This document shows, piece by piece, positions 1-64,000 of a stretch of 64,000 nt of DNA. Source of the stretch: Escherichia phage HermannAdler_Bas98; sequence record PQ850608.1; one strand, given 5' to 3'. A program made the translations under genes and the position numbers. The first letter of the stretch is position 1. The number at the start of each line of letters is the position of its first letter. The notes under the pieces are model-generated. The model was not told the origin of the DNA. It saw nothing but the letters and a program-made list of their open reading frames with translations, and did not search any database.

Positions 1-240
1 TTCATCATTAACCAAAATGATAATTATTCTGGCGAATTTGATGAACACAAGTGTATGCTTGGATTTGATTCAGCAGAAGAAGCGAAAGAAGCTTATCAGG
101 CGTCATTTGGTAACGGTTGGAACGGATTTGACTCAATCCACGAATTGGATGTCAACTCATTCAAGGAGTGGTTGAAGGGTGATTGCTCTCAAGCATATGG
201 AGCACTCAACAATCCTACTAATTCACCGAAGCAAGGTTGA
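1..240 (+). CDS. 3' end of a gene starting upstream of the window (probably portal protein)
   Basis: Frame open from base 1 to TGA 238-240; directly followed by Mu F-like head morphogenesis gene, the usual neighbour of portal; product not recognisable from 80 aa. Confidence 0.35.
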   Translation, partial: FIINQNDNYSGEFDEHKCMLGFDSAEEAKEAYQASFGNGWNGFDSIHELDVNSFKEWLKGDCSQAYGALNNPTNSPKQG

Positions 241-241
241 T

Positions 242-1093
242 ATGGCTTTTAAAGCTTCGAAAAAACGTGAACGCCGCTTACCCGATAGAGTCGGGCGCGG
301 CAGTCCGATAATCCCATCCAACGCAATCGCGATGGCCTATCGTCGTGAGATGAAAGGTCTTTGCTATGCGATGATTGACGACTATCAAGAAGGAATTGCT
401 GAGTGGCTTGAAAAGAAGCAGGTAAAAAAATTCTTTGCGCAAGACTCTGCTGATTCAACTTTTCAAACCTTGATGAAGCGCCTTCAACTGAAATGGGCAA
501 AAGCATTCGCCCGTGTCGGGTCAAAGATTGCCGCAGATTTCATCAAGTCAGTTGAAAAGGGCGCGACTTCTGCTACATTTGCAAGTCTTAAATCTGCAGG
601 AATAGAAGCGCCAAAAGCCACATATAATAAATTCGTTGAGAACACTCTTAAAACAAGCGAGACGTTCAACACGACTTTAGTGACTAAGGTTGGCGAGGAT
701 ATTCACAACAGGGTGTACGAAGCGGTGATGCTTTCGCTGACTTCGCCAGACCCAGCGCAACAAGGCACGTCCGGCATTCAGGCGGCATTAAGGCATGTAA
801 AACACTTCTCTGCAAAACGCGTAGACCTTATCGCCAAAGACCAAACGAGCAAACTTTATTGCGTATTAAGTGATGAAAGAATGCGACAGAATGGCGTTGA
901 GGAATTTGAGTGGGCGCATTCAGGAGCAGGAAAAGAGCCGCGAATATCGCATGAGCATGTCGATGGGATGAGATTCAAGCTTGATGACAAACGCTTATGG
1001 GAAGTAGGTGGAGAACTTAAGTTCAAAAAGGGTGACATCGGTCCTCCTGGATGGGCGATACACTGCAAGTGCAGAAAAATACCAATTATCTGA
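242..1093 (+). CDS. head morphogenesis protein (Mu F / SPP1 gp7-like)
   Basis: C-terminal HEHVDG...PPGWAIHCKCR matches the Mu F domain signature (H..DG ... nCRC); ATG 2 nt after upstream stop. Confidence 0.75.
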   Translation: MAFKASKKRERRLPDRVGRGSPIIPSNAIAMAYRREMKGLCYAMIDDYQEGIAEWLEKKQVKKFFAQDSADSTFQTLMKRLQLKWAKAFARVGSKIAADFIKSVEKGATSATFASLKSAGIEAPKATYNKFVENTLKTSETFNTTLVTKVGEDIHNRVYEAVMLSLTSPDPAQQGTSGIQAALRHVKHFSAKRVDLIAKDQTSKLYCVLSDERMRQNGVEEFEWAHSGAGKEPRISHEHVDGMRFKLDDKRLWEVGGELKFKKGDIGPPGWAIHCKCRKIPII

Positions 1094-1100
1094 GGTCATT

Positions 1101-2021
1101 ATGACGATACCAATCAACACATTCCCTCTATCTGGACAAACTCCAGTCTTGCCTGCGGTGTATGCTAATGGCTTGGCAATTGTCTCAGAATTCACTTCTG
1201 ATAAAAACTTGATTGTTCCACTGAGCCCGCCGCTTGCATCAGGGTATAACTCAGTAGGTCAATTCTTTATGATTGGAAATGATGGCGATTCGACCAGCAA
1301 GCCTAATCTGACATTGTCTGTACCTAAGATGGACATCACAGACGTTCAAACTGGCTTGACTGCATCAACAATCACCATTGCTTTTGGAGAAGCGGTGATT
1401 ATAGGAATGGAGTCTGGAGGGTCCAAGAATGCTGTCGCCGTTAAGGTAGTCAAATCCATCGACAACCAATACACGTTACCAGCTGCGACGGCTTCCGTTC
1501 TCGGCGGCGTCAAAATAGGAAGCGGAATAAGCGTCGCAGGTGACGGTACAATTAGCGTCACCCAATACTCATTGCCGATTGCGTCAGCATCTACTTTAGG
1601 CGGCGTAAAGGTCGGTACAACTCTATCAATTGATGGTTCCGGTGTGCTTAACGCAGCGGAAAGCACCGTCCAGAATGCCACGAACAGTGTTAGCAATCCT
1701 CCAACCACTTTGGTTAATCTGGCGACCTTAAACCTTCCTGCAGGAAAGTGGCTTGTGACGGCAAGTCAGTTGACTGTCGCGACAGCAGGAATTCAAGCGA
1801 ATACCGGAATTACATCCAAATTGTCAACAAGCGATTCAGATATTACGGATGATGCATTTACGATGTCAGCTGGCATTCGGGCTGCAGGTCGTTTCGGCGG
1901 CAATATTCCAACAAAGATAATTACTCTTGCCGCTCCTGGCGATGTGTATCTAAACTATCAATGCACAGATGCGTTGACATCTACCGTTTACGGACAGATC
2001 ACCGCAATCAAGCTGAACTAA
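1101..2021 (+). CDS. hypothetical virion protein with internal Gly/Thr-rich duplicated repeats
   Basis: ATG 1101 preceded by GAGGT; internal repeat ASVLGGVKIGSGISVAGDGTISV / ASTLGGVKVGTTLSIDGSGVLNA; position in head module. Confidence 0.5.
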   Translation: MTIPINTFPLSGQTPVLPAVYANGLAIVSEFTSDKNLIVPLSPPLASGYNSVGQFFMIGNDGDSTSKPNLTLSVPKMDITDVQTGLTASTITIAFGEAVIIGMESGGSKNAVAVKVVKSIDNQYTLPAATASVLGGVKIGSGISVAGDGTISVTQYSLPIASASTLGGVKVGTTLSIDGSGVLNAAESTVQNATNSVSNPPTTLVNLATLNLPAGKWLVTASQLTVATAGIQANTGITSKLSTSDSDITDDAFTMSAGIRAAGRFGGNIPTKIITLAAPGDVYLNYQCTDALTSTVYGQITAIKLN

Positions 2022-2031
2022 AGAGGAAGTT

Positions 2032-2169
2032 ATGCAAAAGATTATTCAGTCACGTTATGTTAAAGTGCGAAATATTAATTGCAACTCTTTGCTTTCTTGG
2101 AAATGGGCCGTTTACGACTCGATGTTAATTGGCGTTTTAGTTGCAGGAGTGCTATTTAATATTCACTGA
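2032..2169 (+). CDS. small hydrophobic protein (45 aa)
   Basis: ATG 2032 after AGAGGAAG; one hydrophobic segment (SMLIGVLVAGVLF); short ORF, weak support. Confidence 0.25.
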   Translation: MQKIIQSRYVKVRNINCNSLLSWKWAVYDSMLIGVLVAGVLFNIH

Positions 2170-2204
2170 ATTCATCGGCAAAGGATTGCCGCGAGTTTTA
2201 TACG

Positions 2205-2480
2205 TATAATGACGTATCATCCGTATCAAGTAAGTTATTGTTTTCAAAAGAATCTTACGGATGATACGGATGATACGCGTTGCCGCCGTACTATATAGGA
2301 ATTCAAATAAATTAATTTAAAATTATATATCTAATTTAATTTTATTTTTTTATAAACTCTTATATATGAAAAGTATCCGTATCATCCGTATCATCCGTAG
2401 CACACCAGTGATAGCGCGGCTTATACACCGATACGGATAAAAATACGCCTCATTTTATCCGTATCATCCGTATCACACTA
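2205..2480. repeat. iteron / AT-rich module A: tandem and inverted copies of the 9-mer ATCCGTATC flanking an AT-rich core
   Basis: ATCCGTATCATCCGTATCATCCGTAG at 2376-2399, ACGGATGATACGGATGATACG at 2259-2277, further copies 2213-2228 and 2458-2476; AT-rich core 2290-2360 contains GAATTC. Confidence 0.7.
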
Positions 2481-2532
2481 ATAAAGGCGCGGCTATATTG
2501 GTTGTTATACATATTCAAACCATAATTATTGT

Positions 2533-2561
2533 TTGCCTAAGTTTTTTTCATTAGATATAAT
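2533..2561 (+). promoter_or_regulatory. sigma70-type promoter candidate for the scaffold/capsid operon
   Basis: TTGCCT - 17 nt - TATAAT, 30 nt upstream of the 2591 start. Confidence 0.45.
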
Positions 2562-2590
2562 ACACAATACTTATTTGAGGGTGGATGCGA

Positions 2591-4006
2591 ATGCAAACGG
2601 CACGCGAAATTGACAAAAATGGATTCTTGACGATTATGGGTTGTCCAATTTCGTCATTTGGCATTTTTGATTATTCTGCTGGTCAAGTCGGTCTTGATGG
2701 TGATCCGAATCGCATCGTAAAAGTCTATCGCCCTGAGTCAGCGGTGAAAGACCCCGAAGCGATAGATTCATTCAAAAATATCCCTTTCATCGACAATCAC
2801 GAAATGCTTTCTGGATTTGAAGGTGATGAGGATAACACAGCACCCGAAGAGTATGGAGTTGATGGCGTTCTGACTGGCAATGTTTATTATGACAAGCCAT
2901 GGATGCGCGGCGACCTTAAAGTGTTTAGCCGTCGTCTGAAGAAGGCCATTGATTCTGGAAAGGTTGACTTGTCTTTGGGCTATGACTGTGAATTCATCAT
3001 ACAGTCTGGAGAGTTTGACGGGCAGCCGTATGAAGTGGTGCAGACAACTCTTCGCGGCAACCACATTGCTCTCGTGGACGTTGGTCGAGTACCAGGTGCA
3101 CGGGTGCTGGATGGTCGTTGCTTTGACCATCTTTGTTTGACGACTGTAACACCATCCAACGAGGATTTAGACATGCCAAAACCGTTAAAAGGTAAAGCGC
3201 GTGATAATGCTGTTGAACAGCTGAAATCACTGATCCCTGCGCTCGAACAATTTCTGAACGAAGAGAGTACTGAAGCTGCTCATCAGGACGAAGTTGAAGT
3301 GAAAGCAGAAGAGAAGGACTCAACCGAAAATCGTGAAGAAGTAATGGTTGATCCAGAAGTCAAGGCAGAAGCAGAAGAAACCCCAGAAGGTGAAGAGAAG
3401 TTTGAAGTTGAAACTGAATCTCACGCTGGCGGCGAACTTCCGCAATTGATCAGCCAAATCGAAGCACTTATTGCAAAACTGAAAGGTGGCGCGGTAGGTG
3501 ATGAAGAAGAAGTTGAAGCCGAAGTCAAAGACGAAGAAGAAGTTGAAGTCAAGGCTGAAGATGTATCACCTTGCGACAAAGCTGAAGATGTGGTTAGCGG
3601 CCTGCAAAACAGCAACGTAAAGGGGGCTTCGGTCGAAAAAGATGACAAACCGACAAAAGCGGCGAAAGCGTCGCCAGGTCCAGCAAAAGGGGAACACTCA
3701 ATGGCATCTGATTCAGCAGTTGCTGCTTTCTACGCTGATTCTGCTCGTAAGAATAGCCTCTACCAGCGCCTGTCTAAAGTTGTTGGTGCCTTTGATCATG
3801 CAACTATGGACTCCAAGTCCGTAGCGAAATATGGCGCTAAAAAGTTAGGCTTGAAGTGCGTTGATGGTGCTGAGTTTGACGTGGTGGATAATTATCTGCG
3901 CGGCGTTGAGCACGGTCAAAAACAGCGTGTAGTCGCAAAACAAAAGGCCGCTGCGGATTCTGCAGCAACTGACGAAGCATTTGAAGCTTGGTTGAAAGGG
4001 GAATAA
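2591..4006 (+). CDS. putative prohead protease / scaffolding protein
   Basis: Globular N-terminal domain followed by a long acidic E/K-rich coiled-coil-like tail (EEVEAEVKDEEE...); sits between head morphogenesis and capsid genes; GAGGGTGG RBS. Confidence 0.45.
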   Translation: MQTAREIDKNGFLTIMGCPISSFGIFDYSAGQVGLDGDPNRIVKVYRPESAVKDPEAIDSFKNIPFIDNHEMLSGFEGDEDNTAPEEYGVDGVLTGNVYYDKPWMRGDLKVFSRRLKKAIDSGKVDLSLGYDCEFIIQSGEFDGQPYEVVQTTLRGNHIALVDVGRVPGARVLDGRCFDHLCLTTVTPSNEDLDMPKPLKGKARDNAVEQLKSLIPALEQFLNEESTEAAHQDEVEVKAEEKDSTENREEVMVDPEVKAEAEETPEGEEKFEVETESHAGGELPQLISQIEALIAKLKGGAVGDEEEVEAEVKDEEEVEVKAEDVSPCDKAEDVVSGLQNSNVKGASVEKDDKPTKAAKASPGPAKGEHSMASDSAVAAFYADSARKNSLYQRLSKVVGAFDHATMDSKSVAKYGAKKLGLKCVDGAEFDVVDNYLRGVEHGQKQRVVAKQKAAADSAATDEAFEAWLKGE

Positions 4007-4008
4007 AC

Positions 4009-4626
4009 ATGACTTTCCAAACTAGTGTAGGCCGTCAATATACAACTGGCTTTCCTGGCGACATCGTTCGCGACGGCCCACAGCGTGGGAAGCCAGGTCG
4101 AATCGTTAGCGCCAACGATGGTGCAAACGTAAACGCCATCAGCCGTGTGTTCGGTTTTAAAGATGACGTATCTTTAATGGGTACTGGTCAAACCAAAACC
4201 TTGGGCGCGCAGGACTTTGAAGTTGAACTGGGCGGCACCAATTACTATGGCATCCTTGGCAACAGCAAGCGTTACGCTCTGTATGGCAACTCTACTGGTC
4301 CTTTGGGCGCCAGCATGGTTCTGCCTCAATATAGCGAAGGCGAGTTCTATGATATGTGCACGGGCCTCGTAGTTGAAGTATTCAACCCAAGCACCAGTCC
4401 GCAGACGCTGAACTACGGCGACCTGCTCGCTTATGTACCTAAAGGCATTTCCAGCGGTAACAACCCGAACAACTTGCCTATCGGTGCAATTATCGCCTAC
4501 ACTGGCTCACTGCCAACTGGCATGGTTGCCATTCCAGGCGGTATCGTGATTGACCCGACTGCTATTGCCCTTTCCGGCCCAAGCGTCCAGTCTTCCACTT
4601 ATACCACTGTACAATTGACTCGTTAA
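4009..4626 (+). CDS. hypothetical protein, possible head decoration / minor capsid protein
   Basis: ORF with AGGGG RBS lying between scaffold-like and major capsid genes (same position as decoration genes in lambda-like head operons); no motif recognised. Confidence 0.4.
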   Translation: MTFQTSVGRQYTTGFPGDIVRDGPQRGKPGRIVSANDGANVNAISRVFGFKDDVSLMGTGQTKTLGAQDFEVELGGTNYYGILGNSKRYALYGNSTGPLGASMVLPQYSEGEFYDMCTGLVVEVFNPSTSPQTLNYGDLLAYVPKGISSGNNPNNLPIGAIIAYTGSLPTGMVAIPGGIVIDPTAIALSGPSVQSSTYTTVQLTR

Positions 4627-4640
4627 TAGGCAGGTGAATA

Positions 4641-5780
4641 ATGACTCGCATTAGCCAAACACACTCTCGCCTCCCAGCGAGCAAGGTGCGCCCTTTTGAT
4701 ATGCAATCCGTCACCGACGCGGCTGTTTCCCAGCTTGCTCGTATCGGTATTGTGTTTGATTCCGCGATTGTGCGTGATCAGATTGAGCACTTAAACCGTG
4801 CAGGCGCTTTTCGCGTAGGTGACGCCGCGTTTACTGCGCCGCAGACTACTCCGTCAATCCCGACCCCGTTGCAGTTCCTGCAGCAGTGGTTGCCTGGCTT
4901 CGTCAAAATCATGACCGCTGCTCGTAAAATCGACGAGCTGGTTGGTATTGATACTGTTGGTCAGTGGGAAGATGCAGAAATCGTTCAGGGTATCGTTGAA
5001 CCAGCTGGCACCGCAGTTGAATATGGTGATTTCACCTCTATTCCTCTGGCAAGCTGGAACGTAAACTTTGAACGTCGTTCTATCGTTCGTGGCGAAATGG
5101 GCATGGCAGTTGGTATGCTGGAAGAAGGCCGCGCGTCTGCGATGCGTCTGAACTCCGCAGAAACCAAGCGCCAGCAGGCTGCTGTATCTCTGGAAATCAT
5201 GCGTAACGCAATCGGCTTCTATGGTTGGTACAACGGGAATAACCGCACGTTCGGATTCCTGAATGATCCAAACCTGCCAGCGGCGATGACTTCCAACACC
5301 ACTTCCGGCTGGGCTACTGCGACCTTCCAACAGGTTACTGCAGACATCCGTTTGATGGTTCGTCAAATTCGTGTGAACTCTCAGGACCAGATTGATCCAG
5401 AGAAGGTTGACATGACTCTTGCGCTGCCGACTAACTCTATCGATTGGCTGTCCAACACCACTGACTTCGGTATTTCTGTACGTGACTGGATCACCCAGAC
5501 TTATCCGAAGATGAAGATCAAATCTGCACCGGAACTCAACGGCGCACTTGGCAGTGACCCGACTTTCTTGAACGTGGCATACCTGTACGCTGATCACATT
5601 GATTCCTCAATCGATGGCTCAAGCGATGATGGTTCCGTATTCAGTCAGCTGGTTCAGACCAAGTTCATGACTCTGGGCGTTGAAAAGCGTGCTAAGAGCT
5701 ATGTCGAAGACTACGCAAACGCAACAGCAGGCGTTCTGCTCAAGCGTCCTTTCGCAGTCGTCCGTATGACTGGTATTTAA
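4641..5780 (+). CDS. major capsid protein
   Basis: 379 aa ORF after scaffold/decoration genes, GGTGA RBS, followed by a stem-loop; size and position typical of lambda E-like capsid proteins. Confidence 0.65.
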
Positions 5781-5805
5781 TTGCTGTGATTACACAGTAA
5801 AACAC

Positions 5806-5835
5806 ATGGGGCGTGGTCGAAAGGCTTCGCCCCAT
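5806..5835 (+). terminator. stem-loop after capsid gene (possible terminator/attenuator)
   Basis: ATGGGGCG - 14 nt loop - CGCCCCAT inverted repeat; no clear T tract. Confidence 0.35.
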
Positions 5836-5895
5836 ATCAATAGACCTCAAGGGCTGTAGGGGCTTATCTGAGGCTTATATAAATAGGACTACAAA

Positions 5896-6360
5896 ATGTC
5901 AAAATACATCGTTTCAACTATGTCTATGTCAGTTAACTACACTTTCTATACGGAAGTGAAAGAAAACCCGAATGCAAAAGCTGGTTCAGGCGCTCTTCCA
6001 AATATTCGCAAACAGATTCTAATCAAGGGCGGCGCTGGTCTTACTTCAGCAACTTCCGGCTTTGGTGAAATGGCAAAAGGCGCTGACGGTGCACCTTTGT
6101 GGACTCCTGAAGGAATCGTCACCGTTGTAAGCGATGCAGATTTTGAGCATCTGAAAGATCATCACGTGTTTAAGCAGCATCTTGAAAAAGGTTTGGTGAA
6201 AGTCGTAAATCACGACATTGTTGGCAATCACAAGGCCGTCGCTAAAGAAGTTCGCGGCATGTCAGACGACCCGTTTGCGCCTATGACGCGCGAAACTGCT
6301 GACAAGCGCATCAAGGTCAAATTGAGCGGCGACCAAGAAGATGATTTATTCCGCGTTTAA
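5896..6360 (+). CDS. hypothetical protein
   Basis: 154 aa ORF in head-tail joining region. Confidence 0.55.
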   Translation: MSKYIVSTMSMSVNYTFYTEVKENPNAKAGSGALPNIRKQILIKGGAGLTSATSGFGEMAKGADGAPLWTPEGIVTVVSDADFEHLKDHHVFKQHLEKGLVKVVNHDIVGNHKAVAKEVRGMSDDPFAPMTRETADKRIKVKLSGDQEDDLFRV

Positions 6361-6374
6361 ATAAGGTGAATGCC

Positions 6375-6830
6375 ATGTCATTAGATTACGAAAAGTTCAG
6401 AATTAAATTTCCACAGTTTGCTGATCAGGTCAAATTCCCTGACGCAACACTTCAAGTATTCTATGACATGGCATGTGAATTTATTGAATCACAAGACAGT
6501 CCTTGTCGTGTTTTAAATGGCAGTAAATTGGAGCTGGCATTGGAATATATGACGGCTCATCTTTTATGCATAGCCGCAGACCAACAAGTGTCTGTGTCTT
6601 CTGGTGACGGAGTTGAACAAGGCGGCTTCGTGACTGGCGCAACAATTGGTGACATCACAGTGAACAAAGTCGCGCCGCCTGCGAGTGATGGCTGGGAATA
6701 CTGGCTATCAAGCACTCCATATGGCATGGCGCTGTGGGCGCTTCTTCAAGCACTGGCCGTTGGCGGCTTGTCATTCGGCGGTCTTCCAGAGCGTGAGGGA
6801 TTTCGTAAAATTGGTGGGGTGTTCTGGTGA
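6375..6830 (+). CDS. putative head-tail connector/adaptor protein
   Basis: AAGGTGA RBS, ATG 6375; N-terminal FRIKFPQF motif resembles a conserved phage head-tail family; assignment from memory only. Confidence 0.4.
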   Translation: MSLDYEKFRIKFPQFADQVKFPDATLQVFYDMACEFIESQDSPCRVLNGSKLELALEYMTAHLLCIAADQQVSVSSGDGVEQGGFVTGATIGDITVNKVAPPASDGWEYWLSSTPYGMALWALLQALAVGGLSFGGLPEREGFRKIGGVFW

Positions 6831-7213
6831 GGATTCCTGGCGTAAACTTATATCGAGTTGCGACAAAGGTTATCGGTCGCCAACCGATTCAATATTACAT
6901 GTACAAGGGGCGCACCCTTGATAAGATGCGCAACTATGCCACTACATATGAAGAACCAATCACCTTACTTGCTTCGGTGCAGGCTGTACTTCGAAACCAA
7001 TACGTTGAGCTTGGCTTAGAGCTTCAAAAGAACTATGTCAAAATCTGGGTGGACAAAGACGTTGTTGACCTTGACCGCGACGCTTCCGGCGACTATTTTG
7101 TGTTTGGTGGCAAAACGTACAAGATGGAAGATGAAACGACATGGTTTGACCAAGATGGTTGGACGTCTTGCCTTGCCGTGGAAGTAAAACAAAGCTTTCC
7201 AGTGTCTACTTGA
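6827..7213 (+). CDS. hypothetical protein
   Basis: GTG start overlapping upstream stop (GTGA), GGTGGGG RBS. Confidence 0.45.
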   Translation: MRIPGVNLYRVATKVIGRQPIQYYMYKGRTLDKMRNYATTYEEPITLLASVQAVLRNQYVELGLELQKNYVKIWVDKDVVDLDRDASGDYFVFGGKTYKMEDETTWFDQDGWTSCLAVEVKQSFPVST

Positions 7214-7220
7214 GGTGTAT

Positions 7221-7796
7221 ATGACAGATGTCGACCTGATTGACATGCTGGCAACGCGAATTGAAGAAGGTCTGGCGGCGTATAGTCGTGCAGACCTTTC
7301 TGCTGTTCCGGTCCAGAAAAAATACCAACCGACTCAACAGGGCATTCCGACTGGTGATCAGATTTGGTTTAACCTTTTATTCTCAGTCCCATTCGGTTGG
7401 TCAATGAGAAAGAATGAATTTGTCAATGATGAATCTCAATTCGTTAATGGCAAATTTAAAGATATTGAAGATCAGATATATGCAACACGTTTTCAAATTA
7501 GCGGCTTATTTCCAGAAGTTCCTGGCAATCCAGAAAAGCCTACGGCTAATGACGTTTTGACTTATTTAGCAAGATTCATAACCCACAAGGCTAATTTGAG
7601 GGATTGGTTTAAAAGGCATCAAGCTTCAGTATATAGAGTCGACATGAACAACAATGAAAAGTTCTATGACGACATGTCTCAGTTTGAATCGTTTCCTTCT
7701 TTTGATTTGGTAATCCTTCACAGAAACGCAATTTCAATTGACACGCCTGCTGTTGCAAGAGCTGTTAATAACGATTTAGGCGATATTCCGGTGTGA
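7221..7796 (+). CDS. hypothetical protein
   Basis: ATG 7221 after GAGGTG. Confidence 0.55.
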   Translation: MTDVDLIDMLATRIEEGLAAYSRADLSAVPVQKKYQPTQQGIPTGDQIWFNLLFSVPFGWSMRKNEFVNDESQFVNGKFKDIEDQIYATRFQISGLFPEVPGNPEKPTANDVLTYLARFITHKANLRDWFKRHQASVYRVDMNNNEKFYDDMSQFESFPSFDLVILHRNAISIDTPAVARAVNNDLGDIPV

Positions 7797-7797
7797 T

Positions 7798-8283
7798 ATG
7801 ACAAAATCAAAAATGATAGAAAAACAGATAAAGGCGCTTCAATCGATGAAGGGTCTTACTGTTGAAGCAGGATGGTTTGATTCTACCAGATACCCTTCAG
7901 AAACTGGTGGGGAAGGAATGTTGGTGTCAGAAGTCGCGCGGCTTAATGAATTTGGTCACATAGCCGTTTTGAACTTTGGGCAAGGGCCAGTCAGGGTAGA
8001 AGTGCCACCCAGACCATTCATGAGATATGCCTATGAATTATTCGTTAGTGAGCGCAGTGAAATAGAGAATAAAATTGCTAAAAAGATTTTTTCCGGTAAA
8101 ATAGACGCTAGACAGGCATTAGGTCAGATTGGGCTTGCGATGGAAGCAAAGATTGTCGAATCAATTAAAAACGGACCTTGGCAAAGAAACGCCAGATATA
8201 CCGTGCGTGTGAAAGGATTCGACAAACCTTTAATTCACAGCGGCCTTATGTGGCAATCTGTCAACAGCCAAGTCATTAAATAA
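7798..8283 (+). CDS. hypothetical protein, possible tail completion/neck protein
   Basis: ATG 2 nt after upstream stop; position just before sheath-like gene. Confidence 0.45.
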   Translation: MTKSKMIEKQIKALQSMKGLTVEAGWFDSTRYPSETGGEGMLVSEVARLNEFGHIAVLNFGQGPVRVEVPPRPFMRYAYELFVSERSEIENKIAKKIFSGKIDARQALGQIGLAMEAKIVESIKNGPWQRNARYTVRVKGFDKPLIHSGLMWQSVNSQVIK

Positions 8284-8295
8284 GAGGACACCGAC

Positions 8296-9834
8296 GTGAT
8301 CAGTCAATCTCGTTATATTAAAATTGTATCAGGGGTCGGAGCAGGCGCGGCTGTTGCAGTTCGCAAACTGTCGCTTCGCATCATGACTTCCAATACAGTT
8401 CTGCCGCCAGGCATTGTCGCAGAATTTTCAACTGCTGATGCCGTTGGATCATATTTCGGTTTTTCTTCCGAAGAATACAAGCGTGCAGCACTGTATTTCG
8501 GATTCATCAGCAAGCAAATCAACTCGCCTGATTCAATCAGCTTTTCTCGCGTTGTATCCACGGCGATTCCTGCAATGGTTATCGGCGACACTGAGCCTAA
8601 AACGCTTGCTACTTTCCAGGCATTCACTGGCGCTATCTTAAGCATCACTTATGACGGCACAGACTACCTGACTGACGCCATCAACCTTTCAGCGGCAACA
8701 AGTCTTGCCAACGTAGCGGAACTTTTGGAAACGGCAATCAACACTAAGTTTGCAGCAGAAGGTGGCACGTCGGTGCCTGCACTTGCTGATGCAGAAGTGT
8801 ATTGGAATGCCAACACCCAGCAGTTCACTTTGGAAGCCGCTACGTCGACCGCTGGCGCTGGAAACCTTTCGATTAACGTCACAGGTCAACCGACAGACCC
8901 ATCTCAGGCGCTTGGTTGGACGACTACTGGCACCGTTACGGTTGCTGGCCAGGGTGTAGCAAGTCCGGTAGAAGCCATCGCGGCATCTGTGGAGATTTCC
9001 AACAACTTTGGCTCATTCCTTTTCGCTGGAGCAGACCGAACGCTGGAAGAAATCACAGCCGTTGCAGCTTGGACTCACTCGCAGAACAACATGTACATGT
9101 ATCTGTTCTCGACTGCATTCGCCAACATCGGCTCATACTATACCGCGTTGAAAGGTTACTCAGGCGTTGGTATGATGATCCGTGCAACTAACCTCGCGAA
9201 TGATTACATCGACCAGGCACCTGCTGAAATTCTCGCGGCGACAAACTATAACACTGTAAATGCAACTCAAAACTACATGTATTATCAGTTTGAAACGCGA
9301 AATGTAACCGTATCGACTGATTCACGCGCAGATACTGCTGATCAAAACCGTGCAAACTATATCGGTGCGACTCAGCAAGCTGGTCAAACTCTCGCGTTCT
9401 TCCAGCGTGGTGTTCTGATGGGCGGGTCTACCGCAGCAGTTGATATGAACACTTATGCCAACGAGATGTGGCTTAAATCTGCTATCACTTCTCAGCTGTT
9501 CAGCATGTTCTTGAATCTTGGTCGCGTGCCTGCAAACGAAGAAGGCAAAGCAACTGTACAAGCAATGATTCAAGTTGCTGTTGACAATGCGAAGGTTAAC
9601 GGCACCATCTCTGTCGGTAAGGCGCTGACGGAAATCCAGAAACAGTACATCACGCAAACTTCCGGTGATAACACTGCTTGGCGGCAGGTTGAGACTATCG
9701 GTTATTGGTTGACTGTCGATTTTGACACTGAAACCACTTCCGATAACCGCACCGAATACTATGCAACATACACGCTAATCTACTCTAAAGATGATGCTGT
9801 GCGTCGCGTTGAAGGTCGTGACGTTCTTATTTAA
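8296..9834 (+). CDS. putative tail sheath protein
   Basis: 512 aa ORF directly upstream of a 155 aa tube-like gene, followed by hairpin GCCGCCGTAACTGGCGGC; family assignment not verified. Confidence 0.45.
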   Translation: MISQSRYIKIVSGVGAGAAVAVRKLSLRIMTSNTVLPPGIVAEFSTADAVGSYFGFSSEEYKRAALYFGFISKQINSPDSISFSRVVSTAIPAMVIGDTEPKTLATFQAFTGAILSITYDGTDYLTDAINLSAATSLANVAELLETAINTKFAAEGGTSVPALADAEVYWNANTQQFTLEAATSTAGAGNLSINVTGQPTDPSQALGWTTTGTVTVAGQGVASPVEAIAASVEISNNFGSFLFAGADRTLEEITAVAAWTHSQNNMYMYLFSTAFANIGSYYTALKGYSGVGMMIRATNLANDYIDQAPAEILAATNYNTVNATQNYMYYQFETRNVTVSTDSRADTADQNRANYIGATQQAGQTLAFFQRGVLMGGSTAAVDMNTYANEMWLKSAITSQLFSMFLNLGRVPANEEGKATVQAMIQVAVDNAKVNGTISVGKALTEIQKQYITQTSGDNTAWRQVETIGYWLTVDFDTETTSDNRTEYYATYTLIYSKDDAVRRVEGRDVLI

Positions 9835-9881
9835 ATAATTGCCGCCGTAACTGGCGGCCATCTCTCTGAGAGGAATCTGTA

Positions 9882-10349
9882 ATGATTAACGTTTCCGGTT
9901 TTGGCGCTTCGATTCGTTTGGTAGCATCAAACACTTTCCCTAATGGTGTGACCCTTTCTGATTTTGCAGATGATGCTGATCCGATTGACGCGCCGGACCT
10001 GCAAATCTCTGAGGCTGCAATGGGCCTTAACGGTGACTTAGTAGTGTGGAACCGTGCAAACCCGCTTGAAGTAGGTGTGAACATCATCCCTACTTCTGAA
10101 AGTGATGTCAACTTGGACGTTCTTGCAGCCGCAAACCGCGTAGGCAAGCGCAAGAACTCCGCAAAAGACGTGATCACACTTGTGCTGACTTATCCTTCTG
10201 GAATGGTTATCACGCTAAACAAAGGCACCTTGACAACTGGTTCAGTAATTCCTGGCATCCAGTCTCAAGGTCGTGTGAAAACACGTCAATATCGCTTCAA
10301 GTTTGAGAACGTAGTCAAAACTGGCGTGAGCAACCAAGAGATTTTATAA
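9882..10349 (+). CDS. putative tail tube protein (copy 1)
   Basis: 155 aa; GAGAGG RBS; clear paralogue of 11300-11797 (MINVSGFGASIRLVA... vs MVNISGFGTSIRIVA...). Confidence 0.5.
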   Translation: MINVSGFGASIRLVASNTFPNGVTLSDFADDADPIDAPDLQISEAAMGLNGDLVVWNRANPLEVGVNIIPTSESDVNLDVLAAANRVGKRKNSAKDVITLVLTYPSGMVITLNKGTLTTGSVIPGIQSQGRVKTRQYRFKFENVVKTGVSNQEIL

Positions 10350-10678
10350 TGTATCAAATACCACTTGACAGCGTACCTAACCAGAATATCAGCTTTAACG
10401 TTGACGGTGCATATTGGCAGTTGCACATTTTTGCCGCTATCGAGCATATGTGTGCCGACGTATATCGCAATGGTGAACTTTTGATTCAAGGGGTGCGCTG
10501 TTTTGGTGGTATCCCAATGGTGCCTTATAAGTATCTCATGATTGGGTACGGTAATTTCATTTTCGACAGCGTACCTGATTATGAAAGGTTTAACTCTGGC
10601 GGCTGTAATCTATATTACATGTCAGAATCTGAGTTGGCTGAATTCCAGGCCACTGCTGAAGCGGAGTTTGCAATTTGA
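10349..10678 (+). CDS. hypothetical protein
   Basis: ATG overlaps upstream TAA (TAATG). Confidence 0.5.
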   Translation: MYQIPLDSVPNQNISFNVDGAYWQLHIFAAIEHMCADVYRNGELLIQGVRCFGGIPMVPYKYLMIGYGNFIFDSVPDYERFNSGGCNLYYMSESELAEFQATAEAEFAI

Positions 10679-11031
10679 CAACTCTAACCATTGAAGTGAA
10701 CGAAAATAATGACCTTTTTCTACCTGATGGAAGAAACTTAAATATTCTTTCAGGAGAAAAAGCGATGGTGCAAGTAATCAAGGCCGCGCATCAGATGCGA
10801 CTTGGTGAAGACTTGTACGATATAGAAAACGGGGTCGATTATTTGGGGACCGTTTTCAAGTCGCCCGTTGACGAAGACGGTGCGCGAAAGTCGATTGCAG
10901 ATGCTATTCTGAAGAAAGCAGACGTTGCCGGAATCGACTCATTGACTGTCACCATCCAAAACGGTATCCTTGGATTCACTGCAGAAGTGGTGACTATTTA
11001 TGGCGAACGTATAAAGGTGAGTAATCAATAA
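10675..11031 (+). CDS. hypothetical protein
   Basis: TTG start overlapping upstream stop; start uncertain. Confidence 0.4.
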   Translation: MTTLTIEVNENNDLFLPDGRNLNILSGEKAMVQVIKAAHQMRLGEDLYDIENGVDYLGTVFKSPVDEDGARKSIADAILKKADVAGIDSLTVTIQNGILGFTAEVVTIYGERIKVSNQ

Positions 11032-11297
11032 TGGCACAAGTAATTCATTTTGCAAATGGCGTCATGAAATTTGGCGAAAAATTTGAAGACGCATCAGAGC
11101 TGTTTAATAAGAAGGTTGAGCCTGTTACAGAAATCAAAGAGCAGGTCGAAGAAAAGTCCGTTGAACAAAAACTCGATTTTGATTCCATGAGCGTTTCAGA
11201 ATTGAAGTCTTATGCCAAAGAAAATGGCATCGACATCAAGGGTCTTTCTTATAAGGATGAAATTCTTGCTGCAGTTAAATCTGCATCTGCGGAGTAA
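11031..11297 (+). CDS. hypothetical acidic protein
   Basis: ATG overlapping upstream stop. Confidence 0.5.
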   Translation: MAQVIHFANGVMKFGEKFEDASELFNKKVEPVTEIKEQVEEKSVEQKLDFDSMSVSELKSYAKENGIDIKGLSYKDEILAAVKSASAE

Positions 11298-11299
11298 AC

Positions 11300-11797
11300 A
11301 TGGTCAATATTAGTGGATTTGGCACAAGCATTAGAATTGTCGCTCTTCAATCTTTTCCTGTTGGGCTGAATATCAGTTCTTTGTCTGATGACCAGGATTC
11401 GCTAATTATTGAGGAAGTTGAATCAGTAGGTTATCAACTTACTTACGACGGCGGCATTTGCATATACGACAAAGCCGCCGTCGTTCGCGTATCCATTGCG
11501 GTCATTCCAAACACTGAAGATGACATAAATCTTAAGCTTTTATTATCTGCCCGTAAAGGTGGATTCAAGTGGTTGCCAATTCAGGATGTGACATCGATGC
11601 TCATTACATATCCTGACGGTGGAAGGGTGGCATTCTCTAACGGAACGATAATCAGCGGTCCGCTTGGTGACTCCATAGAGCAATCAGGCCGTCGCAAGAC
11701 AAACCGATACACATTTGTGTTTGCCAGCTACGGTGGCGCACAGAGCACGTCTCAAATTGCCAAGGGCGTGGTGCAAAGCATATTGGGGTCCATTTAA
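11300..11797 (+). CDS. putative tail tube protein (copy 2, paralogue of 9882-10349)
   Basis: Shared SGFG.SIR.VA, IPN/TSE.D.NL and R.KT.RY.F.F blocks with copy 1. Confidence 0.5.
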   Translation: MVNISGFGTSIRIVALQSFPVGLNISSLSDDQDSLIIEEVESVGYQLTYDGGICIYDKAAVVRVSIAVIPNTEDDINLKLLLSARKGGFKWLPIQDVTSMLITYPDGGRVAFSNGTIISGPLGDSIEQSGRRKTNRYTFVFASYGGAQSTSQIAKGVVQSILGSI

Positions 11798-12330
11798 TGG
11801 CTATCGATTTACTGTCATATAGTCTATCAAACAGAAGCTTCACGATAAAGAGCTTCAACCTTGGAGAAGTATCCACGCTTGGATGGGCCATAGTCAACGT
11901 CAAAATAAGACTCCAAGCGAAGATATTCAAAAACCAAAGGGAAGACGGCAGCTATATTGTCGATGGCAGAGTAAAGATGCCGCGAATACTCACTGTCACC
12001 GTGATAGCTCAGACGAAAAGCGCATCAGATGCAATAGCTAAGATGTTGCAAAACAGGTCGACTATATACACAATTAATTCCCGTGGTCTAATATTCGAAC
12101 GTATGGTGCTGCAAAATAACAACTTCAGCCAGGACGCTGACAATATAACGTCTCAGCCCATACAATTGGTCTTCCATGAGATATTAACACAGCAGGATGT
12201 GTCTATTCAAACAGCGCAGGCAGGCGACTCAACAGTAATAGAGCGCGGCATTGCATACATAAAAGAAACTTCTGCCAGCGTCACTGGCGTCGCTACAAAG
12301 GTGATGAATGGTATCAAGGGGATGTTCTGA
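11797..12330 (+). CDS. hypothetical tail protein
   Basis: ATG overlapping upstream TAA. Confidence 0.5.
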   Translation: MAIDLLSYSLSNRSFTIKSFNLGEVSTLGWAIVNVKIRLQAKIFKNQREDGSYIVDGRVKMPRILTVTVIAQTKSASDAIAKMLQNRSTIYTINSRGLIFERMVLQNNNFSQDADNITSQPIQLVFHEILTQQDVSIQTAQAGDSTVIERGIAYIKETSASVTGVATKVMNGIKGMF

Positions 12331-12890
12331 TGGACTTCGTTTCGATTCTGCTTTCTGGTCAATCTTTGACCATAACGAATGAGTCAACAGGTCTTCCTGT
12401 CTGGACAAGGCTTTCACCTGTTTCTGCAGAAATAACATCCCCAGCAGAAACAACTCAATTCCCTCTTGCTGGTACAGCCATGCAGGTTGTCGAAGTATCA
12501 AGCACGTCATCAGTAAGCAATTTACAGGCGGCAAAGGTTGTAATGCCAGCCCATATGGCGTTAAACGTAATTTGCAATGACCAGTCTACAATTGAAAATA
12601 TCATAAATTCATTTGATGATGACGAAGTCACATTTTCAATAACTTCACGAAGCATCATTGCCAGTAAAATGTCGATGTCCGACGTTGAAATAACCCAGTC
12701 AGAAGAAAACTTGAATGGAGTCTCAATAGTAATAACTTTCGAGCAAACGTCATTTAGCATTCAAGGAAGCTTCGACCCTAAACAATCTGCAGACGAATCA
12801 TCAAATGGTGTTGCTATTAAAGAACCAGTCAGTTTGACTACAACTGTGAGTTCGTTATATAATAAAATAAAATCAACAGTAGGAATATAA
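12330..12890 (+). CDS. hypothetical tail protein
   Basis: ATG overlapping upstream TGA. Confidence 0.5.
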   Translation: MDFVSILLSGQSLTITNESTGLPVWTRLSPVSAEITSPAETTQFPLAGTAMQVVEVSSTSSVSNLQAAKVVMPAHMALNVICNDQSTIENIINSFDDDEVTFSITSRSIIASKMSMSDVEITQSEENLNGVSIVITFEQTSFSIQGSFDPKQSADESSNGVAIKEPVSLTTTVSSLYNKIKSTVGI

Positions 12891-12891
12891 A

Positions 12892-13308
12892 ATGAAGATC
12901 ACCAACAAACAAACTGGTCGTACAGTAGAAATTAAAATCAGCAAAATGACTGCGATGGAAGGCTGGAATATTCAGCGTCGCTTTGTCGAATTTGCAATGT
13001 CGAAAGACCCTGCGTTTCGTTCAGAGTATACGATGGAAGTGTTGAGCTTCGCAAAAGTCGAGCTTGATGTGGGCCAAGAAATCCCATTAAGCACTGGTGC
13101 ACTAATTGACAACCATCTTGGTGACTGGGAAAACCTTAAAGAAGTCTTCGAAGCAGTCCTCATGGAGAACGGTATAAACCCAGATACTCACGCCGAGCGT
13201 GAAGGCTACTGGGAACAAGCTGGCGGCGAAATGGCTGCAGCATTCATCGGCGAATCGATGCGATTAATCGCGCCATTCCTCAGCGGCGAGACTCCAAACA
13301 AGGGGTAA
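12892..13308 (+). CDS. putative tail assembly chaperone
   Basis: 138 aa ORF immediately upstream of tape measure gene. Confidence 0.4.
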   Translation: MKITNKQTGRTVEIKISKMTAMEGWNIQRRFVEFAMSKDPAFRSEYTMEVLSFAKVELDVGQEIPLSTGALIDNHLGDWENLKEVFEAVLMENGINPDTHAEREGYWEQAGGEMAAAFIGESMRLIAPFLSGETPNKG

Positions 13309-13311
13309 ACT

Positions 13312-15492
13312 GTGTCTGACTCATTAGAAAAATTTGTGCTTCAATATACGGTGGACTTGAAAGAGTCCATCAATCGTCTTGAGCAATTGCAAGATAAGGT
13401 TGATCAGACAAACAAAAAGGCAAAATCCGCTGGCAAAGATTTCTCTGGAGCATTCAAAGATGTTTTTGGCGAGCTAAAGCCGCTTACTGGTGAGCTAGGG
13501 TCAATTGACGGAATACTTGCGCGGCTGACATATCGTTTTGCCGCGCTCGTTCCTGTTGTCGCAGGATTGGCAGTCGTCGTCAAATCCATCGTTGATGTTC
13601 GAAAAGAATACGAAGCGCAAAGAAAGCTTGGTTTTGAAGCCGGACTCTCTCCAATGGGTGTCGAACAACTACAACGACAGTTGAATGAAAGTTCAGGTGG
13701 CATCCTTGGCGCACAGGGGTCGCGAGACTTAATCAGCAAAGCTTCTAATCTGGCATTCAATGCATACACCAACCCCGATGTGATGAACAAGGACAACTTG
13801 TTGTTGAACAAGATGGGGACAAGTCCTTTCAACAGTAACGGCGGCATCAAAGACACGAATCAGCTGCTTGATGAAATTGGAACAAAGCTGAGAAGTGTGA
13901 ATGAGCAAACCGCTCGTGCTATTGGTGCTCTGGCAGGTTTTACCGCCGATGAAGTCCGCGCCCTTCGCGAGCGCAACCAGTCTGTGAAAGAAAGCACACG
14001 CATAAGCGATGAGGAAACGGCAAAGCTGCAGCGCCAACAAGCTGCTCTTGAGACTATACGAAATAGTATGGGGCAAATTCAAGAAGATTGGCGGCGTATT
14101 GAGCTGGTTATCGGTGAAAACGTCATGCCTGCATTCTCGACGCTTGTCAGCAAAACCGCCGATACAGTCGAAGGATTCCAGATGATGTTCCAAAGAATGT
14201 CTGACGGATGGAGCGAATTTGTCGACAATTTCATCGCTGACTTGAAACACCCGTTTGATAAACAGGCGGCTGTTAACGAGCGTCACGAGCGTGCCGTTGA
14301 TAGATGGATCACGCAGATGGCCGAAGGCGATGTGAAACGCCAGAGGAACCAGGAGCAAAACGCAGCTGAACAACGTTCTGCGCAAGCACTTTTCACTCGC
14401 GATATAAACCTGTTTTCAAGCGCCGTTTCAACATTTGCTGGCGTCATTGATGAGCGACAAGCATGGGCTGCATGGGCTGGTGAAATAGGACGAAGCGCAG
14501 GTCAATCTGCTATGCCTGGAACACCAGCACTAAGTACTGGCGCGACCGTAGGTAACAACTTGGGATCAGGCAATCCGACCGCTTACGACTCAATCTATGA
14601 GGAAGCATCCAAGCGTTATGGAATCCCTGTTGCGATGATGAAGGCCGTAACAGAAGTCGAATCTGGATTCAACCCAAATGCCGTAAGCGGAGCAGGTGCG
14701 ACCGGACTGATGCAAATCATGCCTTCCAACTTCAAGGGTCTTGGTATCACAGACGGCAACGACCCTAGACAAAACATTATGGGCGGCGCTCAACTGTTGA
14801 AAGAGTATTTAAACGCTGCCAACGGCGATTGGAATCTTGCGCTGACGATGTATCACGGTGGCTACGACCGCAGCGGCTGGGGCAAGAATACACGCGCTTA
14901 TCCTGGAAAGGTCATGGCCGCTCTCGACCGACAATCCAATGGTGAGTATGCCACGGCAGCGCCGCAAGGTGCACCAGTTACTCCAGTACTTAGCGGTAGC
15001 GGAGCGGAAGCACCAAAGGGAAGCTATGCACCAGTACAAGGCCAATCGCGCCAAACGGTGCAATACAGGCAATTGCAAGAAGCCATTGCAGGATACCTGA
15101 ACGTACCAGTTGAGCAGTTGATGCAGGGACAAGTCAACAAAGGTGATATTGACTTTGCTCAAACTTACCTTAAGCTTGGAACGCAAAGGGATTATATTAA
15201 AAATATGCAGCTGGCTTCAACTCCAGGTGTAAGACCGAACATTCAAGCCGAAGCGATGAAAAACGCTCGTCTTGCTGCATTCCAACTTGAAGCATTCCAG
15301 AAATACGGCGGCGACCTTTCCGCGAATAGTCGACCTGGTGGGCGTGATATTACTATGGGTCAGAAAAACGTTGTCATCAACGTCAACGGCGCTCAAGACC
15401 CACGCAGCACGGCATTCGAAACGAAACGGGTGCTTGAACAAGATGATATCAACGACATAAACAACCTTACTGCTACACCTTTGAAGTGGTGA
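13312..15492 (+). CDS. tail tape measure protein with C-terminal lytic transglycosylase (SLT-like) domain
   Basis: 726 aa; N-terminal coiled-coil and hydrophobic segments; GIPVAMMKAVTEVESGFNPNAVSGAGATGLMQIMP matches SLT catalytic region. Confidence 0.7.
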   Translation: MSDSLEKFVLQYTVDLKESINRLEQLQDKVDQTNKKAKSAGKDFSGAFKDVFGELKPLTGELGSIDGILARLTYRFAALVPVVAGLAVVVKSIVDVRKEYEAQRKLGFEAGLSPMGVEQLQRQLNESSGGILGAQGSRDLISKASNLAFNAYTNPDVMNKDNLLLNKMGTSPFNSNGGIKDTNQLLDEIGTKLRSVNEQTARAIGALAGFTADEVRALRERNQSVKESTRISDEETAKLQRQQAALETIRNSMGQIQEDWRRIELVIGENVMPAFSTLVSKTADTVEGFQMMFQRMSDGWSEFVDNFIADLKHPFDKQAAVNERHERAVDRWITQMAEGDVKRQRNQEQNAAEQRSAQALFTRDINLFSSAVSTFAGVIDERQAWAAWAGEIGRSAGQSAMPGTPALSTGATVGNNLGSGNPTAYDSIYEEASKRYGIPVAMMKAVTEVESGFNPNAVSGAGATGLMQIMPSNFKGLGITDGNDPRQNIMGGAQLLKEYLNAANGDWNLALTMYHGGYDRSGWGKNTRAYPGKVMAALDRQSNGEYATAAPQGAPVTPVLSGSGAEAPKGSYAPVQGQSRQTVQYRQLQEAIAGYLNVPVEQLMQGQVNKGDIDFAQTYLKLGTQRDYIKNMQLASTPGVRPNIQAEAMKNARLAAFQLEAFQKYGGDLSANSRPGGRDITMGQKNVVINVNGAQDPRSTAFETKRVLEQDDINDINNLTATPLKW

Positions 15493-15496
15493 TAAT

Positions 15497-16369
15497 TTGA
15501 AAAAGAGAATCCTTAAAGTCACCTTATCTATGCCGGATGGCACAAGCCAAGTGCTTGATGAAGGATTGATGCTTAGATGCCGAATCAAAAAGGCAGCACT
15601 TTCCGTGCAAAATAAGGCCACAATCGAAGTCGCAGGATTGACAGGGTACTTGAGAGAGTACCTGCTTTCCAACTTCACCGCATTCAACAAACGTCTGCGT
15701 GATCAAGGCCAATTGGCGGCGAATTACGTCAACGTAACAATTGAAGCTGGATATAGAGAAGGCAACGTTGTTAGCAGCAACTTGGTATACAAGGGACAGG
15801 TGACGACTGTCGAGATAACAGCGCCGCCGCCGAACATCGTCATACGCATCACTTGCTACACCAACCAGATAAACAGGACTAAGTTTATCACTCAAGCTGC
15901 ACCGTCAAACCCAACCTTCAAAGAGTTTGTGGAGTGGTCAGCAAAGCAAATGGATATTGATACTGTTATATGCGATACGTCGATTAACAATCAACGTCTT
16001 GTGAACCCAGGCCGAACAACATATGTTGCAGCAGCCTTGCTGCTTGAGATTCAGAACTATCAAAGGAACTCTATTGCGGCATATATCGATGATGATACGC
16101 TCATCGTCAAGGATAAAGACAAAATTCTGAATCCAGAACAGATAACGGTGATTGAGGAATTTGTCGGAATACCGATGTGGAACGAGTGGGGCGCTGACTT
16201 CACTTGCATGTATAACGCGGATTTGAAGCTTGCCCAAGGTGTGAAATTCAAATCAGTCTTAAACCCAAGCTTGAACGACACCACATTCGTCATCATGCAA
16301 CTTGAATATGATTTAGCAAGTCGTGATGACATATTTACGGTGACGGGCGGCGTTGCACCATCGGCCTAA
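15497..16369 (+). CDS. tail/baseplate protein (hypothetical)
   Basis: 290 aa ORF directly after tape measure; TTG start assumed. Confidence 0.45.
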   Translation: MKKRILKVTLSMPDGTSQVLDEGLMLRCRIKKAALSVQNKATIEVAGLTGYLREYLLSNFTAFNKRLRDQGQLAANYVNVTIEAGYREGNVVSSNLVYKGQVTTVEITAPPPNIVIRITCYTNQINRTKFITQAAPSNPTFKEFVEWSAKQMDIDTVICDTSINNQRLVNPGRTTYVAAALLLEIQNYQRNSIAAYIDDDTLIVKDKDKILNPEQITVIEEFVGIPMWNEWGADFTCMYNADLKLAQGVKFKSVLNPSLNDTTFVIMQLEYDLASRDDIFTVTGGVAPSA

Positions 16370-16371
16370 AT

Positions 16372-16893
16372 ATGAGAAAGAATAAAGTAATTGAGTTGTT
16401 TGGAGTTACTTATGAAATACATCAATTCAGCGCAATAGATGCGTTTGAAATGGTTGATGCGATAAGCATATTAACTCCACTTGAATTATTAAGTGAATGT
16501 CATGTTATTAAATATGACGGAACTAAAGTCAGGTTGAATTCTGAGAAGGCCATCAGTGAAGAAGTGAAAAGTGTGCCAAATCACTTGCCGCCCAACCTTG
16601 TATTGAAAGTTCTAATGGAAGCGGTAAAGAAGCACAATTTTGGATTCCTCAGTGATTGGAAAGGCACTAAGATTCCAAATAGATTCTTGGCTGATGTTCC
16701 GACCGTAGAGCCTAATTATCTTGAGCCGATGGTTGCAAGCCTAATAAACAATGGTCTTGCTTCGTTAAAAGAATTGGAAGAATATTATTCATTGCGTGAT
16801 GCATTCGCTATGTTTGATGGACTAATAGCAAAATCACTTAATGAAGCCTACTCAAACGAAGCTGCCATTAAAGAATCAAAGTCAAATCGCTAA
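16372..16893 (+). CDS. hypothetical baseplate-region protein
   Basis: ATG 2 nt after upstream stop. Confidence 0.5.
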   Translation: MRKNKVIELFGVTYEIHQFSAIDAFEMVDAISILTPLELLSECHVIKYDGTKVRLNSEKAISEEVKSVPNHLPPNLVLKVLMEAVKKHNFGFLSDWKGTKIPNRFLADVPTVEPNYLEPMVASLINNGLASLKELEEYYSLRDAFAMFDGLIAKSLNEAYSNEAAIKESKSNR

Positions 16894-16950
16894 AATATTG
16901 CTTATAGACTCCTTATAGATTATAATTTGTTGATCAGATATAAGGAGTCT

Positions 16951-17679
16951 ATGATGGCAGAAAAGTTAACCCAACTTACAAGCCCCAACCAAACTGACAA
17001 ATCAAGTATGTTTGCCGCGCTGCAGGGAATGCTGGACCGTGGCAAGTATACCACTGACGGCATGATTCCTGCACAAGTAATATCTTATGACCGCAAACAG
17101 AATTTAGCAGTCATAAAGCCTGTTATTCATTTCGTAAGTCTTGATGATAAACCAGTGGAGCGTCAACCACTGGTGTCAATTCCTGTATTGGCAATCGGCG
17201 GCGGCGGCTTCGTAATCAACTTTCCTCTGAAAGAGGGTGATTTGGGCTGGATATTCGCTGGCGACCGCGAGTTGTCGACATTCCTTGAAGAATTGAAGCC
17301 GACCGCGCCTACCAATGGCCGCGCGAAAACTTTCGCTGATGGACTGTTCATACCGGATGTATTTCGAAAATACACCATAAGCGGAGAGGATGCAGGCTCA
17401 ATGGTGATCCAGTCACTCAGCGGCGCTGTCCGCATTGCATTAAGTGATGACTCGATAAACATAACTGCATCGGCTGGAGTAAATGTGAAAACACCAATAA
17501 CCACTATCGACCAACAATTGATAGTTAATGGAAAGGCAACGTTCAATGGTGGTATAGAAGGGAAAGAAGGAACGACGGCAACGCTTCCGACTGGTACAAC
17601 AATCGGCGGCACAAATGTATCCACTCACGGTCACATAGGTAACGGACCTGGAAACAGAACTGGGGATATGATAGAATGA
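16951..17679 (+). CDS. putative baseplate spike / gpV-like assembly protein
   Basis: TAAGGAG RBS; AQVISYD...PLVSIPVLAIGGGGFVINFPLKEGDLGWIFAGD resembles gpV-type OB-fold spike. Confidence 0.45.
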   Translation: MMAEKLTQLTSPNQTDKSSMFAALQGMLDRGKYTTDGMIPAQVISYDRKQNLAVIKPVIHFVSLDDKPVERQPLVSIPVLAIGGGGFVINFPLKEGDLGWIFAGDRELSTFLEELKPTAPTNGRAKTFADGLFIPDVFRKYTISGEDAGSMVIQSLSGAVRIALSDDSINITASAGVNVKTPITTIDQQLIVNGKATFNGGIEGKEGTTATLPTGTTIGGTNVSTHGHIGNGPGNRTGDMIE

Positions 17680-18947
17680 GTGCACAATATTCTTACATAG
17701 TAAGCACTGGTGTAATAACCATCGACACAGCCGATTTGCTGGCTGACGTTCAAAGTGAATGGATTGAGTCATTAGGGGTCGGGCTTGACGTTGATGCCTC
17801 GACACCGCAAGGCACCCTAATCGCGACAGAGACTTTGGCAAGAACTTCAGTCATGAAGAACAACGCCGAGCTGGGAAGTCTCATCAACCCTAATTATTCA
17901 TATGGCGTATACCTTGATGCCATCGCGGCATTGCTTGGTATTGAGCGAACGAAAAACATCAGCACGATGTTGAAAGGAATTACCGCAGAAGGAACGCCGC
18001 TGTTGGAAATTCCTGCTGGAAGTTTGCTGACGGATTCAAACGGTACATACTGGTATGTTCTTGAAGACGTTCAAATCACTTCGACTGGCAAGACAAGCAA
18101 TATGACTCTTGCATCAAAAGAGTATGGCTCATTTACTGTTGCACCTGATGAAGAGTTTACCGTGGTGCAAGGATATGACGTCATCGGATGGTCAAGAACG
18201 TATTCAACATCAGCAACGACGACCGTACCAGGTACGCAATACATGGGCGACGGAGCGTTAAAGGCCGCTCGCGTTAAGCGCCTTTACCAGCAGGGAATTG
18301 CATCGCTTGGTGCTATTCGCGCTCGCGCCATGTCGGTCGACGGCGTGGAATCGGTGATGGTCGTAGAGAACGACACGGGATTGCCTGGAACGGTGCGCGG
18401 CATCACCTTTTCAACGCCTAACGGTGTCTGGGTGTGCGCAAGCGGAACGTTCGATAAGCAAGTCTTTGCTGAGACTATTTTCAAGGCAAAGATGGGTGGC
18501 CAGCCGTGGGACTTTGGTGCTACCAACCAGGGTGATCCAGTCAACTCGCCTGATGGAATAGAAGTTGTCGACGAAGAATCGCAACTGTCTTATTTCGTAA
18601 AGTTCAACACTGCTGTCATATATGACTTGTATGTCGATATTACTGTTGTAAGAGGCACCGCAACCGCCGATGCCGAATCTATTATTGCCGCTGTGTTGAA
18701 TTACGGTAATGGAAATTTTAACGGCGAGCAAGGATATGCAGTGGGCCAATCTCAATCTTCTTTTGAGATTGCTTCAGCAGTGTCTTGCGAGTATCCAGGT
18801 CTGTACATCAAAGATTGCAAAATTGCAGCAGTAAAAAGCGGACAGGCAGCGCCAAATTATCCATCCGATTACGGCAGCGAGTGGATTGCCAACCCTTGGG
18901 ATAAGGCGAATACTATGCGCGGCTTCATCAACGTTAAATTTGTGTGA
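17676..18947 (+). CDS. putative baseplate protein (J-like)
   Basis: 423 aa; ATGA overlap with upstream gene; position after spike. Confidence 0.4.
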   Translation: MSAQYSYIVSTGVITIDTADLLADVQSEWIESLGVGLDVDASTPQGTLIATETLARTSVMKNNAELGSLINPNYSYGVYLDAIAALLGIERTKNISTMLKGITAEGTPLLEIPAGSLLTDSNGTYWYVLEDVQITSTGKTSNMTLASKEYGSFTVAPDEEFTVVQGYDVIGWSRTYSTSATTTVPGTQYMGDGALKAARVKRLYQQGIASLGAIRARAMSVDGVESVMVVENDTGLPGTVRGITFSTPNGVWVCASGTFDKQVFAETIFKAKMGGQPWDFGATNQGDPVNSPDGIEVVDEESQLSYFVKFNTAVIYDLYVDITVVRGTATADAESIIAAVLNYGNGNFNGEQGYAVGQSQSSFEIASAVSCEYPGLYIKDCKIAAVKSGQAAPNYPSDYGSEWIANPWDKANTMRGFINVKFV

Positions 18948-18953
18948 GGAACT

Positions 18954-21692
18954 ATGCAAAAGTTTGACACAAACCTGTTGCAAAACCTTAAGTGGATGCA
19001 GAACAATGCACCAAACATTACATCTTTGGTGCAAAAGAAAAGTGACTGGTATGAAAGATACCAAGATCAGTTTTGGACTGACTGGTACAATAACATTTTT
19101 AACATTGACACTTGTGATGCAATGGGCATTTATATTTGGTGCGACATTCTTTGCATACCAAGAGACTTTGTGGACTTAAGCAATTATGAGCACAACTGGG
19201 CGTTTGGACCGACGCGCGACAACTTTGAAGGTGCGGACAACATCGGCGGCAACTTCTTTGGTGCTGGCGGGAAGGTTGTAAAGAATATCGAAGAAGCGCG
19301 CATACTTCTTAAGCTTCGTTATCTGACGCTTACAAGTGATGGTCGCATCGAAAGTATCAACCGCATGCTTAAGTGGATTTTCAACCGTGGAGAGGCTTGG
19401 GATTACTCTTCATCACGCTACGCATACGTGACCGACAACACTCAAGGTGCGGTGTCTTCATCTGAATCAACAAATGGATCATTCCTTCTATACGACTGGC
19501 AGGGGTCGACTGAGATTCAGCACGATTATAAGCAGATACTTTTAAGCCATGGCAACAACGCCGGACTGACTATCAGCGGAGTGTCAGGCACCGTGTCACG
19601 GATGGCGCACCCAGATTGGTACTCATGGGGGAATGGTTCCGGCACAGGTCTTGTCGGCGGCGACACCAGACAGTATGGTGGGCCTGATTACTATGGGCAG
19701 TTGTGTGGTGATTACCCAGGCGAGGCCATAGAGAATTTTGCCAACGCAGTAAGGGTCATCAAGACGGCTTCAAGCGGTGATCCTGTGTATTCTTTGGCCA
19801 ATAATCCAAGTGCCAAATCAATTTCGCTTCCTTCGCAGGCTGGCGTCAACGTTTGCTATAGCTTCTACATAAAGGTGCTTTCTGAAAATGTCGCTTCTGT
19901 TTCTGTTACAGAGAATAGTGATGCATCGAGTAATGGAAAGCTGTTTGACCCCGTCACTGGCCAGTTCAACTTGGACCCGTCATTGAGTTATTTCATCAAA
20001 GGCAAATTCGATGGAGTAAGAAGGGAATCAAACCGTGGTGGCATAAAAGCAATTGGCGGCGATTGGTATCGAATCTGGATTGTAGAGCAGACGGCAACCG
20101 CTGCTTCTGGAGTAAGTACCAGCTTTTCAATAGAGTTGAAGGCGACTGCCGCTGGATCAACTCAAACTCGTGAATTGCCTGAAGGGTCTGATGCTCTTTT
20201 GTTTGGATACTCGATTTGCGTCTGCGACCCTGTTCAGAATCCAAATGGACCTGAGCCTTATTTTTATGGAACGCAAAACCCTCCTTCTGACGGAACAGCA
20301 ATCCTGTCTGTAACGGCGGGAACACTCAATAACATCTCCTGTGCAAACGGACCGCTGACGACAAGAAACGGTGTGGTTGGCGAGTCATTCATGCAACCTG
20401 GCTCATCACTTGCATACTCTGGCTCAATCGGTGGCTACCCGTACCCAGGGAACGCCACGCTGATTGCAGAGACTGATGGAATCAGACGCTCATGGAACGT
20501 TAGCAGGCTGGATGGAGTACCGCCGCCGCCGACCGCCGACTATTACATGGAATACGTCATCGGACCTTATTTCGCCAACAACCTGTCTGACAACTTTAAG
20601 ACGCTAGTTGGCGACAGGAATGAAGGATTCTTGCCAGCAAATGCCGGAATACGTTGGCAGCTTTACCAAGAAGTCGCAGACTTATCTGATATTGATTTGA
20701 CCGTCAGCAACATAACAGACACGCGAGTAGGATTCGAAACGGAAGGTGTCGCATGGATTAACACTGACGGCATCATCAGAGTTGGCGGCATTAACGAGTG
20801 GCCGCTGAACAACTTCAACGGTGTGATACGCCAGCTTGAATCTTTGAAAGGTGTAAACCAGGTCGTCGACGGCGCACTTGTCAACGACTATTCAATCTCA
20901 AAAGCATCAAGAGATGACTTTGGTCGTGAAATACCACGCGCGCCAATCACTAACTATTGGCGCTACACACAGCCAAATGACGGTACATCTTTTGGCAATA
21001 TCATTGAGGATGGCGCAAACACTGTCACAGCGACGCCAATCAGCGGTGCGCCCAACCAGTTCCCATCATTCAAGCTTTCCGCTACAATAGGGACTGTGCC
21101 AGCATCCGGTTATGCACGCGCTGTGCTTGCTACTAAATACACTGGCACCCTGACTGGCCCTTTGTCATTTATCGCAATAGTCAAAAACAACACGGTTAAC
21201 GGTCAAAAACTTTTTGTAACTGTACCGGATGGGATGGGTGGCTATATCCCTAAATTCTACAACATAGGCGCAGGTGATTTGCAACGTATCGAAATTGACC
21301 TTGCCGCTGAGATTGTTGAAGGCGCTACCTGGGATGGATCAACAGGCGGCATCAGCATCGGTTTGATATCAGGGAAAGACTTGCCGACCGAAGTTGGTAC
21401 GACTCTTGAACTTGATATTTTAAGCTTGATGCTTGTGTCTGGTAGTACGATGAATGCGCTTGCAATTTCAACAAGCGAAGATTTTGCAAAGAAAACTGCG
21501 ACTTCTATATACATCAAAAACCCAGGATCACTTGCCACTGGAGTTCAATTGATTGCTTCTAATGGTGATGTTGTAGCAACAGTAAACTTTCCGAGAAGTG
21601 CTGCTGGTGGTTATGTTTCAAGCATGAACATAACTGACTTAACTGGTGATTGGGCATCAACCCTTTTATCAAAAATTAAATACATCGTGTAG
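18954..21692 (+). CDS. large tail fibre / baseplate wedge protein
   Basis: 912 aa Gly/Ser/Thr-rich ORF, GAGGAA RBS. Confidence 0.5.
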   Translation: MQKFDTNLLQNLKWMQNNAPNITSLVQKKSDWYERYQDQFWTDWYNNIFNIDTCDAMGIYIWCDILCIPRDFVDLSNYEHNWAFGPTRDNFEGADNIGGNFFGAGGKVVKNIEEARILLKLRYLTLTSDGRIESINRMLKWIFNRGEAWDYSSSRYAYVTDNTQGAVSSSESTNGSFLLYDWQGSTEIQHDYKQILLSHGNNAGLTISGVSGTVSRMAHPDWYSWGNGSGTGLVGGDTRQYGGPDYYGQLCGDYPGEAIENFANAVRVIKTASSGDPVYSLANNPSAKSISLPSQAGVNVCYSFYIKVLSENVASVSVTENSDASSNGKLFDPVTGQFNLDPSLSYFIKGKFDGVRRESNRGGIKAIGGDWYRIWIVEQTATAASGVSTSFSIELKATAAGSTQTRELPEGSDALLFGYSICVCDPVQNPNGPEPYFYGTQNPPSDGTAILSVTAGTLNNISCANGPLTTRNGVVGESFMQPGSSLAYSGSIGGYPYPGNATLIAETDGIRRSWNVSRLDGVPPPPTADYYMEYVIGPYFANNLSDNFKTLVGDRNEGFLPANAGIRWQLYQEVADLSDIDLTVSNITDTRVGFETEGVAWINTDGIIRVGGINEWPLNNFNGVIRQLESLKGVNQVVDGALVNDYSISKASRDDFGREIPRAPITNYWRYTQPNDGTSFGNIIEDGANTVTATPISGAPNQFPSFKLSATIGTVPASGYARAVLATKYTGTLTGPLSFIAIVKNNTVNGQKLFVTVPDGMGGYIPKFYNIGAGDLQRIEIDLAAEIVEGATWDGSTGGISIGLISGKDLPTEVGTTLELDILSLMLVSGSTMNALAISTSEDFAKKTATSIYIKNPGSLATGVQLIASNGDVVATVNFPRSAAGGYVSSMNITDLTGDWASTLLSKIKYIV

Positions 21693-21702
21693 AGGAACGG
21701 CA

Positions 21703-23490
21703 ATGCCAACACTTATTAACAGACCTTTCGCGCAAAGCGGTGATGTATCCGTGGTGCCGGATGCAAGCCCAAGCGGTTATGTGAACTTCCAGCGCGGCTA
21801 CACCCCTGACTATGCACTTGCGCTGGAAGCCGGAAACGTCGCTGCGAAAGCAGTTGAACGTGAGTCGATGAACTGGTTGCTGAATCTGATCACCGACAAC
21901 CTTATGTTCATCCAGGACCACGGCGCTCAACAGTATTTCTCGTCTGACTTGAAGCCAGATGGATACCCGAAAAATGCCATCGTTGTCAGCAACTCTGGCA
22001 CCCCTTCAGCGCCTGAATGGCGCATTTTCCAGAGCGTGGTTGACGGCAACACCAGCGCAGTACCAGCTAACGGCGAAACGGAATCTTGGCAAGAATTGAC
22101 GCTGCCTAGCGAAGCGCGAAAATATATTCCTATGCCTGCTGGCGGCGATGCGCAAAACCCGTATTTTGTTCGCGGACTGATTTCAAACTTTGTGGACTTT
22201 GATAATATCACGACTTCCACAACTATTGTTATTCAATCTGACGCAGTCGCCGCTCTATGCTCTAACATCCCGAACGCGGTTGGTGCGACGAAGGTTGCAG
22301 GTCGTCTACAGGTTTGCGCTTGGCAGGTTGATGCGCAGACTTTCGCCCTGCAACAATACACGTCAATGAACGGATATGTTTTCACCCGCTCTTATACGTC
22401 TGGTGCTTGGAGTGCTTGGATTCAAAATGCAACTGTTCAAGACGTGCAAATCGGCACGCCGAATCTTGCATCAGGTAAAGGCGCACAAGATATAATCCTT
22501 ACCGTTCCGGCAGGTTATGCATGGCCGCCGTCAGCAGGTAGTCGCCTGACAATTGTCAATGATGTAACGACTACCGGACCTGTTACCGTGACCATTGGTG
22601 CAAACAAAGTTGCAGTCCTTGGATTCGACGGCGGCGAGCTGCCAGCAGGGTCCATCGTCGGCCTTCTTCCTTTTACTATTATTTATGACGGCACCGTTTG
22701 GCGTCTTCTTCAAGCATTCGGCGCGGCGCAAATCGGTGTCGATGCTAGTGAGCCGCAACAGTTTGTTACAAAGCGCCAACTCGATGCTCTGGCCGCGAAG
22801 TTGATCACTATGGGTGATGTGTTCGAAGTCGGTGAGACTCGATTCTTGACTAATGGCACCAACCCAAATACTAAACTGGGCGCTTACGGTCAGGTATGGA
22901 CCAGATTGCCTGATAACATGGTCATCAGGACGTCTGGCACGGCAAGAAACGGTCTTGACACTGGAGGTGCAGACTCTGTTACTCTTACTGCCGCCATGCT
23001 TCCTCTGCACAATCACAGCGTGAACATAACTACGCGACAAAGTGGTCCATGGTCCAATACCACTGGAGACGCAGGCAACCATAACCACACAGGCGATACC
23101 AGTCAAAACGGTGCTCACGTGCACGGAATGGATTCAGCAGGTAACCACCACCATGACAGTAGCTGGGGTGAAGCAAATACGAATGATGCGCGGTATGGCG
23201 TGTATGATGGGACGCACAACAACTTCGGAAGTCGAAAGGGCGGCGACTGGGACAACTATAAATACAACACCTCAACTAACGGCAACCACGTTCACAATAT
23301 TCAATCTTCTGGGTCACACACTCATGGGTTGAATATAAATTACGCTGGCAATCACAGCCATGGATATACCCTCCCCGCTCACACTCACGATGTGGTCGGT
23401 AACACTGGCGATGCAGGGCAGTCCGTCCCAACGGCTGTTTCAACTCTGCCGCGATATGTCGTCTTGAACGGCTGGTACAGAAGCGCATAA
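21703..23490 (+). CDS. tail fibre protein with C-terminal histidine-rich repeats
   Basis: GAGGAA RBS; C-terminal NHNHTGDTSQNGAHVHGM...NHHHDS...HTHGLNINYAGNHSHGYTLPAHTHDV repeats. Confidence 0.55.
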   Translation: MPTLINRPFAQSGDVSVVPDASPSGYVNFQRGYTPDYALALEAGNVAAKAVERESMNWLLNLITDNLMFIQDHGAQQYFSSDLKPDGYPKNAIVVSNSGTPSAPEWRIFQSVVDGNTSAVPANGETESWQELTLPSEARKYIPMPAGGDAQNPYFVRGLISNFVDFDNITTSTTIVIQSDAVAALCSNIPNAVGATKVAGRLQVCAWQVDAQTFALQQYTSMNGYVFTRSYTSGAWSAWIQNATVQDVQIGTPNLASGKGAQDIILTVPAGYAWPPSAGSRLTIVNDVTTTGPVTVTIGANKVAVLGFDGGELPAGSIVGLLPFTIIYDGTVWRLLQAFGAAQIGVDASEPQQFVTKRQLDALAAKLITMGDVFEVGETRFLTNGTNPNTKLGAYGQVWTRLPDNMVIRTSGTARNGLDTGGADSVTLTAAMLPLHNHSVNITTRQSGPWSNTTGDAGNHNHTGDTSQNGAHVHGMDSAGNHHHDSSWGEANTNDARYGVYDGTHNNFGSRKGGDWDNYKYNTSTNGNHVHNIQSSGSHTHGLNINYAGNHSHGYTLPAHTHDVVGNTGDAGQSVPTAVSTLPRYVVLNGWYRSA

Positions 23491-23498
23491 GGTGATTT

Positions 23499-24143
23499 AT
23501 GATTAATGCAAACGTAATATCTAAAGGGACCGGATGCAGCATGGATGTTGCTGAAAAATGGGTCGACCCCTTCAAGCAGGCTTGTGAGCACTACGGAATC
23601 AAAAGCAAGAATGCCATCGCTGCGCTGCTTGCAAACGTAGGAGTGGAAACAGGCAGTCTGAAGACCTTTGTGGAAAACCTGAATTATTCCGCTCAAGGTC
23701 TTGCTAATACGTGGCCTAGCCGTTACAGCGCCAGCGGTCGTTTCGGTGGCGCACCAAACTCCTTGGCATTGTCGATTGCCCGTAAACCAATGGAAATCGC
23801 CAATAATACATATGCAAACCGAATGGGAAATGGTTCGGTAGCATCTGGCGACGGTTGGAAGTACCGTGGCCGTGGTGCCATTCAGCTGACTGGAAAGGAT
23901 AACTATGCAGAGTATTCAAAGCAATCAGGGTATGACGCATTGAATAACCCTGACATTTTGACTGAGCCGAAATACATTGCTGACAGCGCGGCATGGTTCT
24001 TCAAGAACAGCGGTTGCATTCCACTTGCCGATGCGGGCGCATTTGATTCGACCGTGAAGCGGATTAACGGGGCCGCGCCAAATACGGCTAACCATGGGGA
24101 TTTGCGACGGAAGCGTTACAAGGAAGCACTAGCAGTTATGTAA
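23499..24143 (+). CDS. endolysin, glycoside hydrolase family 19 (chitinase-like lysozyme)
   Basis: AALLANVGVETGSL and YRGRGAIQLTGKDNY match GH19 catalytic blocks. Confidence 0.7.
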   Translation: MINANVISKGTGCSMDVAEKWVDPFKQACEHYGIKSKNAIAALLANVGVETGSLKTFVENLNYSAQGLANTWPSRYSASGRFGGAPNSLALSIARKPMEIANNTYANRMGNGSVASGDGWKYRGRGAIQLTGKDNYAEYSKQSGYDALNNPDILTEPKYIADSAAWFFKNSGCIPLADAGAFDSTVKRINGAAPNTANHGDLRRKRYKEALAVM

Positions 24144-24144
24144 G

Positions 24145-24175
24145 AAAAGGCCCATATGGGCCTTTGTTTATTTTA
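24145..24175. terminator. bidirectional terminator between convergent modules
   Basis: Perfect palindrome AAAGGCCCATATGGGCCTTT followed by T-rich tract. Confidence 0.55.
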
Positions 24176-24398
24176 CGGCTTCAACCTGGACGGGCGGCGC
24201 GGAACTTGTATCGATGTCTGGCAAGTCGAAGTAATACCCCGCCATGCCAATCACGCCAACAATCGCGGCCCGTGCCACCTTGTTGCTAATTGACTCCCCA
24301 ATAAGCTTTACCAACAGGGACAAGATTTGAGACGTCAAAGCCTTTTTCAGCCTTTTGTTTTCTTCCAAATCTTTCTGCATAACTACCACCCATGTCAA
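24168..24398 (-). CDS. small membrane protein (possible holin)
   Basis: 76 aa; hydrophobic segment AAIVGVIGMAGYYF; adjacent to endolysin. Confidence 0.3.
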   Translation of the reverse strand: MTWVVVMQKDLEENKRLKKALTSQILSLLVKLIGESISNKVARAAIVGVIGMAGYYFDLPDIDTSSAPPVQVEAVK

Positions 24399-24937
24399 CG
24401 CACATCCTGTGTCTTAACATTACCTGAAGCATCTCTTAATGGCAGTGGATAGTAGGCCATTTGGTAGTCTGATACGCCTTCAACATGATAAAACACGATT
24501 ACGTCTTTGCTGTTGATGAGCATGTTAACGACATCTGATTTATCTTCTGGAGTGAGTATGAGTGCGCCGCCTGTCCTGCTGTCTACTGCAACAGGGTATG
24601 TCTTATCGACAAGGCCGCTGTCCAATGTATTATACCTGACAACGATTTCAGGGGCATCAACTTTTGCAATTGACATTCCGAACACAAACGACACGACTTG
24701 GCGACCGCGATCATTCATTACGCACATCTTTTCCTTGTCAAACCTTTCCTTTATCACATCGTATTTATTCCAGCAAAATTCGAACGATTGGCCGTTGTTA
24801 AAATATCTCGTTAACACTTTGGCATTACTATTTGGCGGCGTAAACATACTTTCAGCCGCTGCACTTTTGGTGAAGAACAAAACTGTCAGCATAGCCATGA
24901 TGATGATCAAAACAATCTTTAAGTTTTTCGATTTCAT
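24395..24937 (-). CDS. secreted protein of unknown function
   Basis: N-terminal signal peptide MKSKNLKIVLIIIMAMLTVLFFTKSAAA. Confidence 0.5.
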   Translation of the reverse strand: MKSKNLKIVLIIIMAMLTVLFFTKSAAAESMFTPPNSNAKVLTRYFNNGQSFEFCWNKYDVIKERFDKEKMCVMNDRGRQVVSFVFGMSIAKVDAPEIVVRYNTLDSGLVDKTYPVAVDSRTGGALILTPEDKSDVVNMLINSKDVIVFYHVEGVSDYQMAYYPLPLRDASGNVKTQDVR

Positions 24938-25113
24938 TATAATTCACCTTTTGATTACGAATATTAATAGTATAGGCCGAAGGTTTTGAAAGTAAATAAG
25001 GCGAAAGGTAAATAAAAGAAAAGCCGGAGATTTCCGGCTTTATGTATACACTGTATATTAAATTCTATAAAACGACGCGATAGATTATCCGCACCAATTA
25101 CTTATCTAGTGTC

Positions 25114-26091
25114 TTAAAAATACTCCATATCGGTAATATCACGGAAGCATTTATACAAAGCAGAGCGCGGCACGTCGACGATGCCAAAGTTAAAGAATTT
25201 ATACGTTAGGTATTTATCGCGATAGTTCTCGCGATTCTCCCAAAGCATTTTACGCTCTGCCATAGGCATTGAACCAGCGGAGACGCGGAAAGGAATCATT
25301 TCACCTTTCTCATCCACATATTTTGGATTGACGACTACGAATGAGCCAAGGTATCCTTTCGCAACTAAACCTTCAGCCTCTTTTGAACGCTTGGTGCGAC
25401 CCAATTCGTCAATGAATGCTTCGTTGTTGTTCTCCATCATCTCAACGAAGTCTATGATCAACCCTTCTTCATCGGTCCACGGCTTGTCCTTCCACACATC
25501 ACGTGACTTCGGCGTCGCGCGGCCATGCTTATATTTGCCCGTCCAAGACTTGCCATACAAGCCTTCATAGCCAAGCTGGTCTGCTTCGATTTGCATTGCC
25601 GCGTACTGGTCCATATTTTCGATGTTGCGATATTCGAGAGCGCGAAGGAATGGACGTCGGCCATGGTCAATGAGATGTTGATTGACCTCAGCAACACGTC
25701 GATTGTACTTCTCATAACGGGCCGAGAATGGCAAATCAGGTTCGCTAAAGTCATCAAACACCCACCATGTAAAGTTAGTGATTGCATCAGTGTTCATGCA
25801 TGCAGTATAGGCCTGTTGCATGACGTTCTTGTCATTTGGATTGCCGTCGATTAGCTCTCCATCAAGTCCGTGAATTAATTCACCCAAGAAGAGGAACTCT
25901 TTTTTGATTTGAATGTTGCGCAGCGCCATGCCGGACGTGCCCATTGGCAAGTTGTCATACGCCATTGCGCGTATGCCATCGACCTTGAATGACAATCCGC
26001 AAGGCAGCGGCACGTCTTCGCCGCGCTCGATTATTTGCTTACGCTGGCAACCCTTCATTGGTTTTAATGCTTTGATTTCTCCTGCCATCAC
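25114..26091 (-). CDS. ATP-dependent DNA ligase
   Basis: Motif I FKVDGIR (KxDG) and motif IV-like EGLVAKG. Confidence 0.65.
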   Translation of the reverse strand: MMAGEIKALKPMKGCQRKQIIERGEDVPLPCGLSFKVDGIRAMAYDNLPMGTSGMALRNIQIKKEFLFLGELIHGLDGELIDGNPNDKNVMQQAYTACMNTDAITNFTWWVFDDFSEPDLPFSARYEKYNRRVAEVNQHLIDHGRRPFLRALEYRNIENMDQYAAMQIEADQLGYEGLYGKSWTGKYKHGRATPKSRDVWKDKPWTDEEGLIIDFVEMMENNNEAFIDELGRTKRSKEAEGLVAKGYLGSFVVVNPKYVDEKGEMIPFRVSAGSMPMAERKMLWENRENYRDKYLTYKFFNFGIVDVPRSALYKCFRDITDMEYF

Positions 26092-26681
26092 TCAAACTCC
26101 TTATTCATCACTTGTTCCAGCGCATAGGCGTAATCCTGATCAGTCGATTTGATAAACGTGCCGTTGTACATGACGCCTTTGCGGTCTTTGATGTCTTCGT
26201 AGGCAGCTTGCGCACAGTCGGATAAGCGAAGGCCATAATCATGAGCTACGCCGGAAAGGTAATCGACTGCGGCCATGATGGTGACGTCAATATCCATGGT
26301 TTGATTCTTGGCAATAGCATCACCAAGTCGTCCAAGGGTCTTTGCCAGGCGAAGGATAAATGAATGAGGGTGAGCGCCTTTATCAGCGCAACCGCCGCCA
26401 TTAATGTTTTCGATTTCAGCACCGTTTTGCGCTGCCAGGATGGTCAACACAACAAGGCAATCGCCAATGTCGTCCTTAATTGCAGCTTGCAAGTCACAGA
26501 TGGCCTGCTCTGTATATCCAATTTCAGGGTCGAAGAACACAAGGTCATGGAGTTGATCAACGTGGTCGGTTAACTCCCCAAACTCGCTGATAAGCTTCGG
26601 GTATTGGTCCTTAAGGTCGCAACCTTGGATGATGTTACGGTCAGAAGCCCACTGGCGAATGTTTGCATAAATCTGTTTCAT
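26088..26681 (-). CDS. MazG-like nucleotide pyrophosphohydrolase
   Basis: Two all-alpha repeats with EFGELTDHV...DIGDCLVVLTILAAQNG pattern. Confidence 0.5.
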   Translation of the reverse strand: MKQIYANIRQWASDRNIIQGCDLKDQYPKLISEFGELTDHVDQLHDLVFFDPEIGYTEQAICDLQAAIKDDIGDCLVVLTILAAQNGAEIENINGGGCADKGAHPHSFILRLAKTLGRLGDAIAKNQTMDIDVTIMAAVDYLSGVAHDYGLRLSDCAQAAYEDIKDRKGVMYNGTFIKSTDQDYAYALEQVMNKEFE

Positions 26682-27196
26682 TTATTTTCCTTTGATGCAT
26701 TGAATTGATCGATTTTTATTTTAGCCTGATTATAAGTATCAATCAAGCCATTAACTTTCTCTTTTAATCGATTTGTTTCTGCGGCGAACTGAACAAGAAA
26801 TCTGACATCTTCTTCTGATAGTCCACAGTTTCCTTCTGGGATAGAGAGGCGTCCAGTGGTCGCAGAGTCGGGCACACTCCTGAGTAACTCACGGGAGCAG
26901 CTGAGTTGCTCGCGCAGCTTGATATTCCCAGACTTGTAACGAGCAATAGTGTCATCAGCAACCAGTTGCGCTTCCTGGCGACCTTTCTCATATGCCGATG
27001 CCGATTCAACCTGTAAAGATGCAATTTGCTCTTCGAGTGCATTTATCTTGTCCTTACGCTCATTAAGCGATGTCAGATATTGATTATCCTTGGCCAGTGA
27101 TGCGTTGGTTTGCTGCAGGTCTTCAACGTATGATCCAGCGGCAAACGCGCCAACAAGGGCCAGAATCTTCAGGAGCGGTACAATTCTTTCTATCAT
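26678..27196 (-). CDS. i-spanin (Rz-like)
   Basis: N-terminal TM anchor LLKILALVGAFAAGSYV then coiled-coil-rich periplasmic domain; contains embedded lipoprotein ORF. Confidence 0.5.
   Translation of the reverse strand: MIERIVPLLKILALVGAFAAGSYVEDLQQTNASLAKDNQYLTSLNERKDKINALEEQIASLQVESASAYEKGRQEAQLVADDTIARYKSGNIKLREQLSCSRELLRSVPDSATTGRLSIPEGNCGLSEEDVRFLVQFAAETNRLKEKVNGLIDTYNQAKIKIDQFNASKENK
26764..26991 (-). CDS. o-spanin (Rz1-like), embedded in +1 frame within the i-spanin gene
   Basis: MRKVARKRNWLLMTLLLVTSLGISSC: lipoprotein signal with lipobox-like ISSC, Pro-containing mature part; entirely inside 26678-27196. Confidence 0.4.
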   Translation of the reverse strand: MRKVARKRNWLLMTLLLVTSLGISSCASNSAAPVSYSGVCPTLRPLDASLSQKETVDYQKKMSDFLFSSPQKQID

Positions 27197-27253
27197 GATG
27201 CACCAGATAAATAAAAGGCCGCCAATCGGCAGCCTTGTTGATTTGATTGTCGA

Positions 27254-28114
27254 TTAAAACTCTTCTGCGTCGGTCGGAGTTTCATTGACAGGACCAGCGG
27301 CACCGCTTGCTTCTTCCTGCTTGCTGCGGTCGATGTTGACGTTGCCGCCCACTACGTCATTGTGGAATGCCTTGGCGACTTCGTACAGACCTTTGTCCTG
27401 CACCAGACCTTCCAACTCAAACTTCAGAACGGACCAGGTGTTGCCGTCTTTGGACTGAGATGCAGTGCCCATGCGAACAATGTTCATAAAGGTCGGCGGC
27501 GTTTTCAGGCCCTGCGGAGTCTGAACTTTCTTCTGCTGCAGAGCGGTCATCAGCATGCGAGACGGCTTGATCATGGAAGAAGTCAGGGACAGCATTGCGC
27601 TACCAAATTCACCCGTTTCTTCGTTCAACAGAATCACGAAGTGGTTACGTGTATCTGCATAGTAAGGAGATTTCTTCTCGTGCACTTTGCCGTTTTCGTC
27701 CGGCACAAATACCTTACCGTTGATCTCAACAGCGCGGCCTGCCGCGACTTCTGCATCAACGTGCTCTTTGGTGAATTCACCTTTAAAGCCTTTATCGTCG
27801 GACTCGCGACCGCCCCAAAGGATGAAGGTGCGTTTGAATGCGCAAGGGATGATCTGCACGCCTTTCTTGCCGTCATACAACTCACCAGTGACGGTGTTGT
27901 ACAGCATGCCAGCTTTTGCGCCAGGAACGTGTTTAGGATCATCTTCGTCGACCATAGGTGACATCTTCTGCAGGACGACGATAAAAGGAATGGCATACGC
28001 ATCGGCATCGGCACCTTCAAAACCAGCGCCAAAATCGGTCATGTCGACAAAATCAGCCATAGCGGACATCTGGGTGTTTTTCACTGCAACTTCGGTGGTT
28101 TCTTTCTTAGACAT
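27254..28114 (-). CDS. putative ssDNA-binding protein (gp2.5-like)
   Basis: Acidic C-terminal tail ending ...ETPTDAEEF (terminal Phe as in T7 gp2.5-type SSBs); location in replication module. Confidence 0.3.
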   Translation of the reverse strand: MSKKETTEVAVKNTQMSAMADFVDMTDFGAGFEGADADAYAIPFIVVLQKMSPMVDEDDPKHVPGAKAGMLYNTVTGELYDGKKGVQIIPCAFKRTFILWGGRESDDKGFKGEFTKEHVDAEVAAGRAVEINGKVFVPDENGKVHEKKSPYYADTRNHFVILLNEETGEFGSAMLSLTSSMIKPSRMLMTALQQKKVQTPQGLKTPPTFMNIVRMGTASQSKDGNTWSVLKFELEGLVQDKGLYEVAKAFHNDVVGGNVNIDRSKQEEASGAAGPVNETPTDAEEF

Positions 28115-28173
28115 TTGATATTTTCCTATAGTATCAAGTTTCGTGGCAACCTGATTTCAAGATAAAGGTTAAA

Positions 28174-28731
28174 TTACTTTTTGCTTTTAGGCAAGGTTAT
28201 TTTAGCTTCTTTGTATTCAAAAACGCTAATATCTTCACTAACTGGATTGCCTGCTTCCAGCTGTTCTTTTACAAACGACTTCAGTGTAGCAGAATGAACG
28301 CCTTGTTTCAATGTGGCTTCAACACCATCTTCACGCAGCGCGGCAACAATCTCTTGCGCCTGTTCGATTTCTTCGCGACCGAACTCAGCCGTGACGCTGG
28401 ACTTGATCAGGCCGCCGTAACCGTTGTTGACAAGCCAATCGAAAACTTTTAATTCGTTTTCTTTCTTGATCGAAGCATTCACCTTGGACTCGACCTTGAT
28501 TTTGGTCTTGTCCTCAAGCTTGATCTCAGACACGCCAAGCTCCTCCATAACGCCAGGAAGCAGAACAGTTTTGATTTCACTGATGCGCTGCTTTTGCATA
28601 TCAGCTTCATCTTCAAGCTCTGTCAAAGCCTCTTGGCGTTCTGCCAGTTCAGATACTAAGCGCGCAAGGCGCTCTTGAATGCTCTCAGGAGCGACCTGCG
28701 GCAAATCATCTTCCCAATTAATATTGCTCAT
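28174..28731 (-). CDS. hypothetical protein
   Basis: 185 aa coiled-coil-rich ORF. Confidence 0.5.
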   Translation of the reverse strand: MSNINWEDDLPQVAPESIQERLARLVSELAERQEALTELEDEADMQKQRISEIKTVLLPGVMEELGVSEIKLEDKTKIKVESKVNASIKKENELKVFDWLVNNGYGGLIKSSVTAEFGREEIEQAQEIVAALREDGVEATLKQGVHSATLKSFVKEQLEAGNPVSEDISVFEYKEAKITLPKSKK

Positions 28732-28991
28732 ATTTTACCTTCTTGCATTAACCCTTCAACACGGGTCATTTGATAACGTTCAGGTTTCCAAGCAGCCAAA
28801 GCCTTCTCAGCGCCTTTTAAGGTTTTATACGCCTTGATGCCAGGCATAATAACGGTATTCACCCCAGCACCGTTGCCATGATCAAACTCTTTAACAACGC
28901 GAAACATTCCGTCAATTTCTTTGACCAAAAGACGTTTGAAAGCGATTGCGCCAGTAGCTTCATTTTTGTAACGTTCAAGGATGCGTACCAT
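28728..28991 (-). CDS. hypothetical protein
   Basis: 87 aa ORF overlapping downstream gene start. Confidence 0.5.
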   Translation of the reverse strand: MVRILERYKNEATGAIAFKRLLVKEIDGMFRVVKEFDHGNGAGVNTVIMPGIKAYKTLKGAEKALAAWKPERYQMTRVEGLMQEGKI

Positions 28992-29065
28992 TTTGTATTC
29001 CTCTGTTTCGTTTCGATGAAGTAATTATGACTCATCTTCCGTGACAAGTCAAATTATTTTTGATA

Positions 29066-30589
29066 TTAATTCATCTTTTTGCCGTCGAGGATGTGATCAG
29101 CAAGCATAGATTTCATGCTCAGTGAACGCTGAATTTCTTCGTCGATGGTATCAACACCAATAAAATCAACATACAACACGCTTGATTTGGTGCCGATGCG
29201 GTGATTTCGGTCTTCGGATTGCTTGCGCAACTCGTTGTCATAGTTGCAAGAATAATAGATTGCCAAGTCAGCGGCGGTAAGCGTGATTCCGATGCCTGCC
29301 GCAGCTGCGTGACACACCAACACTTGCGTTCCACCGTTCTCGACTGTGTTTTTCTGGAAGTCATCAATCAAGAACTCGCGCTGCTCTTTTGATGTTTCAC
29401 CGTTGTACGCACCAGTGACCACGCCTTCAGACTCAAGCCAATCCTTAATCTGGTTCATCTCTTCCTTAAAGATGGCCCACACGATGAATTTGCGCTCTGG
29501 GTCGTCTTCCAGCACCCCTTCCACATAGTCCTTAAAGGCCGTGAATCGTGGGTTGTCTTCCATGTAGACCATCTCATCATACACCTTAACAAAGCCTGAT
29601 GTCACCTGCTTCATCTTGGTGCGAGATGCGATCATCTCAAACTTAACGTTTTCTTCTTCGCCTTTGTACTCCATCAAATAGTTGTACTCATTCTTGAGTT
29701 CATCGTAGACATCGCGCTGCTTAGGCGACAACTCGAAGTCGATAAACTTGTACACCTTCTCTGGAAGGTCCGGCAAGTATTCCGCTTTTGTCGCGCGGAA
29801 ATAGTGCGGCTCCATCAGCCGGATAAGCTTGTCAAGGTTTTTGTACATCGGTCGACCAAACTGGTCTTTGCGCGGCACTTGCGGAATGCCATAACCGTTG
29901 CCGCCGATTTTCTTGAGAATGGCCTGCATCTCTGGGTCGTGCGCTTCAAGTAGAACTGTGAATTCAGAGTTGAATGCACGGAACGATTTGGTGCCAAGCA
30001 AGCCAGCTTCAAGGAAGTGATATTGCATGTAAATATCAGCAGGCGAGCGTGGCAGCGGCGTACCAGAAAGGATTCGACGGGCCTTTGCCAGCCGTCCCAA
30101 TTCCACAACCTTGATGGAGCGTTTGGCTGTGTTATTTTTGATACGCGTCGATTCATCAATGATCATCAAACAGCGGTATTTCTTCAAGACCGACTCAATG
30201 TGTTGATAACCGACTGGTGTGTTGACGGTGTCAATGTTGAATGAGAAGATGCGCGCAGGCACTTCGCCTTCAGGGTAGTGATCAGCAAACATCTTCTCCC
30301 AAAGCGCCTTGCCCTTTTTAGTCTTCATCTTGTCATTGCCGCGCCAGTAATGCCCAATCCACTTGATGGAAAGGTGCTCTGGCGCTTCACGACGAATCCA
30401 GTTTGAGTGGACACCGTTTGGAGCAATAACAACCATGGCATCAAACGCGCCAGCAGTGAAGTGCTTTTCAAACTCTGCCAAAGCAGTCCAGGTTTTGCCA
30501 AGACCCTGCTCCATAAAATAAGCAAAGTATTTTCTGCGGCCTGCTTTATCAAGCGCCAATAATTGGTGGCGCATTCCTTGTGTTTTCAT
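29066..30589 (-). CDS. SNF2-family helicase
   Basis: GLGKTWTA Walker A, DESTRIKN DExx box, C-terminal helicase domain. Confidence 0.75.
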   Translation of the reverse strand: MKTQGMRHQLLALDKAGRRKYFAYFMEQGLGKTWTALAEFEKHFTAGAFDAMVVIAPNGVHSNWIRREAPEHLSIKWIGHYWRGNDKMKTKKGKALWEKMFADHYPEGEVPARIFSFNIDTVNTPVGYQHIESVLKKYRCLMIIDESTRIKNNTAKRSIKVVELGRLAKARRILSGTPLPRSPADIYMQYHFLEAGLLGTKSFRAFNSEFTVLLEAHDPEMQAILKKIGGNGYGIPQVPRKDQFGRPMYKNLDKLIRLMEPHYFRATKAEYLPDLPEKVYKFIDFELSPKQRDVYDELKNEYNYLMEYKGEEENVKFEMIASRTKMKQVTSGFVKVYDEMVYMEDNPRFTAFKDYVEGVLEDDPERKFIVWAIFKEEMNQIKDWLESEGVVTGAYNGETSKEQREFLIDDFQKNTVENGGTQVLVCHAAAAGIGITLTAADLAIYYSCNYDNELRKQSEDRNHRIGTKSSVLYVDFIGVDTIDEEIQRSLSMKSMLADHILDGKKMN

Positions 30590-31008
30590 GACAATTCCTC
30601 TAAATACTTGATGATGTGATGAATAGTTCCCTTCACGATTATCTCACGTTGAACGTCTGCAGTATTATAACGCTTTAATTCAATAGAAGGGTGGACTAAA
30701 TAAAACATCTTCTCAGAATCAACCTTAAGCAAAACGAATGATGGGTATCGCCAATCATTCCACGAAGAAAGGAAGCTGCACTGTCCTTTCTCAAATGCAT
30801 TTCTGAAAGGTGCAGTGGTGGCCCTTGCAGGCCACGATTCAAAGAACTTCATTTCAAGCCAAAAGCCGCGCCCTTTCCGGTTGGTGCCGATTACGTCCGG
30901 CACGCCATCACCAGTCATTGACTCGATTCGTTGAAGCTTCAATACTGATTCTGAATGCTTCTTCAAAGGTACGAATATGTATTTCTGCTCACGGTTATTT
31001 GTTGCCAT
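30586..31008 (-). CDS. VRR-NUC (PD-(D/E)xK) nuclease
   Basis: GVPDVIG...GFWLEMK motif; adjacent to SNF2 helicase. Confidence 0.55.
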   Translation of the reverse strand: MATNNREQKYIFVPLKKHSESVLKLQRIESMTGDGVPDVIGTNRKGRGFWLEMKFFESWPARATTAPFRNAFEKGQCSFLSSWNDWRYPSFVLLKVDSEKMFYLVHPSIELKRYNTADVQREIIVKGTIHHIIKYLEELS

Positions 31009-33892
31009 CTGGATACACCTGTTTGATCACGTCAACGATGAACATGTCAATGCCTTCAAGCTTACGACCTTTCATCAGGAAGAATGCGCCGTTCCCGACG
31101 TTTTCAGCAATGTACTTCCCGTACTTCTGGAACTTCTCTGGACGAATCCTGAAGCGCATTGGCGAGTCGGTCGAGTCGTCTTTGCACATAAGGTCAATGA
31201 ACTGAGTCTCAAGCTTGTTTCCATACTGGTCAAACTCTGCGTAGCGGCCATCAGCTTGAAGACCCTTTTTAAGTTTGCCGTGCTTTGTATAAATGCCGCG
31301 CTCAAGACGTTTACGGATGCGTGTTGCTTCGTTCTCGTCCGCAAGCACTTTCTTTGTCAACTTGCCGATTACTATTGCGCGCTCGTCATCACCGACTTCC
31401 TTCATCTGGCGTATTGAAGCGCCGGACGTCACACCAATCAGATACGGGTCATTATACGCCCAGCCAAACTTTGTGTGCATCTCTGTAAGGTCGCCGTATT
31501 TGACTTCAGCATTGGCCAATGCGTCCTTTTGCTTCTGCGTTAAGGTTCCGGCTTCACGCGCTTCGATGTACTTCATCGCCTTCACCATTCCGTACCCTTT
31601 CGCGTTCATAATGCCGCCGATTAGCTTTCCGTTCGCGATTGTCCAGTTCATTGAAGAGTGATCAGGGTCGATTGGAACGTAATCCACGCCTTCCTTCGCA
31701 AGTTCACGTAATATCGCAATCGTCTGGTCTTCGTCCTTAGCAGCGCGTAAGCAGGCTGCGGCAAATTCCAACGGGTAGTGTCGCTTAAGCCACAATGTCC
31801 AGTAGGTCACGACCGCGTATGACACGGAGTGTGACTTGTTAAAGCCCCATGACCCGAACGTAGCCATCGCTTGCCAAAGCTTTCTTGCATCCGCTTCCGG
31901 TACTCCGTTATTGATTGCGCCTGCAACAAAGTCCTCGCCAAGCTTGTTAAAGTATTCTTCACCCTTACGGCCTGACATCGCCTTACGCACAGCTGACGTT
32001 TTCGCCCAGTCAAATGAACCAATCTCTTTAACCACGGCCATGATTTGCTCTTGGTAAAGAAACACGCCGTAAGTCTCTTTCAAGTACGGCTCAAGCTGCG
32101 GCACGTCGTACTCAATCGGCGCACGTCCTGCCGCGCGTTCAATGTATTTCTGGGCCATACCGGATGACAACGGGCCAGGTCGACCCAAAGCTGTCAGGTT
32201 GTCGATTTTGTTAAAGTTGTCGACGTGCACAAAGTTTGTTACTGAGCGTACAGCGTCACCTTCAAACTGGAAGATGCCTGACATCTTGTTTTCGTTAAGA
32301 ATGTCAAGTACGCTTTGATCATCAAGCTTGATTCCGTAGAGCGTTTCAGCATCAATAACGCCTGTATCAGAAATAATGCCGAGAGTACGAAGGCCCAGCG
32401 CATCAAGCTTCAAAAGGTTAAGGTATTCGCTGTCAGGCTTATCGATTTGTGCAATCCCTTCCGCAGTTACAGTACAGTAATCAGAGATTGGGTCATTACA
32501 CACAATGATTCCCGCTGCGTGAACACCTGTGTGAGACGGGTGAATCTCAAGGTCACCCATGCAACGCGCGGCGTCAGGATATTTCGCCACGAACTCTTGG
32601 CCCGTGGTCGTTGTTGCAAAGGTATCCTCCAGGCCGTGGCCATAACGGGCGTCACCTGACGAGTATTCAAGCAGTGCGTTTTTAATGTTGGCCGTTTCGT
32701 GGTATCCAATGTTGAACTTCTTACCAACCTGCGCCATTACTGAGTTGGCCTTAAGCGTGTTGATGTTGCCAAGCTTTGCAACATTCATTTCGCCGTATTT
32801 CTCTTTAAGATAATCAAACACCATATAGCGTTTGGTATCTTCAAAGTCGATGTCGATGTCAGGGAGGTCGGCGCGGCTTACGTCGATGAATCGGGCAAAC
32901 AGCAGCTTATACGGGATTGGGTCCACTTCCGTGATGCCGAGGCAATAGCAAACAAGTGAACCAGCCGATGAGCCGCGAGCAGGACCGACGAGCATTTTTG
33001 TTTTTGCGAATCGTACAAGGTCCGCTACTACCAGAAAGTATGAGTCGAAATCTTTCAGCTGAATCTGGTGAATTTCTTCGTTGAAGCGGTCCTCATATTC
33101 CTGAGTCCATTCTTTGATGTGACCTGCTTTGAGACGGTACTCCATCCCCTCACGCGCAAGCTTTACCATATCACCAGCAAGGTGGATAATCGGTGCCTTG
33201 CGTAATTTCAGGTCAAGTCCGACTATGCCGTTTGCTATGTCAACAGCATTGGCCGTTGCCTGATTCAGCTCATCTTCCGTCAAGATGCCTTTAAGCTGTT
33301 TGCGCAAGTCTTCCGCGTCAACGATGCAGTGCGGCTTGACCGTGTCGCGCACTTCCCAAGCATAAGCAAAGTCAACGTGCTCAGGTGAAGGCATGTGGTT
33401 GTATCCGGTTAAAACCAGCGGCCTTCCACCGCTACGATGAGCCAATGCCTGGCGCTTTGCCAAAAGGAACGATGATGGGTTGACGTCTATATAGTCGTAG
33501 TCCTCTGGCCGCAGCAACTCCACGGCACCGCCACAGAATTTAACGACGCCATCGAGCGCCCCGAACTCTGCACGGGTAAGTCCACCGCGCTGCGTTGCAA
33601 GTGTTGTAGCGTTGTAAAAAGATTTTAAGTCAAGGGCCAATATCCAAGCCTTCGGTTTGAATCCCTTTTTCGGGTCCGCATCAGGGTCGATGATTGGAAT
33701 CTCCATTCCAAACATAGGCTTAATATCATTTTTCTGGCATTCCTTTTCCCAGCGAACGTGACCCCATGTATTGTTATCAACTAATGCCGCGACTTCGCAG
33801 CCCAACTCTTTGAGCCGTGCTATAATTTCAGGATGCCGTCCATATACTTCTTTGAACGTGTAACCGCTGCGAACTCTCAATTGTGGAAACAT
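30995..33892 (-). CDS. DNA polymerase III alpha-like (DnaE-type) replicative polymerase
   Basis: 965 aa; N-terminal PHP-like domain; polymerase core blocks. Confidence 0.75.
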   Translation of the reverse strand: MFPQLRVRSGYTFKEVYGRHPEIIARLKELGCEVAALVDNNTWGHVRWEKECQKNDIKPMFGMEIPIIDPDADPKKGFKPKAWILALDLKSFYNATTLATQRGGLTRAEFGALDGVVKFCGGAVELLRPEDYDYIDVNPSSFLLAKRQALAHRSGGRPLVLTGYNHMPSPEHVDFAYAWEVRDTVKPHCIVDAEDLRKQLKGILTEDELNQATANAVDIANGIVGLDLKLRKAPIIHLAGDMVKLAREGMEYRLKAGHIKEWTQEYEDRFNEEIHQIQLKDFDSYFLVVADLVRFAKTKMLVGPARGSSAGSLVCYCLGITEVDPIPYKLLFARFIDVSRADLPDIDIDFEDTKRYMVFDYLKEKYGEMNVAKLGNINTLKANSVMAQVGKKFNIGYHETANIKNALLEYSSGDARYGHGLEDTFATTTTGQEFVAKYPDAARCMGDLEIHPSHTGVHAAGIIVCNDPISDYCTVTAEGIAQIDKPDSEYLNLLKLDALGLRTLGIISDTGVIDAETLYGIKLDDQSVLDILNENKMSGIFQFEGDAVRSVTNFVHVDNFNKIDNLTALGRPGPLSSGMAQKYIERAAGRAPIEYDVPQLEPYLKETYGVFLYQEQIMAVVKEIGSFDWAKTSAVRKAMSGRKGEEYFNKLGEDFVAGAINNGVPEADARKLWQAMATFGSWGFNKSHSVSYAVVTYWTLWLKRHYPLEFAAACLRAAKDEDQTIAILRELAKEGVDYVPIDPDHSSMNWTIANGKLIGGIMNAKGYGMVKAMKYIEAREAGTLTQKQKDALANAEVKYGDLTEMHTKFGWAYNDPYLIGVTSGASIRQMKEVGDDERAIVIGKLTKKVLADENEATRIRKRLERGIYTKHGKLKKGLQADGRYAEFDQYGNKLETQFIDLMCKDDSTDSPMRFRIRPEKFQKYGKYIAENVGNGAFFLMKGRKLEGIDMFIVDVIKQVYPDGNK

Positions 33893-34434
33893 TATTTACT
33901 CCAGATGTCATATACGCCAATTTGTTGGCAGACTTTGTGCAGTAATATTACGTCGTCTAATGCACGGTGCTTCTGTTCATATTTTCCGAAATATAATTCA
34001 TACAGCTCTTGAAGCTTAACTCTTCGGCCAAAAATAGGCAAGGTTTGCTCGACCGTACAAACGTTTATTTCTGGGAAATTAACATCATCAAGTGTAAGTC
34101 CTTCGCGCTGTAATGCATAATCAAGAATGTTTTTATCGAACGCATGGTTGTGCGCGATAGTGGCATCAGTTTTCTTGAAGATTTCTTTTAGCTGTGGAAC
34201 GAAGTTGATGAATGGTGGATTGCACTCAAGGTCTTCATTGGTTAATCCGGTAATCTTTGTAATGATTTCTTCAATCACAATTTCAGGATTAATTATGAAT
34301 TCAAACGTTTCAAGAATCTCTTTGCCGTCCGTCAACAGGCCTGCAAATTCAATAGGGCGCGGCTGCATTCCAAGCGGCGCTTTCGGGTGCACGGTCAGTC
34401 CGGTTGTTTCGAAGTCATAAGGGAGAAATAACAC
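33892..34434 (-). CDS. DnaQ-like 3'-5' proofreading exonuclease
   Basis: Exo I YDFETTGL, Exo II AHNHAFD, Exo III HRALDD. Confidence 0.8.
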   Translation of the reverse strand: MLFLPYDFETTGLTVHPKAPLGMQPRPIEFAGLLTDGKEILETFEFIINPEIVIEEIITKITGLTNEDLECNPPFINFVPQLKEIFKKTDATIAHNHAFDKNILDYALQREGLTLDDVNFPEINVCTVEQTLPIFGRRVKLQELYELYFGKYEQKHRALDDVILLHKVCQQIGVYDIWSK

Positions 34435-34488
34435 ATTAGCCTCCTACAAAAAGGCCGCCCATTAGGACGGCCACAGATTCACGATTCG

Positions 34489-35040
34489 TTATACAGTGTA
34501 CGGAGTACCTTCTTGATTCAAGCGCACGATAAACTTCAAATCAACGCCGATGATTTCACGCGTATCAAAGATCACATAGTTGTAACGACGTTGGCCAGCG
34601 ATGTTTGGGTTGGTGTGAGAATCAGTTACGACTTCCTGTGCAACCTGAATGCCTTCTTCGCTAAAGAACTTACGCCATTCAGCAAGTTCAGCAGCAGTCA
34701 CGTGCATACCAAGGTGGCTGACCTGATTATCGTGCGCATCGAGCATGTCGATGTTTTCATTAATCCAGTTGCAACCTTTTGTGTAGTCAAGGATTTCAAG
34801 CTCAAGAGGCTTACCAGCGCCGCCATCAGTACCGTTGCCAGCCTGATAGTTGAAGCGCAAGTCAGCTTCATTGGTGCAATCGCCGCGCTGACCTTTAAAG
34901 TCATCAGCTTCAAATACGCGACCAGTAGCAACAACGTGATCATGGAACCACTCTGTCAGGCCGATTTTAGCCAGGAAGTCCTGAGCGCGTTGAGCATCTG
35001 GAATGGACAGGGCGATTTGTTCAATTTTAAAATGTGGCAT
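34489..35040 (-). CDS. hypothetical protein, possibly glyoxalase/VOC-fold
   Basis: Two beta-alpha-beta-like halves with His-containing motifs (HDH, HLGMHV); weak. Confidence 0.3.
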   Translation of the reverse strand: MPHFKIEQIALSIPDAQRAQDFLAKIGLTEWFHDHVVATGRVFEADDFKGQRGDCTNEADLRFNYQAGNGTDGGAGKPLELEILDYTKGCNWINENIDMLDAHDNQVSHLGMHVTAAELAEWRKFFSEEGIQVAQEVVTDSHTNPNIAGQRRYNYVIFDTREIIGVDLKFIVRLNQEGTPYTV

Positions 35041-35060
35041 TTTGTTTCCTTAATTAAATA

Positions 35061-35276
35061 TTATTGATTAATTACTGTGTTGTCTTCGTCCTGTTTCTTT
35101 TCAGGAGCGGGTGTGACAACTTCAAATTTAGGTTTGGGTAATTCACCTTTAGCGCCTGGGACTTCAACGACAATCTTTTTGTCAGGCTCAACAGGATTTG
35201 GAACTTCAAATTTGATTGTGTATCCTAATACAACAAGAAGCACTAAACCGATTACCGCTACCCAGGCTTTGTTCAT
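35061..35276 (-). CDS. small membrane-anchored protein
   Basis: N-terminal anchor MNKAWVAVIGLVLLVVLGY followed by Pro/Lys-rich tail. Confidence 0.5.
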   Translation of the reverse strand: MNKAWVAVIGLVLLVVLGYTIKFEVPNPVEPDKKIVVEVPGAKGELPKPKFEVVTPAPEKKQDEDNTVINQ

Positions 35277-35278
35277 GG

Positions 35279-35446
35279 TTATTCGCCCTTATCTTTGCCT
35301 TCTATGGAATAAGTCTCAATGGAACCGACGCGCTCGTGGTTAACCTTTGCGTTTTCGATTCTTATTACTTCAAATCCAACGCCTTCTTGATCAATCTTCA
35401 CTTCTGCCACGTCGCCAATCACTTCTACAACAACTTTGATAGTCAT
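35279..35446 (-). CDS. small protein (55 aa)
   Basis: Short ORF below ORF-track cutoff, packed between neighbours. Confidence 0.3.
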   Translation of the reverse strand: MTIKVVVEVIGDVAEVKIDQEGVGFEVIRIENAKVNHERVGSIETYSIEGKDKGE

Positions 35447-35449
35447 GAT

Positions 35450-36133
35450 TTATTTCCCAAATGGAATATCAGTACCAGACATAAAGCGCCATGCGCCCGT
35501 AATTAAGATATGGCGAATGAAGTCAGCAATTACTTGCGGCTCAGTCTCCAATCCATTCATCAATGCCTTTTTCTGGTATTCAGCGGCGTATTCAGGAGTC
35601 CATCCGCGAGTCGCGCAAACAGCATCTTCAATCTGTTTAGACATACCAGTGCCGCGCAACTTGTTAGGACTAATAGAGAATACCGTGATGCCGTATTTAG
35701 GCGTAAGCTCGTGAGCCATCTGCTTGCTAATCATAAGCGCAGCAGCCTTGGATGCATTATAACACAAGCTGGACGTCATAGGAATATGCGCAGCGTTAGA
35801 AACGATATTGATCACAAAACCTTTGTTGTCGATAAGACTTTTCAGCGCGGCCTGAGTCGTGTTGACGAAAGAGAAGGCGTTGGTGTGCATAACGCGATTG
35901 AACTCTTCGTAGTTAACATCTTCGAACCAGTTGTTGGAGTTGACGCCAGCGCAGTTGATCAAGCCTTCTACATCATATGGGCTTAAAATTTCTTTCATCT
36001 GTTTAGCGTCGCGGACGTCATATCCGTATGCTGAATCGATTCCAAGCACGTTATGACCGTAAGCGCCAAGGGTGTCAAAAATAGATTTACCAAGACCGGA
36101 ATTGGAACCTGTTACAACAATTACTTTTTTCAT
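35450..36133 (-). CDS. short-chain dehydrogenase/reductase (SDR)
   Basis: TGSNSGLGKS (TGxxxGxG) and YNASK (YxxxK) motifs. Confidence 0.75.
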   Translation of the reverse strand: MKKVIVVTGSNSGLGKSIFDTLGAYGHNVLGIDSAYGYDVRDAKQMKEILSPYDVEGLINCAGVNSNNWFEDVNYEEFNRVMHTNAFSFVNTTQAALKSLIDNKGFVINIVSNAAHIPMTSSLCYNASKAAALMISKQMAHELTPKYGITVFSISPNKLRGTGMSKQIEDAVCATRGWTPEYAAEYQKKALMNGLETEPQVIADFIRHILITGAWRFMSGTDIPFGK

Positions 36134-36198
36134 TTATTTATCCTTTTTGGACTTCGTTTCGATGAGGTAAATATAACTCATCGAAACGCACAAGTAAA

Positions 36199-37074
36199 CT
36201 ATTTATTGAAATTAATATTATGGGTGTTAACAAGACGTTCACACATGGCGCTATAAACACCATCGTCGTGTATTGAGTCTTCGTGCTTCAGGCCGCTGAT
36301 TGCGAAGCGTGTAAGCTTGACAATCTTAAGCTCGAACAGATGCCACATGTGGTAGTCTTCCGGTGTCTTCAAAGTTACGCCATTAGGGAACAACACCTGC
36401 ATAACCTGACCTACCATCACAGCGTTATCGCCATAAACGGCATTGCGCTCACGGAAGGTCGCGGCCATCGCATCAAGAATATCAGCAGCGGTTGCTGGGG
36501 CTTGTTGTTCAACTTCAACAAGTTTAGTCTCTTCTTTCCCTGTTGCACTTGGATCAACTGCTAATTGTTGCACCACTTCACCTGCCTTGCAAAGATTAAA
36601 TGTAAAGGCGATTTTATTTTGCGCCATGGAATTATAGTGCAAAGCTTCTTCTTGCATCCGCGCGAGTACGTCTTGTCGGTCGTCGAATACATTGATGATT
36701 CGATAATCGCCGTGCCGCAAAGCGTGCGATAGCCATGCAGATTTCATAATAGTTGATGGACGTTTGTCGCCATAGTCTCTCATCTTGATTGTAAATTCAT
36801 CAAAAGGGAAAACATTGTCCAGACGTTCAAAAGTCACTTGTCTGTATTTTTCTGGCCTTGCAGTCCAATATTCAACCGCCTCACCGCGAAGAGATGCCGA
36901 CTCTACTGCTGATGCAATGTGAGGATAGAACTGATCATAACCAATACCGCTGTGATAGTCATCATAGTCTGACAACGGACCTGCCACCTTGATGCGGTCT
37001 AAGCGCCAACGGTCATCAAACAGCGTTCCGTCAAGGTCGAATACGTTTAAGATTTCGCTGTTTTTAATGCTCAT
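36199..37074 (-). CDS. HAD-superfamily hydrolase with C-terminal domain of unknown function
   Basis: N-terminal VFDLDGTLFDD (HAD motif I DxDGT); C-terminal ~130 aa unrecognised. Confidence 0.55.
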   Translation of the reverse strand: MSIKNSEILNVFDLDGTLFDDRWRLDRIKVAGPLSDYDDYHSGIGYDQFYPHIASAVESASLRGEAVEYWTARPEKYRQVTFERLDNVFPFDEFTIKMRDYGDKRPSTIMKSAWLSHALRHGDYRIINVFDDRQDVLARMQEEALHYNSMAQNKIAFTFNLCKAGEVVQQLAVDPSATGKEETKLVEVEQQAPATAADILDAMAATFRERNAVYGDNAVMVGQVMQVLFPNGVTLKTPEDYHMWHLFELKIVKLTRFAISGLKHEDSIHDDGVYSAMCERLVNTHNINFNK

Positions 37075-37880
37075 CCTTTTGATACTCCATCTTTAGCAAC
37101 TGGATTGTTGGTGATTGGCATTGCACTCCAAAACTGGATGCGCAACTCTTCTTGCTGTGCCGTGGTATCCATCCAATCACGATACCAAGGGCAATGGGCT
37201 TTGCCATGACGAGGAAACGCGCATTTACCCATACCGATGCATTGCGGCTGTAATAGTGGATTTGCCCACGGGTGCACCTTGAGGACTTCCGCAACCATTG
37301 CGCGGAATACTTCTTGATACTCGCCTTGGGTGCGCGTGCACAAGCGGTTTGACGCCATCTGCTGCAGCGTGCGCAAGTTGAACTTTGCCATGATATGCGT
37401 TTGCATATTAGAAGGCAACACGGCACGTGCATCTTGAATCTCTGCGCCAGCCGCGCGAAGCTCTTGGTATAGAGCGTCAATCGTGGCCATCGCATCATCC
37501 CACTTCTCTGCCAATGAGTGATTTCTTATGTGCACATCATCAAATGCATTTTCATCATTGCAGTCAAAAGGGTGCTCGAATGCCTTCGGACGAATCGCAT
37601 CAAATGCAGACGACTCCTGAGCGCGGCTGGTGCGTTCTTGATATGCGCCTGTGCGTGTGCGTACCATCTGATGGGTCATGTTCTTTGATACAGCTGTGAT
37701 ATCAAAGATATAGTCCACAAAGTCAAAAGGAGACCTGATTGTATCAAGCATGTAGCGCCAGTGCTCTTGCTTCTCTGATTCTGTCATCTCAGAGACTGGC
37801 TTACCAGTCATGCGCGTGTTCTTTGTTTCCAGCAAAAGGTCAAGTGCATCTTGGGTGTATCGAATTAATTCAACTTTCAT
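37071..37880 (-). CDS. thyX: ThyX-like flavin-dependent thymidylate synthase homologue (divergent)
   Basis: ThyX-like blocks but signature reads RTR-X8-S (MVRTRTGAYQERTSR) instead of RHR; VLPSNMQT...NLRTLQQM block; Cys-rich C-terminal extension. Confidence 0.5.
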   Translation of the reverse strand: MKVELIRYTQDALDLLLETKNTRMTGKPVSEMTESEKQEHWRYMLDTIRSPFDFVDYIFDITAVSKNMTHQMVRTRTGAYQERTSRAQESSAFDAIRPKAFEHPFDCNDENAFDDVHIRNHSLAEKWDDAMATIDALYQELRAAGAEIQDARAVLPSNMQTHIMAKFNLRTLQQMASNRLCTRTQGEYQEVFRAMVAEVLKVHPWANPLLQPQCIGMGKCAFPRHGKAHCPWYRDWMDTTAQQEELRIQFWSAMPITNNPVAKDGVSKG

Positions 37881-37893
37881 TTTAATTATCCTA

Positions 37894-38340
37894 TTAACGG
37901 TAATTCACTAGTTGCTGATCACCAGAGAAGGTGCAATGATAAACGAATTGTGCGTTATAAAGCAACTGAAAACTTTTCTTTGGTTCATTATTAGAACTCA
38001 TTGATGTAAAGATTTCTGCACCAGAACGGTTTTCACCAATCAGGTTAATAAAGTCGCCAGTTGAACGAGGCTGAACGAAAGTGAAACGCTGCATCCACGG
38101 AGTCCGGTTGGCACCTTTTCCGGTGAATCCCTGAATCTGAATATTCAGACCTTCTTGCTCGTTCACACCGATGTAAGTGGTAATTGTTGCGCCAGTCGTC
38201 GCTGCAGTCTTGCCGTCCATCGCTTCGCAATCGTAAACAGCGATTGAATCGGAAGTACGGACAGCGGCTTCAGTCGCTTCCATATACATGGTTCCGAGAA
38301 TAGCAGTTGCGGCAAGCGCGATTCCAGTGATGCGTTTCAT
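37894..38340 (-). CDS. secreted protein of unknown function
   Basis: Signal peptide MKRITGIALAATAILGTMYMEA; two Cys in mature part. Confidence 0.5.
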   Translation of the reverse strand: MKRITGIALAATAILGTMYMEATEAAVRTSDSIAVYDCEAMDGKTAATTGATITTYIGVNEQEGLNIQIQGFTGKGANRTPWMQRFTFVQPRSTGDFINLIGENRSGAEIFTSMSSNNEPKKSFQLLYNAQFVYHCTFSGDQQLVNYR

Positions 38341-38405
38341 TTTCGTTTCCTCTATGAGTTCTGCTTCAATGATTAAAGTATACGCCCATTGAAGCAGAAA
38401 GCAAA

Positions 38406-39401
38406 TTATTTATTAGCAATATAAGCAAATTTTTGATAGTTATTTGCTTTGATGAGTTTTTCAACTTCAGCAAGGTCATGAGCGACGTCATCAAGCAAAA
38501 TGTTTCGCCAAGTAGCGAATCGACCGACACTAAATACGTTCAAATCCATGGTCAGTTGCAGGAGTAGAGCGTGTCGCAAGTCTTTCGGAATGTCGACAAT
38601 CTTGCCATACTTCTGGTCGACCTTTTCAACTTCTTCGAGAGCGATGTCACTCCATGATAGGCCAAAGGCTGTCAATACTTCGTCAACTTCTGCACGCAAC
38701 TTAATGTCACGGTAACGAGTAATGCCGCCAGCGGCTTCAACTGCGGCTTCACTTACGCTAACCAAAGGAATTGTTTCGATGATCAGCGTGTCACCAGTGA
38801 TTGATGCGCGGTAAGTTCTGACGGAGTAGTCAGGGAAGTAAATTGTCTGATACAACTCACACTTACGTTTAATCTTAAAGCGGTAAACACGAATGTTTGC
38901 TTTATCAAATGAAAAATCAAGCTTTTGATCAATCCCAGCCAGCTTCATCATAACTGGCAGCGGCGACGTGTTGATGATTGGCGTCTCGCTATAGCCGCAA
39001 AGAGTATCAACAGGAGTATTAAAGAATATGCGGTCGCCCAGTTTGTCGACAAGCTGATCATAAAAGTCATCAGGCGCAATATAACGCGTTGCAGTTTTAA
39101 GCTTCATGATTGAACGGCTGCCAAACTGATTGGTGACCTTCATGGAATACATATTGGCAAGGTTGATTGGACAATGGTCGTGGTAGTAGTTGCCGCGAAA
39201 ATACACAGCCTTGTCAACTGTCACGGCCTTAAAAGGGATTCCGGTAATACGGCTTACTTCTTCGCCGCGAAAGCGTAGCAGTGCCTTGTGCTGTGGCGCT
39301 CGCTCCCCTGCTTCGTACACAATAGAGTTCGGGAAGTGACACGCGGTGATAAGTCCTGCCAAACCGCCGCCGATAATCATTACAGGTTGTTTCATGTTCA
39401 T
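38406..39401 (-). CDS. FAD/NAD(P)-binding oxidoreductase
   Basis: N-terminal VMIIGGGLAGL dinucleotide-binding motif. Confidence 0.45.
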   Translation of the reverse strand: MNMKQPVMIIGGGLAGLITACHFPNSIVYEAGERAPQHKALLRFRGEEVSRITGIPFKAVTVDKAVYFRGNYYHDHCPINLANMYSMKVTNQFGSRSIMKLKTATRYIAPDDFYDQLVDKLGDRIFFNTPVDTLCGYSETPIINTSPLPVMMKLAGIDQKLDFSFDKANIRVYRFKIKRKCELYQTIYFPDYSVRTYRASITGDTLIIETIPLVSVSEAAVEAAGGITRYRDIKLRAEVDEVLTAFGLSWSDIALEEVEKVDQKYGKIVDIPKDLRHALLLQLTMDLNVFSVGRFATWRNILLDDVAHDLAEVEKLIKANNYQKFAYIANK

Positions 39402-39535
39402 TTGTCCTTTGTGGGTGATATGAGAAGTATAATAGCTAAATTATTTTACAGCAACAAGTCATTTCTATTTAGTACAGACGAAAAAAGACCCACAACAAGT
39501 GTGGGTCAATTACCGCTATATAACCGTCCTACAGG

Positions 39536-40381
39536 TTATTCCGCTTGATCACCGTCTTCGGCATCGTCGTTGGATTCAACATCGACAAACTCGATGTGGC
39601 CCATCTCTTCCAGCTTGCTCAGGTAGGAGCGAACGGAAGCGCCAAACAGCTGATCTTTAACTTTCTCGCCCAGCTCATCGATAGACTGCGCCACGCCAAC
39701 TTCGCCTTCTTTGATCGCCGCCAGAACGCGCCCACGGGTGGAGTGCTCCTGCGGCTGGCTCAGGCCGTTGCCAGTGTAGATGAAGTGAGTAGCTTTTGCA
39801 CGGCGCTGACCGTTTGCCTTTTTGGCAGCCTTGCGCTCTGCGATGGCTTTGCGACGTTCTTCAGCTTCTTTCTTACGCTGTTCTTTTTGCTGTTCTGCAG
39901 CTTCTTTCGCCGCGATCTTAGCAGCTTCACGCTCTGCCTTGCGTTTCGCTTTCGCTTCTTCTTTAGCCTTCTCTTTTTCGGCCTTTGCTGCAGCACGGGC
40001 TTGATCACGCTCTGCTTTCTTAGCAGCAGCTTGTTCAGCTTTCAGGCGCTTGGCTTCTTCTTTGGCCTTTGCCTTTTCGATTTCTTTTGCTGCTTTAGCG
40101 GCTTCACGCTCTGCTTTCTTAGCAGCAGCCTTTTCTGCACGCTCTTTAGCTTTCTTAGCTGCTTCTTCAGCACGCTTCTGAGCCTTCTCATCAGCAGCCT
40201 GTTTGCGCTTCAGCGCGGCTTCTTCACGCTTGGCTTGTTTTTCCTGCTCACGCTTCTGGCGTTTTTCTTCGGCTTCTTTCTTTTTAGCCAGGCGTTTTTC
40301 TTCAGCCACGCGACGACGTTCTGCTGCGGCTGCTTGTTTTTCTTCTTTAGATAATACTTTGATTGCTTCGGCCATATTCAC
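39536..40381 (-). CDS. charged low-complexity (K/E/A repeat, TolA-like) protein with C-terminal globular domain
   Basis: About 190 aa of AEEKRQKREQEKQAKR / AKKAEREAAKAAKE repeats; DNA repeats such as CACGCTCTGCTTTCTTAGCAGCAGC occur twice. Confidence 0.6.
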   Translation of the reverse strand: MNMAEAIKVLSKEEKQAAAAERRRVAEEKRLAKKKEAEEKRQKREQEKQAKREEAALKRKQAADEKAQKRAEEAAKKAKERAEKAAAKKAEREAAKAAKEIEKAKAKEEAKRLKAEQAAAKKAERDQARAAAKAEKEKAKEEAKAKRKAEREAAKIAAKEAAEQQKEQRKKEAEERRKAIAERKAAKKANGQRRAKATHFIYTGNGLSQPQEHSTRGRVLAAIKEGEVGVAQSIDELGEKVKDQLFGASVRSYLSKLEEMGHIEFVDVESNDDAEDGDQAE

Positions 40382-40534
40382 AGTCCTTAAATAAATTAGT
40401 TTATTTTATATTCCCCGTTTGGGATAACTTAATTATGCCTTCAGTCGCCGCCAGTAGCAACTAAAAACTATGGCGGCAATGCCACTTTAATTAAACTGAT
40501 TTTCAGTTTTATTTTTCGTAAATTTACGTCAACA

Positions 40535-41719
40535 TTAACGCGCTTTCAAATCACGGTACACGGTCAGATTCTTCTTAGCACGGGTGATAGCGGTGTACAT
40601 CATCTTGGAGTACGGAACGCCGCGCAGGATTTCTTCCAGCACGCACACATTGTCCCACTCGCTGCCTTGCGATTTGTGCACCGTGATGACATAGCCATAG
40701 TCCATGCCTCCAACAGCGCGTTGCGCTTCTTTGCGCACTTCCTGATCAGTAGAGAAGGAAAGAGGATTGATCTTCACCTTTATATCTTTACCATCAGTTA
40801 ATGAACGTAAGTTGACATACATTATTTCATTCGACTCATCTTCATCCCTTTCGAAGTCCGGCACTGGCTCATAGCTAATAACAATCCCTTGCTCGCCATT
40901 ACAGAATCCTGGCCCGTGTTGGTTGAAGGTGCAAATAACCTTCTCACCGATTCCTGGCATTGGCGTTATACGTCCGCTCACTTGCCGTAATAATGAATTC
41001 CATTTATCTTTTGTGCTATTATAGGAGCAAATAATTTGATCATCTTCGCCCATGAATTTCTTCAATGCAGTAACGCGCGGCGATTCTGCCAATACTTTGA
41101 CGTCATCGTATTCACGCGGAGGAAGGCGGTTGCCTTGGCGCACGAAGAAGGAGGCGCGGATTATATTGGACTCTTTCCCTTGCCGCATGATTTCTGTTAA
41201 CAGTACGTCAACGGCATCTTCAGTAAAGTAGGCGGCGGCTTTTACCGGAGGGACTTGTCCAATGTCGCCTAATGCCAGGACAGGGATGCGGTGATCAAGA
41301 AGGCGCTCTGTGTCCCACTCGCCAACCATCGACGCTTCATCGAGTACAACAAGATGCGGCCTTTCATCCAGCTTTGACTTTCTCGAAAAGATTGGCTCAT
41401 TGTCGTCATTTACGCCGCGCACGTTATAGATGAACTGGTGAAGGGTCTTAGCGCCACGACAGCCTTTTTGCTTTAATCGGCTTGCAGCCTTTCCGGTCGG
41501 CGCAATATAGATAGCTCCATACTCACCGACACAACGGCGCACAATCTCGCGAGCAATAGAGGTTTTACCAGTCCCTGCATAGCCAGCAATGAAAAACACG
41601 CGCTTCGTCGTTTTACCGTCCTGCAATCGCTTGTACCATGCAACGGCTTTCTCGATGGCGTCGATTTGTTGCGCGTTAAACTGAATCACTGGCTCATCAT
41701 TAAATTCTGGAATGTTCAT
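40535..41719 (-). CDS. Dda/RecD-like SF1 DNA helicase
   Basis: AGYAGTGKTS Walker A, VVLDEASMV Walker B, VITVHKSQGSEWD and YTAITRAKKNL motifs. Confidence 0.75.
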   Translation of the reverse strand: MNIPEFNDEPVIQFNAQQIDAIEKAVAWYKRLQDGKTTKRVFFIAGYAGTGKTSIAREIVRRCVGEYGAIYIAPTGKAASRLKQKGCRGAKTLHQFIYNVRGVNDDNEPIFSRKSKLDERPHLVVLDEASMVGEWDTERLLDHRIPVLALGDIGQVPPVKAAAYFTEDAVDVLLTEIMRQGKESNIIRASFFVRQGNRLPPREYDDVKVLAESPRVTALKKFMGEDDQIICSYNSTKDKWNSLLRQVSGRITPMPGIGEKVICTFNQHGPGFCNGEQGIVISYEPVPDFERDEDESNEIMYVNLRSLTDGKDIKVKINPLSFSTDQEVRKEAQRAVGGMDYGYVITVHKSQGSEWDNVCVLEEILRGVPYSKMMYTAITRAKKNLTVYRDLKAR

Positions 41720-42045
41720 TATAACTCCACTACGCTGTCAAGGTCCAGATATACTGGAATAAAATGGCAATCTTCTTTTCGTTCAAACATCTCACCATCA
41801 ACATGGCTGAAGAAAACAGTTGTGTTTGGTATCTTCCATCCTTTCTCGTCGCGCACTAAGTACGCCATGGATTCAACAGGGATGTACAGCGATACCGGAT
41901 TTGCGGCAAAAATAAATTTGATTCTGTCTGGTTGACCCAGAAATCGCATGATTGTTAGGCTTGAATTCAATCTTGTATTAAGGAAGGACTCAACGATTCC
42001 GACGTGTGTTGCACGTTCGCGTTGCTTCGTCTCTTTTTCGTTCAT
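41719..42045 (-). CDS. hypothetical protein
   Basis: First gene of leftward operon; ATG overlaps downstream gene. Confidence 0.5.
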   Translation of the reverse strand: MNEKETKQRERATHVGIVESFLNTRLNSSLTIMRFLGQPDRIKFIFAANPVSLYIPVESMAYLVRDEKGWKIPNTTVFFSHVDGEMFERKEDCHFIPVYLDLDSVVEL

Positions 42046-42148
42046 TTCAGGCGACCTTTGTTAGTGCGGAAATATTTTCTGATAGTATAATTGCAGATAT
42101 AGTATAAAGCAAAGTAAATCGAAATTGTGAACTAAATGGTAAATATTG

Positions 42149-42176
42149 TTGACTTTGTATCACTCAATATTATACT
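42149..42176 (+). promoter_or_regulatory. sigma70-type promoter in divergent intergenic hub
   Basis: TTGACT - 16 nt - TATACT, about 30 nt upstream of 42206. Confidence 0.5.
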
Positions 42177-42205
42177 GCAGGTATTGATCACCGAAGGAAA
42201 GAAAG

Positions 42206-43288
42206 ATGGCTAGTTTAAGAGAAGAAGCAAAAATAATCGAAGAGTTTTTGACGGAACTCCAAAGAGGCATTCCAGAAGACGAACGCGTCATGACCGTGTT
42301 TGCGCCTGAAGCGACAGTGCAGACTGACGAGCGCGGCAAGAAGATCAACAGCAGCTTCTGGCCTAAGCCTTGGAAGTTGGGCAAGTCGCTCATGCAGCAC
42401 CAAAACGGCTATGCGTGCATCAGTTCAATGCGTAAGTCTCCCAACCCAAAGACGGGTGAGATGCGATACTGGCGTACAGAGTCGGCCTTTGGTCACGGCA
42501 TGGCGATGATGGTCGACGACATCGGTCACGGTAAAGGGTCCAAAGGCGATTTAGATTTGGAATTCTTTTTTGAGCGACTGAAGCCGACTGTCATCGTCGA
42601 GACTTCACCGAACAACCACCAGCTTTGGTACTTCTTTAAAGAACCGATTGACCATCTTATTCAGTTCAAAGCGTTCCTTGGGTCTTTCGTTAACATGGTA
42701 CTCAAGAAGGGCGGCGACAACACGATTAAAGACGTAACGCGCGTGGGCCGTGTTCCTGGGTGCATCAACAACAAGCGTGTGACTCACGACGGCCCCTATA
42801 AATATGTCGATGAGAACGGCGACCCGTTCCGCTGCCGACTTGTCCATGCAGACTACTCATTGCGCTACACCATCGAAGACATTTGTCAGGCATTTGGCTT
42901 TCACGTCGTCATGCCGCAAAAGCGTGAGATTCAAATTGACGTCGATGAATACAAGTATGATGCTGTTTGGTATAAAATAGCCCAGCAGATTCTATCGCGC
43001 AACAAAATGGGTGAAGGGTCTGATGGCGACGTCATCGAGAACATGTCAGGCAAGTGCCGCATAATCTGTCCTTGGGGTGAAGAACACACCAACGGCGACC
43101 CGTATGGCGCTTACTTTCGCGGCCCTATTCCTGGTGCAGAACATGAGTTTGTGTTCGGTTGCGCCCACGACTGTCACCGGAAAGGGGAAGGCAAGAAAGG
43201 TTGGACTGCTTTTGTTGAAGCAATCGTCATGCCTTATATTGAGAATCAACTTGACATGATAAATCGTCGTGCAGGTGGCATAAAATAG
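42206..43288 (+). CDS. primase-polymerase (AEP-family) protein with C-terminal Cys/His cluster
   Basis: MVDDIGHGKG, SPNNHQLWYFF and TRVGRVPGCINNK blocks resemble prim-pol motifs; C-terminal CPWGEEH...GCAHDCH. Confidence 0.5.
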   Translation: MASLREEAKIIEEFLTELQRGIPEDERVMTVFAPEATVQTDERGKKINSSFWPKPWKLGKSLMQHQNGYACISSMRKSPNPKTGEMRYWRTESAFGHGMAMMVDDIGHGKGSKGDLDLEFFFERLKPTVIVETSPNNHQLWYFFKEPIDHLIQFKAFLGSFVNMVLKKGGDNTIKDVTRVGRVPGCINNKRVTHDGPYKYVDENGDPFRCRLVHADYSLRYTIEDICQAFGFHVVMPQKREIQIDVDEYKYDAVWYKIAQQILSRNKMGEGSDGDVIENMSGKCRIICPWGEEHTNGDPYGAYFRGPIPGAEHEFVFGCAHDCHRKGEGKKGWTAFVEAIVMPYIENQLDMINRRAGGIK

Positions 43289-43346
43289 TTTGCTTTTATT
43301 TTCATAGCAACTATAATCATTTTATGAACTGAAGCAGAGGTGATTC

Positions 43347-43493
43347 ATGCAAAGCGAAGAATTGAACATCGAGGTTGAATGTCTGTTAAAGTCGTTAGAA
43401 CCTAAACCAGCAGAGCTTCCGACCCTTCAAGGAGTCATGGCTCACCATCAAGCGGCTGCGGCCCAACACTACTCTGAATTTGTTAAGGAATAA
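43347..43493 (+). CDS. small protein (48 aa)
   Basis: GAGGTG RBS; short. Confidence 0.35.
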   Translation: MQSEELNIEVECLLKSLEPKPAELPTLQGVMAHHQAAAAQHYSEFVKE

Positions 43494-43495
43494 AA

Positions 43496-43786
43496 ATGAA
43501 CGAACCAAAAATGATGACCGTTGAAGAAGCACAAAATCTTCGTGTTGAAAACGAGCTTAAGCTTGTCAACCAGATTCTTCCCTTGTTTGCAGGCTACGCA
43601 GTGGAGGAAGTTGTTGGTGCAATCCTTAACGTATCCACGCATGTCGCTATGAATCTTCAGGCCGAACGATTCAACACGCTGCTGACTATTAAAAACCTTA
43701 CGGTCAGTGCAACGTTCACCGTTGAGCCAGTCAATTTTGACGAAGCTTCAGCCGCGATTCAACAGCAAAGAGATCAAGAGGTGTAG
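43496..43786 (+). CDS. hypothetical protein
   Basis: ATG 2 nt after upstream stop. Confidence 0.5.
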   Translation: MNEPKMMTVEEAQNLRVENELKLVNQILPLFAGYAVEEVVGAILNVSTHVAMNLQAERFNTLLTIKNLTVSATFTVEPVNFDEASAAIQQQRDQEV

Positions 43787-43787
43787 C

Positions 43788-44051
43788 ATGGGCGCTTTCC
43801 GTAACGAGTTCATCTGGAACGTTACCAGCAATCTCTCGACCTGCCCTAACTGTGCAAGCGATGTTATCAAGGTGCGGCAACATCGCAACGCGGAGGAAGG
43901 TGCCTGGGAAGATGGCGACCTTGTAGAGTGCCAGTGCTGCTCTCATGAAGGAGTTGTTGAGCTTCAAGCTGGTGAAGGTTGCCCACCAGCAGAGCGCACA
44001 GCACGCGTTGAATGGGATGCGACAGACTCCATTGGTGATCCTCAACAGTAA
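43788..44051 (+). CDS. small Cys-rich (zinc-ribbon-like) protein
   Basis: CPNC ... CQCC pairs; ATG 1 nt after upstream TAG. Confidence 0.45.
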   Translation: MGAFRNEFIWNVTSNLSTCPNCASDVIKVRQHRNAEEGAWEDGDLVECQCCSHEGVVELQAGEGCPPAERTARVEWDATDSIGDPQQ

Positions 44052-44069
44052 ATTTAGGTATAGATACTT

Positions 44070-44174
44070 ATGAAAGCCGTAAAGAAATACACATTAATCA
44101 TTTCCCTTGTTATCATCCTGGGGCTATTATATGTATTGGATATGGCATATTATTTGGCAGGGGTGAGTAAATGA
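44070..44174 (+). CDS. small membrane peptide (34 aa)
   Basis: Single hydrophobic helix; stop overlaps next start (ATGA). Confidence 0.3.
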   Translation: MKAVKKYTLIISLVIILGLLYVLDMAYYLAGVSK

Positions 44175-44461
44175 ATATTGTAATTCTTTATGGTGAAAAT
44201 ATCAGCGATGACGACATCGAAGTTGCCGTTGATGTTTACGGTATCGATGAGGTGAAACGTGTTGAAGAAATTAGTGGCGCAAATCTCAATGAGATTGTCA
44301 AAGAAGCTGGCTGTCCTTCGGAAGAGATTCTGGTGGTTACTAACGATGACCTGTCTTCTATGGATCATTTGCGCCGCATCTTCACCGATTGCCAATACCT
44401 TCATGCTGTTCAATCAGTAAACAAATTGAGAAAGGCATACGCTGACCAATTTCCTTGCTGA
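44171..44461 (+). CDS. hypothetical protein
   Basis: 96 aa ORF, GGGGTGAG RBS. Confidence 0.5.
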   Translation: MNIVILYGENISDDDIEVAVDVYGIDEVKRVEEISGANLNEIVKEAGCPSEEILVVTNDDLSSMDHLRRIFTDCQYLHAVQSVNKLRKAYADQFPC

Positions 44462-44510
44462 TAGTTCACCAGTTATATTGCTTTAAATTGAGTTTTACTA
44501 TATTAATATA

Positions 44511-44536
44511 CAACGCCAGATTTCTGGCGTTTATTT
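44511..44536 (+). terminator. rho-independent terminator candidate
   Basis: AACGCCAGA-TT-TCTGGCGTT stem-loop followed by TATTT. Confidence 0.45.
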
Positions 44537-44597
44537 ACCGCACCCTGAAAGGATATATCCATGCAACAATATAACAAAGCCGTATCAGGAGGATTAA

Positions 44598-46268
44598 ATG
44601 TCAATTAATAATGACAATCTTCCAGAGGATACAGGTGATGAATTTGGTGCAATCTTTGACGAAATTCAAGATGCAGGCGTTTCGGAAGAAATGCAGGCAG
44701 CAGAGCAGCAAGGCACCAGAGCTAAAATCAGCCTTCAACACAAAGCCGTTGAAAAAGATTCAGAGCGCATGGAATGCTACGGTGAAGAAGACTTGGTTGA
44801 AAGAGCACGCTTGCTCGCCTCACTTCAGGTAATCAAGTTCCCTCACTACAAGCCTACCAAAGATGACTTCGTTCTACAGGCAGACCGGACGAGTGACATG
44901 AACCGTTATGCGGTTTTCGACGCGTTGTTTGATAAGGGAAGTGGCGTTGTTCCATTCCCTCACAAAGATACTTTTCGTGGGCGCTTAGTCGACCATCGCG
45001 GCGAAACTTTCACCGACCGGACGTTGGAAGTCACAGAGATAGTTGCCGCTGTCGACGCAGCAGGTCTGTCCAACCCAAACTCACGTCAGGTAGCTCAATC
45101 CTATAAGGAATGGGCTATGCGTTATCAGCGTGACGACCTGATGGACTTCTTCTACAAGAAGCTGCCTGAATGGGACGGTACTGCGCGCATTGAGAAATAC
45201 CTTATCGAGCTATTCCGACCGTTCGATACAGAGTTAAACCGACAAATCGGTGTGTATTTTTGGCTATCGCTCTACAACCGACTGACCAACCCTGGCTGTC
45301 AAGCGCCAATCTCCATCGCGCTCATCGGCGGCCAGAACGCAGGGAAGAGTTATTTTAGCAAGCTACTTTGCGAAGCTATTATGAACGACCGCCACGCAAC
45401 ACCGATTCCGTTGAACTTAGCCGCGCAGAACTTCAACCCGTTCTTGCGAGCTATTACGGGTCGCTCAATTATCGCGAACGTCGGCGAGATGACAGGCTTT
45501 AAAAAGGCCGACATCGAAAACATGAAAGCATTCCTGACTAAGACGGAAGATGACCTGGACTTCAAATTTGAAGATACTCAGGTTAAACCACGCCAGTGGA
45601 TTGCTATCATGGACGGCAACGAATACGCAGGCATGCAGCGTGATGACACGGGCAACCGTCGTGTGTATCCTATCTTTGTTGGCCAACTCGCTGACAAGGA
45701 CGGGCAACCGAACTGGTCGAAAGATTTCCAAGCTGACCTTTCCACTTTGAAAGAAGACGTTTGGCAGTTGATGGCTGAGTGCGCTGCATGGATGGAGAAG
45801 CACGGCGAAGCAGGCTATAACGCGTTTGTTGGTGAAACATCTCGCATGCTTACTGAGTTCAGTAAAAACGAAATGGAACGTGCACGCGGCGTTATTCGTG
45901 ATGAGATGGTTGACAACGACCTTGTTGAAGTCGTCATCACCGCGCCTTATGACCGACATCACAGCGGACGCTGGCACATCACCAGTGGTGCTATTGCTAT
46001 GGGATTCAGAGCGAAGTGCGGCAAGTCGCCTTTCTCTCGTACCCTTGCGCCGCACATGTCGAAGCTTGGTTTTGAGCCTGCGACCTATCGCAACCAGCGC
46101 GGTTACTTTACGCCGCTGATTAAGAATGAAGCAGGGGAATACATTTCCGACTTGATGACCATCTTAGCGTATCTTATCCGTGATGAGTCTGACCCTGAAG
46201 ATATTGAATTCTTGAAGAAGGTTATCGAGCGTAAACGTTCTTTGGGAAGAGATAAGGATGAATTCTGA
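44598..46268 (+). CDS. VirE/D5-like P-loop NTPase (putative primase-associated helicase)
   Basis: Walker A GGQNAGKS; downstream acidic Walker B-like region; AGGAGG RBS; partner of prim-pol gene. Confidence 0.55.
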   Translation: MSINNDNLPEDTGDEFGAIFDEIQDAGVSEEMQAAEQQGTRAKISLQHKAVEKDSERMECYGEEDLVERARLLASLQVIKFPHYKPTKDDFVLQADRTSDMNRYAVFDALFDKGSGVVPFPHKDTFRGRLVDHRGETFTDRTLEVTEIVAAVDAAGLSNPNSRQVAQSYKEWAMRYQRDDLMDFFYKKLPEWDGTARIEKYLIELFRPFDTELNRQIGVYFWLSLYNRLTNPGCQAPISIALIGGQNAGKSYFSKLLCEAIMNDRHATPIPLNLAAQNFNPFLRAITGRSIIANVGEMTGFKKADIENMKAFLTKTEDDLDFKFEDTQVKPRQWIAIMDGNEYAGMQRDDTGNRRVYPIFVGQLADKDGQPNWSKDFQADLSTLKEDVWQLMAECAAWMEKHGEAGYNAFVGETSRMLTEFSKNEMERARGVIRDEMVDNDLVEVVITAPYDRHHSGRWHITSGAIAMGFRAKCGKSPFSRTLAPHMSKLGFEPATYRNQRGYFTPLIKNEAGEYISDLMTILAYLIRDESDPEDIEFLKKVIERKRSLGRDKDEF

Positions 46269-46915
46269 TGAATAAAGCAATCAACATCGCTAAATTCTTT
46301 CAACATCTTGGTGAACTGAACAAAGAAAGTGACGTTCACGGCGAAGAAATGAACCGGATGATCTCAACCGTGTTGCGTGGCTTTGGTTATGATAAGGACT
46401 CAATCACTTGCAAGCGTACAAAGCTTGTTGATGAGTCTTATCTTTACTACGTAGAGCTGCGCATCGGGAAAGATGTGATGATCATTGACCCTAAACTGGA
46501 AGGGGCGCACTGTTTTGGCGCTCACCCTCGTGCGAGTGAATTCAAGGGGCGCGGTCGCAACCGAATCCAGAAGCTTGATGACGCAGGCGACTTGAACATT
46601 GCAATGTTCCTTAAAGAGTTCCTTGCGCTACCGAAGGTTGCATCATCCACTGGCCGTGATGACCCTTGCAAGATTGGATTCAGAACTAAAGATTTGCGCA
46701 ATGCGCTACGCAAGAAGGGATTTGTGCCTTCTTATGACAACGTCGCCGCGCTGATGGCTTCAATGGAGGAAGCTGAAGCAATGGATAAAGTGCGCGGCTA
46801 TTTCCTGAATACAGGCTTCACCATGTATGAATGGCACACGAAGGGATTGACTGTCGCCGACTTCATCTATTCATTAGAGCAGAAGTATGTACGCAATATG
46901 CAGGCCACAGGATAA
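46268..46915 (+). CDS. hypothetical protein
   Basis: ATGA overlap with upstream gene. Confidence 0.55.
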   Translation: MNKAINIAKFFQHLGELNKESDVHGEEMNRMISTVLRGFGYDKDSITCKRTKLVDESYLYYVELRIGKDVMIIDPKLEGAHCFGAHPRASEFKGRGRNRIQKLDDAGDLNIAMFLKEFLALPKVASSTGRDDPCKIGFRTKDLRNALRKKGFVPSYDNVAALMASMEEAEAMDKVRGYFLNTGFTMYEWHTKGLTVADFIYSLEQKYVRNMQATG

Positions 46916-46954
46916 TTATCATCAAAATATTTGCTTTTCTGACGAGGTGATATT

Positions 46955-47179
46955 ATGATTAATTTAGACAGGATTGAGTTAGCACTTAGTACCTTAATCA
47001 AATATTACCAGTTTGCTTTTAAGGCTAGTTTGTTTGGCTTGTTCAATCCTCATCAAGCAGCAAAGGCGCGAAGCAATGCCAACCGCCTGCGCTGCACTGG
47101 TATAGTTATCCACGACCGGATATTGACAGAGGGTAGATTCAGCCATGAATACACAAGGGAGAATAACAAAGCAACGTAG
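46955..47179 (+). CDS. hypothetical protein
   Basis: GAGGTGA RBS. Confidence 0.35.
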   Translation: MINLDRIELALSTLIKYYQFAFKASLFGLFNPHQAAKARSNANRLRCTGIVIHDRILTEGRFSHEYTRENNKAT

Positions 47180-47350
47180 GGCTTTACAAGTCCTCATCCA
47201 CTACCTGTCACGCCTTTATCCAACGGCGCACGAGCAGAATCCAGCAACTGGTCATCTGTTTAAGCGCCGTAACCTTTCGCTAAAAACATTCGCTTTAATC
47301 CAACATGACCGCTACCTGGACGGGCGCTATTGCGGCCCGAAGGATTCTCT

Positions 47351-47629
47351 ATGATTACTACATACAAAGTATTCTTCGTCAAGTGCACATCATCTATTGA
47401 TGACCAATTTACTGCTGGCAAGAATTATCCCGTGATTTCTGAGTCAAAGCTAGATATAATCTTGAACGATCATGAAATCTATGAGCCGATGCCAGCGACT
47501 GCGTTTGATGTTATCGGTCACGTTCGGATTAAGACGAATGTTGAAACGATGCATGATCCGTTGTTCAAGAAGCAAATTAAGAATGCCATGCAAGACTTTT
47601 GCGCGGCTATGTTTAAATATTATAAGTGA
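47351..47629 (+). CDS. hypothetical protein
   Basis: AAGGA RBS, ATG 47351. Confidence 0.4.
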   Translation: MITTYKVFFVKCTSSIDDQFTAGKNYPVISESKLDIILNDHEIYEPMPATAFDVIGHVRIKTNVETMHDPLFKKQIKNAMQDFCAAMFKYYK

Positions 47630-47636
47630 GTTGAAG

Positions 47637-47858
47637 ATGAGCAAGAAAACCCTTAAGGCTGGCGACCGTATCCGTTGGGTATCAGGACAGCACATGCGTG
47701 CAGGCACCATCCTTGAGCTGGACGAATACCTTACCGATTCGCGCGGTCGTAATCACTACCGTGTAAGAATCGATACAGTAAAAGAAGATGACAAGTCGCT
47801 GGTTGGTGAAGTCGTCATTGTAACTCCACGTCAAATAAAGGCGGCTTGTGAAGCATGA
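47637..47858 (+). CDS. hypothetical protein
   Basis: 73 aa ORF. Confidence 0.45.
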   Translation: MSKKTLKAGDRIRWVSGQHMRAGTILELDEYLTDSRGRNHYRVRIDTVKEDDKSLVGEVVIVTPRQIKAACEA

Positions 47859-48010
47859 ATAAATATCAATTTAACGATAATAAAATCAGTAAGGCAGACG
47901 CAATCAAGCAGCTTCGCCGCGTACTTGAAGCCAGCGGCCATACGAAAGAGCGCGCACGCGTCCTAGCCAAAGAACATTATAAACGTTTTGTGTCACAAAT
48001 CAGAGGTTAA
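47855..48010 (+). CDS. small protein (51 aa)
   Basis: ATGA overlap with upstream gene. Confidence 0.35.
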   Translation: MNKYQFNDNKISKADAIKQLRRVLEASGHTKERARVLAKEHYKRFVSQIRG

Positions 48011-48012
48011 TT

Positions 48013-48507
48013 ATGATCATCCATCGCCCTTTAATGTTAAACAAAGAAGAGTGTGAAGAAATTTTACACGCATTGAGACGTGCAGAAGCAGATGTTAACC
48101 TTCGTGTAAGGGTAAGAGACTTCATCATGAAGGAGTTTGAAAGTGATGATGTTGACTATGCCATTGATGAATTGCTGAAGCGCAACGTCAAGGGTGCAAC
48201 AAGACCTATTCACCATCAATCACGTTGCGTACAAGTTCCTATTCAAACTTATGTTGATAAAAAGCCGCGCCTTAAGCCTGTTCCGGCTGATAAGATAGAA
48301 GTTGGTGACGTTATTGTTTGCGTATATTACGGCAGTCAGATTTTCAATGCTGTTGTGGTAAGGCGATACAGCATAAACGGTTGCCAATACATGGAAGTGA
48401 CAAACACAAAGAAAGAACCTGGCAGCTTGAACGTGGCTTACGCATTAAGTGAATGCAGCAGTCCTTCTTGCACTCTTTATAAGGTACTCGACCATGGCTC
48501 ATGTTAA
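48013..48507 (+). CDS. hypothetical protein
   Basis: 164 aa ORF. Confidence 0.5.
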   Translation: MIIHRPLMLNKEECEEILHALRRAEADVNLRVRVRDFIMKEFESDDVDYAIDELLKRNVKGATRPIHHQSRCVQVPIQTYVDKKPRLKPVPADKIEVGDVIVCVYYGSQIFNAVVVRRYSINGCQYMEVTNTKKEPGSLNVAYALSECSSPSCTLYKVLDHGSC

Positions 48508-48841
48508 AGACGAAGTGCTTTTTGGCGCAGAGATTAAGAAACGTGTCAGAGAAATGGCAGGAGAAGAAAGAATGAAGCCGTTGCGAAAAGGTTTTGATCA
48601 CATCAATGGCGTATCCGGCACGAAGGAGATGGGCGTGTTGGTAAAAGACATTCGCATTGGCGATGTCATGGTCATCGACCGACAAGCGCGCGTCGTTATC
48701 CAGGTGCAACCGAACGATGATGAAGGTTGTGTTCTATTGAAGCTGAAGAAGCTTTCATCCAGCCCAGCGAAGGCCGTCATCAAGAAGGTATGGCCCGAAG
48801 GATTACGCAAACTCATTCGTCGACCCGTGGAGAATGTTTAA
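48494..48841 (+). CDS. hypothetical protein
   Basis: ATG 48494 overlapping upstream gene by 14 nt. Confidence 0.4.
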   Translation: MAHVKDEVLFGAEIKKRVREMAGEERMKPLRKGFDHINGVSGTKEMGVLVKDIRIGDVMVIDRQARVVIQVQPNDDEGCVLLKLKKLSSSPAKAVIKKVWPEGLRKLIRRPVENV

Positions 48842-49077
48842 TGGAAGATTATATTAACGCGATGTATATGGCATTCTATGTCGTGCAAATTCCCAATGGC
48901 GCGGTATTCTATGGCGAGTATACCTTTGACGTTCAATATGACGTTTCAGAGCGTACAGTGTTAACAAGGGAGCTAATCGCGGACCTTAAGGACGACATCA
49001 AGCGCGTCGCGCGGCAGCAGTTCAATTTAGATGACACCGTAATCGTTCGCATTACCGGAATAACAGAGGTGCAGTGA
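48841..49077 (+). CDS. hypothetical protein
   Basis: ATG overlapping upstream TAA. Confidence 0.45.
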   Translation: MEDYINAMYMAFYVVQIPNGAVFYGEYTFDVQYDVSERTVLTRELIADLKDDIKRVARQQFNLDDTVIVRITGITEVQ

Positions 49078-49406
49078 TGACCCGTGATCAGATACTCGCC
49101 GCGCATGAGCGTGGGTTGATAAAGGAAGTGTGGAAGAAGGCCAATGCCTTTGCTGATTCTTATTACTTCTTAAAGAAGTGCATAAAAGAAAATGCAAGAA
49201 TGGGCAATACAGTATTGACTTTTAATCTTCTTTCTTATGGCGAAAAGCTTAATGCAATATATGCTTGTCGACTAGCCAGCATGAAGTTCGATAGAGGAAA
49301 TGACGGAGAGTTGACCATCTATCGATTCTCCCACAGGACGGGAGATACAAAGATAACAAGGACGCGTGACCAGATAGAGATTGACTTACTCCACTATGCA
49401 AAATGA
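49074..49406 (+). CDS. hypothetical protein
   Basis: ATGA overlap. Confidence 0.5.
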   Translation: MMTRDQILAAHERGLIKEVWKKANAFADSYYFLKKCIKENARMGNTVLTFNLLSYGEKLNAIYACRLASMKFDRGNDGELTIYRFSHRTGDTKITRTRDQIEIDLLHYAK

Positions 49407-49409
49407 ATA

Positions 49410-49491
49410 TCAAAAAGGTGAGCTAAATGCTTGCCTTTTCTTTTATCAATACTTATACTCTTTTCATCAAGACGAACAAGTGAGGTGAATT
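49410..49491 (+). promoter_or_regulatory. repeated promoter cassette copy 1 (conserved 30-mer + sigma70-type promoter)
   Basis: TCAAAAAGGTGAGCTAAATGCTTGCCTTTT identical to 50947-50976; TTGCCT - 17 nt - TATACT; conserved TCATCAAG. Confidence 0.55.
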
Positions 49492-49809
49492 ATGATTTAC
49501 TTAGGAATGGACGAAGATGCGCACAAAGACCTTTCAAGGGTGCCAAACGTTAAGTTAGACACAGCCGTACACATCAAGCCTTGGCCAATCGTCCACCCAA
49601 ACGTAGTTGTACCAGTCGCGCCTGGCACGCGTTACGTGGCCATTGATGACGACGGAGTCATTCACTGTTATTCGGAAAAACCAAAGTACATAGAGCAATA
49701 TCACGGTTGGTTCTTGGATGAGCGTGCAATGGCGCGTTACTGCGGCGAAGTCGGTCTGGAAGGCTGGGGATTCAAGGCTAGTGAATCGTGTGTCGAGGTG
49801 CAATTATGA
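49492..49809 (+). CDS. hypothetical protein
   Basis: GAGGTGA RBS. Confidence 0.5.
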   Translation: MIYLGMDEDAHKDLSRVPNVKLDTAVHIKPWPIVHPNVVVPVAPGTRYVAIDDDGVIHCYSEKPKYIEQYHGWFLDERAMARYCGEVGLEGWGFKASESCVEVQL

Positions 49810-50024
49810 ATGCCGCGCTGGGTAAGCTGTCTTTCAACAAGCGTAATGAGCTGAGAATGGTGTCGCGCTTTCAACAAACATATTCATCACTAATAAAGAT
49901 TACAAATAAGGCCGACTCTCGTGTTTGCTCTAAAGAAGAATGGGAAGAATTGAACGAGCGTCGTAAACAATTACAACATGCCGCATTCAAGCTGCAGCAA
50001 TATGCTATGGAGTATGCAAAATGA
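49806..50024 (+). CDS. hypothetical protein
   Basis: ATGA overlap. Confidence 0.45.
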   Translation: MNAALGKLSFNKRNELRMVSRFQQTYSSLIKITNKADSRVCSKEEWEELNERRKQLQHAAFKLQQYAMEYAK

Positions 50025-50305
50025 AGATGCAAAGATGTCCCCATTGCTTGTCCACGATGCAGCTTACTGCTGAAGAATATTTACATCACGTTAACGTTTG
50101 TGAGGCTAATCCTGAAAACTCGACGCGTTACTATTATCATTATCACGCAGAAGCGGAAGATGGATCAGGCGCAACAGGCATCGTCACCACTAAAGAAATG
50201 GTGATAACTAAAAAGGCATATGAAAGCTTGCTGGAGACGATTAAAGAAGTTTCTGGCAAAGAAATCACCTGTATTAAATCTTTATCTTTCTTGCACGAGG
50301 TATAA
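50021..50305 (+). CDS. small protein with N-terminal Cys/His zinc-finger-like module (paralogue A)
   Basis: MKMQRCPHCLSTMQL..EEYLHHVNVCEANPEN. Confidence 0.5.
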   Translation: MKMQRCPHCLSTMQLTAEEYLHHVNVCEANPENSTRYYYHYHAEAEDGSGATGIVTTKEMVITKKAYESLLETIKEVSGKEITCIKSLSFLHEV

Positions 50306-50306
50306 A

Positions 50307-50690
50307 ATGAGAATGAAGCGTTGCCCTTACTGCCACGATGTGATGCATCTTCCACACGAAGAGTTTGTGCAGCACATGACTAACTGTGATAAGAATCCTA
50401 ATAGCGAAAGCCAACTTGAAGAAAGAATGTTTCTTGTGTCATTCAAAGCTTCTGCTTATGAAGTGCAACGGGCTTACGGCGCACCAAGTACGATTTACTG
50501 TCCAACAACATTGAGAAGCGACATCGACTCAATTCAGCTTGCGGCCTGGATTAACGTTAAGGAAGGCATCACGCCGCACTTTATTGCGCGCATCCAATCT
50601 CAGATTCTACAAATGAAGCGCGAATACAACCGTGACATCACTGAAGTGAAGGTGCTGTCTATCACGCCGATGAATAAGGAGTTGCCGTGA
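50307..50690 (+). CDS. small protein with N-terminal Cys/His zinc-finger-like module (paralogue B)
   Basis: MRMKRCPYCHDVMHL..EEFVQHMTNCDKNPNS; same module as 50021-50305 with different C-terminus. Confidence 0.5.
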   Translation: MRMKRCPYCHDVMHLPHEEFVQHMTNCDKNPNSESQLEERMFLVSFKASAYEVQRAYGAPSTIYCPTTLRSDIDSIQLAAWINVKEGITPHFIARIQSQILQMKREYNRDITEVKVLSITPMNKELP

Positions 50691-50947
50691 ACAAGGGTCC
50701 GATGACTAAGTTAGCCGTTGCCGCGCGGAAGCTTCGACAAGCCGTTAATGGGTCGCGGCCCGTGGCGTTAACACTCGACGATGCAAAGGCACTGGTAGAG
50801 CTACTCGACGAGCACAACCGACGCAAGAATCTGGAGAACACATTACGCTGGCGCGTTACTCCGAAAGGGCGGGAGAGCGAAAAGAAAGCTTACTTGCGGC
50901 GCAAACTAAGGTCGGTCGGCCTTCACGAAGAGGCGAAGAATATTTAA
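50687..50947 (+). CDS. hypothetical basic protein
   Basis: AAGGAG RBS before GTG 50687. Confidence 0.45.
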   Translation: MNKGPMTKLAVAARKLRQAVNGSRPVALTLDDAKALVELLDEHNRRKNLENTLRWRVTPKGRESEKKAYLRRKLRSVGLHEEAKNI

Positions 50948-51019
50948 TTCAAAAAGGTGAGCTAAATGCTTGCCTTTTTATTTGCCTGTATTATACTTAG
51001 TTCATCAAGCAAAGGAGAA
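50946..51019 (+). promoter_or_regulatory. repeated promoter cassette copy 2
   Basis: Same 30-mer as 49411-49440; TTGCCT - 16 nt - TATACT. Confidence 0.55.
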
Positions 51020-51328
51020 ATGATTATGAGTTACGACGAAAGGTTTGGCAGAAGCGGATTATTTCATGACGCTGTACACAAAGACAGCAAAGATGTTGTC
51101 TGCGCATTCAAGGTTGATTCTTACGGTACGCTGAAACCATTTAAGGTCGGCGAAACATACAAGCTGTTTCACGGATGGTTGACGCGTCGCAACAACTTGC
51201 CTGACATGGAAGTCTGGTGGATAGAATACAAGGGTCAGGCTCATCGTTGCAAGGTTGTAGAGGTGCGCGGCGTGGAATACTATCAATCTGTTATCAGCGG
51301 CTTTGTTTTTAAAGAGGGTGAGCTATGA
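51020..51328 (+). CDS. hypothetical protein
   Basis: AAGGAG RBS. Confidence 0.5.
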   Translation: MIMSYDERFGRSGLFHDAVHKDSKDVVCAFKVDSYGTLKPFKVGETYKLFHGWLTRRNNLPDMEVWWIEYKGQAHRCKVVEVRGVEYYQSVISGFVFKEGEL

Positions 51329-51510
51329 GTACCGAAGTCCACAACGCATCAGCCTTGGTCAGCTTTTACCGTAACAAAGGCGTGTCACTCGTTAAAACGC
51401 CGCAAGGCATGCTGTTCTTTGGCACGCGCTTCCTTAAGGCTTCGGAGCGTGAAACGCTGTCCAAGTTCGACCAGAAAACATTACACGCAGTTTGGAGAAG
51501 ACAACCATGA
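51325..51510 (+). CDS. hypothetical protein
   Basis: ATGA overlap. Confidence 0.4.
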   Translation: MSTEVHNASALVSFYRNKGVSLVKTPQGMLFFGTRFLKASERETLSKFDQKTLHAVWRRQP

Positions 51511-51743
51511 CATCCAACCTTAAGGCCCGTTTATTATTCATCAAGCCGCATGTGCCGTATAAGATTAGTAAGCGCACCTGGCTTAACATTTACAACCGCA
51601 GCGGCGACCGTTGTTTGTACAAGGCGAAGCGGCGCAAGAAGGTATATTTAAAGGCTGTGATGTCGCAGCCAGTCGATGCATTCATCGTCGGCGAAAATGA
51701 ATTATCAATCGGCTATCAAATTGAACTCGGAGTAAAGAAATGA
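51507..51743 (+). CDS. hypothetical basic protein
   Basis: ATGA overlap. Confidence 0.45.
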   Translation: MTSNLKARLLFIKPHVPYKISKRTWLNIYNRSGDRCLYKAKRRKKVYLKAVMSQPVDAFIVGENELSIGYQIELGVKK

Positions 51744-52243
51744 AAATCGAACAACTCGAAGCAGTATTGGAAATGGCTGTTAAAGCAGGCGCAATCAAAA
51801 GCTGGCATCGCGAGAAGTCGGATGACGCCGCGCACTTTTGTCGCAACTTCTATATCGTTGGCAACCTTAATGACCACTACACCATCGAGTGGTATACTAA
51901 TATGATGACGCTTAAGTCGCGCACCATGGAGCTTTGGTGCAATGACATTTGCTTATCCAACACTCATCCATCCTACGACGTGGCATTGGCATTCTATTAC
52001 GGAAGTCATCAACCAGTAGCCCACATTGGTGAGAAGCACGAACACCTGAAGGCGGGACCAGAAGATTCAATGGAAGGTTGGATTGAATGGTCTGGCGGCA
52101 AGAATCCGGTGCCTGGTAAAAAGGTCATGTTGATGTGGAGGAATGGCGCAAAGTCATCATACGCTTTCAATTCAAAAGGATACATATGGACTCACGACGG
52201 AAGCACCCATGACATCATTGCTTATCGCGTCGTGGAGGAATAA
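51740..52243 (+). CDS. hypothetical protein sharing a C-terminal module with 53125-53550
   Basis: C-terminal W..GG.NPVPGK.V......G..S...W.......I.AYRVV.E shared with 53125-53550. Confidence 0.55.
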   Translation: MKIEQLEAVLEMAVKAGAIKSWHREKSDDAAHFCRNFYIVGNLNDHYTIEWYTNMMTLKSRTMELWCNDICLSNTHPSYDVALAFYYGSHQPVAHIGEKHEHLKAGPEDSMEGWIEWSGGKNPVPGKKVMLMWRNGAKSSYAFNSKGYIWTHDGSTHDIIAYRVVEE

Positions 52244-52584
52244 TGGAAGAGCAAGAAGGCCGTGAGCTAACGTTCGATGAACAGATGGCCGAACTTCAGC
52301 GCACATCGCCGCTGCGCGGTAAGGTTGTTGACATCGAGGCAAGCGAATCCAACCTCACCCAGTGGCGGCTCATGTGCACCAGCGCAGGCAAAGAGTTGTC
52401 AAGCTTCAAAGTCGGTCAGTCTTATTTGCTTTATGAGGCAAAAGGACTTATTATTGATGGAAGGCAAATCGTCTTCACTGTAGTCAGCGGAATGCGTTGG
52501 TTCGTGAAGCGTGATGTCGAGGGTCGTGACATGTTTGTCGCAGGCTTTCCAGAAACAAGATTCCAATTGGAGAAGGTTAAATGA
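52243..52584 (+). CDS. hypothetical protein
   Basis: ATG overlapping upstream TAA. Confidence 0.5.
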   Translation: MEEQEGRELTFDEQMAELQRTSPLRGKVVDIEASESNLTQWRLMCTSAGKELSSFKVGQSYLLYEAKGLIIDGRQIVFTVVSGMRWFVKRDVEGRDMFVAGFPETRFQLEKVK

Positions 52585-52913
52585 AATTGAAATGGTATGT
52601 GGACCCTGAGCCGACAGGCTCATACAGGTCATTCCAACGTCGCGGCTGGCCGATTTGTTACAGCGGCAATCCCGATAAAGAAGACTGCGAGGTGCTTGCC
52701 GCGATAGTAAGTCTTAATCATGACGGCTATGAAGGCCACTACGCGAGAGCAACCAACCTTCGTCTCAAGGTGCGCATCCATTTCAAGGTCGCAGGCGAGG
52801 ACCGCACCGGACTCTCCAAGGAAGAGTTCAGCAGCATTGCCGAAGCAAAGGCATGGCTCAAGGCGTTCTACAAGAACAATCCTAAATTTTATCCAACTAA
52901 GGGTGCATTATGA
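52581..52913 (+). CDS. hypothetical protein
   Basis: ATGA overlap. Confidence 0.5.
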   Translation: MKLKWYVDPEPTGSYRSFQRRGWPICYSGNPDKEDCEVLAAIVSLNHDGYEGHYARATNLRLKVRIHFKVAGEDRTGLSKEEFSSIAEAKAWLKAFYKNNPKFYPTKGAL

Positions 52914-53128
52914 CCGATAATCAATACGCAGTCGGGCAACGTGACATCGAGCAACTCGACGAGGGCGGCTATTATACGCGCCACATCTATGCCATGACTC
53001 ATGAAGGACTTTACAGCAAGTCGGACATCGCCGCTGAACTGGCCCATCGTGACTTGCAAATTGACCTTCTCAAGATAGAAATTCAAAACTTACGCAACAC
53101 CCTGTTAAACACCTGGAGCTTAAAATGA
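52910..53128 (+). CDS. hypothetical protein
   Basis: ATGA overlap. Confidence 0.45.
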   Translation: MTDNQYAVGQRDIEQLDEGGYYTRHIYAMTHEGLYSKSDIAAELAHRDLQIDLLKIEIQNLRNTLLNTWSLK

Positions 53129-53550
53129 TACAGCGTTACGACCTGACATATGACGTGGCATCAGACGATTTCGCCGTCACTCCCGTTCCAGAAAGTCATG
53201 AAGGACGTTTTGTTGCATATGAGGACTATGAATCACTACTCAAGCTTAATGAGTCGCTAACAAAAGAGATTGAGCAATACCGCGAGCGCATCAAAGCCGC
53301 TGAAGATGTTATCAAGCTTTTTAGCGAGGCTGTTGAGAAATACAAGGAGCGCAACGTGCCGATTAAGGAGGAAGCGTGGACCGTGTGGTTTGGTGGCGTG
53401 AATCCGGTGCCTGGGAAGATGGTTGAGTTTGAATTACTCAACGGTTATAAATCAAAAGGTGCTGTTCCTTCGGATAGTTTGACATGGGATAAAGTCACAA
53501 GCCCGACTGGTGCAAAGATTGTTGCTTATCGGGTCGTTAAGGAGGGGTGA
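53125..53550 (+). CDS. hypothetical protein sharing a C-terminal module with 51740-52243
   Basis: Coiled-coil N-terminus; same C-terminal NPVPGK...AYRVV module. Confidence 0.55.
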   Translation: MIQRYDLTYDVASDDFAVTPVPESHEGRFVAYEDYESLLKLNESLTKEIEQYRERIKAAEDVIKLFSEAVEKYKERNVPIKEEAWTVWFGGVNPVPGKMVEFELLNGYKSKGAVPSDSLTWDKVTSPTGAKIVAYRVVKEG

Positions 53551-53999
53551 TGGGTAACAAGCTTATCGCCGCTGGTTGGGCCATACCGAAGTGGGCTCAT
53601 CGTGCGCACTACTTTGATGAAGGAGAAGTGCAAAGCCTTTGCGGTCGCGCAACATACTTTGGTGATGAGCGCGTCAGCGGCGATTACATCGACTCGCTTT
53701 TAGGCAAAGGTGATTGCAAGAAATGTCAGGATATATTAAGAGATATTCTAACGCAAAAAGGACTGCTTGAGCTTGATGAGTCGGAGGAAGTAATAGAGCT
53801 TAAGCTTGAAGCCAATCACCTTATTAATATGTTCAAGAATTATTACTCAACGAATATGCGCTCAAAGATGCGTGAGGAAGTAATAAAAGAGGTGCTCACT
53901 TACAATCCGTTAAGGATGAATAAAACTAAACTGAAGAAGTTTAATGCAATAGTAAGAAAGGAATTTAGACGGCTTGGAGTGAAGAATTTTATATTTTAA
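53547..53999 (+). CDS. hypothetical protein
   Basis: Last gene of + strand operon; followed by terminator. Confidence 0.5.
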   Translation: MMGNKLIAAGWAIPKWAHRAHYFDEGEVQSLCGRATYFGDERVSGDYIDSLLGKGDCKKCQDILRDILTQKGLLELDESEEVIELKLEANHLINMFKNYYSTNMRSKMREEVIKEVLTYNPLRMNKTKLKKFNAIVRKEFRRLGVKNFIF

Positions 54000-54016
54000 T
54001 TATGATTAATGTTAAG

Positions 54017-54037
54017 AGGGCCGATTGGCCCTTTTTA
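54017..54037 (+). terminator. rho-independent terminator
   Basis: GGGCC-GATT-GGCCC hairpin followed by TTTTT; then TTTGCCT resembling cassette -35. Confidence 0.55.
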
Positions 54038-54529
54038 TTTGCCTGTGTAATGGGAGGCTTTTGTGGTTATTTACGATTCAAGGCTGTAATTTAAGAGAGC
54101 GAAAATATTATAATAATTTATCAAGATTATTGCATATTGTGGCAATCAACGTTTATACGTATTTATGACAGTTTAATCCACTAAATAATACGGATAGAAC
54201 AGTGAGGAAAATACAGCGGTGTATTTTAGTGTAAATATTGAATCAAAAATAAATAATTATGGTGCTATTATATACGCAGATTGTTTGTAATTTATAGGAT
54301 ATTTTATCGTGGAGTATTGGCTAACGGTGCGTTAGCCGTGGGTCTTGGTGCTTGTGGTGTTGATGCTCAGAATTTTAATAATGTTTTTAGTTTTAGTAAT
54401 CGTAGTCAATGATGATACGTATAAGAAAATGAGAGTCACCCCTTCACAGGATATTGTACCGTGGCCCTGTGGTGCGCCGCGCCTGGGATTGCTGGTATAC
54501 ACTGGTGCTATTTTGCCGCGAAGGCAGTC

Positions 54530-54790
54530 ATTCATACGTATCATGACGTATCATTGGGCTATTGATTTATAAGGAAAAATACGCTGATACGGATGATACG
54601 GGTGCAAACATAATATATATAGAATTCCAGAAAATTAATTAACTCCATTTTGAATTAATTTAAATTAATTTTTTTCTACATCCTCATACTTATACTAAAC
54701 TTATATTCATACGTATCATCCGTAAGATATAAGTAAAAACAAGGACTTGCGGCAATACGGATGATACGTCATGATACGCTTCGACCAGCC
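54530..54790. repeat. iteron / AT-rich module B (homologous to 2205-2480)
   Basis: CATACGTATCATGACGTATCAT, GATACGGATGATACG, AT-rich core with GAATTC and AATTAATTTAAATTAATTTTTTT, then CATACGTATCATCCGTA and AATACGGATGATACGTCATGATACG. Confidence 0.7.
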
Positions 54791-54943
54791 AGCAGCGGCT
54801 AAGTCATTGATTTGCATAGCAAGCGGCGAAAGGGATGGATTTCTTTTATACGTATCAAACAGTACACCACGCACCACGGTCCGCAATCCTATTTGCAATA
54901 TGATTTGTGTACGTTTATAGCCATAATGAACATCAATCTGCAC

Positions 54944-54972
54944 TTGAATATAATGTCCATCCATTGTATAAT
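54944..54972 (+). promoter_or_regulatory. sigma70-type promoter candidate
   Basis: TTGAAT - 17 nt - TATAAT. Confidence 0.45.
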
Positions 54973-54992
54973 TCACACTATTAATTTGCACT

Positions 54993-55481
54993 ATGGGATT
55001 TTGCACTATGAGTCAAGATTATGTAGCGATGCCTGAAGACTTTGAAGACCCGCGATTCGCAGAGCACAATCAGGCTTTATTCGATGAGTTCATTGACCTT
55101 GTTATTCAGGGTCATGACATGCGCGCAGCTTTTGCACTAGTATTTGGAATGGAAGTTGCAACGGATAACTACACTGGCCAGCGAATCCTTTGCACGCAAC
55201 GCAATCCATACTACAAGATGCGCTTCAAAAAGCGTATGGAAGAGATGCCACTCAAGGATTTGTGGAGCGTAAAAGGTGCAATTCACAATTTGGTCAAGCT
55301 TGTGCGTGATCCAGAAGTCGCGGCGTCAGCCAAGCTTAATGCTATTCGTGAACTGAATATCATCTACGGCATCACGATGATTGATGAAAACGGCAATAGT
55401 AAAATGGGCCGTTCTATGGACGATTTCTACAAGGATTTTGGAGAGGCTGCCAAAGAAGGAGAGCAATTCTCCCGCCACTAG
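54993..55481 (+). CDS. hypothetical protein (possible helix-turn-helix; terminase small subunit-like)
   Basis: 162 aa ORF; no Shine-Dalgarno; the repeat motif TTTGCACTATG lies on its start region; functional call speculative. Confidence 0.4.
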   Translation: MGFCTMSQDYVAMPEDFEDPRFAEHNQALFDEFIDLVIQGHDMRAAFALVFGMEVATDNYTGQRILCTQRNPYYKMRFKKRMEEMPLKDLWSVKGAIHNLVKLVRDPEVAASAKLNAIRELNIIYGITMIDENGNSKMGRSMDDFYKDFGEAAKEGEQFSRH

Positions 55482-55500
55482 CCAATTTGCACTATAAAAC

Positions 55501-55534
55501 GGCCCTAGAACACATGTTCTCCACTTCTAGGGCC
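55501..55534 (+). terminator. stem-loop (possible terminator)
   Basis: GGCCCTAGAA - 14 nt - TTCTAGGGCC; no T tract. Confidence 0.35.
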
Positions 55535-55595
55535 ATCGGTAATACGACGGGGAAGGTCGCACCCATAAACGCGTTAGAAAGTGTATTATTATAAG

Positions 55596-55859
55596 TCATC
55601 TTTTAGTCGCTTTACGTAACAATTTACGACCTTCAACCGTCCAATCGAACGACTCCACCAGCAGATTCGCACTATAACCTAAGACGATGCGCCCTTTCTC
55701 GTTATCGACCCGCCAACAAGTCTCGAATAGCATTCGATTTGCACTATTAACTATTGCCGCAACGCGCGTAGGGTAAGCGCAATTTGCACTATGGTCGTAA
55801 AGGGATAAGGTGCGACCACTTCCGATGGACAATGTAGCGATGAGAATAAGCGTATTCAT
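55596..55859 (-). CDS. hypothetical protein (doubtful ORF within repeat array)
   Basis: 87 aa ORF with GGTGG RBS, but contains three motif copies (translated as SAN). Confidence 0.3.
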   Translation of the reverse strand: MNTLILIATLSIGSGRTLSLYDHSANCAYPTRVAAIVNSANRMLFETCWRVDNEKGRIVLGYSANLLVESFDWTVEGRKLLRKATKR

Positions 55860-55909
55860 AAGCCACCAATTTGCACTATGAAAAGCGACCCCGAAGGGCC
55901 GCCATTCGA

Positions 55910-56536
55910 TTAGATAATCTGGAAGGTGTAGGACTTGTTGCCGAACTCGAAGTTCAAGCGTCCAGCTTCTTTAAGCTTCATGCGGAAGCGAATGTGCTTG
56001 CTATCCGGTAATCCCAGCGCGGCGAAGGCTACGCGGACCGATTTGAACTCGCCTACACCCTCGACCATAACGCCGTTACGGGTGAGACGCTTTTGCGCCA
56101 CTTCCTTATTATCCCAACTTTTTGCAATACCTTCGCTATTCGAACGGCGATGGGAAGGAGTTCCATTTTGCACTACGCAATTTGCACTATCGTTTAAGCC
56201 GCTCTTAACGAAGGCTTCATACTCTTCATCGCTCATCGCGTCGAGTTCTTCCTGGGTCGGCTCAGCCTTTTTAACGACCGCACGCGCCTTATGCGTTTTT
56301 ACATCACTGGACACTTCCTCACGCGGCTTCGCGTCGGGAATGGGCGATTCGTTGGACGGCTCATCGAGCGCGTTTAAGGACTCGATTAACGCGATTACGC
56401 GAGTCTCGGCGGTCCGGCGGTCCGCAAATTTCTTAATCGGCTTCGAACCGGAATTTGCATTATAAAATGCAACGAGGTCGGCGGTCTTAGTTGCGATAAC
56501 GTCGCCGCTAGTAGAAAAGCGATTTAAGCTAACCAT
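55910..56536 (-). CDS. hypothetical protein (candidate DNA-binding protein of the island)
   Basis: 208 aa; RBS context AGGAGTTTATTATGG identical to the next gene; two motif copies inside coding sequence. Confidence 0.5.
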   Translation of the reverse strand: MVSLNRFSTSGDVIATKTADLVAFYNANSGSKPIKKFADRRTAETRVIALIESLNALDEPSNESPIPDAKPREEVSSDVKTHKARAVVKKAEPTQEELDAMSDEEYEAFVKSGLNDSANCVVQNGTPSHRRSNSEGIAKSWDNKEVAQKRLTRNGVMVEGVGEFKSVRVAFAALGLPDSKHIRFRMKLKEAGRLNFEFGNKSYTFQII

Positions 56537-56616
56537 AATAAACTCCTATTTGTTAGGGCGCTAGGCGCGAAAGAATTTTATTAAAGCGCCGCGCACGACG
56601 CTCTAAAAATCCTCTC

Positions 56617-56931
56617 TTACTCTTCGTCGTCTTCGATTAATTCGAGGGCGAAGGCGTAAGCTTTGCTATCGTAATTAACTAAAACGGCGAGTTCGAACTC
56701 GTTAATAAACGCCGTTTTACCGCATAAATTTAATTCCGCATCGACTTCGAAGAATCCGTTTTCGTCGCGCTCTAAGCGAGAAGCAGCGAGTTGCTCGATT
56801 ACCGTCGCGTCGTTAATTTCTTCGCCTAAGCGAACGCCGGAGAATTTCGCGAGAATTTCGCCGTAAGTAAGCGTAACGCCCTGGACTTCGGCGGCGGCGT
56901 TTTCGAGGGTAAAGCGGGTAACGATAGCCAT
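56617..56931 (-). CDS. small very acidic protein (104 aa)
   Basis: 22 Asp/Glu vs 7 Lys/Arg; AGGAGTTTATTATGG start context; C-ending codon bias distinct from neighbouring early genes. Confidence 0.6.
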   Translation of the reverse strand: MAIVTRFTLENAAAEVQGVTLTYGEILAKFSGVRLGEEINDATVIEQLAASRLERDENGFFEVDAELNLCGKTAFINEFELAVLVNYDSKAYAFALELIEDDEE

Positions 56932-56999
56932 AATAAACTCCTAGTTGGGAGAGGCGTTAACGACCTATTCGTTAACTCATCCCGTCCCGATATGAGTAC

Positions 57000-57027
57000 A
57001 TTATAATATAGTGTAGAAAAAAGTAAA
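57000..57027 (-). promoter_or_regulatory. promoter cassette copy (minus strand) driving 56617-56931
   Basis: Minus strand reads GTGCTTTACT - 16 nt - TATAAT ... ATATCGGGACGGG, matching the two plus-strand cassettes. Confidence 0.5.
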
Positions 57028-57071
57028 GCACTTTTTCGATAAAAATGCGATAAATTATTTTATCTTTTTTC

Positions 57072-57099
57072 TTTACTTCTTCGTACACTCGCGTATACT
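57072..57099 (+). promoter_or_regulatory. promoter cassette copy driving 57156-57458
   Basis: CTTTACTTCTTCGTACACT ... TATACT (16 nt spacer) ... TTTATATCGAGACGGG. Confidence 0.5.
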
Positions 57100-57155
57100 T
57101 GTTTATATCGAGACGGGCGATGGCCCTTTCTTCTACTAGCATCGGGAGCTTTATT

Positions 57156-57458
57156 ATGACTACTTTAATCTCTTCCATCCTTACTTACGACGAAGACCGC
57201 TTAACCGTTCGCTCTCTTATCGCCGCCGTTAACGCGGAACTAGAATCTAGCGCCATTAAGGTCCGCGCGGTCGCCTTCATCGGCCTTTCCTTCGACGATA
57301 TGAAGTATGCCGAACGTAGCGCCATCCGCTTCGCGAAGACCGACGACGAAGCCGTTACCCTTATCGAGACGGTTACGCCGCGCGGCGAAGCGTTAATTAT
57401 CGTCGAGTATATCGACGTAGAAGGCGATAAATCTTATAAACATTTTATCGCAGAATAA
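57156..57458 (+). CDS. small acidic protein (100 aa)
   Basis: 18 Asp/Glu vs 11 Lys/Arg; C-ending codon bias. Confidence 0.6.
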   Translation: MTTLISSILTYDEDRLTVRSLIAAVNAELESSAIKVRAVAFIGLSFDDMKYAERSAIRFAKTDDEAVTLIETVTPRGEALIIVEYIDVEGDKSYKHFIAE

Positions 57459-57470
57459 CGAAAAAAGTGC

Positions 57471-57499
57471 TTTACTTCTTCGTACACTAAGACTATAAT
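57471..57499 (+). promoter_or_regulatory. promoter cassette copy driving 57567-57857
   Basis: GTGCTTTACTTCTTCGTACACT ... TATAAT (17 nt spacer) ... TTTATATCGAGAGGGG. Confidence 0.55.
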
Positions 57500-57566
57500 G
57501 TTTTATATCGAGAGGGGATGAGGTAGCGAATAGGTCACTACCCTCCCGACTAACTAGGAGAATATT

Positions 57567-57857
57567 ATGATTACTTTAGCCGCTATCCGTTCCGCTCGCG
57601 TCGAAACTTCCGAAAACTCTAACGTATTTGGCGAAAAACTTAAAAACGTTTATCTCTTTAACGTAGATGCGACTATCGAGGAGCTTCACAGTCCTATCGA
57701 TTTTAGCGAATTTACGGAACTCGAAGAGGAAGATATTTCTACCTTCCGCGTTACTATCGAAGGCAAGGTTTATTTTGCTACGGAGTTCGGCGGCGAATAT
57801 CTCGCGGTATCCGAAGGCGAAGGCCGTTACTCTTTCTTTAAAATCGTTTCCTTATAA
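57567..57857 (+). CDS. small acidic protein (96 aa)
   Basis: 18 Asp/Glu vs 8 Lys/Arg; TAGGAG RBS. Confidence 0.6.
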   Translation: MITLAAIRSARVETSENSNVFGEKLKNVYLFNVDATIEELHSPIDFSEFTELEEEDISTFRVTIEGKVYFATEFGGEYLAVSEGEGRYSFFKIVSL

Positions 57858-57877
57858 TACCCTTCCGTTACTAATAG

Positions 57878-57900
57878 GCCGCGCTTAGTCGCGGCTTTTC
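57878..57900 (+). terminator. rho-independent terminator
   Basis: GCCGCG-CTTAGT-CGCGGC followed by TTTT. Confidence 0.6.
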
Positions 57901-57904
57901 TTCG

Positions 57905-58555
57905 TCCCTATCTCGATGCGCTCCTACGCGAAAACTCCTTTATCCTTCCCTTCGTCGTCGCATAATCTTCTTCGAGATGCGTCTTAGTTCGCATAACAGG
58001 TATTACGTTAAATGGAGAACATCGCGTAAGTCCTTGTTTTATATAGACACCTATATCGGACCGTTAGGGCGGGTCGCGTAAGTCGTTGTTTTATAAAGGC
58101 ACAAAACTTTCCCTTCGTTCCGAACTAAAACGAGAAATATGCCGACCCTTCGCCCGAAAATAGTACGTATGCGAAATTACATTCATCTCGAATAATCCCT
58201 CCCGATATTATCCTACACGCAATCATTCGCTTTCGAATCATTATGCTTCATATTATTATGCGTCGAATCATTCGCTTTCGAATTGTAACGCTGGAAACTG
58301 TAACGTCGATTGATTATTGCGTTCGTGTGGTTTTTATGGCATGGGTCTTTTGGTGCGTTTTGCTACTTGATGGAATTTGCGGTACACTAATCAAAATACG
58401 ACACATTTGGTCCACTAACTTTTCAAAGAAAAAGTCCTAGACAGTACCGTACTATTTTGTACCCACAGGAAATTTGCAGTACACTCCTGAGCGGCAGGCA
58501 AAATAAAGGGCCGCACTAAGCGACCCACGATTCACGGTTAAATCAGCAACACCCA
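57905..58555. repeat. noncoding repeat-rich region
   Basis: No credible ORF; duplicated GCGTAAGTC(C/G)TTGTTTTATA, duplicated AATCATTCGCTTTCGAAT (ATTCG...CGAAT arms), duplicated TTTGC(G/A)GTACACT. Confidence 0.55.
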
Positions 58556-58936
58556 CTATTCGCTCTTATGGGCATCACCAAAGCCATCCGCAATCTGGCT
58601 GATCAATGATTCAATGGACACAGTTTTACCAATTGATCGAGCGGTAATAGCAAGCATATTATCAATCAAACCATGATTGGATGCATATGGTCCAGGTTTT
58701 GAATCATCTTCAGGACAACCAAAAAGCTGGTCGCGCAAACTTTCGAGAGAACGCTCAATATTTTCCAGCTTCTCTTCTAAATCAGATTGGCGACGTAAAA
58801 CCCATGTTAAGTCTCGGTTGCCGACTTCCAATCCATCGAAATCGCAAGCTGGAACGTCAATTTTAATACTTGGATTAAAAGCAGTACCGCTGCCTTTAGT
58901 ATATTTGTGGTGATTGCGATCAATAGTTTGTGACAT
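58556..58936 (-). CDS. hypothetical protein
   Basis: Start MSQTIDR chosen (AAGGT RBS). Confidence 0.45.
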   Translation of the reverse strand: MSQTIDRNHHKYTKGSGTAFNPSIKIDVPACDFDGLEVGNRDLTWVLRRQSDLEEKLENIERSLESLRDQLFGCPEDDSKPGPYASNHGLIDNMLAITARSIGKTVSIESLISQIADGFGDAHKSE

Positions 58937-59030
58937 ATCATTACCTTTAATATTTGGGTGATTAACAATAACTATAATAAAGCCGCATAGCGCGGCATTC
59001 AAATCGGTTTGTTAATTGTAACGATTGAAT

Positions 59031-59126
59031 TTACTTATCCAACCAATCAATAAGCGCAATCATAGCAACAACAAATACTGCGCTGATTGCTAATATGATC
59101 AAGAACATCACAAAATCAACATTCAT
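59031..59126 (-). CDS. small membrane peptide (31 aa)
   Basis: MNVDFVMFLIILAISAVFVVAMIALIDWLDK; overlaps upstream gene end. Confidence 0.3.
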   Translation of the reverse strand: MNVDFVMFLIILAISAVFVVAMIALIDWLDK

Positions 59127-59352
59127 CAATCGATACCAATTGTGCAGGGTCGCCGGATACAGTTGCGCCGATGATACCCATATGAGAGAAAAATTCTGAA
59201 TAAACTTCTTTCCAGTACTTGCGCGCAGCTTTCTGGGCTTGCCCTTTGCGCTTGTAGCTTTTACCTTGGAAGATGAAGCGGTCGTTTGCTGCGTTATATT
59301 CCACCACACCTTCCAGCCATTGTAAGAAAGCTACTGATTCATTTTGATTCAT
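59116..59352 (-). CDS. hypothetical protein
   Basis: 78 aa ORF. Confidence 0.45.
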   Translation of the reverse strand: MNQNESVAFLQWLEGVVEYNAANDRFIFQGKSYKRKGQAQKAARKYWKEVYSEFFSHMGIIGATVSGDPAQLVSIDEC

Positions 59353-59359
59353 GTTAACC

Positions 59360-59755
59360 TCAACAATCTAATAAGAAAATTTTTAACCAGCTTTCTGCAA
59401 CCTCGCGGCCCGTAGCCAATCGGTCGGTATTTTCCATTGGTCTGGATTTACCGCATGGCAATCCTTTCTGTAGTTGTGTCCCACTGCCAATTCTTATCCA
59501 AATTTCCCCATCCTTGTCGACGTAGGCTTGGCAACCCATAATATCAAGTCTACTCATTAGGGTGTTAAAAACCTTGAGCCTTTCTTTGGCGATGTTGGCT
59601 GTTCCTCCATTTCTTGGACCACGGCGATTAACAGTCCGCTTCACAACCGGAATATCATTGGTGCGTCGCGGCTTGGGGCGGTAGTAGGCTTCTTCACCAG
59701 GAGTGACACCTGGCGTCAGTTCGCGCTTAAGCGCCTTTTCAATATCAATGATCAT
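59360..59755 (-). CDS. hypothetical protein
   Basis: 131 aa basic ORF. Confidence 0.5.
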   Translation of the reverse strand: MIIDIEKALKRELTPGVTPGEEAYYRPKPRRTNDIPVVKRTVNRRGPRNGGTANIAKERLKVFNTLMSRLDIMGCQAYVDKDGEIWIRIGSGTQLQKGLPCGKSRPMENTDRLATGREVAESWLKIFLLDC

Positions 59756-59849
59756 GATTTATGCCGCAGCAGCGTGGATGATTGCGTAAACTATGCCAAA
59801 CAGGGCAACAACACAAACTGTGCCCCAAAATGCAAAGCGTCGTGCCTCT

Positions 59850-60146
59850 TTATCCATTAGAGCCTTCTCCGCTGTTAATGTTGTCCAGAATCAAGGTTGG
59901 AATTTCATCTTGAGTCCTGACTTTGTAATGCGAAGGCATTTTGCTTTCTAACAATGCTTGTTCAGCTTCTCCCTTTGTCTCAAAGAGCGGGATGCACCAA
60001 TCAACTGCATTGCCGTGTTCATCACCCTTGACGGCTTTCAAAAAGACAAGGCGCTTGTCTTCAGGGTCGATGCCGCAAATTAAGTATTTTGGAAGAGCTT
60101 TTGCTTTTTGAGCTTTATCAATATCTTCAAATTTCATTTCATTCAC
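59850..60146 (-). CDS. hypothetical protein
   Basis: 98 aa ORF immediately downstream of tail fibre gene. Confidence 0.5.
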   Translation of the reverse strand: MNEMKFEDIDKAQKAKALPKYLICGIDPEDKRLVFLKAVKGDEHGNAVDWCIPLFETKGEAEQALLESKMPSHYKVRTQDEIPTLILDNINSGEGSNG

Positions 60147-60220
60147 CTCACTTGTTAACGTATAATGAGTATAACTTAATAGTGAATAAAGTAAAGGCGC
60201 TTTTCAGCGCCTTGAGTGAA

Positions 60221-62554
60221 TTATTTCGCTGCTTTCAGCGCGGCTATCTCTGCCTCTAGTGACTCGACCTTTTTCATCAACTCCTGCACCACGTGCATCG
60301 TATCCAAAAGCATAGGTGTGGTGTCAAGTTGCTTTTGCTCGACCTCTACACCTTCACTCGGATAAAACTTCACCGTTTTTACATACAACGGGTCGATTAT
60401 CTCTGCTTTTTGAGCGATGATGCCCCTTCTTACCCTTTCCTTTTCATCATTGTTGTAGATGAACGTTACATACTCCAGCGATGAAAGGTTGCTCCATGCT
60501 TTTTCAACCGTTCCTGGTTGTATGTCATGCTTCAAATTCTCATCAGAGATGGCATTCTTCTGAAGAGTGTAAAAGCTATCTGATCCAAGAATTGACACAG
60601 AGAAAAATACATCATGAGAGTTAGGCTGTATGTTCATCCTTGTCTGGTACTGAGCGTTGTCATCACCAACAACAAGCCAAGTCCCCTGCGCAAAACTTCC
60701 GTTATTATTATGGATCAAACCGTGATGAAGAGTGGTTGCATAGCCTGTATCTACTTGTTGACCGCCGCTGAAAAGGCTGTTGAATGCATAGTTTTGACCT
60801 ATTGACTGTCTCACCGTTGCATAAGTGCCGATTCTTGTGCCAGTCTCGCTCCAAGACATGAGACTTCCATATCTCGCAGCAAATCTGTCACTGCTAAGGG
60901 TGCCCGCATCGTCAAATGCAAGGTCTTTAGTCACCCCTTTTGTTTTATTGTACACAGACAGGATTGCATAATAAAACCCATCCATGTATGCATCACACCG
61001 CAATCCAGCATCCGCTTCAACAACAGCACCAATTTTGTATTGTGCTCTTACCTGCCCTGAAGATGCCTTGACTCCTGAACCTGGGCGAACAGCATCAGCA
61101 TTGATTACTTGCCATTGCGTATTCGCGGCAACAAATCCACCCGATGCACGAATCACCCAAACGCCGACAAAGTTGCGCGGAACGATTTCCGCTGCTGAAC
61201 GACCATAAACAGGACTGCAGCGAGAAGCGTCAAAGTTTGTTTGTATGAATCTTGACCCAGAGCCTGCTGCCGCAGGAGAGTCACCCGAAGTTATTGACTG
61301 AAAAGCACCATTAGTTGCCACCTGGCTTGGTGCAGAAGCCAGCGTCACCATTGTGTGCGGCGCTGCGTAAGTTATATTTGGCGCGCCTGATTCAGACACG
61401 ATACCGTTGGCTGATGAATTACCGCCATCACCTCTTCCAAACAAGGCCTGTATGGAACCAGTTTGAACACCGTTCCTGTCAGGCACTCGAAACGTCGTCG
61501 TTCCGTTACCCAGAGAATACTTGCCGCGTTTCGCTGGGTCCGCTAACCAATCTGCATCTGCAATAGGTGAAAGCATTTGCGCATACGCCCAAAGCTCAGG
61601 CCAATCCGCTCGATTCAGCAATTGCCCATCAGCAACGACTTCATACGGTTGAATATATGCACGACTGTCGCGTAAGTGGAAGTCGCCGACGCCATAGTTC
61701 ATAACACCGTTCATGCTTGGGCCAACGGTGCCTGTGTTTACTAAGTTCTCAACCCAACGCTTGGTCGCGGCATCATAATCGTTAACTGGGTCACCAGCCA
61801 GTGGCGTTGAACCTTGTGGGCGAATATTTAACCATGCTTGCGCATTATCTGCTGAGCCTGTGCCGCCCATGGAAGTTGGAACGATGTCTTGATCAGCAAC
61901 AGTCCCGAATCCAAAAGCAGACTTCATCCCTTGGATTGTCGTTTGGCCTGTGCCGCCATTAGCTACTGGGATTATGCTTGACTCGGAATAAATCATGACC
62001 CAAGGAGACCATGATTGAGTTTCCATGGTGAATCTTCTTTGATATGTATTGTTGGAATCGAATGTCGTATATCGCTGAATGCAACTTTCTGATATAACGC
62101 CTGTCTGCAATACTTCTAATACTCCTGCTTGCTGCGCAGGGTAATTCAAAGCTGAAGATGCACCACCGTTTGAATTTTGGAAGTACTGCCCAAACCAAGT
62201 CCCTGTAAGCGCATTAAGATTCATGCCGGATGGAACAATCCCAAAGTTTCGGACAGTACCCGTCAAAGTCGCGGCAGTTGTTCGAATGGAAAGCATATCG
62301 CCAGCCTCCCATGCACGCGCTGCAGTTCCTTCCTGTGCACGCTGTACTGTCAGCACGTTTCCAACCACGGCTGTTACTGTGACGATTTCGAATTGGAGGC
62401 CTGTTGCAGCGTCGACGATTGTCGCCACTACACGCTCATTTGCACTCAAGGTCGGAAAGCCCGACCCTGAGCGAATTGTGATTGTGGTGTCTGAAGTCGT
62501 CATTGGTTGGGCAAGCGCGACCTCAAAGTTGTTTTTGAATATTAGCCTTGGCAT
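60221..62554 (-). CDS. tail fibre protein with C-terminal intramolecular chaperone (peptidase S74-like) domain
   Basis: 777 aa; PVANGGTGQTT fibre motif; C-terminal ...AISDENLKHDIQP...coiled-coil tail resembles self-cleaving chaperone domain of endosialidase-type fibres. Confidence 0.6.
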   Translation of the reverse strand: MPRLIFKNNFEVALAQPMTTSDTTITIRSGSGFPTLSANERVVATIVDAATGLQFEIVTVTAVVGNVLTVQRAQEGTAARAWEAGDMLSIRTTAATLTGTVRNFGIVPSGMNLNALTGTWFGQYFQNSNGGASSALNYPAQQAGVLEVLQTGVISESCIQRYTTFDSNNTYQRRFTMETQSWSPWVMIYSESSIIPVANGGTGQTTIQGMKSAFGFGTVADQDIVPTSMGGTGSADNAQAWLNIRPQGSTPLAGDPVNDYDAATKRWVENLVNTGTVGPSMNGVMNYGVGDFHLRDSRAYIQPYEVVADGQLLNRADWPELWAYAQMLSPIADADWLADPAKRGKYSLGNGTTTFRVPDRNGVQTGSIQALFGRGDGGNSSANGIVSESGAPNITYAAPHTMVTLASAPSQVATNGAFQSITSGDSPAAAGSGSRFIQTNFDASRCSPVYGRSAAEIVPRNFVGVWVIRASGGFVAANTQWQVINADAVRPGSGVKASSGQVRAQYKIGAVVEADAGLRCDAYMDGFYYAILSVYNKTKGVTKDLAFDDAGTLSSDRFAARYGSLMSWSETGTRIGTYATVRQSIGQNYAFNSLFSGGQQVDTGYATTLHHGLIHNNNGSFAQGTWLVVGDDNAQYQTRMNIQPNSHDVFFSVSILGSDSFYTLQKNAISDENLKHDIQPGTVEKAWSNLSSLEYVTFIYNNDEKERVRRGIIAQKAEIIDPLYVKTVKFYPSEGVEVEQKQLDTTPMLLDTMHVVQELMKKVESLEAEIAALKAAK

Positions 62555-62592
62555 TTTACGGTCCTCGTTTTGTCGACAACCGTATTATAACC

Positions 62593-62934
62593 TTAATTTC
62601 TTTTGAGAGGAATATGACGGTGGCCGCCATTATTTGGTTTAATAATGAGCATAAAAACGATTAGAAAGATGATGGCTGATATACTTAATTCAATCAGCGC
62701 GGCTTGAGATATAGATTGATCTTCATGATACTGCTTTTGCATTTCCGCTTTCTTCTGAGCGCAAACTTCAGGTGATATGTAATCTCCTTTTGAGTTGCCA
62801 TAATAAATTTCGCCGTTTTCAGAAATCAGTCTGCCGCAAATATCCGTTTCAGCCTTTGCACTTGACATCATAATAACGGTGCCGATAATAGCGGCGATGG
62901 TCCAAATTAACAGTTGTGATAAAGTGTTGTTCAT
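62593..62934 (-). CDS. membrane-anchored exported protein
   Basis: AAGAGG RBS; signal peptide MNNTLSQLLIWTIAAIIGTVIMMSSAKA; C-terminal TM ALIELSISAIIFLIVFMLI. Confidence 0.5.
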   Translation of the reverse strand: MNNTLSQLLIWTIAAIIGTVIMMSSAKAETDICGRLISENGEIYYGNSKGDYISPEVCAQKKAEMQKQYHEDQSISQAALIELSISAIIFLIVFMLIIKPNNGGHRHIPLKRN

Positions 62935-62951
62935 GATAACCTCTTTAAATT

Positions 62952-62972
62952 CCCTTCCCATTTCGGGAAGGG
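62952..62972 (-). terminator. stem-loop (possible terminator/attenuator)
   Basis: CCCTTCCC-ATTTC-GGGAAGGG. Confidence 0.35.
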
Positions 62973-63130
62973 TGATAATCATTTTACGCGAAAGAATAGG
63001 CGCGTGCCACACAGCGAGTCCCAACGGCCCTCACCATCCCATATCGACCCAACACCAGCAGTGATTGGGCCAGCAGAATTGGCGGCATTGGCCCAGGCGA
63101 GACGTTTCAACTTCCAACTGCACCAACGAT

Positions 63131-63364
63131 TCACAGTTCGCCTCCAGACTGCAAAATCAGACCCGCATAGAGGATTGCCAGAGCTAAAGGCGCACCGCTT
63201 CCAGCCTCTCTATTCTCTTTAATTTGAAGCGTGTCCTTAAGGAATTGCAATTGAACGTTGAATTCATTTTCAATCCCAAGCACCACGGCCAATTCTTTTA
63301 CAGAATCTGCATATGCCTTATCTAGCACTTCTTTTGGTACTTTTAAAGTTAATTCACTTGCCAT
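63131..63364 (-). CDS. small protein with C-terminal hydrophobic segment
   Basis: ATG 63364; PLALAILYAGLILQ. Confidence 0.4.
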   Translation of the reverse strand: MASELTLKVPKEVLDKAYADSVKELAVVLGIENEFNVQLQFLKDTLQIKENREAGSGAPLALAILYAGLILQSGGEL

Positions 63365-63575
63365 TTTCTTTCCACTCCACAAATGTGCTGCCGCTTGTTT
63401 CTCTGTTTAGCAGGTATCTGCCGCGCATCCCATGAAGGCTGAACTCAACCGTCGATGGATTAGATTTTGAAAGCCATATAGGTTGCCCGTCGAATGGACC
63501 GCCTACGCATGTATATTTCGCTTTTGGCTCACTCCTTTTGGGACGTTTTGCCCGCTCTTTGATTGATAGTCTCAT
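63354..63575 (-). CDS. hypothetical basic protein
   Basis: 73 aa ORF. Confidence 0.45.
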   Translation of the reverse strand: MRLSIKERAKRPKRSEPKAKYTCVGGPFDGQPIWLSKSNPSTVEFSLHGMRGRYLLNRETSGSTFVEWKENGK

Positions 63576-63790
63576 CAGTCTTCACCTTGAGATTCCAGAC
63601 AAGTAAGGACAAGCCACGTCATCGGAAGAATCAAAACCAGAGAAATGAGGGACCAGATAGACCAGCACAAGATGACAGACTTAAATGTGTGAACGTCGCC
63701 AAACGCAGCAGTAAAACAGAATCCCATTACGAATGCAATAGCTGTGGAATGGTTATCTATGGCTTTGATGGCACGGTCGATGAGTTTCAT
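63575..63790 (-). CDS. small membrane protein with two predicted TM segments
   Basis: IAFVMGFCFTAAFG and ILCWSIWSLISLVLILPMTWLVLTCL. Confidence 0.45.
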   Translation of the reverse strand: MKLIDRAIKAIDNHSTAIAFVMGFCFTAAFGDVHTFKSVILCWSIWSLISLVLILPMTWLVLTCLESQGED

Positions 63791-63872
63791 ATTACCTCCG
63801 GTTTTGAGTTAATATGATTATAACGCAGACTTTCAGAAAGGCAAACTTTTTGTGAATTTTAATCAAAAAAAT

Positions 63873-63891
63873 GGCCAGAAAAAATCTGGCC
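63873..63891 (-). terminator. hairpin with flanking A/T run (possible minus-strand terminator)
   Basis: GGCCAG-AAAAAAT-CTGGCC preceded on plus strand by CAAAAAAA. Confidence 0.4.
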
Positions 63892-64000
63892 GAAAGATCA
63901 CCCTTTATCCACTACTAAGCTGGAATCATAATTTTACTTGATATAGCTTGTACAAGCAAACTATAATATGAATAAAATATTAACACATAATTGGAAATTC

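What the first reader, a model, noticed from the sequence alone, without database searches (positions are those of the whole stretch)
2205..2480. Two homologous iteron / AT-rich modules about 52 kb apart
Both 2205-2480 and 54530-54790 have the same architecture: direct and inverted copies of the 9-mer ATCCGTATC (tandem triple at 2376-2399) on either side of a 60-70 bp AT-rich core that contains GAATTC and AATTAATTTAAA. Both sit upstream of a sigma70-like promoter and in the same orientation. The 9-mer resembles but does not match a DnaA box (TTATCCGTA vs TTATCCACA). Candidate functions are paired replication origins, packaging recognition sites (module B lies upstream of a possible small-terminase-like gene at 54993), or operator arrays for a phage regulator.
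Basis: seen in the sequence. Interest (0 to 1): 0.65.

Follow-up and report, generated by a model that had tools for sequence, protein, structure and literature searches.

The report
Paired origin-like modules; one marks genome end
This E. coli phage carries two copies of a short-repeat/AT-rich DNA module that looks like a replication origin for its own helicase, and one copy is also the exact spot where the packaged genome begins, a pairing conserved in the related Pseudomonas phages used for therapy.

Summary
The window is a Wifcevirus (PB1-like E. coli myophage). Thirteen of the 14 copies of CGTATCAT lie in two collinear, homologous modules: A at 2185-2500 and B at 54405-54860. Their cores are the two most AT-rich stretches of the 64 kb.

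Syntenic module pairs with different repeats occur in Pbunavirus PB1 (GGTAATTT) and Serratia Myosmarvirus (ACTTTTCG). This points to a phage-encoded binder.

The phage encodes a helicase (44598-46268) that matches SaPI Rep1 in sequence and predicted fold, including a C-terminal winged helix. Rep1 is a self-loading initiator whose origins are iterons in both orientations around an AT-rich centre. In relatives, module B directly follows this helicase gene.

Independently, the packaged genome's left end (start of a 3.8-kb terminal repeat) maps inside the core of B at 54646|54647, 360 bp upstream of terS. Published ends in Myosmarvirus and Pbunavirus also fall in their B modules. Correctly oriented Chi sites cluster just inside that end in relatives.

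Best reading (about 0.5): paired Rep-type origins, with B doubling as the terminase cut site. Main rival (about 0.25): the repeats are TerS recognition sites. DnaA boxes are not supported. No binding or origin mapping exists.

The parts
2185..2500 (+). Module A as a whole: an intergenic iteron/AT-rich module between a small ORF (1961-2128) and the prohead protease gene.
   Evidence: It is 95-98% conserved in Wifcevirus relatives.
2201..2230 (+). A, left arm: three forward iterons (TACGTATAA weak, GACGTATCAT, CCGTATCAA).
   Evidence: PWM hits of 10.5-16.1 bits; sequence checked.
2252..2279 (-). A, left arm: three inverted iterons (reverse complement CGCGTATCAT CCGTATCAT CCGTAAGAT).
   Evidence: This is one arm of a perfect 22-nt inverted repeat with 2378-2399 (I5).
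2283..2374 (.). A, AT-rich core and candidate DNA-unwinding element. It contains GAATTC and AATTAATTTAAA.
   Evidence: 84% AT. The window 2293-2372 is 91% AT, rank 1 of the 64 kb, and the least stable by nearest-neighbour energy.
2375..2403 (+). A, right arm: three tandem forward iterons with a 9-bp period.
2428..2449 (-). A, right arm: one inverted iterons copy (ATCCGTATC) plus a weak one.
2457..2477 (+). A, right arm: two tandem forward iterons.
2585..4006 (+). Prohead maturation protease (DUF2213), the first gene of the late head/tail block downstream of A. A promoter-like site lies at 2533-2561.
   Evidence: Pfam PF09979, E=4.6e-35; annotation in Bas99; promoter scan.
54405..54860 (+). Module B as a whole: the paralogue of A, upstream of terS.
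54535..54555 (+). B, left arm: two forward iterons. A further inverted copy lies at 54411-54421.
54578..54603 (-). B, left arm: two to three inverted iterons.
   Evidence: This array is kept in three otherwise unalignable left-arm variants within the genus.
54604..54708 (.). B, AT-rich core.
   Evidence: 81% AT. The window 54631-54710 is 84% AT, rank 2 of the 64 kb.
54646..54647 (.). Left physical end of the packaged genome and start of the direct terminal repeat (AATTAACTCC | ATTTTG).
   Evidence: The exact 3784-bp terminal repeat of WFC starts here (ends were set from read ends). The PhageTerm-opened Mansfield record starts at the same base. The cut context is conserved in the genus and in sister contig L041.
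54710..54729 (+). B, right arm: two forward iterons (ACGTATCAT, CCGTAAGAT).
54752..54780 (-). B, right arm: three inverted iterons. A further forward copy lies at 54849-54859.
55008..55481 (+). Small terminase (TerS).
   Evidence: phmmer E=7e-34 to PDB 7UXE, deposited as 'Small terminase', 10 chains; its assignment to phage E217 is from memory. Annotated TerS in Mansfield.
54647..58431 (+). Direct terminal repeat, about 3.8 kb; one copy is in this window.
   Evidence: Mapping of the WFC repeat boundaries onto the window.
44598..46268 (+). VapE-like SF3 helicase, the candidate self-loading initiator that would bind the iterons.
   Evidence: Pfam PF05272. phmmer E=4e-11 to 7PDS, SaPI1 Rep1. The AF2 model has pLDDT 89.7 with a C-terminal winged helix at residues 459-504. 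Foldseek top hits are the 7PDS chains, E=1e-16, about 480 aligned columns.
42206..43288 (+). RepB-type primase, a conserved partner in the cassette primase - helicase - module - terS.
   Evidence: Pfam PF16793, E=2e-36. The cassette is seen.

Best explanation
Modules A and B are two paralogous replication-origin-type elements.

**Anatomy.** Each has about six short iterons (core CGTATCA, often in 9-bp tandem) on either side of a 90-105-bp AT-rich unwinding core, in both orientations.

**Proposed mechanism (inferred).** The winged-helix C-terminal domain of the phage's own SaPI-Rep-like SF3 helicase (44598-46268) recognises the iterons. One hexamer loads on each flank, the AT core melts, and the RepB-type primase and DnaE-type polymerase take over.

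**Second role of B (shown by mapping).** Terminase makes the cut that creates the left end of the virion DNA and the start of the 3.8-kb terminal repeat inside the core of B, 360 bp upstream of terS. Module A is not a reported end.

**Shown:** the anatomy, the A/B homology, conservation across genera with lineage-specific repeats, the identity of the helicase and of TerS, and the position of the genome end.

**Inferred:** which protein binds the repeats, and that replication starts at these modules.
For: 1. **Architecture.** Repeats in both orientations flank the two most AT-rich, least stable segments of the window.
2. **An initiator is encoded.** The helicase matches SaPI1 Rep1 by sequence (E=4e-11) and by fold over nearly its full length, including a winged-helix C-terminal domain.
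3. **The known Rep origins look the same.** Rep origins are described as 6-12 short iterons just downstream of rep, with an AT-rich centre and at least two iterons per side in opposite directions (PMC9371898).
4. **Synteny in relatives.** The B-type module directly follows the helicase gene, or the helicase gene plus one ORF, in PB1, Hera, Gekk3-15, L042, L045, L048 and L049.
5. **Lineage-specific repeats.** The repeat sequence changes with lineage while position and layout stay. The repeats are CGTATCA (Wifcevirus, L041), TTATCCGCAAGA (L042), GGTAATTT (PB1), ACTTTTCG (Myosmarvirus) and CTGTAACTC (L045). Where A exists, A and B always share the same repeat.
6. **Selection on the repeats.** Within Wifcevirus, three mutually unalignable left arms of B all keep the arrays.
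7. **No alternative origin.** No other iteron-like cluster exists in the 64 kb. The 4.4 kb of the genome missing from the window was checked only for CGTATCA, which does not cluster there.
8. **The genome end lies in the core of B.**
   - Wifcevirus.
   - Myosmarvirus MTx and MyoSmar.
   - Pbunavirus: the Ab28 and Pa193 records both start at PB1 coordinate 58910, inside PB1's module B. [quoted passage not shown]
   - Chi sites in the orientation active for RecBCD entering at that end cluster just inside it: Hera has 4 of 4 genome-wide within 1.3 kb, and L042 has 6 of the 7 in the 21.7-kb locus.
Against: - No binding, origin-mapping or copy-number data exist for any phage of this group.
- In this window B lies 8.3 kb from the helicase gene but only 360 bp from terS. 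In every relative examined the module sits between the helicase gene and terS, so synteny cannot tell the two candidate binders apart.
- A terminase cut flanked by repeat arrays is also the classic layout of pac sites.
- GC skew does not show an origin-type switch at A or B. It follows gene orientation, with the cumulative minimum near 41-42 kb. A published skew-based guess for Pbunavirus puts origins inside the replication genes (PMC12390725).
- Aeromonas phage Gekk3-15 has only one module, so the second copy is not universal.
Confidence: 0.5

Rival explanations
1. The repeats are recognition sites for the small terminase. On this reading module B is a pac-type site whose TerS-binding arrays flank the cut, and module A is a second, uncut TerS-binding site used for synapsis, for titration, or to couple packaging to late-gene expression.
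For: - The genome end lies in the core of B in three genera.
- terS starts 360-390 bp downstream in Wifcevirus and Myosmarvirus.
- The module is always adjacent to terS, even where 8 kb separates it from the helicase gene.
- Repeats flanking the cut are the layout reported for SPP1 pac (review PMC9611059) and, from my own knowledge, for P1 pac.
Against: - Module A has every element of B, and an even more AT-rich core, yet is not a reported end.
- An unwinding-type core has no obvious role in a site that only binds TerS.
- E217 TerS, a homologue at E=7e-34, showed no appreciable DNA binding in vitro (PMC9611059).
- If the repeats belong to TerS, the Rep-like helicase is left without any iterons in the genome.
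- A separate, B-specific, one-directional repeat (ATTTGCACTAT, 10 copies at 54891-56463) is an alternative candidate for what terminase reads.
Confidence: 0.25
2. The repeats are operator arrays for a phage-encoded transcription factor. This factor would control the promoters just downstream: the late head operon at A and terS at B.
For: Both modules lie in the same orientation 55-150 bp upstream of sigma70-like hexamers and of the first gene of a rightward block. Earlier work on PB1-like phages noted 'AT-rich boxes' and conserved intergenic motifs and suggested promoter-related roles (PMC3008698).
Against: - About twelve sites spread over 300 bp around a 90-bp AT core is unlike known operators.
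- The sites do not overlap the promoter hexamers.
- Promoter-like matches are no more frequent than chance.
- No candidate regulator was identified.
- This reading explains neither the genome end in B nor the linkage to the helicase gene.
Confidence: 0.1
3. The repeats are clusters of host DnaA boxes that recruit the host initiator.
For: TTATCCGTA and TCATCCGTA fit a very relaxed DnaA-box consensus recalled from memory. The repeat TTATCCGCA in sister contig L042 differs from TTATCCACA at one position.
Against: - There is no strict TTATNCACA in either module and only one in the whole window.
- Syntenic modules in Pseudomonas, Serratia and Caballeronia relatives use unrelated repeats, although the DnaA box is conserved among these hosts (own knowledge).
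Confidence: 0.03

Closest known systems
SaPI (Staphylococcus aureus pathogenicity island) replication origin with its Rep self-loading helicase (PDB 7PDS, 7OLA)
   Same: The helicase is homologous in sequence and fold, including a C-terminal winged helix. Short iterons lie on both sides of an AT-rich centre in both orientations. There are about 12 sites per module. In relatives the module lies immediately downstream of the helicase gene, with a primase gene next to it.
   Different: - There are two copies per genome.
- In this phage the copy nearest the helicase is 8 kb downstream of it.
- The repeats are longer (7-9 nt core) and partly head-to-tail at a 9-bp period.
- A packaging cut lies inside the AT core of one copy.
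- No biochemistry exists.
Satellite phage P4 ori plus crr (own knowledge: the alpha primase-helicase binds the same octamer in two clusters 4.5 kb apart, and both are needed in cis)
   Same: Two separated clusters of the same short repeat, in direct and inverted orientation. The initiator is an SF3 primase-helicase type protein with a winged-helix DNA-binding domain.
   Different: Here the two sites are 16/52 kb apart on the circular map and each has its own AT-rich core. Whether one depends on the other is unknown.
pac sites of P1 and SPP1 (repeat elements on both sides of the terminase cut)
   Same: In module B the cut lies in a central segment flanked by repeat arrays, next to terS.
   Different: A second, uncut copy exists. 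The related TerS (E217) showed no DNA binding in vitro. The phages here have a fixed 3.6-3.8-kb terminal repeat, or in Pbunavirus a single fixed end, rather than a classical pac series.
T7 concatemer junction with nearby origin/promoter elements (own knowledge: replication or transcription near the junction is needed to duplicate the terminal repeat)
   Same: An origin-like element lies at the boundary of a direct terminal repeat, so local DNA synthesis could duplicate the repeat.
   Different: T7 uses its own RNA polymerase promoters and a 160-bp repeat. Nothing here shows that replication is needed to make the ends.

Membership tests
Iteron origin of a Rep-type SF3 self-loading helicase (SaPI type) | The element encodes a Rep-like SF3 helicase with a C-terminal winged-helix domain. 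| tested here: met
   phmmer E=4e-11 to 7PDS. AF2 model pLDDT 89.7 with a helix-strand-helix-helix-wing motif at residues 436-504. Foldseek top hits are the 7PDS chains, E=1e-16, TM 0.61.
Iteron origin of a Rep-type SF3 self-loading helicase (SaPI type) | Six to twelve short iterons, split by an AT-rich centre, with at least two per side in opposite directions. | tested here: met
   About six sites per flank in both orientations in A and in B. The cores are the two most AT-rich 80-bp windows.
Iteron origin of a Rep-type SF3 self-loading helicase (SaPI type) | The origin lies immediately downstream of the rep gene. | tested here: inconclusive
   Not so in this window: B is 8.3 kb downstream and A is elsewhere. 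It holds, directly or with one ORF between, in PB1, Hera, Gekk3-15, L042, L045, L048 and L049.
Iteron origin of a Rep-type SF3 self-loading helicase (SaPI type) | The helicase binds the iterons and melts the AT region, and replication starts there. | not testable with these tools
   This needs EMSA or footprinting and marker-frequency or 2D-gel mapping.
Terminase recognition/cleavage site (pac or cos type) | A physical end of virion DNA maps in the site. | tested here: met
   Met for B only: WFC and Mansfield at window 54646|54647; MTx and MyoSmar; the Ab28 and Pa193 records start in PB1's module B. No end is reported at A.
Terminase recognition/cleavage site (pac or cos type) | The small terminase binds the repeated elements specifically. 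| not testable with these tools
   The only relevant datum is that E217 TerS showed no appreciable DNA binding in vitro (PMC9611059).
Terminase recognition/cleavage site (pac or cos type) | Every copy of the site in the genome is a cleavage site. | tested here: not met
   Module A carries the same repeats and core but is internal to the linear WFC and Mansfield records. The CTCC at the cut in B is replaced by TTTA in A.
DnaA-box cluster | Repeats match TTATNCACA. | tested here: not met
   No match in either module and one in the whole window, at 35884. Relatives use unrelated repeats.
Two-site origin of P4 type (ori plus crr) | Two separate clusters of the same iteron, both required in cis. 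| tested here: inconclusive
   Two clusters with the same iteron are present. The cis requirement cannot be tested here.

The most novel reading that the evidence does not exclude
Replication initiation and genome-end formation are physically coupled.

- The terminase would cut the origin core of B after the Rep-like helicase has opened it.
- Firing of this origin, which sits exactly at the boundary of the terminal repeat, would supply the extra copy of the 3.8-kb repeat that each packaged genome needs.
- Module A would be a second, packaging-silent origin. It may contribute to the very short latent period reported for these phages.
- The conserved cassette primase - helicase - module - terS would then be one functional unit.
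Probability: 0.2. Interest if true: 0.8.

Novelty: new variant of a known kind. Interest (0 to 1): 0.6.

Why it matters
- PB1-like phages include the Pbunaviruses, among the most used therapy phages against Pseudomonas aeruginosa, and the very fast-growing Wifceviruses.
- In the papers found here, neither their replication origin nor their packaging site has been defined, and published reports on their genome ends conflict (PMC12390725).
- This analysis gives precise, testable candidates for both. It also offers a possible reconciliation of the end-mapping reports: a fixed cut in module B, followed by a fixed repeat in some genera and apparently headful packaging in others.
- It points to a conserved gene-site cassette linking a SaPI-type initiator helicase to the small terminase.
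- Knowing these sites matters for engineering and rebooting these phages, and for judging their transduction risk.

Tried and rejected
1. **Unrelated contig with the same repeat.** A scan of viral contigs for the tandem repeat found an unrelated GC-rich contig (L014) with a CGTATCA array next to a primase-helicase. Its protein has no detectable similarity to any ORF of the window. I treat this as convergence or a selection effect of the search.
2. **GC skew.** It simply follows gene orientation.
3. **GCGGC as a genome-wide strand marker.** It shows no strand switch along the genome. Only its local polarity around the modules is real.
4. **Separating helicase from TerS by covariation.** The winged-helix wing (YRNQRGYFTP) is identical in the two lineages that share CGTATCA and differs in the others. 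TerS similarity tracks the same tree, so this is not decisive.
5. **Separating them by genomic context.** Every relative found, including integrated elements in Caballeronia, keeps helicase - module - terS together.
6. **Transcription start data.** Supplements for Pbunavirus 14-1 are not held.
7. **Rfam.** No family matches. The single weak miRNA match is the inverted repeat, at 22.8 bits against a 140-bit threshold.
8. **A third module at the right boundary of the terminal repeat (58431).** None is there.
9. **Strict DnaA boxes.** None is in the modules.
10. **The AT-rich repeat region at 56950-57500.** It looks like duplicated promoter blocks, not an iteron origin.

Full report
**Identity of the window.** The window is 96-99% identical to Wifcevirus phages: vB_EcoM_WFC, Bas99 ManiWeber, vB_Eco4M-7 and Mansfield. 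These are about 68-kb E. coli myophages distantly related to Pseudomonas PB1-like phages (10.1101/2024.09.12.612763). By alignment to WFC, the window covers the genome except about 4.4 kb holding terL and most of the portal gene.

**The observation.**
- ATCCGTATC with at most 1 mismatch occurs 23 times against 10 +/- 3.3 expected, clustered at the two stated places.
- The conserved core is CGTATCA(T). Thirteen of the 14 CGTATCAT copies lie in the modules.
- A k-mer cluster scan of the whole window ranks these repeats first.
- A and B align collinearly over about 300 bp (blastn E=1e-14). Both have the same order: forward array, inverted array, AT core, forward array, inverted array, forward copy. 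There are roughly six sites per flank.
- The cores are the two most AT-rich and thermodynamically least stable 80-bp windows of the 64 kb, at 91% and 84% AT against a mean of 54% (SD 7).
- The inner arrays form an inverted repeat across the core: 22 perfect pairs in A and 13 in B. Fold z-scores are -6.8 and -3.8.

**Conservation.**
- Within the genus, module A is 95-98% identical.
- Module B has three left-arm variants that barely align with one another. All three keep the arrays and the AATTAACTCC|ATTTT context.
- Beyond the genus, syntenic module pairs sit upstream of the prohead protease and upstream of terS in two further genera.
  - PB1: regions 12619-13171 and 58592-59511, repeat GGTAATTT, A versus B E=7e-13.
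  - Serratia Myosmarvirus Hera: repeat ACTTTTCG, A versus B 71% over 231 bp, E=2e-19.
- Metagenomic sister contigs show gradual change of the repeat: ACGTATCA in L041 and TTATCCGCAAGA, nine copies, in L042.
- An integrated relative in Caballeronia uses CTGTAACTC.
- Aeromonas phage Gekk3-15 has a single module.
- Lineage-specific repeats in a constant layout argue for a co-evolving phage-encoded binder rather than a host factor.

**Candidate binder 1, the helicase.**
- ORF 44598-46268 is a VapE-like P-loop protein. It matches SaPI1 Rep1 (7PDS) at E=4e-11.
- A confident AF2 model (pLDDT 89.7) has the Rep1 chains as its best PDB matches over about 480 columns (E=1e-16). It ends in a winged helix.
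- According to PMC9371898, SaPI Reps are self-loading initiator helicases. Their winged helix reads 5-6-nt iterons, and 6-12 iterons lie just downstream of rep. The centre is AT-rich, and each side has at least two iterons in opposite directions.
- That description fits the modules. In PB1, Hera, Gekk3-15, L042, L045, L048 and L049 the module follows the helicase gene directly or after one ORF.
- No other iteron-like cluster that could serve this helicase exists in the window.

**Candidate binder 2, TerS, and the genome end.**
- ORF 55008-55481 is a small terminase (E=7e-34 to 7UXE).
- WFC is a linear record with an exact 3784-bp terminal repeat. Its left boundary maps to window 54646|54647, inside the core of B. 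Its right boundary maps to 58431. The authors set ends where most reads stopped.
- Mansfield, opened by PhageTerm, starts at the same base.
- In Myosmarvirus, the PhageTerm repeat boundaries of MTx and MyoSmar fall at the edge of the core of their module B, 376-387 bp upstream of terS.
- In Pbunavirus, the Ab28 and Pa193 records both start at PB1 coordinate 58910, inside PB1's module B. [quoted passage not shown]
- Chi sites, in the orientation that RecBCD entering at this end would recognise (established Chi polarity), cluster just inside it. All 4 in the Hera genome lie within 1.3 kb, and 6 of the 7 in the 21.7-kb L042 locus do so.
- The core of B is therefore a real DNA end. Module A is internal in all linear records.

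**Weighing the two.**
- Synteny cannot separate helicase from TerS, because the cassette primase - helicase - module - terS is kept everywhere I looked. Covariation is equally uninformative.
- I favour the helicase/origin reading for the repeats for four reasons.
  - A shares every element of B, and has the stronger unwinding core, without being an end.
  - A Rep-type initiator needs iterons and these are the only ones.
  - The homologous E217 TerS did not bind DNA appreciably in vitro (PMC9611059).
  - B-specific signals exist that could explain why only B is cut. These are the CTCC at the cut, which is TTTA in A, and a one-directional array of ATTTGCACTAT to the right of B.
- The pac-type reading remains a serious rival. 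The two are not exclusive.

**A further shared feature.** GCCGC to the left and GCGGC to the right of the core hold in 40 of 41 occurrences across seven modules of four genera. There is no genome-wide strand pattern. Its meaning is open; priming sites on the lagging-strand template are one idea.

**What is known already.** Papers on PB1-like phages mention AT-rich boxes and conserved intergenic motifs of unclear function (PMC3008698). They report contradictory genome ends and place putative origins by GC skew inside the replication genes (PMC12390725). In the papers the searches turned up, none assigns these modules as origins or packaging sites. No Rfam family matches.

**Verdict.** This is a real, conserved, functional DNA element pair. 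It is best described as a new variant of Rep-type iteron origins, present in two copies, one of which also holds the packaging cut.

Noticed in passing
window 54891-56463: Ten copies of ATTTGCACTAT (at most 1 mismatch) lie on the + strand, in the first 1.8 kb of the terminal repeat. Several sit inside genes encoded on the - strand. Only one other copy exists in the window. The same one-directional motif is kept to the right of module B in sister contigs L041 and L042, whose iterons differ. It is a candidate terminase, ejection or early-promoter signal.
   Followed up: partly
L039+L040 (Hera, reverse-complement coordinates 51690-52786); L042 13236-14439; L044 (MTx) 179-1276; window 55655: Chi sites (top-strand CCACCAGC) cluster just inside the left genome end, in the orientation active for RecBCD entering there. 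Hera has 4 of 4 genome-wide, and L042 has 6 of the 7 in its 21.7-kb locus. The window itself has only one in the repeat.
   Followed up: partly
window 2188-2493 and 54476-54827; also PB1, Hera and Gekk3-15 modules: The pentamer GCGGC points outward from the AT core: GCCGC on the left and GCGGC on the right. This holds for 40 of 41 occurrences in seven modules of four genera. In PB1, Hera and Gekk3-15 the right flank of B is almost free of G except in this motif, and the left flank is G/T-rich.
   Followed up: partly
window 58374-58388 and 58471-58485: The right boundary of the terminal repeat (58431) is bracketed by two direct copies of AATTTGCNGTACACT, about 40 bp away on each side. No CGTATCA iterons are there. 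Two copies is not beyond chance on its own (13 of 100 shuffles).
   Followed up: partly
L014 2190-2625 (IMGVR_UViG_3300046683_000304): An unrelated GC-rich 43-kb viral contig has an array of the same CGTATCA core at the 3' end of, and downstream from, a 716-aa ORF that I read by eye as a primase-helicase. That protein has no detectable similarity to any ORF of the window.
   Followed up: partly
window 57009-57060 and 57438-57489: A 52-nt inverted repeat (77% complementary) and repeated promoter-like blocks (CTTTACTTCTTCGTACACT...TATAMT) flank the small gene 57099-57458 inside the terminal repeat. This is the fourth most AT-rich spot of the window.
   Followed up: no
L001 4282-4921 (Bas99_0091 to 0093); L043 3497-3862 (MyoSmar_007); L005 125-283 (Mansfield_001): Public records annotate small hypothetical ORFs across module B. 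Given the repeat/AT-rich structure, and the genome end inside it, these are probably not genes.
   Followed up: no
window 46268-54000: About 8 kb of small + strand ORFs separates the helicase gene from module B in Wifcevirus and in L041. In PB1, Hera, Gekk3-15 and L042 the two are adjacent or one ORF apart. This looks like an accessory-gene insertion zone.
   Followed up: no
window 39820-40280 and 3287-3559: There are in-frame coding repeats: a repeat-rich gene on the - strand whose homologue in Gekk3-15 is annotated TolA-like, and acidic GAAGAAGTT-type repeats inside the protease gene.
   Followed up: no

Follow-up and report, generated by a model that had tools for sequence, protein, structure and literature searches.

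Organization of the cassette

The DNA analysed here (the window) is a stretch of 64,000 nucleotides from Escherichia phage HermannAdler_Bas98 (PQ850608.1), a Wifcevirus, which is an E. coli myovirus. A block at 34489-39401, on the minus strand and with a terminator at each end, encodes a UGM-like FAD protein, a small signal-peptide-like protein, a divergent ThyX-family protein, a HAD/DUF6378 fusion, a short-chain dehydrogenase/reductase (SDR) and a VOC-like protein. The features are listed below in the order of transcription, followed by one gene outside the block.

39487..39507 (-): intrinsic terminator preceding the cassette, with an 8-bp stem and then a T-run, 3' of a 281-aa Lys/Ala/Glu-rich gene
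38406..39401 (-): 331-aa FAD-binding protein, UGM-like, phrog_4828, always paired with the ThyX-like gene
37894..38340 (-): 148-aa protein whose N-terminus resembles a signal peptide, sequence MKRITGIALAATAILG...
37071..37880 (-): divergent ThyX-family flavoprotein, 269 aa, with RTR..TSR as its motif, Ile in place of His53 and four Cys in a C-terminal extension
36199..37074 (-): HAD (PNKP-type) phosphatase/DUF6378 fusion, with HAD at residues ~1-175 and the DUF6378 helical domain at ~185-291
35450..36133 (-): classical SDR, 227 aa, adh_short 109 bits, with TGxxxGxG, YNASK and the catalytic Ser
35279..35446 (-): 55-aa ORF in a region that varies among Wifcevirus isolates
35061..35276 (-): 71-aa ORF, hydrophobic near its N-terminus
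34489..35040 (-): VOC/glyoxalase-like protein, 183 aa, weak fold assignment, conserved His/Glu
34453..34472 (-): intrinsic terminator closing the cassette, 8-bp stem with 7 G-C pairs followed by a T-run, directly before the exonuclease gene
26088..26681 (-): MazG-like nucleotide pyrophosphatase, phrog_1992, E 1.2e-62, outside the cassette

All of the open reading frames named in the initial annotation are present on the minus strand at these coordinates. Intergenic gaps in the cassette run from -4 to 65 nt, the stop codon of the ThyX-like gene overlaps the start of the HAD fusion as ATGA, and two strong minus-strand terminators, both with annotated equivalents in phage Mansfield, flank the block exactly. 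For these reasons the co-transcription proposed for these genes is plausible. The cassette had also been described as lying inside the replication operon; it does lie within that operon, but as a separate unit bounded by terminators of its own. Family searches gave no match for the 148-aa protein, which is confined to Wifcevirus among the module loci compared, and its membership in any pathway is doubtful. The region at 35279..35446 holds one small ORF in Bas99 and Mansfield, and a family search with the 71-aa ORF returned no match.

A divergent ThyX-family protein

The ThyX-like protein matches Pfam Thy1 (PF02511) with 103.4 bits against a cut-off of 24.8 (E 1.7e-29), and the ThyX fold is recovered in its predicted structure (Foldseek TM 0.74, E 2.7e-10 to Thermotoga maritima ThyX, 1O26). 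Alignment upholds the divergence of the family motif and places Thr75 at the His of RHR. In a gapless alignment, R78-H79-R80-x7-S88-G89-R90-Y91 of T. maritima corresponds to R74-T75-R76-x7-T84-S85-R86-A87 here, such that the RHR-x7-S signature is absent: RHR has become RTR, Thr84 takes the place of the Ser, and Ser85 follows one position on. The earlier reading of this motif as RTR-X8-S thus captured a real change that is better written without a gap, as RTR-x7-T-S with a shifted Ser. Thr75 is invariant across 51 homologs, and the motif His has also been lost elsewhere, since the ThyX of mycobacteriophage Gumball has RQR, in that case with no UGM-like neighbor. Further substitutions relative to T. 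maritima are His53 to Ile48, Ser83 to Ala, Tyr91 to Ala and His178 to Arg. His53 of T. maritima ThyX stacks on the folate or NADPH ring; its equivalent, Ile48, is invariant in the ThyX-like clade, and the T. maritima H53A mutant (4GTF, crystallized with FAD, dUMP and folate) is among the structure matches listed for the protein. The Cys-rich C-terminal extension that had been noted is borne out by four cysteines (Cys181, 214, 220 and 230) that are invariant in the 51 homologs.

The residues that bind dUMP and FAD tell the other side of this comparison. R78, R80, E86, R90, R147, N163, R165 and R174 of T. maritima correspond to R74, R76, E82, R86, R152, N168, R170 and R179 here, and all are invariant in the clade except E82, which is Gln in some homologs, and N168. 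Because the binding arginines are kept (R74, R76, R86, R152 and R179, with N168/R170), the protein could still be an ordinary thymidylate synthase. One hypothesis is therefore that the cassette serves ordinary nucleotide supply, in which a working, divergent thymidylate synthase provides extra dTTP so that replication can be very fast, the UGM-like protein reduces or regenerates the flavin, the HAD, SDR and VOC genes are unrelated auxiliary metabolic genes, and any modification of the DNA is made by other, unrecognised genes. Clear Thy1 membership and the fold agree with it, as do the location among replication genes and the name thymidylate synthase, which the gene bears in every public record. 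Arguing against it are the loss of the His53 equivalent and a score of 78.1 bits that falls under the equivalog cut-off of 87.9 for TIGR02170 (NCBIfam thyX). Moreover, ThyX releases tetrahydrofolate, not dihydrofolate, so a pteridine reductase, the role once suggested for the SDR, is not needed. Wifcevirus replicates very quickly (PMC11990801), which again fits nucleotide supply, and the true modification enzymes could be among the many uncharacterised ORFs of the genome. With all of this considered, we regard ordinary supply as rather unlikely.

Partner enzymes

The UGM-like protein has an N-terminal GxGxxG FAD motif and a C-terminal GR[FL]A.[WY][RK] motif. It has no match in Pfam (GLF included) or NCBIfam, a PDB profile search matched only the dinucleotide-binding motif, and hhalign against E. 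coli Glf gave a probability of 3.5%, which is not significant. The HAD-phosphatase fusion recognized earlier by its DxDGT motif is confirmed by a catalytic DLDGT at residue 13 and by a match to Pfam HAD_PNKP (33.4 bits, cut-off 27.6), and the whole protein belongs to phrog_4889 (E 8e-120). For its C-terminal half, 13 of 17 aligned homologs match DUF6378 (PF19905; best 2.9e-7), the domain in the window itself giving no match at E<=1; the motifs YG, K..R and H.DS.HD..VY are common to this half and DUF6378.

The assignment of the SDR as a reductase holds, given its adh_short score and its cofactor and catalytic motifs. It is a generic FabG/glucose-dehydrogenase-like member that scores well under all equivalog cut-offs, and the Asp that ends beta-2 suggests a preference for NAD(H). 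The VOC fold, proposed earlier as possible, is backed by a Glyoxalase_4 match and by the annotation of the gene as glyoxalase family in phages Mansfield and Hera, but that match (17.2 bits, E 0.0066) is below the cut-off of 27 and a PDB profile search found none. E80, E82, H109, H113 and H142 of this protein are invariant. The MazG-like pyrophosphatase was likewise found where it had been reported, further downstream; its gene is conserved in Pbunavirus too, and the protein may contribute to nucleotide-pool control.

Among the larger ORFs of the window that were scanned there is no glycosyltransferase, kinase, TET/JBP or ThyA homolog, and ThyA-like hydroxymethylase, 5-HMUDK and aGPT-Pplase are absent from the same set. 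The cassette is therefore the sole set of non-replication enzymes among these ORFs, besides the MazG-like protein.

Distribution of the module

The conserved module consists of the UGM-like/ThyX-like pair, usually with the HAD/DUF6378 protein and often with the SDR and VOC-like protein. It is essentially confined to phages, being found in ~360 sequenced phages, 80 viral loci and 6 loci of metagenome-assembled genomes (MAGs). Phage records number 356 for the ThyX-like protein (at least 80% coverage) and 358-361 for the UGM-like protein, with identical genus counts for the two (Pseudomonas 292, Escherichia 26, Serratia 9). In the 80 IMG/VR loci the UGM-like gene lies immediately 5' of the ThyX-like gene wherever the flank is present, often with a 4-nt overlap, and downstream of the ThyX-like gene are found DUF6378 (~75), HAD (~50), SDR (37) and VOC (~30). 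A search of 185,579 species genomes yielded only the 6 loci mentioned, all of them MAG contigs that carry the pair. Phages with a canonical ThyX (<=30% identity) belong to genera that do not appear in the list of UGM-like matches, and no UGM-like gene was found within 4 kb in Gumball or in a Desulfovibrio phage, the two loci of this kind that were examined.

Ordinary nucleotide supply leaves unexplained why UGM-like and DUF6378 proteins, often with an SDR and a VOC-like protein, join the ThyX-like clade, and that clade only, across unrelated phage morphotypes. The module is always accompanied by Pol III alpha and the exonuclease, and for this reason co-occurrence could also reflect vertical inheritance of a replication block.

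Chemistry and restriction phenotype of phages that carry the module

Pbunaviruses F8 and 14-1 carry the UGM-like, ThyX-like and HAD/DUF6378 trio. The DNA chemistry of Pbunavirus and the restriction phenotype of Wifcevirus are known from published work. LC-MS of F8 and 14-1 virion DNA revealed sugar-type hypermodified thymidines of 362 and 390 Da (Yee et al. 2025, PMC12191111), which replace about a quarter of T, in a TG context; the authors found known modification genes to be absent in Pbunavirus, and F8 DNA is cut by EcoRI (PMC12191111). Wifceviruses withstand almost all restriction-modification (RM) systems tested, "without known protection", resisting EcoRI in vivo and being sensitive to EcoP1_I (PMC11990801). 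Bas99 has 38 EcoRI sites despite this resistance, and a modification restricted to TG fails to account for the EcoRI resistance of Wifcevirus.

A TG/GATC footprint in the window

GATC occurs 104 times in the window against 247 expected, and at 103 of the 104 sites a T precedes GATC on one strand or both (TGATC), with 50 copies of TGATCA; GATC without a flanking T occurs once against 55 expected (P 4e-33). By 5'-T fraction, GATC ranks highest among the 256 tetramers, and the pattern is not seen in T1, lambda or T7. Depletion of hexamer palindromes points the same way (0 of 16 that contain TG versus 23 of 48 others, Fisher P 2e-4), although this test is weak alone since lambda also spares TG palindromes (1 of 16 depleted versus 18 of 48).

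How could such a pattern arise? It may be argued that Wifcevirus DNA has no covalent modification at all, that protein anti-restriction factors resist RM systems, and that the TGATC pattern reflects some other selection, for example a functional TGATCA motif combined with GATC avoidance. TGATCA is indeed over-represented in its own right, 18 hexamer palindromes are wholly absent from the genome, a degree of restriction-site avoidance typical of phages at least partly exposed to restriction, and the sensitivity to EcoP1_I cited above fits as well. However, a count of 103 in 104 requires that GATC sites of other kinds were purged, which is sensible only if the flanking T protects. The same footprint also recurs in several genera that carry the module, and the related Pbunavirus is known from experiment to bear its modification precisely at TG (PMC12191111). 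Unmodified DNA is on these grounds improbable.

The footprint bears as well on which genes might be responsible. Cronobacter podophage Ss1 has 51 GATC sites, 33 TGATCA and none without a flanking T (P 1e-17), and the only genes that it has in common with the window, besides a tail-fibre fragment, are Pol III alpha, the exonuclease, the ThyX-like gene and the UGM-like gene. This narrows the candidates, and the joint presence of pair and footprint in Ss1 counts against ordinary nucleotide supply. Dependence of the footprint on the polymerase is conceivable in principle; the footprint is missing from some carriers of the module (Rhizobium and Ralstonia) and is much weaker in F8 than in the window.

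Proposed model for thymine hypermodification

We hypothesize that the cassette represents, in Wifcevirus, a conserved phage module for building a hypermodified thymidine of the sugar or polyol type at T before G, a base that would shield the DNA from restriction enzymes; to this reading we assign slightly better than even chances. The five-enzyme cassette is the best candidate for a pathway that modifies thymines adjoining G in phage DNA, and we infer both its causal part in that modification and the roles of its enzymes. The initial annotation had left open a choice between dTMP supply and a modified pyrimidine. The second of these is favored, because the conserved module is carried by hypermodified Pbunavirus, because of the TG footprint and because the ThyX score lies under the equivalog cut-off.

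In the proposed scheme, the ThyX-family flavoenzyme, in which neither the His53 equivalent nor the His of the motif survives, would still bind dUMP and FAD and would functionalise C5 of dUMP. Its product would go beyond dTMP and would most likely be 5-hydroxymethyl-dUMP or an activated or alkylated compound related to it. A second flavin catalyst or reductase is one possible role for the UGM-like FAD protein, which may instead act on the sugar moiety or on DNA. Preparing or trimming a sugar or sugar-alcohol group, or acting on the nucleotide pool, would fall to the HAD/DUF6378 fusion, the SDR and the VOC-like protein. Two further considerations count against this scheme. A ThyX active site is suited to a mononucleotide, and specificity for TG would call for an enzyme working on DNA, of which none was recognised among the larger ORFs scanned (no glycosyltransferase and no hmU-DNA kinase).

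The lack of a recognised DNA-acting enzyme would be expected if the product were a modified nucleotide or nucleoside that is not put into DNA, such as an inhibitor of a host enzyme or a decoy or signal that blocks defence, with the ThyX-like and UGM-like proteins as its core. The cassette does resemble a small-molecule pathway, with two flavoenzymes, a phosphatase, a reductase and a VOC-like protein. Such a product would leave both the TG-specific footprint and the measured modification of Pbunavirus DNA unaccounted for, and we consider it very improbable.

Comparison with known systems

Relative to canonical ThyX (T. maritima TM0449, 1O26), the protein described here shares the fold, Pfam Thy1 membership and the dUMP/FAD-binding arginines and Asn, at ~20% identity. 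It differs in RTR for RHR, Thr-Ser for Ser88-Gly89, Ala for Tyr91, Ile for His53 and Arg for His178, in the added four-Cys C-terminal segment and in its invariable pairing with a UGM-like flavoprotein. UDP-galactopyranose mutase (Glf; 4DSG, 1I8T) has the same N- and C-terminal motifs as that partner, which differs from it in length (331 aa versus 367-473 aa), in sequence (17% identity) and in matching no Pfam or NCBIfam family. A genuine UGM is employed in DNA glycosylation by phage RL38J1 (PMC13326640).

Pbunavirus F8 and 14-1 have the orthologous UGM-like, ThyX-like and HAD/DUF6378 genes, arranged in the order seen in the window and adjoining Pol III alpha, and their TG modification context agrees with the footprint in the window. 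Unlike Wifcevirus, they are without the SDR and VOC genes, EcoRI cuts F8 DNA whereas Wifcevirus is EcoRI-resistant in vivo, and the GATC footprint is the weaker one in F8.

The pathways of ViI, M6, PhiW-14, SP10 and PaMx11 (Lee et al. 2021, PMC8989533) resemble the proposed one in that a bulky C5 derivative, which blocks restriction, takes the place of T partially and in specific sequence contexts, and the positions left over end as canonical T (PMC8989533). They rely on a ThyA-family dUMP hydroxymethylase, a P-loop 5-hmU DNA kinase and aGPT-Pplase transferases, none of which was found here among the larger ORFs, and they add amino acids or polyamines, in contrast to the sugar or polyol of the Pbunavirus relatives.

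An analogy may also be drawn with the ThyA-family 5-hydroxy-dCMP synthases RB69 gp48 and DLP3 gp80 (Lee et al. 2026, PMC13326640), in which the thymidylate synthase family was repurposed: with a different cofactor, these enzymes supply the 'handle' nucleotide of a sugar-type DNA hypermodification. These ThyA homologs are flavin-dependent dCMP 5-hydroxylases (PMC13326640), and they differ from the protein here in having the ThyA and not the ThyX fold, in acting on cytosine and not uracil, and in the presence of glycosyltransferases in RB69 and DLP3. In Bacillus phage SP-15 (Kropinski et al. 2018, PMC5977210), a Thy1-family protein of highly divergent sequence, gp130, directly abuts a FabG-like SDR, gp129; the two have no detectable sequence similarity to the proteins here and no UGM-like partner, and the function of gp130 is only hypothesised (PMC5977210). 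The SP-15 base is 5-(4',5'-dihydroxypentyl)uracil, a polyhydroxyalkyl group on uracil C5 (PMC5977210), and to judge from the titles of Walker and Mandel (1978) cited there it is made as a triphosphate and labelled from ribose. By analogy, SP-15 and the ThyA-family hydroxylases may be taken as precedents for reading the Wifcevirus cassette as a route to a hypermodified thymidine.

Organization of the cassette

The enzyme cluster that the initial annotation placed at 34489-39401 within the replication operon is confirmed and can now be described more sharply: two strong intrinsic terminators bracket these coordinates and thereby delimit a discrete cassette. Both terminators are also annotated in phage Mansfield. 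All cassette genes lie on the minus strand, with a Dda-type helicase block on one side and exonuclease and Pol III alpha genes on the other, and the region is 94-96% identical in nucleotide sequence to those of the Wifcevirus coliphages ManiWeber/Bas99, WFC, FEC19 and Mansfield. Wifcevirus members are ~68-kb myoviruses and distant relatives of the Pseudomonas Pbunavirus (PMC11990801).

Features of the cassette (window coordinates, strand, feature)
39507-39487, minus: strong intrinsic terminator, 5' boundary of the cassette
39401-38406, minus: UGM-like FAD-binding protein, 331 aa
38340-37894, minus: 148-aa protein with a signal-peptide-like N-terminus
37880-37071, minus: ThyX-like protein
37074-36199, minus: HAD fusion; its ATG overlaps the TGA of the ThyX-like gene
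36133-35450, minus: SDR
35061-35446, minus: two small ORFs (55 and 71 aa) between the SDR and VOC-like genes
35040-34489, minus: VOC-like protein, 183 aa
34472-34453, minus: second strong intrinsic terminator, 3' boundary of the cassette

The segment at 35061-35446 (minus) varies among Wifcevirus isolates, with two small ORFs in the window and one in Bas99 and Mansfield. Directly upstream of the cassette, at 39536-40381 (minus), is a 281-aa Lys/Ala/Glu-rich protein (phrog_4765) that is conserved across the Pbunavirus-like supergroup and carries differing public annotations as TolA, a structural protein or a transcription factor. The MazG-like gene mentioned in the initial annotation was located at 26088-26681.

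Distribution of the gene module

The UGM-like protein was found in 361 phage records and the ThyX-like clade, at a coverage of at least 80%, in 356, with the same genus counts for both; other ThyX matches (at most 30% identity) came from Gordonia, Mycobacterium, Microbacterium and Bacillus phages, genera that do not appear in the UGM-like list. Gene order was counted in 80 IMG/VR loci collected with the ThyX-like alignment. Wherever flanking sequence exists in these loci, the UGM-like gene is directly upstream of the ThyX-like gene, often with overlapping stop and start codons, and the genes downstream encode DUF6378 (~75 loci), HAD (~50), SDR (37) and VOC-like (~30) proteins. A search of prokaryotes at one genome per species (n=185,579) returned six module loci only, all on MAG contigs with the same pair, and the module is found essentially only in phages. 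All five genes are present in Myosmarvirus and in Pantoea and Erwinia relatives; Pbunaviruses carry the trio of UGM-like, ThyX-like and HAD/DUF6378 genes without the SDR and VOC genes, and the UGM-like/ThyX-like pair also occurs in the Cronobacter podophage Ss1, a Ralstonia phage and 200-kb Rhizobium phages. Six metagenomic IMG/VR loci encode a radical SAM/SPASM protein of ~320 aa a few kb downstream of the module, which may be an extra tailoring enzyme in some lineages.

The ThyX-like protein and its neighbours

Membership of the ThyX-like protein in the Thy1 family is unambiguous (Pfam, 103 bits), and its predicted model (pLDDT 86) matches T. maritima ThyX (TmThyX) with a Foldseek TM of 0.74. 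Its identity to solved ThyX proteins is only ~20%, and at 78.1 bits it falls below the 87.9-bit cut-off of the NCBIfam thyX equivalog model. An ungapped alignment to TmThyX reveals the replacements RHR to RTR, Ser83 to Ala, Ser88-Gly89 to Thr-Ser, Tyr91 to Ala, His178 to Arg and His53 to Ile, while the arginines and the Asn that hold dUMP and FAD are all kept. In TmThyX-folate structures, His53 stacks on the folate and NADPH ring, and an H53A-folate entry for TmThyX is among the structural matches of the model. Four cysteines associated with the C-terminal extension (C181, C214, C220 and C230, one of which lies in the ThyX core) are invariant in 51 homologs of the Pbunavirus/Wifcevirus branch and could form a metal or Fe-S site; more distant members of the clade lack the Cys extension but show R[TN]R and share the T-x-R and RTQxEYQ motifs.

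The motif His is also lost outside this clade, in the RQR of Mycobacterium phage Gumball, while a Desulfovibrio phage keeps the canonical RHR. Gumball gp68 (366 aa), which also lacks the His53 equivalent, belongs to a second, unrelated divergent ThyX-like clade. Its gene adjoins that of Pol III alpha, and neither a UGM-like nor a DUF6378 gene lies within 4 kb of it; divergence of the ThyX family in phages is therefore broader than one module.

Among the neighbouring enzymes, the HAD domain of the fusion has a DLDGT motif and a HAD_PNKP match, and its C-terminal half is DUF6378, an uncharacterised helical domain that many relatives encode as a separate gene. The SDR is a generic member of the classical type, and the VOC assignment of the 183-aa protein is weak. 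Sequence and profile searches of the PDB yielded no significant match for the UGM-like protein, HAD fusion, DUF6378 domain or VOC-like protein, the structural search alone being informative, and the UGM-like profile did not match E. coli Glf significantly by hhalign. A relationship between DUF6378 and the T7 gp1.7 nucleotide kinase, hinted at by PHROG labels, was rejected by hhalign. In Ss1, the gene after the ThyX-like gene (orf32, 7561-8241 of its locus) encodes a HAD domain fused to a different small C-terminal domain, which matches PHROGs labelled 'nucleotide kinase' and not DUF6378, an arrangement suggesting that domains have been exchanged here in the module.

Modified thymidine in Pbunavirus and the GATC footprint

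What might such a module make? In the Pbunavirus phages F8 and 14-1, restriction digests and LC-MS showed that about a quarter of thymidines are replaced by 362- and 390-Da derivatives, described as an erythrose/threose sugar alcohol and a cyclised aldopentose derivative; resistance to digestion maps to TG-containing sites, and the authors stress that known modification genes are lacking (Yee et al., bioRxiv 2025, PMC12191111). Wifcevirus coliphages, for their part, resist restriction systems 'without any known protection' (Humolli et al., PMC11990801), and Bas99 does so despite carrying 38 EcoRI and 92 EcoCFT_II sites. Our literature search found no paper linking the cassette to Pbunavirus modification or to Wifcevirus restriction resistance.

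The window shows extreme avoidance of palindromes. Eighteen hexamer palindromes are wholly missing, including the XbaI, BamHI, KpnI, SacI, XhoI, BglII, NheI, AvrII, SmaI and ApaI sites, and CTAG (31 vs 247 expected) and CCGG (74 vs 181) are scarce, while AAGCTT (55 vs 18) and TGATCA (50 vs 18) are over-represented. Depletion affects 0/16 hexamer palindromes containing TG/CA and 23/48 of the others; since lambda gives a similar split, we do not lean on this test and use the flanks of GATC instead. There are 104 GATC sites vs 247 expected. In 103 of them GATC is directly preceded by T on one or both strands, with 50 being TGATCA, leaving one site without a flanking T where ~55 are expected (P ~4e-33). 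AGATCT, CGATCG and GGATCC have zero copies, and the 5'-T fraction of GATC, 0.74 against a median of 0.32, is the highest among the 256 tetramers. This footprint, in which GATC is present almost solely as TGATC, is also seen in all Wifcevirus loci, in Myosmarvirus and Pantoea phage Kyle, and in many metagenomic module loci, and is weaker but still significant in F8 and 14-1; T1, lambda and T7 have no such pattern. The simplest reading is that GATC is strongly counter-selected in the hosts and would survive only where the adjacent T-before-G is protected, which is the context chemically measured in F8. In the window, approximately 26.5% of T precedes G, a share near the 'one quarter' given for F8. 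TT may be a second protected context, given the lack of avoidance of GAATTC and AAGCTT and the absence of restriction by EcoRI, though the controls, too, show little avoidance of palindromes containing TT. CAGCAG/CTGCTG is also strongly over-represented in the window (68 vs 26 expected from base composition).

Were Wifcevirus DNA unmodified, the avoidance of palindromes could still be accommodated, and the GATC flanks would fit poorly; we consider this reading improbable.

Candidate genes

Which genes could be responsible? Ss1 (42 kb) has the full footprint, with 51 GATC sites, 33 of them TGATCA and none without a flanking T (P 1e-17), and depleted palindromes of 0/16 with TG vs 19/48 for the others. 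Beyond a tail-fibre fragment, the only proteins common to Ss1 and the window by BLASTP are Pol III alpha, an epsilon-like exonuclease, the ThyX-like protein and the UGM-like protein. This short list narrows the candidates. Co-occurrence with the UGM-like gene could also stem from a replication block being inherited as a unit, and the footprint could be polymerase-dependent.

F8 and 14-1, which carry different modifications, were also compared gene by gene for a determinant. Against a protein background of ~96% identity, the genes around the ThyX-like gene are a hot spot of divergence, with flanking small ORFs 78-83% identical. The most divergent, the coiled-coil/zinc-ribbon protein gp070 (57% identity), has no counterpart in Wifcevirus. 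Within the module, the HAD/DUF6378 fusion diverges most (81% identity, 16-aa indel), which as a pointer to the F8/14-1 difference is suggestive only.

An alternative hypothesis is plain dTMP supply, in which the ThyX-like protein is a divergent yet functional thymidylate synthase and the real modification genes lie among the many unknown ORFs. The retained dUMP- and FAD-holding residues are compatible with this reading; Pfam and PHROG scans of the other larger window ORFs found no glycosyltransferase, kinase, dioxygenase, transglycosylase or ThyA homolog, and we regard it as somewhat unlikely. The initial annotation had left dTMP supply and a modified-pyrimidine pathway both possible. The second is now favoured by the module, the F8/14-1 chemistry and the TGATC footprint, and is unproven; on balance, we lean towards the candidate cassette making a thymidine modification.

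Proposed model and implications

In the established paradigm of thymidine hypermodification, a modified dUMP is made in the nucleotide pool and incorporated in place of T, followed by sequence-specific conversion on DNA to a hypermodified base or plain T (PMC8989533). Because of this paradigm, we propose the ThyX-like enzyme as the source of a C5-functionalised nucleotide. The UGM-like flavoprotein would be its partner, and the HAD/DUF6378, SDR and VOC-like proteins would shape the sugar/polyol or nucleotide pool, for example by reducing and dephosphorylating an aldose phosphate to an alditol. The main weakness of this model is that it assigns TG specificity on DNA to no particular protein.

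The cassette could answer two open questions from recent papers, namely which genes underlie the hypermodified thymidines found in Pbunavirus, a group central to phage therapy against Pseudomonas, and what causes Wifcevirus restriction resistance. Both become a short, directly testable list of four to six genes in phages that can now be propagated on derivatives of E. coli K-12 (BASEL Bas98-101). Confirmation would bring the ThyX fold and a UGM-like flavoprotein into DNA-hypermodification enzymology, reveal the module in hundreds of isolates and roughly 2000 metagenomic proteins, and make the TGATC rule a simple sequence predictor of TG-modified genomes. Modifications of this kind bear on sequencing, cloning, phage engineering and host range, as well as on sensitivity to modification-dependent nucleases, e.g. 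END.

ThyX can use free formaldehyde (PDB 7NDW/7NDZ), and these two entries are among the structural matches of the ThyX-like model. A bolder variant, which we judge improbable, is that the ThyX-like enzyme dispenses with methylene-tetrahydrofolate and that its reduced flavin takes up the aldehyde carbon from a sugar, or from a sugar phosphate, and passes it to C5 of dUMP. The product would be a 5-(polyhydroxyalkyl)-deoxyuridine with a C-C linkage. Opening or activation of the sugar would fall to the UGM-like flavoprotein, loss of the terminal phosphate to the HAD phosphatase, and tailoring of the chain to the SDR and VOC-like proteins. By mass arithmetic, dU + pentose + 2H - H2O gives 362 Da and dU + hexose - H2O gives 390 Da, matching the F8 and 14-1 nucleosides, and the variant fits the reported masses, the loss of His53 and the precedent of phage SP-15. 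If true, the reaction class would be new for the ThyX fold, and DNA hypermodification would have a new route.

SP-15 encodes a divergent Thy1 protein directly beside an SDR (PMC5977210), and the title of Walker & Mandel 1978, as cited there, indicates that the side chain takes ribose label. Since SP-15 gp130 and gp129 are not detectably similar to the window's ThyX-like protein and SDR, SP-15 serves only as an analogy. Compared with its dihydroxypentyl-uracil, the product of the bolder variant would be an analogue carrying more oxygen. Overall, the system appears to be an enzymatically new form of thymidine hypermodification in phages.

What the first reader, a model, noticed from the sequence alone, without database searches (positions are those of the whole stretch)
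39536..40381. TolA-like charged repeat protein in the replication operon
About 190 residues of K/E/A/R heptad-like repeats (long single alpha-helix or coiled coil) are followed by a ~90 aa globular domain and an acidic tail. The DNA carries near-identical 25 bp internal repeats, so the gene is prone to length variation. The function is not obvious; it could be a spacer, a nucleoid-associated protein or an envelope-spanning protein.
Basis: seen in the sequence. Interest (0 to 1): 0.45.

Follow-up and report, generated by a model that had tools for sequence, protein, structure and literature searches.

The report
Abundant charged-helix winged-helix phage protein
A real and very highly expressed gene of a Wifcevirus coliphage encodes a ~27 nm charged single helix joined to a winged-helix domain and an acidic tail; it is not TolA, it most likely coats or organises DNA and travels with virions, and its function has never been tested.

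Summary
The ORF is real: minus strand, 39536-40375, ATG start, 279 aa, 31.1 kDa. Six Wifcevirus genomes differ at 79 sites, 70 of them at third codon positions, and all keep 279 aa. Residues 10-186 are one predicted uninterrupted helix (A/K/E/R, net about +25). Residues 187-265 form a divergent winged-helix (WH) domain. Residues 266-279 are an acidic tail.

Three details are wrong. The periodicity is 11/3 (hendecad), not heptad: K/R lie on one helical face and E/D on the opposite face. Length does not vary within a genus. The gene is its own promoter-to-terminator unit, conserved in seven genera, always just after the Dda-like helicase.

"TolA" is a composition artefact. The protein has no membrane anchor, no TolA C-domain and no significant similarity to E. 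coli TolA.

The protein has the strongest codon bias of 67 ORFs in the window, above the major head protein. A published study detected it by mass spectrometry in CsCl-purified virions of two Wifcevirus phages.

Best reading (about 0.45): an abundant, non-specific DNA-associated architectural protein. It is analogous, not homologous, to the KER helix + WHD + acidic region of CAF-1. Its function is untested, and the family is small and phage-restricted.

The parts
40432..40460 (-). sigma-70-type promoter-like site TTGCTA-17 nt-CATAAT, about 57 nt upstream of the ATG
   Evidence: Consensus scan. A TTGCxx-17-xATAAT site lies at the equivalent place in the 110-170-nt gap after the Dda-like helicase in Serratia MTx, Pantoea PA1, Aeromonas Gekk3-15, BcepF1 and XcP1. 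The MTx site was found by the scan. The others were read by eye from the sequences printed. No transcription start site was mapped.
40470..40485 (-). terminator-like hairpin after the Dda-like helicase gene, just upstream of the promoter
   Evidence: Consensus scan. It is weak: 5-bp stem.
40384..40388 (-). Shine-Dalgarno AAGGA, 8 nt before the ATG
   Evidence: Read from the sequence. A ribosome-binding site is annotated at the same place in phage Mansfield.
39536..40375 (-). coding sequence: 279 aa plus stop, 31.1 kDa, pI 9.6
   Evidence: PHROG 4765, E = 2.4e-84. Published MS detection of the orthologues vB_Eco4M-7_83 and ECML-117 gp81.
39818..40348 (-). residues 10-186: one long A/K/E/R helix (about 26.6 nm) with a K/R stripe on hendecad positions 1, 4, 8, 11 and E/D on the opposite face
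   Evidence: AlphaFold2. Periodicity and register analyses.
40104..40129 (-). copy 1 of the exact 26-nt direct repeat (the 5'-proximal copy in the mRNA)
   Evidence: It is part of a 33-codon duplication.
40005..40030 (-). copy 2 of the exact 26-nt direct repeat, 99 nt from copy 1
   Evidence: The two copies differ by 1-3 nt in Bas100 and Bas99.
39581..39817 (-). residues 187-265: basic arm (GQRRAKATH) plus a divergent winged-helix-like domain (b197-200, H213-222, b229-231, H232-238, H248-257, b261-264)
39539..39580 (-). residues 266-279: disordered acidic tail (net -6)
   Evidence: Tail length is 0-47 residues across the family.
39477..39507 (-). intrinsic terminator GACCCACACTTGTTGTGGGTC followed by a T-run, about 30 nt after the stop codon
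   Evidence: Scan. A GC hairpin plus T-run follows the orthologue in all seven genera examined.

Best explanation
The gene encodes an abundant protein specific to the PB1-like phage lineage. Its three modules are best explained as a non-sequence-specific, DNA-associated architectural protein.

The modules are:
(i) a helix of about 177 residues and about 27 nm. It carries lysine/arginine along one face and glutamate/aspartate along the opposite face.
(ii) a short basic arm and a divergent winged-helix domain. Its family-invariant residues sit on the arm, at the start of helix 1 and on helix 3.
(iii) a disordered acidic tail.

Proposed mechanism (inferred): the basic stripe and the winged-helix domain together hold the protein on duplex DNA. 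The acidic face and tail keep the complex soluble. They may also fold back to moderate binding, as the acidic ED region does for the winged-helix domain of CAF-1.

The protein would be made in large amounts from its own host-type promoter. It would load on phage DNA in the replication compartment, where the neighbouring Dda-like helicase and the phage's SNF2-type translocase could clear it ahead of forks. Part of it would remain with the DNA in virions.

Shown: the gene is real, strongly constrained and independently flanked by promoter-like and terminator sites. It has capsid-level codon bias. The protein is present in CsCl-purified phage. The helix, winged-helix domain and tail are predicted with good confidence.

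Inferred: DNA binding, the role of the tail, and true packaging inside the capsid.
For: Fold and family
- R214, R249 and K254 are invariant in both architectures of the family, with and without the charged helix. The arm residues R191 and R192 are invariant only among charged-helix homologues.

Helix
- It is continuous over residues 10-186.
- K/R periodicity of 3.67 has power 3.68 against a 95% null of 1.82.
- 43 of 65 K/R sit on 4 of the 11 register positions. E/D lie about 180 degrees away.
- K-K pairs are enriched at spacings 7, 11 and 18.
- The same periodicity is significant (p<=0.02) in 24 of the 30 family sequences that could be tested. It is absent from E. coli TolA domain II (p=0.99).
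- Net helix charge is about +25 and pI 10.05.

Precedent
- The CAF-1 KER helix binds DNA through basic residues biased to one face. It cooperates with a WHD that is restrained by an acidic ED region. A myosin-7a single helix does not bind DNA (PMC10335832).

Context
- The gene lies immediately after the Dda-like helicase in Wifcevirus, Pbunavirus, Bcepfunavirus, Myosmarvirus, Carpasinavirus, Gekk3-15 and a 64.6-kb metagenomic phage.
- The phage also has an SNF2-family ATPase.

Abundance
- It has its own promoter-like site and terminator in seven genera.
- Fop is 0.73, the highest of 67 ORFs. The major head protein is 0.71, the tail sheath 0.63 and the median 0.51.

Virion association
- vB_Eco4M-7_83 gave 7 peptides, 25.8% coverage and a score of 1197.6 in CsCl-purified phage. 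ECML-117 gp81 gave 2 peptides (PMC7048862).
- The protein has exactly 7 tryptic peptides of 7 or more residues.
- The 'putative structural protein' label on LMA2 ORF66 follows the labelling pattern of the virion genes in that record.

Constraint
- 16-23 nucleotide differences in the helix region produce only 0-1 amino-acid changes.
Against: - No DNA-binding test exists or could be run here.
- The winged-helix domain itself is near neutral (pI 6.3, net -2). Winged helices also serve as protein-binding modules (RPA32C, PBP2 and kleisin all appear).
- Structural matches are generic. Foldseek against the PDB gives a best E of 0.3.
- In most homologues the helix is only mildly basic (+2 to +15). 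In three it is zero or negative, so electrostatic DNA coating cannot be the whole story across the family.
- A helix with opposite-charged faces could equally drive self-assembly.
- The same MS data set also lists plainly non-structural proteins (helicase, SDR, glyoxalase-like, endolysin). Co-purification therefore does not prove packaging.
- Two cryo-EM papers on Pbunavirus virions do not mention the protein.
- Fop rests on an optimal-codon list recalled from memory and is dominated by four amino acids.
Confidence: 0.45

Rival explanations
1. Replisome adaptor or spacer. The winged-helix domain binds a protein partner (Dda-like helicase, polymerase or primase). The acidic tail works like the partner-recruiting tail of SSB-type proteins. 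The rigid helix sets a fixed distance. DNA binding is absent or incidental.
For: - The gene is adjacent to the Dda-like helicase in every genus examined.
- Helix length is fixed within genera, as expected of a ruler.
- The WH domain is near neutral.
- No SSB is annotated in the carefully annotated relative Bas100, in the region examined.
Against: - Capsid-level codon bias and a private promoter and terminator point to stoichiometric amounts far above those of replisome enzymes. Dda has Fop 0.50 against 0.73.
- The conserved K/R stripe has no role in this model.
- The acidic tail is missing in some homologues, and none ends in the aromatic residue typical of SSB or gp2.5 tails (the SSB feature is from general knowledge).
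- In the variant architecture the WH domain is kept without a Dda neighbour being evident.
Confidence: 0.15
2. Genuine virion component whose main job is in the particle or at entry. It would be an internal head or ejected protein, whether or not it binds DNA.
For: - MS detection in CsCl-purified virions of two Wifcevirus phages, with a score comparable to the portal protein.
- 'Structural protein' labels in Pbunavirus, XcP1 and tabernarius records.
- Codon bias groups it with the head, decoration and sheath proteins.
- Internal proteins are invisible to symmetric cryo-EM (general knowledge).
Against: - The gene lies in the replication/nucleotide cluster, about 30 kb from the morphogenesis genes, on the opposite strand.
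- The same MS lists contain soluble enzymes.
- The cryo-EM and LC-MS papers on E217 and Pa193 do not mention it in the text that could be read.
- There are no membrane-active or peptidoglycan-degrading features.
Confidence: 0.15
3. Self-assembling scaffold. Helices with a basic face and an acidic face stack laterally into sheets or bundles. These would organise a replication or assembly zone, with the WH domain as cargo binder.
For: - K/R and E/D faces are about 180 degrees apart in all seven phage homologues analysed.
- The 11/3 periodicity gives straight, unsupercoiled stripes suited to lateral packing (inference).
- Abundance is high.
- Several homologues have near-zero net helix charge.
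Against: - Opposite-charge pairs are enriched at i+3 to i+6. There is no hydrophobic seam. Both are the signature of a soluble single helix.
- AlphaFold2 models a straight monomeric helix with high confidence, although a monomer run cannot show assembly.
- There is no precedent in phages that I could find.
Confidence: 0.1
4. RNA- or ribosome-associated factor that helps take over translation.
For: - Lys/Glu-rich helices occur in ribosome-associated proteins (general knowledge).
- Wifcevirus phages have a very short latent period.
Against: - The matches are not significant: Foldseek E is at least 0.3 and TM-score about 0.46-0.5.
- The genomic context is DNA metabolism.
- No RNA-binding family was matched.
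Confidence: 0.04
5. TolA-like envelope-spanning protein, as several GenBank records annotate it.
For: Ala/Lys/Glu-rich helical composition like TolA domain II. 'TolA protein' labels appear in ECML-117, FEC19, vB_Eco4M-7 and some Pbunavirus records.
Against: - No transmembrane or signal segment: maximum KD19 is 0.61, against 2.45 in TolA.
- No PF06519 domain, with a positive control on real TolA at 2e-38.
- BLASTP E = 0.17.
- No NCBIfam family, TolA included, matched at E<=0.1.
- No tolQ or tolR genes nearby.
- The charge periodicity differs.
Confidence: 0.01

Closest known systems
Pbunavirus ORF66 family (LMA2 ORF66, 14-1 gp67, PB1 gp69, BcepF1 gp72, MTx gp078, XcP1_051; PHROG 4765)
   Same: True orthologues. 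They share the helix + RRxKATH arm + winged helix + acidic tail. They occupy the same position after the Dda-like helicase and are followed by the same kind of terminator. The C-domain is 37-60% identical.
   Different: Helix length runs from about 130 to about 220 residues, and 40-260 in metagenomic members. Tail length is 0-47 residues. The Wifcevirus helix is the most basic of the family (+25 against +2 to +15). Many relatives carry a His-rich N-terminus that is absent here. None has a tested function.
CAF-1 large subunit (yeast Cac1): KER single-alpha-helix DNA-binding domain + acidic ED region + C-terminal winged-helix domain
   Same: The same three kinds of module. Both have a K/E/R-rich single helix with basic residues biased to one face and a net positive charge. 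The CAF-1 KER helix was shown to bind DNA and to act as a length sensor or spacer. The WHD binds DNA, and the acidic region restrains the WHD (PMC10335832).
   Different: There is no sequence homology. The module order differs: here helix-WH-acidic, in Cac1 KER-ED-WHD. The phage helix is about twice as long (177 residues against about 90) and richer in alanine. Cac1 works in a three-subunit histone chaperone with PCNA, and there are no histones here. The resemblance is functional analogy only.
E. coli TolA (Tol-Pal system), domain II
   Same: A long Ala/Lys/Glu-rich helical region. This is the source of the database label.
   Different: TolA has an N-terminal membrane anchor and a C-terminal PF06519 domain, and is encoded with tolQ and tolR. 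The phage protein has none of these. TolA domain II shows no 3.67-residue K/R periodicity.
Classical ER/K single alpha-helices (myosin 7a/10 type)
   Same: High E/K/R content, no hydrophobic seam, and enrichment of opposite charges three to six residues apart.
   Different: Classical single helices are roughly charge-balanced around the helix, and myosin 7a does not bind DNA. Here charges are sorted onto opposite faces with an 11/3 register, alanine makes up 30%, and the net charge is strongly positive.
Linker histone H1/H5
   Same: A winged-helix globular domain joined to a long, lysine- and alanine-rich, abundant, non-specific DNA-binding extension (general knowledge).
   Different: No match to the linker-histone Pfam family. 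Yeast H1 globular domain II appears only at Foldseek E = 3.2. The H1 tail is disordered, proline-rich and lacks acidic residues. Here the extension is N-terminal, helical and 20% glutamate.

Membership tests
TolA (Tol-Pal) | N-terminal transmembrane anchor | tested here: not met
   The maximum 19-residue Kyte-Doolittle mean is 0.61, found inside the WH domain. E. coli TolA reaches 2.45 at residue 14.
TolA (Tol-Pal) | C-terminal TolA domain (Pfam PF06519) | tested here: not met
   No Pfam hit at E<=1. E. coli TolA as a positive control matches at 2e-38. No NCBIfam hit at E<=0.1; the three hits between 0.21 and 0.63 are unrelated families.
TolA (Tol-Pal) | Significant sequence similarity to TolA beyond composition | tested here: not met
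   BLASTP with compositional adjustment gives a best E of 0.17, confined to the charged helix.
TolA (Tol-Pal) | Encoded with tolQ and tolR | tested here: not met
   The neighbours are the Dda-like helicase, a RepB-type primase, ThyX and a HAD_PNKP-like protein.
Winged-helix fold superfamily | Three-helix bundle with beta strands packing as a small sheet (H1-S1-H2-H3-S2 topology) | tested here: met
Winged-helix fold superfamily | Nucleic-acid binding through helix 3 and flanking basic residues | not testable with these tools
   There is only indirect support. R214, R249 and K254 are invariant in both architectures, and the arm residues R191 and R192 are invariant in the charged-helix architecture.
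Canonical coiled coil | Heptad (3.5-residue) periodicity with a hydrophobic a/d seam | tested here: not met
   No significant peak for hydrophobic residues plus Ala. K/R power at period 3.5 is 0.23. There are 11 large hydrophobic residues in about 190. No dedicated coiled-coil predictor was available.
Single alpha-helix (ER/K) domains | Long helix rich in E/K/R with stabilising opposite charges at i+3/i+4 and no hydrophobic core | tested here: met
   Opposite-charge i+3/i+4 pairs have z=+2.4 and like-charge pairs z=-2.6. AlphaFold2 gives a single helix over residues 10-186.
Single alpha-helix (ER/K) domains | Monomeric and helical in solution | not testable with these tools
   This needs CD plus SEC-MALS or analytical ultracentrifugation.
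DNA-binding SAH of the CAF-1 KER type (functional class, not a homology family) | Basic residues biased to one helical face, with net positive charge | tested here: met
   43 of 65 K/R sit on register positions 1, 4, 8 and 11. The resultant vector is 0.40, opposite the E/D face. Net helix charge is about +25.
DNA-binding SAH of the CAF-1 KER type (functional class, not a homology family) | Binds duplex DNA | not testable with these tools
   An EMSA is required.
Linker histone H1/H5 | Globular domain matching the linker-histone family | tested here: not met
   No Pfam match. The H1 globular domain appears only at Foldseek E = 3.2.
SSB-type proteins with acidic tails | OB-fold DNA-binding core | tested here: not met
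   The predicted fold is a helix plus a winged helix, with no beta-barrel.
PHROG 4765 / Pbunavirus ORF66 family | Full-length profile match and conserved synteny | tested here: met
   E = 2.4e-84 over residues 1-279. Synteny is shown.

The most novel reading that the evidence does not exclude
The protein is a phage 'chromatin' component. It would be a DNA-coating protein that uses a basic-faced single alpha-helix as a DNA-binding module, the first such module outside eukaryotic CAF-1. It would be packaged with the genome and injected with it. It would shield the incoming and replicating DNA from restriction enzymes and other nucleases. [quoted passage not shown] The phage's Dda-like and SNF2-type translocases would act as its removers.
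Probability: 0.1. Interest if true: 0.8.

Novelty: new variant of a known kind. Interest (0 to 1): 0.45.

Why it matters
PB1-like phages (Pbunavirus) are among the Pseudomonas phages most used in therapy. Wifcevirus phages are notable for very fast growth and unexplained resistance to restriction. This gene is conserved across all seven genera examined. It appears to be expressed at capsid-protein level and is found in purified virions. Yet databases label it 'TolA', 'structural protein' or 'hypothetical'.

Three things would follow if it is a DNA-coating protein built on a basic-faced single helix plus a winged helix. A widespread mis-annotation would be corrected. A second, independent example of the helix-type DNA-binding module known only from CAF-1 would exist. 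There would also be a concrete candidate for how these phages organise or protect their DNA. All of this is directly testable, because the BASEL isolates Bas98-101 grow on E. coli K-12 derivatives.

Tried and rejected
Searches that found no characterised relative
- Pfam, NCBIfam and PDB-sequence searches with the full protein and with a profile of the C-domain found nothing.
- Foldseek against the PDB had no hit below E = 0.3. BFVD returned only family members. The afdb50 library was unavailable.
- The word-indexed protein search returned only 1 and then 10 mostly partial homologues. The exhaustive HMMER search found just 42 cluster representatives.

Analyses that gave nothing
- Tandem Repeats Finder found no array.

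Hypotheses rejected
- TolA membership was tested directly and rejected.
- A canonical coiled coil was rejected on periodicity and hydrophobic content.
- Repeat-number variation was looked for in six Wifcevirus and three Pbunavirus genomes and not found.
- The 269-aa ORF on the opposite strand (39545-40354) is a shadow ORF. It shows 23-41 amino-acid changes between relatives and a stop codon in phage Mansfield.
- The high-Fop 183-aa neighbour (34489-35040) was checked as a possible hidden SSB. It is glyoxalase/VOC-like instead.

Literature
- No functional study of the protein was found. I searched the Pbunavirus comparative and JG024 papers, the E217 and Pa193 cryo-EM papers, ONT-cappable-seq of phage 14-1, the transposon and CRISPRi phage screens, the 2026 Pbunavirus preprint and the Banzai paper.
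- The paper that most likely reported the Pbunavirus virion proteome (Ceyssens 2009, Environ Microbiol) is not held.
- Supplementary MS and TSS tables of Pa193 and 14-1 are not held.
Full report
WHERE WE ARE. The window is a Wifcevirus-type E. coli myophage. The 1.3 kb around the finding matches 28 phage records at 95.2-99.8% identity, among them AV128, WFC, WFH, ECML-117, FEC19, vB_Eco4M-7 and BASEL Bas99-101. In the annotated relative Bas100 the gene sits in a leftward cluster. Reading in the direction of transcription, the order is: two small ORFs, a Dda-like helicase, this gene, a 330-aa protein, a 148-aa protein, ThyX, a PNKP-like protein, a FabG-like protein, a hypothetical protein, the polymerase exonuclease subunit, the polymerase, and 'helicases'.

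THE OBSERVATION. The ORF is on the minus strand. The ORF lister starts it at GTG 40381. The ATG at 40375 is the better start, for three reasons:
- It has an AAGGA Shine-Dalgarno at 40384-40388.
- It is the start used in Bas99, Bas100 and Mansfield.
- It gives 279 aa and 31.1 kDa, exactly the mass listed for the orthologue in a published proteome.

The composition is as described: residues 1-190 are A 30%, K 24%, E 20.5% and R 10.5%. Net charge is +28 for residues 1-195 and -11 for the rest.

The DNA repeat is real but modest. There is one exact 26-nt pair at 40005 and 40104, 99 nt (33 codons) apart. No permutation reached that length: 0 of 300 synonymous-codon shuffles and 0 of 300 codon-order shuffles, with a maximum of 20 nt. 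The pair lies inside an 89-nt duplication at 74% identity. There is no tandem array.

The gene is clearly coding. Six Wifcevirus copies are all 840 nt. They differ at 79 sites, 70 of them third codon positions, and show 0-5 amino-acid changes. The 'low-complexity' helix region takes 16-23 nucleotide changes but only 0-1 amino-acid change. The 269-aa ORF on the other strand is a shadow: it shows 23-41 amino-acid changes and a stop codon in one relative.

First, the periodicity is not heptad.
- K/R show a 3.65-3.70-residue period (power 3.68 against a 95% null of 1.82), and almost nothing at 3.5.
- In an 11-residue register, positions 1, 4, 8 and 11 hold 43 of the 65 K/R and only 2 of the 40 E/D. 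E/D sit at positions 3, 6, 9 and 10. The two mean directions are 308 and 130 degrees.
- K-K pairs are enriched at spacings 7, 11 and 18. K-E pairs are enriched at spacings 3-6.
- Only 11 large hydrophobic residues occur in about 190.

Second, length does not vary among close relatives.
- All six Wifcevirus copies examined are identical in length.
- All 28 megablast matches span 1298-1302 nt.
- In Pbunavirus (LMA2, 14-1, PB1) the 294-297-aa range comes from the annotated N-terminus and one residue of the acidic tail, not from the helix.
- Between genera the length does differ: 221-326 aa in isolates, and a helix of about 40-260 residues in metagenomic members.

Third, the gene is not simply part of an operon.
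- It lies between a promoter-like site (TTGCTA-17-CATAAT, 40460-40432) and a strong intrinsic terminator (39507-39487 plus T-run).
- A GC hairpin plus T-run follows the orthologue in all seven genera examined.
- A TTGCxx-17-xATAAT site occupies the 110-170-nt gap after the helicase in most of them. This comes from record annotations, scans and reading the sequences.

STRUCTURE. AlphaFold2 on the full protein, with 10 homologues, gives the following (mean pLDDT 85.2):
- one uninterrupted helix over residues 10-186, mostly above pLDDT 90, about 26.6 nm long and equivalent to roughly 78 bp of B-DNA;
- then b197-200, H213-222, b229-231, H232-238, H248-257 and b261-264;
- a disordered tail from residue 268.

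THE FAMILY. It is small and phage-restricted.
- tblastn with the C-domain finds 356 phage records. Of these 293 are Pseudomonas phages, essentially PB1-like; the rest include Serratia, Burkholderia, Xanthomonas, Pantoea and Aeromonas phages.
- An exhaustive profile search of 1.84 billion representatives finds 42.
- There is no Pfam, NCBIfam or PDB-sequence relative.
- PHROG 4765, 'unknown function', matches end to end.

Two architectures exist. One is the charged helix + RRxKATH arm + WH + acidic tail. The other, rarer one has a different N-terminal globular domain before the same WH domain. In high-GC viral contigs the second type sits at the same syntenic place. There it lies directly upstream of the homologue of the 331-aa protein, ThyX, the HAD protein, the SDR and the VOC-like protein. 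R214, R249 and K254 are invariant across both types. The arm residues R191 and R192 are invariant among the charged-helix type.

The K/R 3.65-3.7 periodicity is significant (p<=0.02) in 24 of the 30 family sequences testable. The K/R and E/D faces are roughly opposite in all seven phage homologues analysed. E. coli TolA domain II, used as a control, has no such periodicity (p = 0.99).

NOT TolA. Several records call the protein TolA. Real TolA has a membrane anchor (KD19 2.45) and PF06519 (2e-38). The phage protein has neither (KD19 maximum 0.61, no Pfam hit). BLASTP against TolA gives E = 0.17 within the low-complexity region only.

ABUNDANCE AND VIRION ASSOCIATION. I used a list of E. coli preferred codons recalled from general knowledge. 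On that list the gene has the highest fraction of preferred codons of all 67 non-overlapping ORFs of at least 100 aa in the window. The values are 0.73 for this gene, 0.71 for the major head protein, 0.68 for a virion structural protein annotated in the head-and-packaging category, 0.63 for the tail sheath, and 0.51 for the median. All 25 Arg codons are CGT or CGC.

Necel et al. (PMC7048862) analysed CsCl-purified vB_Eco4M-7 and ECML-117 by LC-MS/MS. They list the 'TolA protein' of 31.1 kDa with 7 peptides, 25.8% coverage and a score of 1197.6 in vB_Eco4M-7, and with 2 peptides in ECML-117. The protein has exactly 7 tryptic peptides of 7 or more residues, so detection was close to the maximum possible.

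The same lists include a helicase, an SDR, a glyoxalase-like protein and an endolysin. Co-purification of abundant soluble proteins therefore cannot be excluded. In the LMA2 record the product name 'putative structural protein' is given to a discontinuous subset of morphogenesis genes and, outside that module in the regions I examined, to ORF66. That pattern suggests an MS-based label, but the source paper is not held.

MECHANISM. The best-supported reading is an abundant, non-specific DNA-associated architectural protein.
- The basic-faced helix has an experimentally characterised analogue in the KER helix of CAF-1. KER binds DNA through basic residues biased to one face. It cooperates with a C-terminal winged-helix domain and is accompanied by an acidic region that restrains that domain. 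A charge-balanced myosin helix does not bind DNA (PMC10335832). The phage protein has all three module types, without homology.
- The context fits. The gene always follows a Dda-like helicase. The phage's 507-aa 'helicase' is an SNF2-family ATPase. A recent paper likens its Pbunavirus orthologue to Ino80/CHD1L remodelers. Both enzyme classes are known to move or remove DNA-bound proteins (general knowledge), but many phages have them, so this is weak support.

Against this reading:
- The WH domain is near neutral.
- The helix is only mildly basic in most homologues, and zero or negative in three.
- Winged helices often bind proteins.
- Nothing here tests DNA binding.

I give this reading 0.45. 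The rivals are:
- a replisome adaptor or spacer, 0.15;
- a virion or entry protein, 0.15, which partly overlaps the best reading;
- a self-assembling scaffold built from the two-faced helix, 0.10;
- a ribosome- or RNA-binding factor, 0.04;
- TolA-like, 0.01.

NOVELTY AND INTEREST. The sequence family is known and mislabelled. The protein has been seen by MS, and no function has been tested. As a kind it is a variant of winged-helix DNA-associated proteins, with an unusual, conserved, two-faced single helix whose only characterised analogue is eukaryotic.

The most novel reading not excluded is a packaged DNA-coating protein that protects the genome. [quoted passage not shown] I put that reading at about 0.1. 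The adjacent FAD/ThyX/HAD/SDR/VOC block is a competing candidate for that phenotype.

Noticed in passing
window 34489-39401 (minus strand): There is a conserved enzyme block just downstream of the target. It comprises:
- a 331-aa Rossmann/FAD-like protein (38406-39401), called UDP-galactopyranose mutase by HHpred in the Mansfield record, with no Pfam or PDB-sequence hit here;
- a 148-aa protein with a signal-peptide-like N-terminus (37894-38340);
- ThyX (37071-37880);
- a HAD_PNKP phosphatase domain with an unknown C-domain (36199-37074);
- an SDR/FabG-like protein (35450-36133);
- a weak glyoxalase/VOC-like protein (34489-35040).
The same block follows the variant winged-helix protein in high-GC viral contig L016. 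It could be a nucleotide or DNA-modification pathway. It is an alternative candidate for the unexplained restriction insensitivity of Wifcevirus.
   Followed up: partly
window 29066-30589 (minus strand): The gene annotated 'DNA helicase' next to the polymerase is an SNF2-family ATPase (PF00176 at 1.8e-21, plus Helicase_C). A 2025 paper likens the Pbunavirus orthologue to the Ino80/CHD1L chromatin remodelers.
   Followed up: partly
window 34489-35040 (minus strand): The 183-aa glyoxalase/VOC-like protein has unusually strong codon bias (Fop 0.66, fifth of 67 ORFs). Its orthologue was found in CsCl-purified vB_Eco4M-7 with 8 peptides and 49.7% coverage. That is odd for an enzyme.
   Followed up: no
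window 27254-28114 (minus strand): A 286-aa protein of unknown function (PHROG 2402; Pfam Pam3_Gp34, 4e-86) ranks third in codon bias (Fop 0.70), between the major head protein (0.71) and a virion structural protein in the PHROG head-and-packaging category (0.68).
   Followed up: no
homologues P0013, P0014, P0016, P0021, P0023, P0025 and Gekk3-15 (L004 3470-4360): Many homologues of the target begin with short histidine-rich peptides (MSHTHHHD, MSHGHHNHG...HSHN, MHKHHNHDHN, MNQHAHEKHEHHD). The Wifcevirus and Pantoea proteins lack them. Their purpose is unknown.
   Followed up: no
L016 5463-5954 and 5926-6630: In high-GC viral contigs the winged-helix domain is fused to a different N-terminal domain with the motif ADLVATYNALTGKxxKKFENRxIAERRV. 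The same N-domain recurs in the adjacent ORF, fused to another C-terminal domain. It matches no Pfam family.
   Followed up: partly
window 39545-40354 (plus strand): A 269-aa ORF runs antisense to the target. It is a shadow of the low-complexity coding strand: it shows 23-41 amino-acid changes among close relatives and a stop codon in phage Mansfield.
   Followed up: yes
Pbunavirus gene upstream of the Dda-like helicase (not in the window; the window position by gene order is 41719-42045): The Banzai paper reports an anti-defence gene (DadIII-1) overlapping, on the opposite strand, the gene upstream of the Dda-like helicase in Pbunavirus. I did not check whether the 108-aa ORF that occupies that position in the window is homologous, or whether the window has a comparable antisense ORF.
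   Followed up: no
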